Below the pieces are notes generated by a model. That model saw only the letters and a program-made list of their open reading frames with translations. It searched no databases and had not been told where the DNA came from. From the NCBI RefSeq assembly GCF_032062105.1, contig NW_026931770.1, positions 186,001-250,000 of the forward strand: a stretch of DNA of 64,000 nucleotides. Direction: 5' to 3'. Position numbers and translations under genes: made by a program. This document shows, piece after piece, positions 1-64,000 of this stretch. The first letter of the stretch is position 1; every line of letters starts with the position of its first letter. The DNA comes from Saccostrea cucullata. Taxonomy: Eukaryota.

Positions 1-1036
1 TCCTATTCAGGGGTACATGGTATCCAACAGTAAAGATTGCCGTGTAGTAATTAGAGCGAGTGGTGGTCTTACTCCATAGAGAATATTTAGTGTGAATTTT
101 TATTTTGAGGGTACATCATTTCGTTGACACTTTGCTTAAAGTTCTGACGAATTACTTACATGAAATTTACGCAGCATTGAACTGAAATATGAATCATTAA
201 CCATGAATTAAAGAAATTATTTATTGAATGCATTTGTTCTTTAAAACTTAAAAAAAATGTTAGGTGAACACTTAGAAGTTTGGTTCAGTGTATAAACACA
301 GTAAAAAGCAGAATCAACGATACCTAAAGAGAATTTTTAATTATGTTTAATAAATATATGCAGTGATTAACTAACAGATGTAGGCTATAGCCCCCGAAAG
401 AAAAAAAAACAAACGGAAAATGGCAAAAATAACGTTCAATAACAACCTTGCATATACATGTAGATAAATCAAGTATGCACTCCCCCAAAATACAAGTATT
501 TTCAAATAGAAGGGTTGTCCAAGTATTTTTAGCCGATGGAATAAGATTTGACAATGGATAGATCGCAGACACTCTAGACACGATGCTCAAAGCGTGAAAG
601 TGAATAGATTTAAATCACAATGCCTTGTTAAAGGTCAAAGACGGGTTGAATTCTTTACTATAGAGACAAGTACCCGTGATTTTGAGGTTTTTGGGAAAAT
701 TGAGCGCACGATTGTTTCAATTTCTTTCATGGATGTAAATGATTAATGTAGTATTACTTTTTACGTTGTCCATAAAAACGGCAAATTGAAACATCAATGC
801 GCTCATATAAAAAATGGGCTTACAAAATGGGGTGTGGCCCTATGAGAAATTGATGTAAACAATGTACCCCTGCTATATTAATCAGAAAAATACCGAATTA
901 CAGTTTCTGAAAGCAAATTTTTAAATTGAAATTAATAAACTACAATGTTTAATGGAAAGATTGGGGCAAAATTATGCCAAATGTGGACGTTTAAACGATT
1001 CATTCTTTACATTGCAAATTGTAAACGCTTAAAAAA

Positions 1037-4000
1037 CACTCACTCACTCAATCCTCTCTGCGCCATCATATTCTTGAGGCGGCTACAAGGTATTTCCATC
1101 TGGCTCGGTCTGCAGCTGCTCGTGGTGCTGTCTACATGGTTAGACCTCTGCTCTTCAGGTCTTCCAGGACAGTTCTTCTCCAAGTCTCCTTTGGCTGGCC
1201 CCTGTTTCTTTTTCTCAGGGGTGCCCATTAAAGAGTAATCCAGGGCAGTGGGTTAGGAGGCATGAGCGCAGGACATGACCAAGCCATTGACAGCGTCTTA
1301 TTTGGATTGTCTGGGATATTGTAGGCAGCCCAGTTTTTTCCAATACTTCTTGATTTGAGATGGTGTTAGAACAAACGATCTTGAGAATACGTTTGAGGGA
1401 TTTGGTTTGGAAGACTTCTAGTGTTCTTTCAATCGCCAGAAAGGTTTTTCAGCACTCTGGTCCATACAAGAAGACACTAAGGACATTGCTGTTGAAGATC
1501 CTGATCTTGGTGTTGATATTGAGTGATGTGGATCTCCATATGGGTTTCAACATTGCAAAAGCCTGATTTGCCTTGCTAACCCTGGTGTCGGCTTCCTTGC
1601 CGCATTCCCCCGTTGTAATAACCTTGCTTTTCAGGTATGTAAACTCCTCAACATCCTCTAGTGGCTTGCCGTTGGTCAGTACTGGATTACTTTTGGTGGT
1701 GTTTACTCGTAAAACCTGTGTCTTTCTGGTGTTGATCTTAACTCCGAATTTGTTAGATGTTGCACTGAGGAGCTCTGTCTTCTGCTAAATATTCTGATGT
1801 CTGTTTGATAGGAGGCCGGTGTCATAAGTATAATCCAGGTCCTCTAGGATTGAGGTCGATGTCCATTGCAATCCCTGTCTTTTGACTTGCGTGGTGTTCT
1901 TTATAACCCAGTCAATTGCAACACAAAGTGAGAATAGTACAGGTGACAGAAAACATCCTTGTAAAGCACTGAGAAGGGCTCAGTTAGCTGGCTATCACTC
2001 GGCACTCATTGTTCTTGTAGAAGGACTTGATGATGTGAACCAGTTTCTGTGGGATGCCGTTGTGACGTAGGATCTTCCAAAGAGACTAGCGGTGTAGGCT
2101 GTCAAAAGCCTTTTCAAAATCAACAAATACAGCATAGTGTGTTATTCCACTCACATGACTGTTCCAGTATCTGTCATAGTACAAACATATGGTCAAAACA
2201 TGACTTCTTTTTTTCTGAAACCGGCCTGCTTCTGCCGAAATATGTCATCTACAGCAGCTGTGATGTGTTGTAGTATAATTGTTTGATTAATTAATGTTTT
2301 TCGCCGAATCTGCAATCTCCCAGCCATATATCGGCGATATAAAGTAACATTATGTGGCCAGTTTTTAAAGTTTTGGGTTTCTCAGATGGCCCCAATGAGC
2401 CTCCTCTTCTTCGAAAATCAAAGAAACGATCTTTTGCGTGCTAAGGGGTTTTAATTCTTGACACGGGGCACCATTTGACGTCCCATCCGACGGACCACTG
2501 TTGTAGTATGATGTGCACTGAAGACCTTGCTGGTGAGAGAGATAAGTGTAATCCCACGCCAGTTGTTGCAGTCTCCAAGGTCACCTTTCTTGGGCAGCTT
2601 GATTATGACTCCTTTCTTTCAGTCATACTGTGATCATATACTATTTGTCCCATATATCTTGGAGGATATGCTGCAGTATGTAAGGTGTTTTTGTTTCTTC
2701 TGTTTTCAACAATTCCGGGCATACACCATCATTTCTTGAGGCTTTAATTTTCCATTTATTAGTTCATAGATTGCTTGTTTCACCTCGTTCAGCGTAATGC
2801 AGCCTATTTCTATCTCAAGGTCTGTCTCTGCCTCATCAATGTCAGGGAGTATCGATGGATCTGGTCGATTCAAACTCTTCTCAAAATGTTCTCCCCATTT
2901 CTCTAGTTTGCGGAGCAATTTCCTGCTTTTACAGAGAGATCTTGGTTGGGGTTGTGATCGCCTCTTATAGTTTCTTTGTAATCTTATAGACGGTTTTCAT
3001 GTCTTTTCTCTCAGCAGCTCCCTGTGCTTTCTCGGCGAGTTGCTCCGTATAGTGGCGCTAGTCTCTCCTTGCTTACGTCACCACTTCCTTATCTCTCTTT
3101 CTATACAAGGCAGCTGCCTTTTTTTTCAATGTGGATGACTTTGCATCTATGATGTTCTTTAGATGTTTCCCCTCGATAGTGATAGTTGCCTCGTCCTGAT
3201 GTGTGCTGTAACTGTTCCTGAGTGTGATGTTTAACTCCTTTCTGACACCTGGGTCCTTGAACTTGCTGACATCAAATCGCTTGCTGTTGCTATTACCGAT
3301 TTTGGCCTTTCTTGGCTTAAAACAGATCTTGGCTATAACAAGATTGTGGTCACTACCGATGCCGGCATGGCACACAGCTCGCACGTCCTGCAGGGGGTGT
3401 CTCTATTTACTGTTAACCATAATGTGATCAATCTGACTTTTGGTGCTTCCATCTGGTGATGCCCAGGTCAGCTTGAGGATGGTTTTGTGAGCGAAAAGAC
3501 TACCACCTATGACAAATCATTTTACTCACATGCGCTGATGAGCCTTTTGCCATTGTCAGTGAGGTCGCCCACTGCATGTTGACCCAACACTCTTCTCCTG
3601 TTGTGGTTAATTTGACCCCATTTGAAGTGTGACATCATGCCTTGGAATGTCATCAAGTACTGCTTGTAGAGAGCTGTATAGAAGTTGTCTTTAGCTTCTT
3701 CTTCTGTATTGTCAGTTGTCAAGTCTGACTTAAAGTAGACGTGCATTGATAGGCTTCCATTGAAGGACCGTATTGGCAACCTTGTGGTTGATGAGGAGAG
3801 CTACTCTTTCCTTATGTTTAATATCGCCTCGTCAAGACCATGTAATGACTTCCCCTGAGTTCAGTCTCTCTTTCCCTATTTCTGTCCATCTGACATCACT
3901 CATGGCCATCAGAGATAGGTTATAATATTTCATCTAATTTACTGATTTGGCAAATCTTCCGGTTTGGTATAATGTCCAAACATTCCAACACCCAACTCTG

Positions 4001-4115
4001 ATGTGTTATTTCGGTGTCAAGAGATCTTGAACCGTCATAATTCCAGTTGTATGACCTACTTCAATCCGATAACCAATTGAAATATAGTTCCTTGTAGTCG
4101 TTTCCGTAGCATATG
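1037..4115 (-). mobile_element. Decayed RTE-clade non-LTR retrotransposon (APE endonuclease + reverse transcriptase)
   Basis: Minus-strand fragments: GIGSDHNLVIAKI (endonuclease C-terminus), W.EHFEKSLNRP..ITLNEVKQAI, an RT-like region, and a (TGAG)n tail at ~1037-1050; many stops and frameshifts. Confidence 0.85.
2277..2498 (-). mobile_element. 5'-truncated SINE (Meta-domain-like) inserted in the RTE element
   Basis: 11-bp TSD TGTTGTAGTAT (2266-2276, 2499-2509); minus strand starts GTGGTCCGTCGGATGGGACGTCAAA and ends in an AAAC/AATT-rich tail. Confidence 0.65.
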
Positions 4116-4134
4116 TGGTTTTACGAAGTGAGGT

Positions 4135-4930
4135 TCGATAACGCTGCGATGGCGCGATAGCCCCGATGATGCGATGGTACGATGTAGCGATAATGCGATC
4201 CTCGATAGCGATGACGTTGGTCGATCGATGATCGATGGCGCGACAGTGAGATACTATATCGTGCCATCTTATTGCTTTATCGCGCTATCGACATCGTGTC
4301 ATCGCTCTATCGACTACATAGATAGGATGGCATTCTCAGCAGGGACCGGCGATGACTTTAATTTTGTATTTGTATTTTTAAAAAGAAGTGAACATTCATT
4401 ACAGATTTAAATGACAAATGTATTTTTTGGCACTTTACATATATTATAATAGAACATCGGCATTATCACATGACTATATCAACATGGTTAATTTTTATGC
4501 CCAGTAAGTGAAATTCTGTTCATACTTTCACAACCTGACGCCATTTCTCTTTTTAGCTTCACAATATAGTGCGATAGAGCACTAATTGACACGATAGAGC
4601 ATCGCTTCATCGTTATCGCGTTATCGACATCGACAAAGATCAATGGTGTACATGCATCAGCATCAAGACATGCATAATACGCTTTATCGCTCCATAGTCG
4701 TCATCGATTTTTTTGCATCGCGATTTCTCGTTATCGCTTCATCGCTCCATCGTCATCGCAAATGACCATTTGGATTTCCAAAACATATATTTCAACAGAA
4801 CATCGACATTTTCACATGACAAAGATCAATGGTGTACATGTTTTTCAGCATCAAGACATGCATAATACTAGAGTAGTTCGATTTTTTGCACGCGATTTCT
4901 CGCAAATGACCATTTGGATTTCCAAAACTT
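4135..4930. repeat. CGAT/ATCG-rich repeat, probable non-autonomous DNA element with an internal duplication
   Basis: Dense GCGAT/ATCGC words; ~4630-4785 is repeated at ~4815-4926. Confidence 0.5.
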
Positions 4931-5107
4931 TTAGGACTTGTGTATCATCACTTTAATCTTACGCGTTTTCCGTTTTAATGACGTCATTTTCGGTCCCGAC
5001 TTATCGTCATTCTAATGATTTTTTACGTCTGTTTGTCCGAGGATTTCTCCTTATGACCATACTTTCAGATATGACAGACCTATCTCTGTAGATATCCAGA
5101 ATGTATT

Positions 5108-5877
5108 CAAGGCCGTAACTAGGCTTAAATTTTTAGTGAGGCAAGGGTGCTGGGCATTCCTAGTCCCAGACGGGGCAAGGGTAGCACCTGATGGCCAGTG
5201 ATGGGGGTTCCAGGGGGAGGGGGGCCTGAAACCTCGATATTCGAAAATAAAAGATTTAATCTTAGAAAATTTTTACGTTTTGAATTGTGGCCGCATAACA
5301 CAGTGGTTAGAGCTACATGTATGCTCTAGAGTCGCAAACAAAGGAGTTGATCCGAACATTGCGGGTTCGAATCCCACTGTGGGATGTAGAGACCAGTCCT
5401 TCGGATGAGAACGTAAAACCGAGGTCCTACGTCACAGAAGTGATGGCACAAAAAATATCTCTCACTGTTCAATCATCTTCAGTGACCCTGAAAGCCCAGT
5501 ACATGTACAAGTTCAAAACTTGCAGCCCTCAACCGGCAAGTACTGGTGTCTCAATATGAATGAGAAAGTCTTAGAAGCAGGGACAGAGATATAAATATTT
5601 TTATCACTCTGGAAGGGATGTTAAACAATTACCTGGCCCTCCAGCGGCGCCGTAAACAATCAAACAATTTACAAAACATACGTTTTGAATTATATTTTAC
5701 ATGCGTTCAAATGAAAATGAGGCACCTGATGATTTACAGAAATTGAAACAAAAGTTGAAAATATTAATTTAGCACGAAGACACACATAATTCATAAGTTC
5801 AATGTTAAACCTTTTCAGGTTTCAGAAAACTCTTAAAATTTAGTGAGGCATTTACCTCACTTGCCTCAATGGCCTTG
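5108..5877. mobile_element. MITE with CAAGGCC...GGCCTTG termini, carrying a SINE
   Basis: Short TIR, repeated subterminal AGTGAGGCA, GTATT on both flanks. Confidence 0.55.
5287..5678 (+). mobile_element. tRNA-derived V-domain SINE
   Basis: A box (CAGTGGTTAGAGC), B box (GGTTCGAATCCC), V-domain-like CCTTCGGATGAGA.CGTAAAACCGAGGTCC, AAAC tail, 13-bp TSD TACGTTTTGAATT (5274-5286, 5679-5691). Confidence 0.8.
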
Positions 5878-6059
5878 GTATTTCACTTTTATCGGAAATT
5901 CTGCACGTCTGCGCTCTGAAAATTTTTTAAATTAATGTAATTACAGGGGCCAAAATAATTTTTTCTAAATATTTCAACAACCGTGAAAAAATTTCAATAC
6001 ATTACTGAAGCAAGGTTGTTAAAATCCCGAGTGGCACCTAATGTACAACTAATGTACAA

Positions 6060-6930
6060 CTGTTCATATGGGACACAACACTCACCTGAGTTACCAAAGC
6101 CCTCTAGAAAAATTTTATTTGTTTTTTTTCTTTCTCACATTTAAAAACAAGATATATGTATATTTTGTAAAACATTGATTCCCAAGTATGACAGATTATG
6201 CTCAGAGGGGTGACATTTCTCAAATGCAACTCAAACTTCACATTAAAAGTCAAGGGAATGAAAATATTGGAACCCCCCCCCCCAAAAAAAAATGTCATGG
6301 GTTTTTTAAAGGATCAAACTCCAAGGCCAAGGGTCAAAATGAAATATAAAAAGTGAAATATAAAAACCCTAAAAGTAAACAAATTAAACAATTTATGGTC
6401 ATGGTTGAAGTTTTTCAAAAGTAGACCAATTTCGAAGTTCAAGTCCAAGGAAAAAAACCTTACGGTACACAAAGAAAGGTTTTTTTTTACAAGAAATACT
6501 AAGTGTGAACAAGTGCAATATTCCAAATATTAAAAGATATAGCCAAGATTAAGTTTTTTTTAAATTATAGTTCAAGGGGTCAAAATTGATGTTCCAAGGG
6601 GAAGGGCTTTTCACAACAAATACTCCTGTGAAAATAAAGCCTTACATAGAGAATTTAAAAGTTATTACCAAAATTCAAAAGGTAGACATCAAGGTCAAAA
6701 TTATGGTAACCAAGGGATGTAATTGTCACAAGAAATACAAGTGTGGAATATATAAAAAAAAAAACCTAGCACTAACTTGTCAAAAGTTATAATCAAGATT
6801 AAAATCTTATAGAAGTAAGTTATACACCAAGGTCAAGTTCAAAAGTATATGTGCCCAATGACAAGTCTCTTTTCAGTTTTGGACAGGGCAAAAATATTTA
6901 CCCCTAAATCTTTTGATTTAAAACTATATA
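6060..6930. repeat. Degenerate Helentron-type (HINE) element with satellite-like internal repeats
   Basis: Recurrent AAGGTCAAAATT..ACAAGAAATAC.. units. Confidence 0.5.
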
Positions 6931-7648
6931 AATATGTAAAATTTGTTACAAATCAGTCAGAAATGTAAAAAAAAAAAAAAAAAAAAAAAAAAGGTAATAA
7001 AGTATCATTTTTAATTGTGATCAAATCTACCATAAGTCATTAGGGCTTTATGGGATTTGATTACATGACCAACTCATATCTTCACAGAAGTTTTAAACTG
7101 AAACCTTATTTCTTTATTACATGTCAAGCCATATCTGCAATCCCATTTTGAATTTGGTATCAATCTCTAACTAAACCTAAGTAAAACAAATTATCAACCT
7201 ATACATGATTTTATTTTATTTCAAAGCAATTCCACACATGATTTTGTAACCAATGAATGAGATTCAACCCTGACCTTGTGCGTCTTCACACGAGAAGTCA
7301 GCCAGGAGTATATAATTTACATGTACACACACTACCCGCGTCGTGATACATGTAATGTACAGAATACAATATAGATTCTGATCAAACAATGGAAAACCAA
7401 GATAAATAACTACATACTGCCAAAATCATGACTTTTCTGAAAGACTATGTCTTCAGAGAGTAAAAAAAAGTCTCCTCATCTACAGAATTCCAATATTGAA
7501 TTTTCATTTGATAATTGCCTCGAATTTGTCCTCAGAAAAGTCCAATCTGTGTGCGATAAAATGGAGTATGGTTTATTATGTCACTGATATGGCTTCACAA
7601 TGTGTGCTGAGTAAATGAAGATCTATAGTAAACACTCTGAGTCACTCA

Positions 7649-10600
7649 TCATCGCAGATAGAGAAGCATTAGACTGGGGTTCTCTAGGTACGACTTCCAC
7701 AGATTGGAGAATCGAGCCATCGTAGCGCCCTCTATGATGCGGTGATCAGCTGACCAGCTGGCACACATGATCTGTTTCTTGATAACGTTACCATTGTCAT
7801 CAAAACGAGGTAATGTCTGGAAAGAGATTTAAATATCATGATATTAGAAAACAAGTATAATCAGGTTTTTATGTACAATCAAATTAAGCAGTCGTCTGTG
7901 GGAACCATTTCCTCAGAGGTGACCTTTGAATAGATATTCATCTTTTCTGAGAAAATTCTATTCCAATTTATTAACATAAAATTTATTTAACGTTCTACAA
8001 TACTCTTATAATAAGTGTGAAGAACTCCCTTTCATGCCAGTAGACAGTTACAGGATAAAACTTACTTGTAGCTTTCCTAGTGCACCTATTGCCACTTCTG
8101 GTGGTAATATCACAGGTCTGGCATAAGTTCCTCCTATCTGTGAAAAATATTAAAGGACTAAAAGCTAAGATTTTCAATTGTCTTCTACAAAGCTAATATC
8201 AAAATTAAAAAAAATAGTTTCCAATAATACAGAACATTGGTGAAACAGAAAATATCCACAATATAAAATTGGATACAATAGGTTAATTAAATTTTAAAAT
8301 TAACAATAAGTGTTCAGATCTGACCTCTGAACTTTGACCTTTTGCTTCACTCACCACTCCAATATTAGACAGTGAGAAAGTCCCCCCAGTTAACTCAGCA
8401 TTGGTCAGTTTTCCAGCCATTCCCAGGGCCTGGAGACGATTCAGTTCTACTGCGATGTCATAAATACTCAGAGACTGGACATTCTTCACGCTGGGGACAA
8501 CCAAACCCTCCGGGGTATCCATGGCAATGCCAATATTATGTGCTGCCTGCAAGATTCAATTACATTGATTGAAATTTGTTGATAACTATGTTGATATGGA
8601 TTTATTTTTTTCTGTAGATGTTGCTATACATAGTAATTTTTACCTTGAATGTAATGTTTTCACAGTTTTCATCCACACTAGAGTTTAGTATTGGATATTC
8701 TGATAAAGCTAATGACACAGCCTGCAAACAAATAGATAATGTTCATAAATATATTAAGTTACATTCATTTAAAGCTTTATATTCATTATCACACAGAAAT
8801 CAATCAAAGTCTGTGAGATTTTGAGTCTGCTATAGTTTACCATTCAAGTTTTGAATACTGTTTAAATTCTTAAAAACAAAGGTTCCCTCTCATACCTTGA
8901 TGATAACAGGCATGTATGAGAATCGGACCTCCGATTTCTCCATCACACCCTTAACTTCGCTGCGGAGCTCGACTAGTTTAGTCATATCCACCTCGTCATT
9001 GTACCCGAACGTTGGAATGTGCGCGGCCTGCGTCATCGTCTTCACCATCGCTTTACGGATTCCTTTAATGACTTCTGTGTAATCCTTCCCTACAGCGATC
9101 GTCTCCCTTTTGACTGGTGTGGGTAGAGGGGACGGTTTCTGGGGTGGCGTTTTCTGGACTGGGGGTGGCACTTGAGGAGGTGCTACTATATTTAAACATT
9201 GAAATTGTTAAGGTACATCTATGTACAATTTTTGTTGTACTTTTCCCCCTCAATTATTTTTCTCTTCAAGTATTTAAAAAATTTGCTTGATTTTTTTTTT
9301 TTAATTAGAACAAGCAATGAAACCATTAAATTATATTTTTGTTCGTCTGGAATTTTGAGTTCTGTTTATGTTTTTATTTTTACATTAAACATGCACTGAA
9401 AAGTAATAATGTATAAAAAGAAACCAAGTTCACCAATGTAATGGTACAAAAAAAAACAAATGAAGCTGAGAAACTATGTACCTGTTTTCGGAGCCTTTGC
9501 TGTCTGTTTATTTTGTATGAAGGCTAAGATGTCTTCCTTCAAAACTCGGCCATCTTTACCAGTTCCTGTTACATCCCTCAAGTCAATCTGTCAGACAACA
9601 AACAAAAGTAGTTTCTATACAGTCAAGTGCCTTCTTTGAAACTGTAATTGTTTAGTGTAAATACAGATAGTGACACTGAGAACAGTTTAATAAACAGATT
9701 GATCTAACATAAAAAAAACTTTCAAACATAAAATAACTTTTAATAATTTATTTTCCATCACTGCCTCTATCTTCGTCTGTTAAATATATACTTGTATATA
9801 CCTACAATGTAGAATTGTCTGTGCTTGCATCAGTTATCTACCTTGTTTTCCATAGCAAGTCTCCTGACAGCAGGTGTGGCCAGAGTACTTTTACCTTTGA
9901 CCTTGTGACCCACAAACTCTTCATCTGAGGAGGTGTTACCACTATCGATAGATTCCGAACTTGAACTGGCTGCAAAATAAGACTTTTTATCAATGATTTA
10001 TCATATTCTCATTTCACCTCTAAAAGATGTAAATATTTAATACATGGATATTCTGAGCCTGTGATGTATGTATGGGGACTACTAACAAGAAGCTCCATCG
10101 TCCAGTTCAATGTCCACTAGAGGTTGTCCAACGAGGGCGACATCGTCCACGTCATAATATATCCGCCTGATATAACCGTCGTATCGACTGGTGATTGTCA
10201 CGGACGCCTTGTCACTCTGGACTTCACAAATACTGTCAAACTGATTCACATGGTCGCCCACCGTCACAAACCTATTTATAGTAACAGAATATAAATGATA
10301 GTATCAATCATTAATAACTTGATTAGTTTCATATTAAATTAAATCCTGTTAATCAACTCAACGTTAGTCCAAAAGTATTCCAATAGAAAATTTCATGCAT
10401 TAACACTTGTATATGAGACAATTTGTTAATTTTTTTCAGGATTATTGAAATACATGTATAAAATTAAGATAAAACACAGAGGATTCAGTGTCTTTAAGTA
10501 AATGTAACAAAGGATATGTGCTGCATATATGATAGTATCTTTGCAAGGCAAGGGTTTTTGGTATGCTTTGCTCTCTTCTTCTCTCTGTGAAGAGCAAAGA

Positions 10601-11897
10601 AGACCAAAAACCCCTGGCTTGGGAAGATGTCACAATAAGTTAAGGATACTTTCTGGTTTTTATACTGACCATTCCTTGATGTGGACCTCTCTAATTCCCT
10701 CCCCAATGTCAGACAGTTTAAATTGTTCAATGTCTCCATAAGTCACTGAAATGTAACAATGCTGAGTAAAATTTTCAATTTTATATCACAGAAATTGAAA
10801 TTATTGAGGTAAAAACCGAAAAAAAAGGTTAAATGTGTGCTCTACACATAGGACCACCTGCTCCCTTGCATTTATACCTTCATGGGAGTCAATTTACAGT
10901 ACAATGCATGAAGTGTGTATTTAAACTGATTATGAATGAAGAAAATGAAGGAGCGATGCTGCAAGGACAGAAAATGAGAGAGAATGAATTAACAACATGA
11001 ACAATGCAAGGGAGGGACAGTGGTAAAGTGAAGATGTGAGAATATAAACATGTAAAAGAAAATGCGTTCAAAGAAGGACTGAGAATATCACAATGTAAAA
11101 TGCAAGAAGTGGTGAAGCAAAAGTACAAGAAGAGAACCAGAGAAACAAAGCAGGGAGCATGAATGCAAGGGTGATGTGAAGAAATGATTAAGGGCAAGGG
11201 GGAAGATTTTTTCCCCTTTATGCATTTACCGTAAGTTTTTGTTCTTTTCTTCATTTTTGCCCATGAAGTTGAAAACAATGGAGCGAGTAGCCCTATCGGT
11301 ATGCCATTTAAAAGGATTTATCAGATGACTTGACACATGATGCAGTCATTACATACATTAATTAATATACATTAAAACCATGACAAACAAAATGCAAGAA
11401 TATTTTTAATTTTTGTGTCTTACTGACTTACTTACCTGAACTGGAGTGAAATAATCTGTGGTTCAAAGCAATTCTGTGAAAGTTTGGCTGAGCCCATCTA
11501 CTTTTGACAGGAGTTCTAAGTTGTCTCCCTTGGATCTGTCAGAAAAATCTTGTAATGCACAAAACTTTTAACTGATTTGTAACAAATATTTTAAAGTGAA
11601 ATGTAATGCAGGATGAATTCATGTCATTTTCAAGATAGGTTCCTTTAGCAACTACAATACATTAATACTAGTGACATATCAACTAAAAACTGATGCTGTA
11701 ACGTTACAGGTCTACAAGTCCATTCTAAACATAGCAATTTATCGCTGATTCAGCTTTTGTATGTTATAGCATATATCATTGTAAGGCGATCCACATTTGC
11801 AAAGAGACTATTGATGCATGTTTAATGTACTTACGACACATCGGCTCTGTTGAAAACATTTTCTGTACAATCTCCTTGAAACCAGTGAGGATGCCAT
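7649..11897 (-). CDS. DBT: Dihydrolipoamide branched-chain transacylase (BCKDH E2), mitochondrial; 11 coding exons
   Basis: Exons approx. 11897-11835, 11535-11436, 10745-10670, 10271-10087, 9970-9842, 9587-9482, 9184-8895, 8721-8644, 8546-8355, 8137-8066, 7816-7649. Arg/Ser-rich transit peptide, [10 protein letters not shown], lipoyl motif [30 protein letters not shown]. Confidence 0.96.
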
Positions 11898-12019
11898 TGA
11901 GTATGTATGTAGGGTATGGTAAAGTTTAGAGGAGTTTCGAACGTCGCTGAAGTCAATAAAACGCTTTAAATAGGGACTTTTATCAAGCTTCTTGTAAACA
12001 TTGAATTGTTATAAACAAA
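11898..12019. promoter_or_regulatory. Bidirectional promoter DBT/NEK8
   Basis: Divergent ATGs only 122 nt apart. Confidence 0.75.
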
Positions 12020-25700: not shown

Positions 25701-28700
25701 TTCAACAAAAAAGAGAGAAATGACAGAACATGTTAACTCTACTGAATACAATTAAAATATTTGCACAATGAGCACAAAAACAATATCCACTGCAGTTTTA
25801 TTGACAATTTTTTGAAACATTTTGGGTGAGGGTTTTGAAATACCCTCTAAACATGAGCAAAATATATAAATAAATAAAAAATTATGACTGGGTCTGCAAA
25901 ATTCTCTATTAGAATTATGCTCTTAGTTTTCTATACATATCCCAATCATGTTTTAAAGGGGTGGGGTATAATCTAAATAAGAATTCCTTCATGTTTCAGA
26001 TGAGTGAGAACATTGAATAAGGATACTGTCTACGAGTCTGCTGATGATCCGGACGTAATAATCCAGATCTGGATTCCAATCCAGACTCTCCTCGTGAGCG
26101 AATCTCTGGTAATCCTCCGTCAGGAACCAGGAACTCAGCCGGATCTCCTGGTGGGCATCTGATGGGCAACAAATAACATTTTTATGTTATAAAATTGATA
26201 AATGCTTCAATTATACAAGAAATGACATTAACTGCAGGTGCAGGAAAACAATTTTTTAGGCAATACAGTTTATGTCTATGTGTTTCCGTTTTCCTCCCAT
26301 GTCTTGAACTGTTGTAAAATGCTACAGAAATGTGAAATACATAAATACTTACTCCAGATGGTGGTGACCAGCCTCCGTTTGTATGCTGCTCGTTGGACCA
26401 GTATCTTGTGATAGTAATGTAGTGTGTTGTACAGATAGGTGATGGGATGATCTAGTTAAAGAGAGGAACCAACTTCAATTTACAAATTACAATAATCTGT
26501 GTCTCTTACCTTCATTCAAATGACATAATACATTATTAGTACATGTCTAATTAAACTTGAATCCAAACAAAGGTAAAATAAGTTTGTTACTTTTAGTCAA
26601 TCAAACAAGTGTTTGTTCAGCATTTCAATGGCTTAAGATGTATTTTCTGTGCAAGTCTACCAAGTACACTTCCATTCTGCTTTGAAAGTAGTCTTCCTGT
26701 ACATACCGTGAAACTTGTAGAGGACCCCCAGACTCTCCAGGATTTTCTCAAACAGGTTGAGGTTACTGGTGGTGAGGGAGGGCTGCTCTAAAATTCTGTG
26801 TAACAGGATGTCCAGCACCTGTTTAATCATATTAAAATTCTTATATGTAATTCCACGTCTAGGATATATCTACCTGGTAAATGTATCCATCAGTTAGGTT
26901 CCAATACAATAAGTGGGATCATGTTCATATAAACACACAAATGCATGTAAATGCTACAGAATGTCCAACTTTGTAAAAGGTACCACAGTATAAACATTAG
27001 TTTTAAATTCCGTTTTTTTTTTTCTTTAAATTTTTTTTAAAAATTTAAAAATTAATATATTGAAAATATTAACACTAATATTAAAACTAAAATCATATCT
27101 AAAAGCAAACAAACTTACAGGTAAAAATCTAAGACAGACATTCCCAAAATATACTGGCAGATACTGGTGTTGGATAGGACTGTTGAGATCTTGGATTCCC
27201 TCAAAGTAGAACTTCTCAGGATATTTCTGTTGAAATAAAACAATATGGCTAAGTAAAAAAAGTTCCTCATATCCTGTAACGTAAAGACTGTATTTATAAT
27301 CTGTGTCTGATTTACAACCGATATACTAGAAAACAATGACAGTTTTTGGGAGGATAAATATGCACAGTGCATGCATGGAAGTTCATATCAGATGTGAAAA
27401 CAATTTTCAGAAATATTAGGGGCATTGCATGTTTTAACTATTTGAAGTAAATCCCATTGATTTCAAAAACTACAAACAAGTAAACAGTCTAAGAACTAAC
27501 CCTGTGGAAGGCCATGTGTTTCTCATGCCAGTTGCTCTGGAGCCAGTGTTCAGGGGAATTCTATCAAATGAAGAAAATATCTTTAAAGCAAGATTGATCA
27601 AATCATTGCATGTCACTATTTACTTAATCAACATTCTCAACAAATAGTTTTGCAACAATGCCTTGAATAGATCCTTTATTCTAGTTTAAATTACCTCTTT
27701 AACAACAATGCCCTGAATAGATCCCTATTCTCTAGTTCATCTGATACAAACCTCTTTAACAAATTCCTGAACTCTGGATTTGAAGTCCTGTGGTTTTAGC
27801 AGCAGCATGTGGATCAGAAGATAACAAAGACGAGCATCTTCATCTACATTCCTCAGGGCCTGTTTATACATAGAAAGCAGCAGATCAGGACTCAATTCAG
27901 CTAAACACTAACAGAAGAGAAACTTCTCTTACACAAGTAAATCAACCCTTACCAGACAGAGAATCAGCCTGTCTATGGTGACAATGTTGTATCTCCACAC
28001 CATCTCATTTAGAGAGTCAATCGCCTGTCAATTAAAATATATCACAATGTAAGGATAACCATCATTTATTTGTATAGTTTCACATGTAGAGTTTTTCTTA
28101 TGCCTATATGGTTTATTAGAAATACAACAATGAATACTTTGGCATTATTACTTATCAATCAATACAAATAATGATGTGTCTCATTTTTCAAATTTTTTTT
28201 TACAAAATGTCATTTTCATAACATAAAATTGTTATTGAGATCACATATACAAAGATTATACTAGCTAAATTTTAGCTTATCTGATTTTTATGTTTCACCT
28301 TGTGAAAGTGTTGTCCTCCTGCAGAATTGACATTAAGTTCTGACACAATGTAATCTGCAAAAGTTCTCAGATGTGCTGAGACAGCCCGAGGTCCAAGACG
28401 ATCCAAAACCCTACAGAAAATCAAATTCAATCTTCATCAAAGGTATAAATTACTTTAGTTCAAGACTAGTATATCCCTACATGCACACTGTAAAAAGGAC
28501 TCGTCTGAGCTTGAATAAATCCTATGGATCAGTAATATGTGTTGTTGTTATTAACTTACTTATATGCTATGGATGGAACTCGATTCTCTTCTAGCAAAGT
28601 TTTCCAGATAATGCTGTAAATAGATTAATAGTATAAGCTTCAAGGTTCAGGTGGAAGAAATATAATTTTTGTAAAATTTCCATTAACACAGTAAACATAA

Positions 28701-31700
28701 AGCAAATATGTAGTGCATAAGCTGTTAAGCATGTCTTAATTCCATTTATACTGACCATAGGAAAACAGTGGACGATCCTTGCATGGAGAAATGAGCGATG
28801 ATGTCATTCTCATTAGCCATGGCTGTCAAGTAAATTCAAAACAGTATTAATACATGTAGATTTAGAGACAAGTTGTATTTGGTAAAATACTGTCAGCAAA
28901 TAAATAGAATTGCATCTAGTTAAGGGGAGCTAATTAACCTAATGTGAGCTTACTTTTCCATTTTTTGTACTCTGCGTCGACGTTTCTTTTGAGTGTGTTT
29001 TTATCGTCGCGGTGCTGCGGCTGAGATTGGAAGAACTCAGCCAGACTGGAGGGGAAGTTGGCCAGGGTGTTCGGGGACCAGTTGTGGGGCGTGTTAGTCA
29101 TGATCTGATTCAGAATCTCCCTCAACCAGGTGGCTGAAAAACTGTCCACACCTACAACAGGTAATACACAGTGTACATGTACAATAAGTATTTACCTATC
29201 TTTACATGTACTAACATTGTCAATTCAAAAATTCAACACTTAAACAGAGAGACATTAAATTTCTTAATAAAATATAGCAGAAGATCAAAAATTGTATAAG
29301 CCCAGTAATACTTGAAAATAATGCTTTGAATGTGAAGTAAAGTTTTATCTGTACAGATACACCACAGATCATTTGTAAGGTAATTAATGATGTCCTACCT
29401 GTGACATGCATGGCCCGAGCCACTGTGAGAACTAGAGCTCTATTGAGCTCCTCTGACTCATTAGACAGAAACCCCGGTCGTCCCGGCTCGTTAAATATCC
29501 TGGACAGCTGGGGCTGAACCTCAAAACTCCCCAGTCCTGTTATCAACCTCAGGGCAGTACTCTCCATACTGAAAATGAGACATCAATGTCAGCACATTGT
29601 AAGATTAAAACATTAACATTGATAAAAAGGTTTTTCAATTAATGTTAATTAGGTGAGAGTTTTCACTTCTCTGTCATTTTTTTCAGTTGGTTCTTGGTTG
29701 ACTTACCACAGCTGTAGCTGGTTCTGGTTGGTTTGAGCTGACTGGCTGAGGTGGTGTAGGTGGCTCAGGAGCTGTATGCGGTAGTGTGGTTGAGTGTGGT
29801 GGAGGCGGTAGCTGAACATCTCGAGGAGGGTATGAAGAATGCCCCAGGCATTGTGGGTGAACACAGTAGGCAGTAACTGGCCTATCAATAAACAAGGATT
29901 AAAGTTAGGTTTTGTGTGGTGTAGAGTGTCATGTATATTTTACTAATAACACAACGCTTCTACAACCATATTTCTGACGGACATATCTAATTCTTTCCCC
30001 TTGCGACCCATGTTGTTTTTACATAAATTTATCGACAAACAATATAGCAGATGACAAAAATATAGTGACACAATATTTTTGTCATCTGCTATATTGTTTG
30101 TTTTGTTTAACAACTGAATGAACATCAATTTTAGCTATATTACAACACAAAGATAAAAATTTATGAAGGTGTTTCTGTCTTCTTCTTTGCAGTTGATATT
30201 TAAGAAATTATTGTAGGTTTCATTTAAGGCTACATACATGTATATATTACATGAAATATAGTAATCCAAGCGTAAAACAACGCACGCGCAATGCTACCCC
30301 TTTTGAGGTCTGAATCTCCCTATTTTTCATCACAATAGGTTAACATGTATGATTGTGTATACGTCATCAATTTTAGTATTACAACACAAAGATAAAAATA
30401 GAATGGGAAAATCTTTTGTCTAAAAATAGCGCTCAGCCTTTCTTTACCGAATATGCGAGAAAAAGTGACGCGGTTTGTGCGGAAGTGGCTAATAATTATG
30501 TCCCTTGACTGTATGTTTACATTTCATGCTTTATAACTTTTTTCCAAACCATTTCCTGCTTGAGCTACTCACCTCCTGTTTACAATTTAGTTAAATGAAT
30601 GTCTGTGCTACTTACTAATGAATCCTTTGATTCCTAGAGATTCTATTTCCATATACACTAGTAGTCGACTATAAGTTTCTATCAGTGCTGGGGACTGAGC
30701 AATTGTTGCCTTAGACTTGGCCTGTTTTATCACTCGGTGGACTATACTGTGTATTAAGCTGAAAAATTGCAATTACATATTTTGAAAATGAATTTCAAAA
30801 CTTTAAAATTGATCAGCATGTACAGTATTTTTTTTAACACATCCTAAAAATGACTAGAAGTCATCCTTATAAAACAATAACTGGGATTTTTTTTAACAGT
30901 TTGTTATAAGGACCAGTATAAGTAAATAATGTATAATCCATCCATTGCTTAGCAGAGGAACAAAGGTGGAAATTATTTTCTACCACTCCATATTTTCTGA
31001 TACTTGCCTACTTTGTAGTAATACTGACCTCATTTTGGCGTGAACTGTGAGCGAGTCCAACAGACTCATGGCCAGAGGCTGAGTAGGAGCTGAAGCTACA
31101 ATGTTGCCAGGCAACAAAGTCGTGTGTTTATTGTCACCATAGATGCTCTCCACCAGTTTCCCCATTGGTAAATTGAAGAAATCATTGTTTGTACTATCTG
31201 TAATATAAAGTATCTGTGACATTTTTTGGAAATGTGCATTACATAGAAACCATCCCTTTATTTATGAAGTCAATTTAGAGCTACTCACATGCATTACAAA
31301 GGAGAGCAATTTTGTAGTCATTCAGTGAGAGATTCTTGTTGTTCAAACTCTGCTTCAAAAATCTGAAATAAACATTATATAATGTCATTTTTAAAATAAA
31401 TTTACTCAGCTTATATCTAATTCTTATTCAGAAAATATGTATGGCTCGTTTCTAATTTTAAAAAAAAAAATAAATATTTAACAAATTTACTTACTCGCAG
31501 TGTTCTTGTAGGGCATAGGGGATGGGTCGTGGCAGTTTGATGGTGTCTGTCTGGGCTTTCTTGTTAAGGTGTATCCAGATACAGGTGGCGGCCACTCCGT
31601 GGGTGGACTGGGCCTTCATTACGTCAGGCATCATTATCGTCCCCTTGTCTGGGTACAGTAGATCATACAGTTTCATCACCGGAAGGAACTCCTTCAGCTG

Positions 31701-34700
31701 TCAAAGGAGGTCAAGTTACAAGTTAATATCGTTTATTTAGTACCATGGAACTTTAAAGTTTATTTCCACTAGATTCTGCTTTTAAACAGCATGGTCCTAA
31801 TGATGATCATGACTATTAATAAATACATGTATCTGTGGCACAAAGTACATGAACTTTTCTGGCTGGCTTATGCATTGTGATGTAAAAATTTACCATCTTT
31901 TTTTTTAACAAATAGACATTATCTTTTTTGATACTACAGATATAAACAGGAACACACATTTTCACATGTCATTCCTTGTCATCACCTGACATGCAGACAG
32001 ATTTGTATACTATGTATGTTATCTTACCGGATTCTTCTGTATGCTGCCTGATATAAACTGCAGTAGGACCCACATTAAGTGATCTCGACCTTTGTTGAGA
32101 TTGCGACCTTTCAGCTTCAGTAAACAAACAAATATTGTGAATTTATGCATTATATAACTATTTAAGATCAAACATTAAAAATAAAAGAATCAAGATTCTT
32201 GCTTTATATTATTGCACTACAAAGACTTTGTCCTGTGTGAGATGCTATTACCTTCTCATAAAGGGACATAACCATGTGTGGAAAACTGGCAAACTGGAAC
32301 AACACAAAATAAATAACCTGGCTGGATAAATGTTGCCATAACAACTGACTAAGGCATTCATCATTGGCAGCATTATCATTCTCTGACCTTTCCATTGCCA
32401 TGACAACCAGGTCAACCAGCTGTTCCTCCAGAACCTCACATCGCTGCTTCACCTGTTAAAAAATTTAACTAATAGTCCTACACACATGTACAAGTAGATG
32501 TCTTCTCTTTAAAAAAATGATCTTATAGCAAATATTTACTAATGGGTTTTCCCTTTTCTTTTATGTGGGATGGGACACAGTCATTTTTATCAAACAAACA
32601 CAGGGATATAACTTTCTTAAAGCTCAGATATTACACATATACTTAAGAAATGAATTCAATTTTTACCATATTTCATCGTTAGCGCTTCATGATAAATATG
32701 CCGGCGTGAAGCGTTGTAGTTCATATACCTCATGACATTATTTTGCTGATGACCTGCCATAAATTTACGCCGTTCAACTGTCATTTTTAAAACAAAACAG
32801 TGTGCACTATATTTTTTGACTTTCTGATGTCAAGAGTGGTATTATGACGTAACAATGGAGATACTCATGCTTATTTGTGATACATACCTAATGTAGTTCA
32901 TGAGAAAATATTGCATTTTATTTTGTAAAGAATCATAGGGAAAATTTATTGGAAATGTAAATATTGATCAAAGGAAAGTTGATTAAAGCTACTAAAATGT
33001 TCGTTATACATCTCTCAAGGTGTATACCTGCTTATTGAGTCCCAGCATGTTACAGACCATGTCCCTGGAGTACGGCTGTTCTAGTACATAGCGTAACAAC
33101 CCTGTCTGAGGCTCGTACAGTTCCTGTGTAAACAATATACCCATCTAACAAAGTACCCAATACTCCTATTACAAAATAGCTATACATGTATAACAAAATA
33201 CTCTTTGTAACATTATACAGCTCTGTACTGTTTTGCTTAAATTTGCCCTGTTTTAAATACCCCCAGTGAAAGGGGCAGAATTCAAATGAGGGCAGAAGTT
33301 TCCCTGTAAAAACTAATCAACAGACTGAAATTTCATACTCATTTTTATCTTCTCCTTAACCATGTTACTGTATTTCAGATTATTTTCTGACCTTGTCATA
33401 AGGAAGGGGTCCATTGAGGGGAAATTTGAGACAGTTTGAGCTGAGACGCCAAACATTGCTGGTGGAGATGGCGTTAGAATGTCCAACTACAGGTAAGAGA
33501 TGGGAGCGACCTGTCAACATTACAATAAAGAGATCATTGCATTTGAATAACTGTTAGAAAAAGAGGATACAGCAAAACTCGGTTATAAGGCCAAAATAAA
33601 ATTATAGTTTGTTTGGAATTGCCGCCCGCCTCATTAAAATATCCCTCGCTCAAAAAATTTTATTAGCAAAATATTAACAATATTTTTTTTTATCGTTTTA
33701 TCGTCTTACATTGTTTAGTACAAATTAGTTCGTTTGTCAAAATAGTTTTTTAAAGTCGGGTTTGAGCTCACATTAACTTAACAACTCGGGTCAATAAAAC
33801 GCTTTCTTCGTAGTATTTATGATACATGTATAGCGATTATAGGCGGCGATTTGACAAAATAAAAGCCGCCAAAATGTCAGACCATGTTGGAAACATTCAA
33901 GCGTTTTGTTGAAGAGTAGAACATTTATGCATCTCTATAAAAATAAAAGGTGAATAAAAAATTAAATGGAATGATACATCGATATCTTGGAAGAGCTTTT
34001 GTAATAGATTGCACATTGAACTTGATAAGTTAAGTCCGTCATGTTGAAAAAAAAATGATCGTTCAGTTCCCACTTAAAAAATTACATGGATCAGAAACGT
34101 TTTATCCCAAATACTAAATGAAAAGAGATGACAAGTCTTTGAAACGTAATGTGAAAACTGATGCATGGTGAAAACTCGAGAACGTACCAAGCACCCCCTC
34201 CCGGTTTTCCACAAAACACTATATATAGCTATATACCTATTTTTAGCTATATAGGTATTTAAACCTATCATAAATAGCTATATCGACATATTTCGGTTGG
34301 ATGTACAACTTAAAAATAGATTTACTCTTGAATAAAAAATAGTCGCAGCTTAATACTAATCAGGTGTTCATAGTTTGGAACTTTACTCACATACGTCATA
34401 ATTATGTTATATAAAAGAGCCGCGTTTGTTTGCAATTATCAAAAGAAAAGAGAAAGGAAGAATAAAGAAGATGACTTACTTGCCTTTGTAGAGGTAAAAT
34501 GACTTATTTTCTTGTTTTCATAAAGAAATTACAATGTGAACTTCCTATAAAACTTCCATTTTTTCGTGCAGCGGAAATGATCACTGCGCGGTAGTTGCAG
34601 AGTAAAGGCGATAAAGTTTCAGAAGCCGGTTTTCATCATCGAAGTATGGAAGCCTAATAACGCTATATGTAATTAAATGTAAAGTTAGTAAAACCTGCAT

Positions 34701-37700
34701 ATGTGGAATTAAGAAATGAAATTAAGTATATATGAAATTGTTATTCATGAAAACAGGCGTAATTAAAGATATATTGACATATTAGACCTCTTGTTTAAAT
34801 TTTGAAAGGATAAAGGACATGGGAAAATGCCCACCCCTCCCTTTACTACATTTTTAAAAATATGAATACTAAATGCAAACCGTTATATTTTTCGGTTTTA
34901 AATTTAATAATAATAGGATTGCAGTGTTCTAATTAAATAATAAAATTAATCCGCCTTACTGCTTCTGAATATAGTAAAAGACCCATGGGCCTTTTTGCTC
35001 ACCGTTTGCAGAATATGAAAGCCTATTTTTTTTTACAGGTATGCCTGTATGCAGCTGTAAATCGCACAGCGATAATAGCGCTGCTGTATACAAGATTTCC
35101 AGTAAAAAATATAAAAAATGTGTGATACAGGCACTTATAGAAAATAAAGTGTTATCAGATAAATCAACATATCTTTGTACAACATGTACAAGTGAGTGCT
35201 TGAAAACTATAACTGACGAGCCAGTAGTTAAGGCAGTAGAAGAAGTTGTAAAACTTATTGAAGAGAAAAAATTATCCGCCAGGGACAAAAAAAGACTTTT
35301 GCGTGCTTTATTACAAGATGAGAAGATGTCCATTGAAGATGATTCTAAACATCTATCTTCCAAATACAAAGATACACAATATTTATCTTCATTAGACACA
35401 AAAAAATGGTTATTAGACAGAAACCATATGGTTATACAGTTTCTCTCTGTCATATCGGGAAGAAAAATCCAAGACTTGACTGAAAAACAGACAGCAGCCT
35501 TCATTTTTGCTGTAGAGCAAATATATTCACTTGTTACCTCAAACCTAATTTTACCTCTTACATTTAGTAAGAATTTACTATCTTAACAAAGTAGATCCAT
35601 CTGCAGTATGAATTCTGTAGCAAGTCCTGGTGGTAGTTACCAGTCCATAGTGTCATGGATAGCCCAGCAGGGAGGGGATCCAATAACCATTAGCGGTGTT
35701 GAGGACGTTCTCACATTTTTTGATAACAATCAGATTCTGACAAGGAGATGGCGAGTTAATTATGACAATAAAACTATTTTATCTGCAATTACGACCGTCG
35801 TTCATTTATTTCCACACAATCTTTCCTACTTGCAACAAAACCCCCATCTCTCACCAAGACAATGGCTGTATCCAAAGAACCTATCTTCACAAATTAGCAA
35901 TTTTTCCAAGTATCTAGATAAGTTCGGAAATATATTCCAGGAATTACGATTGCAATTTGTGGAGTCAAGATTGGAGAAGGTGTACAAGAGCCATACTGAT
36001 GGACTGACAGGACCAACAGACACCATCGAGGAAGGCGTCAGAGGCAGGAAGCGAAAGAGGGAGGAAGAATTACCAAATACTACTTCAAGAGTACAAGAAG
36101 ACCCTTATAGCTTCGTAGAGCACAATCACCCAGGTAAGCAAAAAAATAATAATCGTTGAAATACTACTTTATGGCACAGATATTTTTACAAACATCTTAT
36201 AAAGATTACCAAGATAACTTTATAAAATATACTCTCTATGCTTCCATAGAAATTGAACTGGAAGATGCGGATTCGCCCTCCTCCGGCTCAATTATTTAGT
36301 TTCAATGTGTCATATCCGGTGCAGACATTCTTCAAAAGAGCATCGAAGCAGTCGGTGAGTTTTTAGCATGTTCATTCATTGTTTTTAATACATATGTCTT
36401 AAAATTGTACCCTACTCGATGATTATTTCATTCACATCAATATTTTAACGACCTATATTATCTAAACGCGACTCTTATGTGTGATATTATTTGCTATGTA
36501 GGTGCTGATTGATGTCTAAAAAAAGAAAATATCTTACCATCTTGCGATTCTACAGCCGCCAAAAAAAACGCTCGAGATATCCGATGATATGTCGATATAG
36601 CTATTTATAATAGGTTTAAATACCTATATAGCTAAAAATAGATATATAGCTATATATAGTGATTTGCCTGGACCTGATTCCTAAGAAATTTTGTGTGGTT
36701 CAAACTGTTTGCAAGAATTGTCTTAACAAAGGGGTAAATTTCAAAGAGAAATACTACGAAATAGACTGATAAAAGTATTGTTTAATAACGATTCTTAAAA
36801 TAAACCAGAAGTTTGGTTCTGAAATTTAACTATTAATAAATGAACAGATCTTAACATCTAAATGAGATGAATATTTGAGTACCGTTCTGTGTATATCTTT
36901 TTTTTCAAAATCGGACCAAATATTATTAATAAAATAAAAGAAAGAGGATAATAAATGGAAATTACCCCTGTTCATTGAGATTTTATTTTTTTTTTCATCA
37001 TTTAGCTTCAGTTTGTAAAAAAAAATAATAATAAAATCCCTCCCTCCCTCCTGGGTCTGAAAACCCCCAGGCGGCAATTCCAAACAAACATTTTTTTAAC
37101 GATGGCCTAACGAAGTCGCTGGAACCTATGAAATTACTTCGCTATATCCGTAATTCATTATAACCCTATAAGAAATTAATTAAATTTATATAGCTGGGGA
37201 TCCAAGATGACTTCGCTATATCCGTGAATTGGCAATATCCGTGTTCATACTAAACGAGTTTTACTGTATTAGCTTTCTTTGAAAAGGGGAAAAATTTAGC
37301 CTACATCCTTTTCCAAAATCAAAAATATTGAGATTTCAGAGTTCAAAGATCAAACAATCAAAAGTGGTTTATATTTAATATCAACAAATATTTATCACAG
37401 AGCTGTTTTTACATTTTATCATTTAACAGCTCATTTGTAATCATTTACTCTAAGCTCTAGCAAACATATGCAAACAATAATTACATATCAGCAAAAAATA
37501 ATTATTTACCAGCAAATAACAATTACTTACCAGTAAATAATAATTACACTTACCAGAAACTGTGACCATTTGAGCTGCCGGACGAAAGCTATGTACAAAA
37601 TCAGCGAGGATAGACCCCATCTTCTACAAACAACATTTATTTCATATGTACATGAATGTTTCACAACACCAAATCAAACTTTTATATACAGCAGTATATG

Positions 37701-39506
37701 GCAAAACAGAATCCACCTTTTTAATTCTTAATAAGTATACATCAACTTTACAAAATATACTGAATATATAAAAAGTACATCCTCCCTTAGTATTACGTGT
37801 TTAAGCTATCACTTTTCTGAATTCTTACCCAATGTGGCCATTTTTTGTCCTCAGGACAAACTTTGTTGATTTCATTGACAGCCAGATACGCCGGTAACAG
37901 ACAGACATTCCGATCAAGGATGTGAGCCACTAACTAAAGTAAAAAAAAAAAATCATGTTTAATTTCTAGATGTATATAACCTGCATTTAAATTTTTCATG
38001 TTGTACTCAATTTTCTACTGCTTAAATTAACTCCATAGAAAAAGAAATGAAATGTCTTACATTAATAAAAGATGTTTCCATATCTGGTAAGCAAGGCCAA
38101 AACATTTTATATTTACATGTACATTGTCATGATATTGTATTGGCACAGATACCTACATTTACTGCTGTATCAACGTCTGGCATGACCGACACATTTTCAT
38201 CCTGCTTCACTCCCTGGCATTTCTCTAAGATTCCACGCAGCAAATCTCTACATCCCTATATAGTAAAAGCAATCACTAGATATCAGAAAATCTCTACATT
38301 CCTAAAGTAAAAGTGATCACTAGATATCAGTAAATCTCTACATCCCTATAGTAAAAGCAATCACTAGATATCAGAAAATCTCTACATTCCTAAAGTCAAT
38401 CTCTTTATCCCTATAAAAGTGATCACTAGATATCAGTAAATCTCTATATCCCTATAGTAAAACCAATCATTAGATACCAGAAAATCTCTACATTCCTTCA
38501 ATAAAACAATCACTAGATATCAGTAAATCTCTACATCCCTATAGCAAAAGCAATCACTAAATATCACTAGATCTCTACATTCCTATAGCAAAAGCAATCA
38601 CTAAATATCACTAAATCTCTACATTCCTATAGTAAAAGCAATCACTAGATATCAGTAAATCTCTGTATCCCTATAGTACATGTAACAGTTAACACTAAGT
38701 GTCAGTAAATCTCTACACTTCTAACAGTAAACACTAGATATCTACATAAAAATTTTTGACTGGAAAAGAAATCTTTTAATCTGAAATTTGACTTGTCTGT
38801 TCTCACTTTGTAGTCTACTCCACCAATAATTTTCCTCATCAGCTGGAATGTTTTGGTCCACATAAGACTGGCCTTGTACTGCAGGAGTTCATGTTCTAAC
38901 AGAGCATCACATATCGGCCTAAAATAAACATACTCAGCACTGCATCAATATAATTCTATCAATGGGAAACATTTTAACTGATAACTTATATTAAAGTATT
39001 TCTAAAAAAATCATTGCTTGAATGGAATTTAATTTAAAAATGCAAATTGCAATTTCTTGGAATCAATCTTTGGTTCAAGTGTTGACCTAATTCTTCAGTG
39101 AGGATGACCTACTTAGCAGGGACAATGTTGTTCTCCACCAAGGCTTCTAACAGATCGAGCAGCAGGTCTACTCTGGTGGCATTCTGAATACCATAAATCT
39201 GTGTGATGTAACATTTCAGAGCTGTGTCTAGGCTCTCCTGTATGATAAGAACTTAAACTGTATTGCTTGTATTATTCTTCAAATATATTTTTGAATTCCT
39301 ACAAAATAAAACTCAAATGTTCTTTTTGATACTTCACATTTGTACACAAAGTTATTAAAGATCTTTTTCGCATTGAGATTTTTCACCTGAGGGAGACTGG
39401 CTAGGGCTGTTTTGAGGCTGTTGAAGCAGTGGTCTTTCTTCCATTGTGCCGTTTCCTCAGTGTGTAAAATCACGGAGCAAAAGGCTTCTTCTACAGCTTC
39501 ACCACG
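22713..39506 (-). CDS. MED23: Mediator subunit 23, ~30 exons; native ATG exon not found
   Basis: Continuous homology from RGEAVEEAF (39506) through IIGGVDYKG, QRCEVLEEQLVDLVV, LWQHLSSQ, MESTALRLITGLGS, YLPVYFGNVCLRFLP, DWRFNEF to YHIKYMFVGD; stop at 22713. Confidence 0.95.
22873..23022 (-). other. U12-type GT-AG intron (last intron of MED23)
   Basis: 5' GTATCCTTT, branch CCTTGAC close to the AG; restores DFL-YHIKY. Confidence 0.9.
23475..23675 (-). repeat. ~31-bp tandem repeat spanning a MED23 exon end and donor
   Basis: 6-7 copies of GACAGTTATCTCAGCTCAATGT|GTAAGTATA; functional donor at 23650. Confidence 0.85.
23922..25102 (-). mobile_element. Helentron-type non-autonomous element (HINE) in a MED23 intron
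   Basis: ATACGCCCGTC at the left end; GACAGACG microsatellite and hairpin TACGTCCCGTC-CTAA-GACGGGCGTA plus an A-run at the right end; internal ~150-bp repeats. Confidence 0.75.
25615..26026 (-). other. U12-type GT-AG intron in MED23
   Basis: 5' GTATCCTT, branch TCCTTAAC just upstream of the AG; restores LVD-TIDGKSPFPNCDWRF. Confidence 0.9.
29950..30512 (-). mobile_element. 5' remnant of a Tc1-like transposon
   Basis: Minus strand starts TA|CAGTCAAGGGACATAATTATTAGCC; truncated N-terminus MGRKGKELDMSVRNMVVEAL typical of Tc1 transposases. Confidence 0.65.
33589..37107. mobile_element. 3.5-kb DNA transposon, GGCC termini, TAA TSD (Zator- or Harbinger-like ends)
   Basis: TAA|GGCCA...TTTGTTTGGAATTGCCGCC and GGCGGCAATTCCAAACAAA...TGGCC|TAA. 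Confidence 0.8.
35039..36133 (+). pseudogene. Large exon of a transposase-like gene with one in-frame stop
   Basis: ORFs 35041-35586 and 35608-36159 share a frame; acceptor TTTTACAG at 35038 and donor CAG|GTAAGC at ~36134; Cys/His clusters, GGSY..., LTFFDNNQ, NLS-like RGRKRKR. Confidence 0.55.
38242..38745 (-). repeat. ~44-bp tandem repeat spanning a MED23 acceptor and exon start
   Basis: ~11-12 copies of ACTGATATCTAGTGATTGCTTTTACTATAG|GGATGTAGAGATTT. Confidence 0.9.
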
Positions 39507-40194
39507 CTAAAAACAGGATTCATCATCAATGTAATTTTTTACAAAGTTCAGATCAAAACTAGTGAACATTTAACTATTAGGATATTTTAGTTACATTTTT
39601 GATAGACTGGATCAAATTACCATAATGGAATATTACAGCATATCAATGGGAGACAAATTTATAACAGTAATATTTGCATATTCACTGCTCTCTCCCATTA
39701 TGAACCTGCAGGCTTAATTATGCGAGACAGTGTGCTATGCGAAAATTTAATTCTGCGTATAATATTATTCCTTGAATGCTTTTTAAAAATGCTACTCAAA
39801 CTCGTGTAGCAATAACCACAATTCGCGAAAATTTTGTCTCGCTAATCAAGCTCTCCTACAATCATGTTCTGTAGTATTAGGATATTTTAGTTACATTTTT
39901 GTATATATATAATGGAATGTTTTGCAAAAGGAATAAATATACATGTAATATATTAAGTTGAAGTTGAATGTATAACAAATTTTCAATTGACAAGCTGTTT
40001 AAGCTATTTACATGCATTTCCTACAACCCTCCAGTTTGCTATTGAGATTTAGATTTTCTGGGAACGCATCATCTATGTTCAAGCAAAAAAAATTATTTAC
40101 CAAAAAATTTTATTTTGCAGATAAACAATATGTTTATAGCTAAATATTTTTGTTGTCAGCCGATTAAACTTTTTAAAAACCTTGGAGAGAACTG

Positions 40195-40335
40195 CCATAT
40201 TTTTATTTTTTCCTCTCTCGTTACATTTGGTGCTGTGCCATACCCTGGAACTGACAAGTGAGAGGACTGCCAGGGATAACTCTTCAGACTAGGAGGGAGG
40301 AATGGGCAGCCGGGTTTTAGTGGCCAGACATTGGT
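40195..40335 (+). mobile_element. TRIM remnant: LTR end, PBS, short internal region, PPT
   Basis: ...GTTACA-TT-TGGTGCTGTG (tRNA-His-like PBS)...AGGAGGGAGGAA-TG; internal part resembles 57640-57680. Confidence 0.55.
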
Positions 40336-40559
40336 AAAGCAAAAAAGCAACATTTCTGCAACGCTCACACCGTAAAACATATTACACGGTAGTAGTTAGT
40401 ATAGATCCGTGAGTATATGGTATAAACTTTTCCCAAACTGCATCATAGGAAAATTAATATAATTCATTTATTGAAAAATCATAATTGGCATATAGTCATG
40501 AATACAACAATTAACATACATATAAAATATCAAAGAAAGCAGGTTTTTGCCTTTTTTCA

Positions 40560-41445
40560 AAAATCAAATAGTGTTAAATTATTGATTTTTGTCAATAATA
40601 GGGTTTCATGTAACATTGTGCATTAAATATATCGTAATATTGTAATCTACATTGATCATAACTGACAATGAAAATTTTCAATAAAAAATTTACAAAAAGA
40701 CATACACATTTTTCTCTAGGAATAGGTGGCCGACTCCCCATTTCAATATGTAGTGTATCCAGATAAATGTGTTTAAAAGGCATATACTTTTGTTATTTAA
40801 ATTCATTTGTCAATTTATACTATAAAAAGTTAATTTCCAAGAATTTGATTTAGAAATGTTCTTTAATTGTTCACTGATTTTGTTTTATATGCTAATTTAT
40901 GTTTTGATTTTTGATATGTAATGAAGATAAAGATAGTTTCTGTTGTTGAGTATAAAGTTTTGTTTGCCAAGATATTCTAGACCCCAGTGTTTTATCTTAA
41001 TTAAATGCAGACACCACTAATTGGTCATTATGATCATTTTCTCTCTCTAAGTTTTTCAGTCTGAAATAAAATCTATACATATTTTCATAACACAAATAAA
41101 ATAGTGGGAACTGTCCCAACTCATATAGAACAGCAATATTAGATGATTTTCTATGAACACCCAAAATGTCTTTAAAAATCTGGAGTTGTATTTTTTTTCA
41201 AATGGGAAATGATCTGAGGATAATAAATCACATTTGTAGTCTGCTATCCAAATTTCGTAACCATAAGTTAAGATTGGAGTAATCATAGATCTATAAAGTT
41301 TAAGCATTGTCTTGACAGAAAAATTTGTATCATGGAAAATTGCTTTTAATAGCATAATAAGAGCAATTGCTGAGAATTTCATTTTTCGCCATGTTAAACA
41401 CTAGTCCCAAATATTTATACTGTTTTGTTATTTCTATACGGCTAT
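40560..41445 (-). mobile_element. Decayed CR1/L2-group LINE, 3' fragment
   Basis: YKYLGL.., MLKLYRSMITPILTYGYEIW, with frameshifts. Confidence 0.7.
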
Positions 41446-41447
41446 GA

Positions 41448-42452
41448 TTATAGCGAGCGCAGCGAGCATCGCGAAGCGAGCTCAATAGACTAACGTGTAT
41501 GAACAGAGGAAATTCGGATTAAAATCTGTACATACATCAGCCAAATTTCTCTGTGAAACATTCCCAGAATTCCTGCACTACCCAATGTCCTTTGCGCAAA
41601 TAAATAAATAATAACGTACGTAAAGCATAAAAAGACTATCAGTTAGTAGAAATCTTTCAAAGAAACAAAAAATAACTCTACAATGTTTTTCAACCAATAT
41701 TGCACTAGGTCTATAGTTTCAAACAGACGCTCAGCTGTCTCCGTTAGCTCCGACGAGCTCCGTGACGTCAAGTGACGTCACAGCTAATCGAAATGTCTCG
41801 TGCGGCTTGATGTTTGAAGTGGCTGATCAATTTTTAGAGTGTTTTTGATGGTACAACTGTGCTCACCCCAACGGTCACACCGTAAAACATATTTGAATGT
41901 TTTTTTTTTTCAAGCAATAAAAAGATGTATGAAATAGAATGCCAATCATGCAAAGTCAACTTATTAAACAAATGTTAATATACCCCCCCCCCCCCCCCAT
42001 CATCTCTTGATTAACACATATTTCTTTATAGCGAGCGCAGCGAGCGTCGCGAAGCGACGCTCGTAACTGCGAGCTCTAACGACAACGCCTGGGCGAAGAG
42101 AAAATTCGGTTACTGCACATTCATTCTTCAGAATTTTTTGCTGCAGTAATTTTGACCCACAATGCATCACTTAGCAAAGTTGCGTTCTCGCGAGAATGAC
42201 GGCAAATGTTCAACAAAAAGTTTACTCTTCTTGATTAAATGGATAAACATTGAAGATAAATTGTAAACGTATATTTTTTCATTAACTTTCAGCACTGTTC
42301 AGTTTTTTCTTGGTATTTGTAACTTACATACGACGTCATGTGACGTCAGAGTTTAGACGCACCAAATGTCACGTGCGGTTTGACGAGCCCGATCTTAATT
42401 AAAACAATAGAAGAGTTTGCGCTCGCTCTAACGGTCGCACCGTCAACATATT
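41448..42452 (+). mobile_element. Two adjacent HINE copies (~41448-41893 and ~42024-42452)
   Basis: TTATAGCGAGCGCAGCGAGC start, subterminal inverted GCGCTCGCT, 3' hairpin ACGGT-CGC-ACCGT; a third 3'-end remnant at ~40360-40385. Confidence 0.75.
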
Positions 42453-42552
42453 ATTATATCTATTAAAAACAGTACTAAAACAGTAAATTTCTATGCTTTT
42501 GTTTGAGACAATTATTATCAATCTTGCCAGATACTTTGATTAAGTAACAAAC

Positions 42553-42682
42553 CTTTTAGACCTGGATCATCGTCTTTCGATCTAATTTTTTTTATTCTTA
42601 CAGTTTTCCCGCTAAGAGTTGATAAAATTAAACGCTGTCTAAAGTAATTACAACCTTCAAAAGTAACCGTATTTCCACTCAT
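42553..42682 (-). CDS. RCL1: First coding exon of RNA 3'-terminal phosphate cyclase-like protein; remaining exons not found
   Basis: MSGNTVTFEGCNYFRQRLILSTLSGKTVRIKKIRSKDDDPGLK then a phase-1 donor AAAG|GTTTGT. Confidence 0.88.
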
Positions 42683-42954
42683 ATTAAATATTTTTGTTGA
42701 CAGCACGTGCTAGTCAATGTTAAATACTGTCTTCCATACAATTTGACAAAGCGCCTTAAATAAAGTGCACAGATGACCAAGTACGAAATATAGTCGTAAA
42801 ATAACTTCTAATACAGAAGAGTTCTACTTTCACATTTGGTCAGCACTTTTTTCTGTTACCGACGTAACATGACAGATTTGAAGTTATGTATTGCATAACC
42901 CACGGTAACAGTCCTCTGAAATTTTTTTCACTAAATTAGTGATACATTTTAAAG
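42683..42954. promoter_or_regulatory. Bidirectional promoter RCL1/ERCC8 with an E-box
   Basis: Divergent ATGs 272 nt apart; CACGTG at 42704-42709. Confidence 0.7.
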
Positions 42955-45320
42955 ATGTTGAAGTTCCTGAAAGCCAGAGAAAATGGTATAGATGACCCTG
43001 TTATCTTGAGACGTACAGAATCAACAAAGCGAGCCTACTCATTAGAACTGAGCAAGCACAGGGACGTAGAGTGTGTGTTTTATGGTGGAATTAATTCACT
43101 TGATATAGATCCAGTTGAAGCAAGATAGTAAGTTTTTATGTGTACTCCGAATACACAGGTTAACACAGTACTAAGTTTGAACTTTTTAACAACATTTTAT
43201 CACAATAATGTAAAAGTGACAACAGATTAAATTGTTATTATCCATTTTTAATTAGTTTGCTGTCAGGGACAGTTGCTGGAACCGTTCACATACATGATCT
43301 AACAAACCACTCTGGTCAGGTGAAGTACACCACCAAAGCCATTTGTAACATCAGTCGCTCTAGTCCTTATAAACACAAACATAGTGTTGAAACTGTCCAG
43401 TGGTACCCTTTGGATAGTGGAATGTTTCTTTCCAGTGGAACAGACAAGACTCTAAAAATATGGGACACCAATAGTATGAAGGTAAATTATCATTTAATTT
43501 GGATAGGGGGGAGAGAGAGAATCTAAGAGAGAGATAATATTTAAACCAGAAGCACACATGCATTCAGATCACTCACATATTTGATACTTCAATAGGGCTG
43601 TTCAGTACCTATAATTGATTCTTTCCTTCTTTTATCCTCAGCCAGCAGATGAGTATGAGTTCAGTGGTATCGTGTACAGTCATCATATGTCTCCTGTAGC
43701 TACATCACATTGCTTAGTGGCTGTAGGGTGTCACAGTTCTACTCTGAAGTTAGTGGACCTGAAGTCTGGTTCTGCAACACACATGCTCAAAGGGCATAAA
43801 AAGTCAATCCTGGCAGTCAAGTGGTCAACCAAAAATGAATTCTTACTGGCATCAGGCAGGTTAGTGTAAAAAGATCCAGTAATTTGATGACATCACTAGA
43901 TTGTATTTGATTCCATATTAAACTTTGATGAAGTTGAAATTTTTCCTTGATGATACATTGTATTTGATTCAATCTTAAATTTTTGTTTTGTTTGTATTTT
44001 CAGTGAAGACAACAGAGTACATTTGTGGGATATTAGAAGTTCAAAGGGTTCCTTAATGAGTCTAGACCAATTCAATGGACAGGAAGTTCCAACTTTACTT
44101 AGTGGTAAGTTTCAGATACTTGGCCGGTTGCCGGTTCTTAGGGAAAACACTGATTATTAGAAAGAGTGCTGAGATAGATAAAATGACATATTGTTAAAAA
44201 TAAATTGCATTATATTTGTAATAGGTTCTGTAATGATCATTTTAAAATCTCTAAAATTAAATCTTGTTAAATAATACCAATTTTTAAGGACAAATCACTG
44301 AATTTTCGTCTCGCAAAAATTTCCACTTATACAGTGTATTCAATACTATTCATTCTTCCAAGACTATATAGTTACTGTAGATCACTAAATTTTTGCGACA
44401 CCTTATTTTCGCGAGATTGTCATTGACTCTTAGTAAGCGAGACATAATTTTCACGAATAGTTGTTATTCCTCTATATAATCGTAAGGAATACTTTTAAAC
44501 GCGAGAATCAAATTTTTGCGAACACATTGTCTCACGTAATTACTCAAAAATATATTTCTCGCGAATAATAAGTGATTTACAGTAATAACTTTGGAAGAAA
44601 GAGTTTTAAGAAGACATGATTTTTAAATCCTGGTCCAATATGCCACCTCTTGTTACACATGTTGTCCAAATGCCCTCTTATTTAGCACTACAAACAGGAT
44701 CCAATTCTGAACCAAAGATAAAAAATAACCAACAAAATCAATCTTTTTTGCAAGATTTGAAATGTTTTGTGAATAAATTGATATGGAGTTTCCCCTAATT
44801 TGTTCTTTTTTTCTTTGAAGCTTGCACAGCACACAGTGGCCATGTAAATGGCATGTCCTTTACCATGGATGGACTCTACTTGGTGACCTCTGGTACAGAC
44901 AACAGAATGAGACTTTGGAACATTGACACAGGAAGAAACACTTTAGTAAATTATGGAAAAATTCAGAACGAGACAAGAAAATCCTTACAATTGGCAGTTT
45001 CTTGCTGGTGTAAATCAGATTTAATTTACATTCCGGATGAATACTGTAACATACAGGTTTACGAAATGTTTACGGGAAGGAAAATCGACACCCTCCGTGG
45101 ACATCTTCAACAGGCCAACTGCTGTGTGTTTCATCCGGATTATCAGGAGTTGTATAGTGGAGGAAACGATCGTAACGTCTTAGTATGGGAACCGGAATCT
45201 GACGGAGCTTACGACAGCCATCTAAAGGAACAAAGTTCAAAGAAACAAACAAACAACAGAAATTTTGTGAGTAGAATAGCAGCTACTGCCGATGCATGGA
45301 GTAGTGATGAAGAAACTTGA
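42955..45320 (+). CDS. ERCC8: DNA excision repair protein ERCC-8 (CSA), WD40 repeats; 5 exons
   Basis: Exons 42955-43127, 43256-43481, 43642-43859, 44004-44104, 44821-45320; [11 protein letters not shown].., [30 protein letters not shown]-terminal DAWSSDEE. Confidence 0.96.
44373..44584. mobile_element. TA-flanked MITE (further copies at ~53180-53361 and ~53710-53923)
   Basis: TACTGTAGATCAC...GTGATTTACAGTA. Confidence 0.75.
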
Positions 45321-46584
45321 AAGTAGAAAGAATAAAATTGTGAGGATGTTTTTAATAAGGCAGTCCCATGCCTTTACACATTAAGAAATCTAAGTCTTTC
45401 TGTGGACAACATGGAATTTAAGAGAAATTAGATTCACCAGGAAACACTGAGCTTAGACATTTCAGAAGATGAGATTCCATTGGACTAGAAAGTCCTACCG
45501 AGCAGAACAAATTGTGCCTTTTTAAAAATGGAATACACTGTACAACATCACAAAGAAAAAACTGTGCTGTTGTGTTGTGCCATACACATTGTCTTCAGTG
45601 CAATAAATACTACTCAATACAACAGATTTTTTTTCTTTTCATTTGATTTTTTGATCCATTTGGTGATTCAGCATTTGATTAGCTGGCCAAGATAAGGAAG
45701 ACATTTGTGAAAAACTTAACACTAATTGTATTCAAAAGTTGTAGAGAAGGTCAATGTTTTTCAATATAGGTCAGACTCCAAGGTGAAAGGGTCAAAATTG
45801 TTGGTACCAAAGGAAATGTTTGTTTGTTCCAAAGGAAAACTCTTCACAATTAAGGAATATATGTGAAGTATGAAAGCCAAGAGGTCTAATATATTGTTAC
45901 CCAAAGAAAGGTCTTGTCATAAGGAGTACACGGTAAAAGTCGTTTAGTACGAACACAGATATTGTGAGTTCTTGGATATGATGCAGTTATTTTGGATCCC
46001 CAGCTATATAATTTAATTCAGGTTGTAACGCTGTATTTGATTGGATAAAAAAATTACTTTATATTGAATAAAATGGGTTGCCTACATCACAATGACTTGT
46101 GTCAAAAATGTATCAATCCGCCTGACGTTACATTCAAATTTTGTACAAATTGAAGTCATTTTGTTAGAACAATCATCTTTTTTCCTACATCAAATGAATG
46201 AAAATCAAATTATAAGCAATGAATTTAATAGCTACCCATTTTATACTGTATAAAAAGTTTTGGGACTATGCACCAATTTTCAAAGTGAAACGCTTTGCGG
46301 TTTATAAAGCGTCGCCCAACTGAAAAGTTTACTGACGGGGTCATTAGGTGAGAAAACTTGGTACAAATAAAATACTTTACTCGAGGCTTTCATATGGTAA
46401 AATTACATGTTGAATTTCAGCCACATTTAATCACCATATAATTTATTTTGTCAGAATAGACAATATTTTTCCTGATCCGAGGGCATGAAGTCGAGGACAT
46501 ATATATGCATAACATTAAATGTGAGCAGTTTTCATGAGGTAAATAAATAATCACTAAATCTTCAAGTTGTGAAAAAACAATATT

Positions 46585-47483
46585 GGGTGCGTTCAGAGTA
46601 CTACCGTTTGGCTGACAAAAGTTACCACTGGTAGAATTTCTTACCATTGGTATGCCAATGGTACCAATGTTTGCCGAAAAAATTTTCCATAGGTAGATTT
46701 TTCTGCAGACGAACTAGAGCTCTGTTAGCGATGGTAACTTTTTTAATGACGTCAAACAAAATGGCGGGTACTGATCAAGTCGGTCCTACTAAACAGAGAA
46801 CCCGAGAGATCTCTGGGTTGACCTGACTGTATTTGGTAAATTCAAATAAAATTTATGAATAATTGAGTTCATTTTTACTCTATAAATCGTTTTCTATCTA
46901 TAAAATTAATAACAAGATTATTCTATGAAAGTTTTCCCTGGGGAAAAAAGTTGAAAAAGTAACAAATTATTGTAATGTTTTTACAACACCTATATACATA
47001 AACTCTGTGTATATAGGTGTGAAACGTCTTTTTTAAATGTGGTTTTTCTTGACTGAAAGTTCCAGAATCTTTATTTTAATAAATTTCAAGTCTATTTAAT
47101 GTAAAATAAAGATTTCATTGATTTAATTATTTTACATTTGACAATTCGGAATACAAGTTGGAAAAAATTCTGTAGTGGAGAAGTACTTTACTGTACTAAA
47201 AAGTATTTCTGAAAACATTTTTCTTGCTGCAAAATGATTCATGAAGCAAGAATAATAATCTTGGTTCGACATTTTCTTTTAAGAAATCTGTCAATGTTAA
47301 CAATGGTATACACCAATGTCACAAATGGTACACCAATGGTGCCATTGTTAACATTGGCGAGTTTCCTACCAACTCTACCCCAAAATCGTTCAGAGTACAT
47401 AGGGGTCCAATGGTACCAACGGTACAAATTGCTACCATTGGCAAAGAGGTGGTGGTACCATTGGAAATACTCTGAACGCACCC
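46585..47483. mobile_element. TIR element with ACCATTGG/CCAATGGT subterminal repeats
   Basis: GGGTGCGTTCAGAGTA ... TACTCTGAACGCACCC; TSD not clear. Confidence 0.65.
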
Positions 47484-48909
47484 TATAGCTTTCTTTCAAG
47501 AATATATATTATATTTTTAAAAGAAACATTGGAAGAATTTCAATTTACAGAAGATTGCCGAACAACCTATACACTTGAGCTGTCTGCTCAGGTGAGCTAT
47601 AAAAAAAAATAAAACCTTGCGGCCTGTTTGATTTGTAGGTTTTTCATTGTTTTGGGCCATTTAACGGTCTGAATATATTATCCAGTGATGCAGGGGTGCT
47701 GGGTTGTATTCTTGATTAAGTCGGAAAAAATCATTTTCTTTTTAATCATTTGATGCCTTTGATCCCATTGGACTTGCAGATGAACGTTTGCTAAATTCTC
47801 GATTTTTTTTTTAATAAGAGAATTGTTATAATCTTTGTTCAATTTTGTATTGGGGTACCTTTGTTTCTACCATAATTAAATTTTATCAAACAAAAATCTT
47901 TTCAGATTTTGATTACTGAATAATGATGATAAAATAAAAGGGAACTGCATTGAATACGGATACACACCCACACACTGACACAGAGTATCGAACGCACGAC
48001 GAGGCGACGCATGCGCTAAAATTTTTTGACTTCCTGTTAAAAAAAGGAACTTTTTCTTTTTCGAGTTTTCCGGTTTTTCTTTCGCACCCACTAAGTAAGT
48101 ACATAGGTATTGAGAACTAATATTTTCGTCTCTGTTGTAGCAATTAAATTTATTTCAACATACAAAGATGGGTTTTTGTAATAATTTTTTTAAAAAGAAA
48201 AACGTTAAAATTAAAATCATTTCCGGATTTTCTTACTGAGGTCACGAATGGAATTTTAGGAATGAATAAATAAACAATCCTTCTCTGTTAGTCATATCCC
48301 CTCAGTCTGAGCATCAGTCAGGGTCTTGAACGATACATTAATGTAAGTAATTTGAGGGAATTTAATGTTTCAGACTCATCATTTAACATGAAACATACAA
48401 TCTTTATGTAAACTACCAACATTTTGATTGAGTTGTACTTTGATTTACCTTGAGTCGCAGTTACAAGTTTCTCTTCATCATTTCATTCTGGTTTAAATGT
48501 ATGAACTGTGTATCAACTACATCAAAAAGTTTAAAGCAATAATGTCATAGCTTGGCTAGTTCAGTTGTTGACTTCTGATTAACAGGTCCAGTCCAAAGAC
48601 TATTTCTACCTACGTAGCTATTAATAGCTACCTAGGTATTTAAATCTACCCAAAGTAGCTATTTTTACCTACTTTTTGCTTTACTTACATCTTGTGGCCA
48701 AACAGCCAAATGGCGCAACATGGGGAGTATCACATTTCTTGATAAAGTCACACTAATGATAAATACGACAAAGTTTTGGCCAAAAAATGATAACTTCCTA
48801 AATGAACAATTTCGTATTGTAATTAATGTAAACAATTTTCAAAAGCCCATATATACAATGGTAGAATAAGGAATGTTTTGTTTTGGAAATAGTACAAGAA
48901 GAGTGTAAG

Positions 48910-49084
48910 TTACACGGTTAGTAATATTTTAAGATGGCGGTTTGAAAAACATGGAAAAATGAAGAACTAAGAAAGAGTGCACTTTTTTGTGCACAATTAA
49001 TATACACTTTTTTTCAATGGATGGCACTGGAACTCTTCAGTCTGTCAGTTTATTTTTTTGTGGTGAGCTACAGTTCTGCAGCTA
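48910..49084. mobile_element. Right arm of the same Academ(H)-type family as 19513-20047
   Basis: Collinear with 19880-20047, ends ...CTGCAGCTA. Confidence 0.7.
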
Positions 49085-49121
49085 GAGTAACTCATGAAAC
49101 TTTTTTAAAGCAGATTTCAAC

Positions 49122-51218
49122 ATGTCAAGTAGAAAGACCAAATCCAAAACCACAAAGAAGCGAGCCCAGAGGGCCACTTCCAATGTGTTTGCTATGTTTG
49201 ATCAGGCTCAGATCCAGGAGTTCAAAGAAGCATTCAACATGATCGACCAAAACAGAGATGGATTTATTGACAAAGAAGATTTAGCAGATATGCTTGCATC
49301 TCTAGGTATGATTCACTTGTCACAAGAAGTATATAAACTCAAGCAAAAAAATAGATTAAACATTTTCGCCTTTTATTCTAATTAAAGCTTTCAATTTACA
49401 TGGATTCAGGATACATGTATATTATAAAATTGCTCCAGTGCTTTTGTAAAAATGTGAATTGAGATAATGTGAGCAAAAGGTGAAAAGAAGTAAGTTCTAT
49501 GTAGAGATAAATAATAATGCACTATTGCACTTGAATGTGAGCAAAAAGAGAAAAGTAATAAGTCCCATGAAGTTGTAGATATTATTAAATAAGGGGGGAA
49601 AAAGAAAACTCTAATAAAAAATTATAAATTTTAGGAAAGAATCCCACAGACCAGTACTTAGAAGAAATGATGAGCTGTGCCCCAGGCCCTATCAATTTTA
49701 CAATGTTCCTTACAATGTTTGGGGAGAAATTAAATGGCACGGACCCAGAGGATGTTATTAAGAACGCTTTTGCCTGTTTTGATGAAGATGCATCAGGTGA
49801 GCTTTGACGCATATTGTATGTGTTGGATCAAAAAGTAAAATAGGTCACTATGAAATAAAGATTCTACAAAAGTCTCCAATCATTAAATTTCATTCAGTGG
49901 TATAAGAGGAGTTGACGTATGCATGTAAGAGATGGGTACTTCAGAGCTAACAAATGGACGAAAATCCCAATTACTATATACACTCATACTTTTCAAGCCA
50001 GAGGTACAGTGTATAATAAATGGCTTTTAGAATTCTTCACATGATGTTGCATGAAACTCTACTCTTGATACTCCTCTCTTTAAGTTTAACATTTTACATT
50101 TCCAGAACATTGATTGAAAAGGAAAGGAGTGAGTTAACTTTAAATGCCCCTGCAGCACTTATTTTTATCCTTTCAGTGAAGTGACAAGTTGTATGTGAAA
50201 AGTTGTATTGAAATTTTTGCTAAGATCATAATTATAGTCAAACCTTGGGTAAATAGTATAAGTTTGAATCACTTCCCGATAAAACAGGAAGGTTTGTGAC
50301 ATATGAAAAATTTTCAACATTGTTAATGCATGTAGGTAAACATAATATGAATATAAACATGATAAAAGGTATGAATAGTGCCAAATATATAGGCAGGGTT
50401 TATGATGATTATCTCATTTGTTTTTTCTATGTATATAAACTATAAACCAGTTTTATAGTTTCTCTGTCAATTAACATGATTAACCATGACAAGAATCAAC
50501 TGGTTCCTCAATACCTATTTCAATGCCTTAATGAGAGTATAATGTTATACATGTACCTATTTCAATATAAAGTCTTTGTAAGATGTATGTATATATTGTT
50601 ATATTTATTTCAGTAGAACCTTTATAAGAGTATAATGTATTGTGTGTATATTGTTATACCAGTGATTCCTTTTGTTTTGAAGGTTACATTAACGAAGACA
50701 GACTTCGTGAGTTATTAATGACCATGGGAGATCGCTTCACTGAGGATGAGGTGTGTATCACATCTGTTTTATAATCTATTGAATGGTACCCAAGTTATAC
50801 TGTTCAACCTGGGTTGGGGCAGTTTATGCTTTATAAACCCCAAATTGATTTTTAAAAAAGTGTAAAAGGTTCCAACCCAGGTTATAGCAATATTTCCTTC
50901 AAAAGGAAGAAAAAAAGCTACAATAATAAAAACCAAGCTGTATACAGTTAGATTTAATTACCGGTATAAAGGGCAACAATGCACCACTGTGTGTCTGCCA
51001 TCAATACACTGTACATTGCAAGCAGTTGACTTAGAAATAAATGTTTAATCAAACAGAATCACTACCTCTGCATTTATACTTTAGTCAGATCCATATACAC
51101 TTTCGACTTTATCTTACAGGTTGACGAAATGTTCCGGGAAGCACCTTTGAAGAACGGAATGTTTGATTATGTAGAATTTACGAGAATTCTCAAACACGGA
51201 AAGAAAGAGGAACAATAG
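49122..51218 (+). CDS. sqh: Non-muscle myosin II regulatory light chain (MYL12/sqh type); 4 coding exons
   Basis: Exons 49122-49305, 49635-49796, 50683-50750, 51120-51218; [17 protein letters not shown]-hand [20 protein letters not shown]. Confidence 0.95.
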
Positions 51219-51418
51219 AATCAGGAACAAACTGCGCAACATTCCATTCTCCACATATCTAGTGCAGGACCAATCGCGACGCAGTAGGGATAGCTAGTTA
51301 ACTCTCATTGACTTGGGACCAAACCTTTATACACTTTTATGTTATATTTATATATTAAAAACCTATTTAAAAAACAGATGATCTTTTTCTTTGTGTCGCA
51401 GTCATTAGCCAAAAGAAA

Positions 51419-51627
51419 TACTGTATACAGGGAAATTTTCTCCCCTGTTTTAATTTCGCCCCTTTCTCCCCACCCTCATTTGGGCGAATTTAAAACGATG
51501 CGAATTCAAAGAATGCAGTATAATTTCTTTAACAAAACTATAATGGGGGAATTTATAACGGGACAAAATTGTTTGCAAGTGTGAAAGGGCGAAAATAACA
51601 CGGGGTGAAAATAACCCTGTATACAGT
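51419..51627. mobile_element. TA-flanked MITE (relatives at ~55645-55853 and ~58841-59003)
   Basis: TACTGTATACAGGG...CCCTGTATACAGTA. Confidence 0.75.
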
Positions 51628-51892
51628 AATTTATCTGACATTCTTTACAATAATCATGAAGGGACTTCTTACATATACATGTACATGGTCTATTGTCTCA
51701 TAAGATTTGGGTTTGTTTCTACTTTTATTTCAATGCACTCGATCGTAATTTGAAAATAATCTATTACATGTATTTGTAAATTAAGATTAACCTTATTTTC
51801 AAAAAGTTAAAATTAAGAGAATATGAACCCACCAAAAATTGTGTATGATCACAAGTACTCTTTTTGTGGTTAATTTACTAAGGTTGTGATAT

Positions 51893-52013
51893 TGACGTCA
51901 CAATAGCCGTATCAGCCCTGCAGGGCTGATATGGATTTGCGGGGCTGATATAGGTTATCAGCCCTGCAAATCCATATCAGCCCTGGAGAGCTGATACGGC
52001 TATTGTGACGTCA
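51893..52013. repeat. ~120-bp near-perfect palindrome
   Basis: TGACGTCACAATAGCCGTATCAGC...GCTGATACGGCTATTGTGACGTCA, 58-bp arms and 5-nt loop. Confidence 0.9.
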
Positions 52014-52177
52014 GCCATATCGCATATGCAAAAAACCTGTATTTATTACTAAGTGTGTAATAAAACAAAGTCCCTGAACAAAAATAAATTATTGACTTTC
52101 TGTTTTTATTGACTAGCAGTTTATAATGAATCCTAACAGGATATTAAATTTGATCCCCTGTCATGTCCCACTATTAA

Positions 52178-53577
52178 GGGTGTTGCTAAAACGCGGAACG
52201 GAAAACGGAAAGGAAAGCGGAACGGAACGGAAAGCGGAAAATAATATTTGAGATTAAATCATTTAAAATATATTAATTTCTCAGAAACGATATATTTTAT
52301 ACATATTTAATCCTTCCATGATCAATACAAGTTTACTTAGTCATTTTAAGTCTCTTACGGAAAGCTCTGACAAAGTAATGACATAGCTCCAATTTCTTTC
52401 AGAATTATTTTCTTACACTTTCTGACTACTATTTATTTAACAGTGTTGGAGGTTTCAATGATCATTTCAATAGTATAAAGGTTATGTCTGGAAAACAATT
52501 GGGGGGGATATTTATTATCTTTATAAATCATGGTAATTGGTTAAAAAAAAAATAAAATGTAAAAAAAATCTTCTAAATAAGATTACTATTAGAGCACCCC
52601 TTTCCCACAAGCCGGATAACACTTCGATTGTAAAACTGGTTTTTAAAATTTTATACAAGTTACAGTCGCTTCCTATCAATTAAAATCTTGGATAGATGGA
52701 GTTGTAAATCTTTACTGTAGTAAAATTAATATATCGTCCATACGTTAATTAAGTTACTAGTATTAAAGCGTTTTTCTTTTTTGGGGGGTGGGGGTGAATG
52801 ACCCAGTAAAACGTGTTTCCTTATGTTGCAGCTATTCATAATTGAATTTCTCAATATGCATATCGTATGCCACTCATGGATTTAAAGGGGAGAAAGACTC
52901 CCCGTCCTTTTTATGGCCAATATATGTGTGTGACTGAGGGAACCTACTCCGACCCCAAACTGCCCCCTCCCCATTTCAAGATTCCTGGATTCGCCAATGT
53001 ATGCGGCATAATCTGTATACCACTATGTCAAAACTAGTTCTTTTTTGTCTTTACCGATACACGTATGTATTCACACTACTAGTCTTTTTTCCTTCCGTCT
53101 TTTTCAATACAAGATTTTTTTATTTATAAATAAGCATTCTCTAAAAAATAATTTGAACGAAACGTTTGACAAATGGATACTACTGTAGATTACTAAATTT
53201 TTGTGAGATTGTCATTGATTCTTTGTAAGCGAGACATAATTTTCACGAATAGTTGTTATTCCTCTATACAATCGTAAGGAATACTTTTATACGCGAGAGT
53301 TTAATTTTCGCGAACACATTGTCTCGCGTAATTACGCGAAAATAAAAAGTGATTTACAGTAGTTAGTACATCTAAATCACAGAAAGCCTTTTAATGACCA
53401 TCGCATGTACATGTTATGAGAGGAGCATAATTCACAAATATATCATATTTTACGTTAATTTTTCATTAAATATGACTTTTATATCATGAATATTGCTTTT
53501 TATTTCTGATTCATATTGACATTTGTTTTCCGTTTTCCGTTTCGTTCCGTTTTCCGTTCCGCGTTTTAGCAACACCC
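52178..53577. mobile_element. Non-autonomous Mutator-like element
   Basis: TIR GGGTGTTGCTAAAACGCGGAACGGAA; 9-bp TSD CACTATTAA (52169-52177, 53578-53586). Confidence 0.8.
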
Positions 53578-54186
53578 CACTATTAAAGCCTTTATTGTAA
53601 AACTCTCTTCTTCTGTTGATAAGTACTGGGTATAAAGTCACACATCTTGTAAGGGTGATATAAGTAAACTTGAATTAAAGTTAGTTCTGATTTACCAAAT
53701 ACTTTTAGTAGTAGATCACTGAATTTTCGTGACGCCTTATTTTCTCGAGAAAGTACATCATTAACTCTTTATTAGCGAGAAAACATTTTCACGAATTGTG
53801 ATCATTTATTCTGTATAATTTGAAGGAGTACTAATATATGCGAGAATGAAATTTTTGCTATCATACTGTCTTGCGTAATAACGCGATAACAAAGTTCTCA
53901 CGAATAAAATGTGATTTACAGCAGTCCATTTTAATAGATTGAAGTTACACTGTGAAAGAAGTTCTTTGATGTTTTTCTGTACTTTTATTTACTTTAATTT
54001 TTAAGCAAATTAATAAAAAAAATAATAAAATGGTCATAAGAACGATATAAACATGAAATAACGTGTGTTTATGAGTAGAATTAGAATGTGTGTGTAATTT
54101 GCATCGGGATCGGTGCTTGAATGTAAACACGTGTTGTTACTTTCACTTTCAATTTTGCCTTCTTGCAAGCCGTCAAGCAATCTAAA

Positions 54187-56267
54187 ATGAATGAAAATAA
54201 TGACTCAAAGAAGCCAAAGTTGGATCTAGGATCTGGCGATGATGAAGATTGCCATGATAGTGATGTCGATTTTAAGTTTAGCAACGAACTTGCACTGGAA
54301 AAAATGTAAAAGAAATCATAAATCTAATATTTTAAACTCTAGATTAACAGCTGTAAAAAATGATGAATGAACAATGGATTAAAAGGAAATGAAATATCTC
54401 TTTACATCTTAGCATGAGAAAGTTGATACATAAGAAGGACTGTTTGACATATATTTCATTATTTATAATTGTTTTTTCTAGACGACAATTACAGGCGAAG
54501 TTTTGCAAGGAGAGAAATTGGGACCAGTTTCACAAACCTAGAAATGTTCTGCTTGCTTTAGTTGGGGAAGTAGGGGAGTTGGCAGAAATATTGTAAGTGA
54601 TTATGAAAAAGGTACTTTATCTATTTGTTTCCACATTTTGGCAGATTAATAGGAATGATATGATTTACCATATATATTTGCATGACTAAACTCTGCAGGC
54701 ACAGATCCAGGATTTTTTTCCGGGGAAGGGTTCTTCCTCAGTCAAAAAAAATTAAATCCATCATGTGTATGATTTTTCATTTCAACAGGAGTCTGCATTT
54801 TCTAAAAAAGGGGGGGGGCAATGTCACTTTTAGTAGCTTTTAATAGTATACACATGTGATAATTTGTCAAATTCTTGCCTGCCCTTTCTAGATCTGTGCA
54901 AAGTTTGATATTTTAAAAATTAGCATCCTCTAAACCAGTGATTAAGTCAAAATGAGTTGAAATCCCTGTTTTATGCTGCTGAAATCAGAGATTCTTGTGC
55001 ATGAAATTTTTGCTCTCTTTTTGCCTGAAAAATTGGCTATATAACCTTAAAATGGTTTATGTTAGGGCTTCATATCAATCATATTCAATGGTTTGGGTCA
55101 TGGATATTGGCCTGGGTAGCTCAGTGTTCGGAGCAGCTGACTAGTAATTCAGGAGGCATAGCTTCCAATTCTTGTCTGGTCCATCACATTTTCCCCCCAG
55201 GCACGGAAGACCAGAGCATTCAGACAGATTACAGGTAGCCAGATATCTCGGATGGAAGAGCATCTGATACATGTATGTGATTCAGGGGACCCAGGTTCAA
55301 ATCCTTGTCTGGTCTCTCACAGTTTTCTTTAGTTACACATATCTCACATGCATTTCTTGTGACGTTTCATTTTGGTACCAACAAGTCCTAGTTTGAGTGT
55401 GTTTGACTGTCTTTTGAATAATTTGAACCTTGGCTATGAGCTGCAATACAGGGATATCAGTGTTTCACAAACATGTCGTAACATGCTTTCATTTCTGGAC
55501 TGTTTTTTGGGCTCTTGTACCTCTTCAAAATGTTCAAAACATTTAGGGATGTGATTTTGGCTATAAATTTATATTTCAGTCAGTGGAAAGGTGAAGTTAG
55601 TGTTGGAATTCCAGGTGAGTACAATTTATTAGATACTTACCTATTATATACAGGGAAATTTTCACCCCTTTTTATTTTTATCACCCCTTTTATCCTTGTC
55701 ACAAGTGGGCTAATTTAAAACAGTGAAGTTTAAGAAAGTATAATTTCTAATACAGAACTGTGAATAAGCGAACTTAAAACTGAGCAAAACGGTACGCAAG
55801 TGTAAAAGGGTGAAATTAATTAACACAGGGTGAAGATAACACAGTATACAGTATCTAGTCCTTGTTATGCCTATGGGGACATCGGGCAAGGACTAGACTT
55901 CTTCACTTCTCTCTGTATTCCTTAATTTTTTGGATAACATATAAATAATACTTTAGATCTTAAAACTTAGAAGAAACAAATCAAGATTAAATTAACAATA
56001 TAAACCATTGTATGAAATATGAAATCATATTAAACTCCATTAACAGAACTCAGTGTTAAAGAGAAGGAACATGTGGGACAGGAATTGAGCGACATTTTGA
56101 TCTATCTCGTCCGATTAGCAGACAGATGTCAGATAGATCTACCGTCAGCCGTGCTACAGAAAATACACCAAAACGGACTCAAATATCCCGTACAGAAGGT
56201 CTACGGCAAAAATAACAAATACACTGATTATGTTACAGAGAGCAAGGAAGATGAAGAAAGAACTTGA
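54187..56267 (+). CDS. DCTPP1: dCTP pyrophosphatase 1 (MazG-like), form A
   Basis: Exons 54187-54305, 54482-54592, 55580-55614, 56047-56267; ERNWDQFHKPRN, GEVGELAEIFQWK, ELSDILIYL, N..KYP. Confidence 0.93.
55105..55340 (+). mobile_element. Degenerate tRNA(Thr)-containing TRIM (fuller paralogous copy at ~57545-57925)
   Basis: TAGCTCAGTG..GAGCAGCTGA-CTAGTAA-TTCAG and a second tRNA-like unit with GGTTCAAATCC; the paralog keeps the internal region and a purine tract. Confidence 0.55.
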
Positions 56268-56917
56268 TAATCATGACCAACAGAAAAAGAACATCTCAAG
56301 TATTCAGATGTAGTCCAAAATTGTAAACTAGTTCTACCAGTGAAATGGGAAACATAGAAACAGACAATCATTGAAAGCCGTAGTGGACACTGCATCATTT
56401 TTAATTAATAGTTGATGTTCAAATATTTTTGTTGATTGTTAGTTGTCATGAAATTTATGAATCATTTATGTAGCTATCACATGTAAATAATTTTTTATAA
56501 TTAATTATCAAAACACAGAGTAAGTAAAATTTTAACCCCTCATTCTTATCGTGTATCCTTTTTTATGTCAGTGCATTCTCAGCATTATGCACCAAATCTT
56601 CATAGGGAGTGTTTCATGAGCTCTGATTTGAATTAATATTCAGTATACAACACGGTTTGAAGTAATGGTTTGTGAGAAGACTTTTTGCAGATGTCATAAT
56701 TTTTTTACTAATTCGTAATTATTTCCTCTTTGAGGTAGGTGTGACCCTTCATTTGAACAAACTTGAACCCCTTTTAACCAGAATGACTATGTGGCAAGTT
56801 TGGTTGAAATTGGCCCATTGGCTTTTAAAAGAACTTGAAAATGTTAAAATTTTTTTAGCCTTCAGCACAGGTGAGCATATAACCTGAACTCGGGGGAGTT
56901 TTGTGTTACTGATTAGT

Positions 56918-57460
56918 TAGCTCACCTTAGCTGAAAGCTCAAGTGAGCTTTTTTGATCACATTTTTTCCGGCGTCCGTCTGTTAACTGCCTGTGAACTAT
57001 TCACAATTTAGATCTCTTCTCCAGAGCCACTGGGCCAGTTTCAAGCGAACTTGACACAAAGCATCCTTGGATAAAGGGGATTCAAGTTTATTCAGATGAA
57101 GGGCCACACCCTCTTTCAAGGGGAGATAATTAAGAAATAGTTAAATTTTGGTGGCATGTTTTAAAAGTCCTCTTTTCAAGAACGACTTGGTCTTGAAAAA
57201 TGAAACTATATATACCGGTAATGGACACTGGAAGCATCCTCAGGTTGTGTAGATTCAAGTATGTTCAAACCATGACCCCTGGGGAGCTGGCAGGGTAACA
57301 ATGGACAATCAAAGTTTTACATAGGAATATACAGGAAAAATCTCTAAAAATCTTCTATTCAATAACAACTAAGCCACGATTAATCATACATGTATTTATT
57401 TGGAAGCATCCTCAGGTAGTGTTGATTCAAGTTAATTCAAATCATAACCCCCCCCCCCCC
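56918..57460 (+). mobile_element. HINE with ~170-bp satellite-like units, truncated at a poly-C run
   Basis: TTAGCTCACC..AGCTGAAAGCTCAAGTGAGC start, CGTCCGTCTG, AAGCATCCT..GATTCAAGT units at ~57059, 57232, 57404. Confidence 0.75.
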
Positions 57461-58774
57461 CCTTTTGTCCTGAAAAATTGGCTATAACCTTTAAATGGTT
57501 TATGTTAATGCTTCATATCAATCTTATTTAATGGTTTGGGTATTGGCATGTGTATCTCAGTGTTTGGAGCAGCTGACTAGTAATTCAGGAGGCCTAGCTT
57601 GTCTTGTCCATTGCATTTTTCTCCCTCACTCATTACACTTGATGCCATGCCCTGGAAGTGACAGGTGAAAGACCAATGCCCAAAAAAAGCCTTGGTTGGT
57701 GTCTTTAGGGGCAAAGACTTTTTTTTTCTTCAAGACCAAGTCGTTCTTGAAAAGAAGGAGGGAAGTTATATGGCATTCAGACAGGTTTGATCACAAGTTG
57801 CAAGATAGCTCATTTGGAATAGGACCTGACCTGTGATTCAGATGGAAGAGAATTTGATATGTGATTCAGGGGACCCAGATTCAAATCCTTGTCTGGTCAG
57901 TCACAGTTTACTCTCTTCAGATACATATTTCACATGTATTTCTTGTTTTGTCTCATTTGGTACCAACATGTCCTTCTAGTTTGACCGTCTTTTGAAAAAC
58001 TTTAACCTTGGCTATGAGCTGCCATACAGGGATATCAGTGTTTCACATACAGTCTTGCAAGGGCCCAGGTGAAAATGTGAATCCCAGCTCTATAGGAATA
58101 ACACTGTCTATCTGTCTGTCTGTCCTTCAACAATTTTGTTGTGATAACTTGAATAGTTTTCAAAGTATTCTTATAATTTTGTATTGTACTTCACTGTTCA
58201 AGGAAGACATCTATAGATTTTGAGATCATATCACTTTGCCTATCTGTCTTTGACTAATTGTATATCCATTTCCTGTGAATTTTATTGTGATAATGTGATA
58301 TCACACACATGCAGTTTTCAATGTGGCGTTTTAGTGGTGTACTTTACTGTTAGAGGAAGACATATGGGTCATATCACTTTGTCTGTGTGTCTGAATACAT
58401 GTACATATATATAAATGAACCATTGTGACAGAATAACTTTGTGTTCATTATAAAAATTTCAAATTTTATGCTGTAAGATTTGACCGTAAGAGAAAGACAT
58501 ATCTGTTAAATTTTGTGGTCAACTTGCATCTTTCTAAAGACATGTTCATGGTACATGTAATAGTTCTCTACTTCAACGATTTTCATTGACCGTCAAGTAT
58601 TGCTCATAACAAAAAATAACAATGACAAAATGTCACCATTTGGAGACATTATTACAGATCCATATAAGATGTAATCTGCTTTCATTTTTACACTGCTTTT
58701 TGGCTTTTGTGCCTATTCAAAATATTCAATACTTTTAAGGGAAGTAATATATTGGTGATAAATTTATATTTCAG

Positions 58775-61032
58775 TCAGTGGAAAGGTGAAGTTACTGTTG
58801 GAATTCCAGGTGAGTCCAATTTATTGGATACCTGCATACCTACTGTATACAGGGAAAGTTTTGCCCATGTTTATTTTTTTGCCCCTTTCACCCTAAAACA
58901 AAGAATGCAGTAATAATTTCTAAAACAGAACTGAATAGCCAAATTTAAAAGGGGGCAAAATTGTTAGCAAGTGTAAAAGGATGAAAATAACCCTGTATAC
59001 AGTATCAGATCTAGTTCTAGTTATGCCCAGGGGCACATAGGGCAAGGACTAGCTGCAGATCTGTAGCGTTGTGGTTTTATATACTTGTCTTTGACCATAA
59101 CGCTACAGATCCCGTAGTGCAAAAAGGTGCAATTTACGGCCCAATATTTTTTGCACAATTTTGGGGAGAATTTCTCCACTTTCTAGCTTTGGTCAATCAA
59201 CTACCTTTCACTCTCTAATTATTCTAAGCACATTATTTAACTAATCTGTATATTTTATCCATCTCCCAACCCTTTGTAGTCGTCTTTACAAGTGATAAAT
59301 TCGCTTGATTAAAATTATTTGTTAGATTGCTGAAAATTTACTTCAAGTGAGTATATTGCATGTAGAGACAACTATAAATGGTTGGAAGGTAGATAGAATA
59401 TACATTTTGGCTCAAAATATGTCTAGAATTGGGGAGTGAAAGGTAGATGGTTGACCAATGCTAGTAAGTGGAGAAATTCTCCCCAAAAGTGTGCAAAAAA
59501 TATTGTGTCGTAAATTGCACCTTTTTTGCATTACGGGATCGATAGCGTTACGGTCGAAGACAAATATATAAAACCATAACGCTACTGATCTGCAGCCAGG
59601 GCTCGAGCTGTGATTCGCCATTGTCGCCAATTGCGAATTTTTTCCAAAAGTGGCGAAAAGAAATTCATAAGTGGCGAAAAGAATTTTTTTAGTTTTTCAT
59701 GTACAAAATTTGTGTAGTCCTGGTTAGCTCCTCTGTTTATTCAATGTATACAGATAAGTCCCAATGTTTATTTAATGCAGCAGAGGTGTGAAAACTGAAA
59801 CCTACATGTAGGAAATCATGTCTCGCTTGAACGAACACAGCTCACTAGATAACTAGCCTGGAGCAATAAAGGGTTACAAAATTGCTTGAAATAATATAAT
59901 TTGGATTAAACAAAGGGGGATAAAGTGTTATTAGGAGATGAAGTTAGTAAATAAAAGATTTTTATCAACAAAATTTGGATCTATGTAGATCGTTTTTTTA
60001 AACCGAAAGTAGGGAAACATGACGAAAATTGTAAAGAATGGCTTCAAATTTTGCCTATTAATGAAAATTGAAAATGTGTACATTATACCATAAACTGACA
60101 AAGAGTGAAAAAGAAATTGGTTTGGAAACAGAATTATCTTGGTAAATTACAGTGAATTATTTACATTTACATGAGCTTGCACATTAAACCCTGGAGTTAC
60201 CAAGTTATAAAATAAAGTCAACTTTTAAACCTAATTTTCATTACTTTTAATTACTTTCTTTCTTATTTTTTAAATTCATGAAATGATGAAAATTTCCATT
60301 TTCAAAAAATGTCATATATTTTTACTAGGTCTGTATCCCCCCCTTTCCAGGCAAAAAATATAAGCAAGGACATTTTCTGTCAAGAGTTGGCTGATATCAA
60401 TTCAATATTAAATTAATAATATAATTCCAACATTAGTTTTTTTTCCTTTTCTTAAATGGATACTACCATAAGCTTTGAACATTACAATTTTAAGATAATC
60501 ATAAATGTCTCTGATAAACATAATTAAAAAAAATGAATAACATAAAGTGCAGTGCATTGTCGAGAAATAAGATGTAAGTATATGCCTTTTTTTGTCGCGA
60601 AAAGTGGCGAAAAATATTTTCAGTCCAGTGGGAGCCCTGTCTGCAGCTAGGCAAGGACTAGGCTTCTCCACTTCTTTTTGTCGTGCATTCCTCAATTATT
60701 TGGATAACATAGAAAAACTTAAGATCCTAAAACTTGGAAGAAACAAATCAAGATTTAATTCACAACATAAACTGTTGTATGATAAGTGAAATCATTTCAC
60801 TCCATTAACAGAACTCAGTACTAAAGAGAAAGAGCATGTTGGAGAGGAATTGAGCGACATTTTGATCAACCTTGTCAGATTAGCAGACAGATGTCAGATA
60901 GATCTACCGTCAGCCGTGCTACAGAAATTACATCAAAACGGACTCAAATATCCCATACAGAAGGCCTACGGCAAATGTAAAAAATACACCGATTATGTTA
61001 CAGAGGGGAAGGGGGATGATGAAAGAACTTAA
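58775..61032 (+). CDS. DCTPP1: Duplicated DCTPP1 exons 3b (58775-58809) and 4b (60812-61032)
   Basis: Intact splice sites and frame: QWKGEVTVGIP-ELSTKEKEHVGEELSDILINLVRLADRC...; no copy of exons 1-2. Confidence 0.8.
59050..60649. mobile_element. Academ(H)-type non-autonomous element with a nested hAT
   Basis: TAGCTGCAGATC..CTGCAGCTA, long TIRs, 9-bp TSD GGCAAGGAC; empty paralogous site at ~55885. Confidence 0.85.
59597..60639. mobile_element. hAT-type non-autonomous element
   Basis: CAGGGCTC...GAGCCCTG termini, 8-bp TSD TCTGCAGC. Confidence 0.85.
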
Positions 61033-62262
61033 TAATCATGACCAACAGGAAAAGAATATCTCAAGTAATTGGATGTAGTTCAAAATTGTAAACTAGTTCT
61101 ACAAGTAAATGGGCCGCAAAGAAATGGACAATCAGTGAAAGCCGTAGTGGACACTACATCATTTTCATTTTATACTTTTTTATGAATCATTTACAATACG
61201 CTACGTAAAATAATCATTATTATAAAAAATGTATCAGCAAAATACAGAGTAAGTAAAATTTTAACTACTCACTCTTCTAATGTCACATCTCATCTTTGTC
61301 AGTGCATTCTCAGCATTATATGCACCAAATCTTCTTAGAAGTGTTTCATGAGCTCAAATTTGAGTTAATATTCAGTATACAACTATACATCACAGCTTTA
61401 AGAAATGGTTTGTGAGAAAATTTAAAGATATCAGTAATTTTTCACTAAATTAATTTGTAATTATCTCCCCTTTGAAGTCATTTGAACACAATTTAATCCC
61501 CCTTAAGCAAGGATACTTTGACGTAAGTTTGGTGGAAATTGGCCCAGTGGTTCTTAAAAGAATGTGTCAAAAATGTGAACAGTTTACAAAGACAGACAGA
61601 CAGACAGACAGAGGGATACTGGAAAAAAAAGTTATCAGATTAGCTCATTTGAGCCTTCAGCTCAGTTGTGCTAAAACTTCTTAACTCAAGGTGAGGATCA
61701 ATATTTCATGTGACTGGTTGTAAATTGCTTGCATTATCATTGAATTCTTAAATTTTCATTTTAAAAATATATCTATATTTACAGTCTATAAATTTATTAA
61801 TTCCACAATGTTCAGTTCAAACATCTGAGTCGTGGAAGTTCTTACAGACTAAAATACATGTATGGGTAAAATTAAAGCAAGATTGGACACAGGAGTGAAA
61901 AATATGCACGAGACATGCTCTGGTCAAGAATTTTACACAAAGGTGCTTACATATTGACCTGACCTTTGATGTTGAAAATGGGATGAACTAAAGAAATTTA
62001 AAAATATTGTATCAACTTTTTGTTGGCACAATTGTATTGTCCAAAATTACTTGAAAAGTGCCTTTAAAATAATGCTGCTGGGCTGTTTGACCTTATTTGA
62101 AATAACAATCCACACAAAATCATATATTTAAAACTATGACAACAATTTATTTAATGTAGATATAAATATATATAAATTTCATAGTACTTGTTAAAATGTA
62201 AATAATTACCCCTTTAAAATTTTCTTACAAATACAGTTTATACTAATGAAAGACTAGTGGGT

Positions 62263-63722
62263 TTAGGGTAAGACAGAGGAATTTCCAGCTAAGTTGAGAC
62301 TCCCTATACAATCTGGGTCATTAATGCAGTTAACTTTTCCTATACAGTCCGAGTCGTTAATATGTTTGTTTTGCTGATCACAGTTTTGAGCACACTTATT
62401 GCTTGGCCATGGGAATGTGTTTGAGTCTGTAGGGTGACTAGGGTCATGAGGTGGGTCGGGGCAGGTCCGAGGGACACTCAGAAATCGCACAATGCTGCTG
62501 TGAGAGTTTGAGTACACTGAGTCTGCTAGATGAGATTTTGAGTACAATGGGTCCGTGACAACGGAGAGCCCACTGGCCAGTAAACTCGTCTCGTAACTGG
62601 TTGTGAGATTAGAGATTTTAGGTCGAGACATCAACTCCTCCATAGATATGCTTTTATTTGACATATTGTGACGTTGGGCAAGTGCTGATAACTTGCCAGA
62701 TAATTTCTCAAGAGAGGACGTTTGCACAAGCATGGCTGTGGGTAAACTCCTCCTCCTTAGAAATTGAGATATGGGAACACTTTCTCTACGAATAGTCACA
62801 CAGGTTATCTCCCTTTTGACATAAGCAGGAGGCATGCTGTGCCTTCGCTGCTCAGGATCCCAGCCATTTTCTAAGATTTCATGGACGGGAGACAGACTCC
62901 TACAACTCCCGCGCCGACTGTCCAGGGAGTTACTGTCTTCGTCCGTGATGTGGATGTAGTTGAGAGGAAGTCTCCCTTCCTCCACAGTGTCTGTTTTTTC
63001 TTCGTTTAACACCTCCTCGTCCGACTCCGCAGGTTTACTGACCTCCTCCTCTTCTTTGATCACTTCCCGCCAATTTTTCAGATTCTGAGCGACATTGTCT
63101 AGCATCACATCACTAAGTTTAGAGGGAAGAAACTGTCTCCAGGCATAAAACAAAGGGTTCACTACGTACTCCATAAATCCTGGAACAAAGAGAGAAAAAG
63201 GTCAAAATCCTTCAACAAGGAGACATTTTTTTTTCTTAGATAATTATTGAACCGTTTTTTATTTAAATACGAAATAGAAGCATACCATTTTTTTGCCATA
63301 GATTTATTTACACTTTCTCTTACGAAAACCCTTTATTATTTATATTTTACATGATAATTCAATATTAGGCAAGATCAAGTTGTTTACATCATCTAATTTG
63401 TACAATAAAACTTGTTTAGTAAGAACAAAGATACTGCGAATTCATGGATATTGCTAAGTTATCTTGGATTCCAAGCTTTATAGATTTGGTGCATTCCTTA
63501 CACAGATACAGCAAATTCTGGATATACATGTAGCAAATAAATTTCATAGGTCCCAGTGACTTTGTTATAACTGAGTTTTACTGTTACAGTATTGTCAATC
63601 TAATAATAATAAAAGATTAGATCGGTGAATAATCATCTTACCAGCTTGTATCCTGGCTGTTGTCATGGTTACTCGGTTACACATAGGAGTTACAGGAAGT
63701 TCTAGTTCTCTTTCATAGTCAC
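62263..63722 (-). CDS. 3' end of a PDE7-like cAMP phosphodiesterase (last two exons; gene continues beyond the window)
   Basis: Exons 63722-63642 and 63179-62263: GDYERELELPVTPMCNR..ARIQAGFMEYVVNPLF..W..LS.VML.NV..N...W (class I PDE invariant Gln, closest in recall to PDE7). Confidence 0.8.
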
Positions 63723-64000
63723 CTGTTAGATCAGAACAAACACACTTAAAATCCACGTCAGATACAAACAACATTGCTTAAACTACTATGTGAGATCAGA
63801 AAAGAACAAACACATTAAATAAAGTTTCATATATAGAATTTCTGTTCTTCTGAACAAAATTTATGGAATACAGATTGTTTGTTTCTGTGTTTATCATGGT
63901 AAGTTGATTACATCTCCTTCAATAATTTTTTACTCATATTAAGACGCCATCACTTGCTGGTAGAGAGCTGTAAATTTTAGACCAAGTCATTGACCAGTGA

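Follow-up and report, generated by a model that had tools for sequence, protein, structure and literature searches.

We identified an intact ERCC8 (CSA) gene, a single exon of RCL1, and all but the start of MED23 in a 64-kb window of the Saccostrea cucullata RefSeq assembly (the window being the whole stretch of DNA analyzed here). The ERCC8 coding region (42955-45320, forward strand) has five exons in an unbroken, intact 405-codon frame, located by tblastn to the full-length homologue P0170 and by WD40 matches. RCL1 exon 1 (42553-42682, reverse strand) lies head-to-head with it, with 272 nt between the two ATGs, which agrees with the bidirectional arrangement described in the initial annotation; ERCC8 homologues sought for synteny comprised two oyster-like fragments. 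RCL1 exon 1 precedes the body of MED23 on the same strand and in order, as in a gene fusion, and about 3 kb of repeats lie between them.

The RCL1 exon is 130 nt long, begins with an ATG, and is intact but orphaned, with a phase-1 donor (AAG/GTTTGT) after 42553. Its residues are identical to those of Ostrea edulis RCL1 (43 of 43) and nearly so to those of S. echinata (42 of 43); compared with oyster RCL1 (PF01137 and PF05189), the exon is thus 98-100% identical, and nothing follows past residue 43. When seven full-length RCL1 proteins were compared with the 64 kb by tblastn, exon 1 alone matched (E-values of 1e-21 to 8e-12; next best 0.68), and the rest of RCL1 was not found in the window; the initial annotation had likewise seen no later RCL1 exon in the 42 kb downstream. 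Likewise, with S. echinata RCL1 cut into 18 consecutive 20-residue pieces, two matched the window (scores of 107 and 96) and the remaining 16 scored just 19-37. The RTC profile is covered at positions 2-38 of 221 rather than over the whole RTC domain with its insert. The 98 nt ahead of the first repeat (42455-42552, reverse strand) are likely the 5′ part of RCL1 intron 1, which is 180-183 nt long in three read-through records of another oyster (the three read-through frames have no exact match in the sequence collection). Metagenome scans returned 11 RCL1 loci, none with more than 78% identity and none with MED23 nearby, and no match for the MED23 start.

MED23 homology begins at a phase-0 acceptor (TTTTTAG/CGT at 39506), and 32 exons follow in frame down to 22716: exon 2 (39387-39506, reverse strand), which is the first MED23 exon present and is also found in record 16 of a transcript contig from a related oyster (run X7), and exons 3-33 (22716-39237, reverse strand), which are intact. 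Exons 2-33 share 1316 of 1332 residues with S. echinata (98.8%), and the Pfam profile PF11573 matches with 1789 bits over positions 16-1304, with positions 3-15 missing. Compared with MED23 of other oysters, what is lacking is the native 18-codon first exon, and here too the initial annotation was right. This exon is present in five other oyster species, belongs to the Pfam Med23 profile (the match runs from position 3 with it and from 16 without it), and can be aligned with the human protein from residue 4 onward. Among the 15 listed members of the MED23 cluster, 10 (from the five species) begin with the native exon, four are partial, and only the S. cucullata model differs (12 of the 33 cluster members are named, and one model among these is from S. 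cucullata). In the window the native exon is absent from both strands, with a best score of 31-32; true orthologues score 72-78 against each other, and the best scores of 100 shuffled peptides averaged 27 (maximum 37). As a displaced exon 1, a peptide resembling the start at 25820, in a MED23 intron, was rejected because its score of 28-32 falls inside the shuffle range. Short proteins with the native MED23 start were just two M. gigas partial models among 70 candidates.

Spliced, the window reproduces RefSeq XP_062571466.1 (P0033) exactly, with 33 exons and 1375 of 1375 residues. The first exon of this model (40353-40225, reverse strand) is a filler of 43 residues with an ATG start, taken from repeat DNA; it has no Pfam match, it ends in T, and its donor score of 2.6 is below those of 29 of the 31 true MED23 donors.

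The roughly 3 kb between the two genes, initially annotated as mostly TE debris, are high-copy repeat DNA: in 17 of 18 bins across 39560-42475 the contig depth in DNA run X1 was 158-31,492, compared with 1.7-11 in the adjoining MED23 exons and introns (these values are summed contig depths, not copy numbers). From the RCL1 side, the first repeat is a high-copy HINE-like element (element A, 42026-42454, forward strand) with 10-nt subterminal inverted repeats (10 of 10 positions complementary), a 5′ hairpin and a 3′ palindrome; a 132-nt spacer with G and A runs follows (41894-42025), and then a second HINE-like element (element B, 41448-41893, forward strand) whose ends are related to those of element A and whose 3′ subterminal repeat is degenerate. 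The left-end hairpins of the two elements have predicted energies of -18.3 and -9.0 kcal/mol, and both right ends form a palindrome with a 5-bp stem and a 3-nt loop. Next come medium-copy repeat DNA (40384-41447, internal bins at depths of 158-1716), part of which is probably a LINE remnant (41059-41382, reverse strand; a weak match, 27% identical across 33 aa, to the decayed LINE of the window), and a third repeat (40046-40383, forward strand), which contains the RefSeq filler exon and has the same 25-nt palindromic end (40359-40383). Of the three related HINE ends reported initially, two belong to whole elements and the third is just this isolated end. The remaining stretch (39507-40045, reverse strand) is likely the 3′ part of MED23 intron 1: the bin at 39884-40045 has a depth of 7.6 between flanking bins of 5290 and 18,919, and a high-copy insert (about 39602-39874) is flanked by a perfect 27-nt direct repeat. 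Element A resembles Cg_HINE of Crassostrea gigas (PMC7492417) in its subterminal inverted repeats, 5′ hairpin, 3′ palindrome and high copy number; unlike Cg_HINE, where a left-module microsatellite and a central tandem array are common, the elements here are only about 430-450 nt long and showed neither (none was found by Tandem Repeats Finder in 39.5-42.5 kb). We call elements A and B HINE-like, a label by anatomy that assigns them to no family. Rfam gave 0 matches. The 132-nt spacer was also considered as a remnant of RCL1 intron 1, which would have placed the breakpoint; it did not score above controls, 8 to 26 of the 31 MED23 introns scoring equally high.

Taken together, the join of RCL1 to MED23 probably reflects an error of assembly, with a break in a single chromosome copy as the other possibility, rather than a working hybrid gene; between them, these two explanations very probably account for the locus. 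We lean toward the first, in which the assembler joined RCL1 intron 1 to MED23 intron 1 within the repeats; an assembly collapse between repeats was also among the options of the initial annotation. The RCL1 promoter, exon 1 and the start of intron 1 would then have been fused to the end of MED23 intron 1 and exons 2-33 by a jump between related repeat copies in the two introns, with the switch point probably somewhere within 40046-42454; the animal would have normal RCL1 and MED23 genes, and the linking pieces would be on other contigs or dropped. The switch from one locus to the other does lie inside high-copy repeats, and parts of RCL1 are found elsewhere in the annotation of the species, with no intact model of RCL1 or MED23 among the named cluster members. 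Two S. cucullata RCL1 models (among the named cluster members, 9 of 25) are on contigs of 184,244 and 14,985 bases, compared with 494,957 bases for the contig of the MED23 model. They lack the 5′ exons, starting at RTC profile positions 61 and 125, and they differ from each other at 5 of 248 residues, as expected of unmerged haplotypes. In the model on the 184-kb contig, an unrelated 31-residue N-terminus replaces exons 1-2, and exon 2 is missing from the window and from both 3′ models. Among the named cluster members, neither RCL1 exon 2 nor the native MED23 exon 1 could be placed elsewhere in the annotation of the species. Searching with RCL1 exon 1 gave 20 matches from 22 candidates, none of them a further full-length cluster from this species. 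RCL1 is essential in yeast (PMC4150785) and Med23 is needed by mouse embryos (PMC7642510), so intact copies, missing from this annotation, are to be expected in the animal. The filler N-terminus of model P0045 was also sought in the window, where it has no match.

Chimeric contigs and haplotigs are documented for oyster assemblies in two studies (PMC7718752; 10.1101/2022.08.29.505626). As in those studies, we observed a heterozygous, repeat-rich oyster genome, two differing RCL1 3′ copies on separate contigs and an abrupt change of locus within repeats; unlike there, where linkage maps or read depth from the same animal were used, the case here is made from gene anatomy and relatives, and both loci appear to be on one chromosome. 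If the assembly is in error, as seems likely, the finding flags a fault in a public reference: the RefSeq MED23 of S. cucullata carries a spurious N-terminus of 43 residues derived from repeats, none of the listed RCL1 models is complete, and the gene order across 39.5-42.5 kb is not trustworthy.

Some observations count against a mis-join. The window has no N and no frameshift across 38 mapped exons, and the repeats are short enough (0.4-1 kb) to be spanned by long reads. In addition, in each of four other oysters (M. gigas, C. angulata, C. virginica and O. edulis) the two genes are on sequences of equal length, which we take to be one chromosome. Oysters have ten chromosomes; a random jump between repeats would land on the same one about one time in ten, which favors a real intrachromosomal event over a mis-join. 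We therefore regard it as quite possible, though short of probable, that the join is real on one chromosome copy only, recombination between repeats of the two first introns having likely broken both genes while the other copy is intact and provides their function. With the same reserve, the event would be an inversion, a large deletion or another intrachromosomal rearrangement, and transcripts of the allele would mostly be out of frame, with a stop after 45 codons. Oysters have 3-13% structural heterozygosity, enriched in transposons including HINEs, according to the first part of the results of 10.64898/2026.02.10.705023, and the 31-residue N-terminus on the 184-kb contig is what a reciprocal junction might give. 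The junction resembles the variants described in that part in lying within HINE-like (non-autonomous rolling-circle) and other repeats, whereas those variants are insertions and deletions, about 80% of them below 1 kb, and here a large rearrangement would have to disrupt two conserved housekeeping genes in a single event. One would also expect an intact haplotype, yet no intact model is listed, and the missing RCL1 exon 2 means that a clean reciprocal inversion does not explain everything. The initial annotation had proposed a haplotype deletion; a rearranged haplotype stands as a possibility, but a small local deletion is less likely, since RCL1 and MED23 of S. echinata are on separate scaffolds (19.7 and 5.6 Mb) and the RCL1 3′ part is on the 184-kb contig. 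The accession numbers of RCL1 and MED23, a weak guide to how far the genes lie from each other, differ by 374 to about 5,000 in three species and also fit such a deletion poorly. Coordinates for the two genes were sought in the supplements of PMC12144841, PMC9351233 and PMC11556341, with no row found, and in a full-text search, likewise empty. A true heterozygous allele would be a concrete, genotypable case of repeat-caused genetic load in oysters, with two housekeeping genes broken.

We consider it most improbable that RCL1 has a giant first intron which encloses MED23, NEK8 and an E2 dehydrogenase gene, its remaining exons lying past the left end of the window, and that MED23 begins at the filler as a new first exon within the repeats. 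The ATG exon of the RefSeq model would suit such an arrangement. Against it, the contigs with the RCL1 3′ models differ in length from that of MED23, the intron is only 180-183 nt long in another oyster, and the filler lies in high-copy repeats and lacks any Pfam match; its donor ranks below 29 of the 31 true ones, and its last base is T, whereas the X7 contig shows G.

The initial annotation also pointed to an internal donor (ACT/GTAAGA, 42596-42604, reverse strand) after RCL1 codon 27, at 42602, which is indeed in phase 0, while the normal RCL1 donor joins MED23 exon 2 out of frame, with a stop after 45 codons. The internal donor is a plausible splice site, in the annotation's favor: it scores 7.4, compared with 6.1 for the normal donor, and beats 14 of the 31 true MED23 donors. 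Unused sites of equal strength number five in 3,708 nt of MED23 exons, one of them in phase 0, and the chance of such a phase-0 donor in a 130-nt exon is about 4-6%. With MED23 exons 2-33 intact, the ERCC8/RCL1 bidirectional promoter could drive MED23, with 27 RCL1 residues replacing the native 18-residue start. We find this productive chimera very unlikely, and equally so the history it would have, in which a pre-existing codon-27 donor rescued the frame after a recent repeat-mediated rearrangement, leaving a housekeeping fusion as a natural polymorphism. The GT of the donor begins the codon for Val28, a residue found in five of the six aligned RCL1 proteins that are intact (the exception, S. 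echinata, has Leu), and codons 28-43 are identical in residues to O. edulis with the normal donor intact, showing no relaxed constraint on the skipped part; this counts against the chimera because splicing at codon 27 would free residues 28-43. The RefSeq model at the locus uses the filler and not RCL1 exon 1, and a fixed chimera would deprive the species of an intact RCL1 at the ERCC8/RCL1 promoter. Polymorphic gene fusions from structural variants (for example PMC11077074) likewise place a promoter and 5′ exon ahead of another gene's body on the same strand, but here no junction transcript was found and the normal donor is out of frame. Only if junction reads 42602>39506 exist would the locus be a natural case of a Mediator gene that has captured a promoter and exchanged its first exon. 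Under a mis-join, the 42602 donor would be an unused cryptic site formed by ordinary RCL1 codons.

We compared 24 sequencing runs with the window by shared words; none is from this species, and none reached half (best 0.20). The depths and joints given here come from four of the 24. Among the pieces listed from DNA run X1 (not this species), none spans the gap. The RCL1-MED23 junction was not seen in three RNA or RNA-like runs of related oysters (depth in X22 is just about 1-5x at exons, too shallow for junctions to show, and X11 has no MED23 cover), and the 15 joints listed, of 59, include none between RCL1 and MED23 exon 2. The MED23 transcript contig in X7 has a 69-nt upstream exon ending in G, which fits the native exon (54 coding and 15 leader bases). 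With splicing from 42602, two bins of RCL1 exon 1 should show depths of 4.4 and 4.1 and the last base should be T; the observed values are 8.34, 0 and G. The final G and the lack of any depth across the 5′-most third of the RCL1 exon exclude this donor for the X7 contig; together with the native exon in five species, the filler in RefSeq and the unchanged codons 28-43, this speaks against the chimeric or shared first exon that had been suggested. The normal donor predicts 69 letters (8.47), out of frame. The depth of 8.34 in the 3′ portion of this exon of RCL1 equals that of 68 letters of the MED23 contig (8.343-8.363), an unexplained coincidence that could be read in favor of the chimera.

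RCL1 exon 1 (42682-42553, minus strand; 130 nt, with a phase-1 donor) lies head-to-head with the five intact exons of ERCC8, with 272 nt between them, and is the sole match in the window of seven full-length RCL1 proteins; when the S. echinata RCL1 was cut into consecutive pieces, 16 of the 18 had no match anywhere in the 64 kb. Both searches agree with the initial annotation, which had this exon intact opposite ERCC8 and the later RCL1 exons missing. The two S. cucullata RCL1 models listed (P0045 and P0047, both 3′ models) sit on contigs of 184,244 and 14,985 bases (the MED23 contig has 494,957 bases) and start, by profile match, at RTC positions 61 and 125; exon 2 is absent from the window and from both models. 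They are distinguished by 5 of 248 residues (three close to the C-terminus) and on sequence would be alleles or recent duplicates. No intact S. cucullata model of RCL1 or MED23 was found among the named cluster members (9 of 25 for RCL1 and 12 of 33 for MED23).

MED23 starts at the phase-0 acceptor of its exon 2 (39506), and the 32 exons from there onward are intact. The oyster MED23 cluster has 33 members, of which 15 are listed, and ten of these have a common 18-residue start, with M. gigas, C. angulata, C. virginica, O. edulis, and S. echinata represented; four of the others are partial and one is the window locus. The best window score for this native segment is 31-32, as against 72-78 between species, and is within what 100 shuffled versions reach (mean 27, maximum 37), so MED23 does begin as abruptly as had been described, without its native first exon. 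The segment is alignable to human MED23 from residue 4, the Pfam MED23 match begins at position 3 with it and at 16 without it, and the folded N-HEAT domain (residues 1-220), as given in PMC6107663, covers it; by sequence comparison, the missing segment is conserved.

The RefSeq MED23 model of this locus (P0033, XP_062571466.1) has zero mismatches to the window over 33 exons and leaves RCL1 exon 1 unused. Its first 43 residues come from repeat DNA at 40353-40225 (minus strand), which we read as a filler exon, picked because the true first exon is missing: it has no family match in the profile search, its donor scores below 29 of 31 true MED23 donors, and the resulting N-terminus is likely spurious. 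The Pinctada imbricata MED23 (P0027) also has an unrelated N-terminus ahead of the exon-2 sequence; thus, a short MED23 exon 1 may often escape annotation.

In the DNA run X1, summed contig depth is 158-31,492 in 17 of the 18 bins across 39560-42475 and 1.7-11 on MED23 exons and introns (a large contrast, although this depth is no copy number), which bears out the earlier description of the 3 kb between the genes as mostly transposon debris. From the RCL1 side, 98 nt of unique RCL1 intron are followed by HINE-like element A (42026-42454), a 132-nt spacer, HINE-like element B (41448-41893), another repeat of about 1 kb with a probable LINE remnant (a weak match), a third repeat with the same 25-nt palindromic end as elements A and B, and ~540 nt that likely belong to a MED23 intron and contain one insert. 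Element A shares subterminal repeats, a hairpin, and a 3′ palindrome with Cg_HINE but, unlike it, has no tandem array (PMC7492417). The high-copy insert of ~270 nt in MED23 intron 1 is flanked by a perfect 27-nt direct repeat (39575-39601 and 39875-39901), unusually long as a target-site duplication. Since RCL1 intron 1 is only 180-183 nt in another oyster (three read-through records), exon 2 ought to lie close to element B. The switch between loci likely lies in 40046-42454, and an attempt to localise it within the gap gave no placement; no X1 piece across the gap is among those listed.

The junction most likely stems from the assembly or from a single broken allele. The RCL1 half and the MED23 half meet within repeats, and we somewhat favour a mis-join of the two by the assembler; this would account for the lost exons, the dispersal of RCL1 over several contigs, and the filler exon, and the animal need not carry a doubly broken allele. 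Oyster assemblies are known to contain chimeric contigs and haplotigs (PMC7718752; 10.1101/2022.08.29.505626). RCL1 is essential in yeast (PMC4150785) and Med23 is required for mouse embryos (PMC7642510), findings that concern yeast and mouse, not oysters. A real heterozygous rearrangement comes close to the mis-join and is a tentative second reading: the window has no gaps and reads cleanly, RCL1 and MED23 lie on one chromosome-length sequence in each of four other oysters, and structural heterozygosity of 3-13%, enriched in transposons, is reported for oysters in 10.64898/2026.02.10.705023. A small local deletion fits worse, because RCL1 and MED23 of S. echinata sit on separate scaffolds (19.7 and 5.6 Mb). 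A nested arrangement we regard as very improbable.

The initial annotation had also proposed a working RCL1-MED23 chimera, through an in-frame donor after RCL1 codon 27 (ACT|GTAAGA, 42602). The normal RCL1 donor does frameshift MED23, as claimed: the resulting frame stops after 45 codons, and Met next occurs at native residue 119. The 42602 donor is in phase 0 and is a credible splice site, scoring 7.4 versus 6.1 for the normal donor on a matrix from 31 MED23 donors (true donors span 0.5-10.3, leave-one-out). Unused exonic sites scoring as high number five per 3,708 nt, one of them in phase 0, which puts the chance of such a site in a 130-nt exon at ~4-6%. The GT of the 42602 donor opens the Val28 codon; of the 6 intact RCL1 proteins aligned, 5 have Val at this position, and the sixth, from S. 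echinata, has Leu, no codon of which starts with GT. Residues 28-43 match O. edulis throughout, next to an intact normal donor; continued splicing of this exon to RCL1 exon 2 would predict such conservation, and so would a very recent join.

A transcript contig from a related oyster speaks against use of this donor. The best of 24 listed runs shares 0.20 of the window's words and none reaches half; four of the 24 were compared with the window, all from related oysters. Run X7, which differs from the window at 15 of 359 exon bases, has a MED23 transcript contig (4,378 nt) that aligns to exons 2-4 from its position 69, matching G at 39507. The in-frame donor predicts T there and a depth of 4.1 in bin 42638-42799, and X7 shows G and 0, which excludes that donor for this contig. 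Of the three options first raised, mis-join and rearranged haplotype stand, and the productive chimera is improbable. The 69 upstream letters have a final G, and their length and ending suit a 15-base leader followed by 54 coding bases whose last codon is for Leu, from which we infer native MED23 exon 1 with its leader. In bin 42476-42637, X7 reaches a depth of 8.34, and 68 letters from the MED23 contig would contribute 8.343-8.363; this match is a coincidence without explanation, and we count it against our main reading. A normal-donor join predicts 69 letters (8.47), by the cutting rule of the other two joints, and is out of frame; none is among the X7 joints listed (15 of 59), though lower-depth joints appear there. 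We take the 8.34 depth as a putative separate partial RCL1 contig. Depth at exons is about 1-5x in the raw RNA run X22, and MED23 cover is absent from the further run X11.

We did not find the RCL1/MED23 junction described: judged by title and start of abstract, none of the three papers matching RCL1 with MED23 dealt with oysters, and the best 10 of 107 matches on oyster gene fusion lacked the word oyster.

Elsewhere in MED23, most of the 4-kb intron at 37554-33510 is filled by a 2.45-kb element (34212-36666), probably a non-autonomous DNA transposon, whose 80-nt terminal inverted repeats are 96% complementary, and a 44-bp tandem array of ~10 copies occupies 38238-38678, also in a MED23 intron. 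A MazG-like (DCTPP1-like) gene is partially duplicated in tandem (55017-56853 and 57462-61585, 74-81% identity), the second copy seemingly without its first exons, and a decayed LINE retrotransposon with frameshifts and a DUF6451 match lies at 900-3800 (minus strand).
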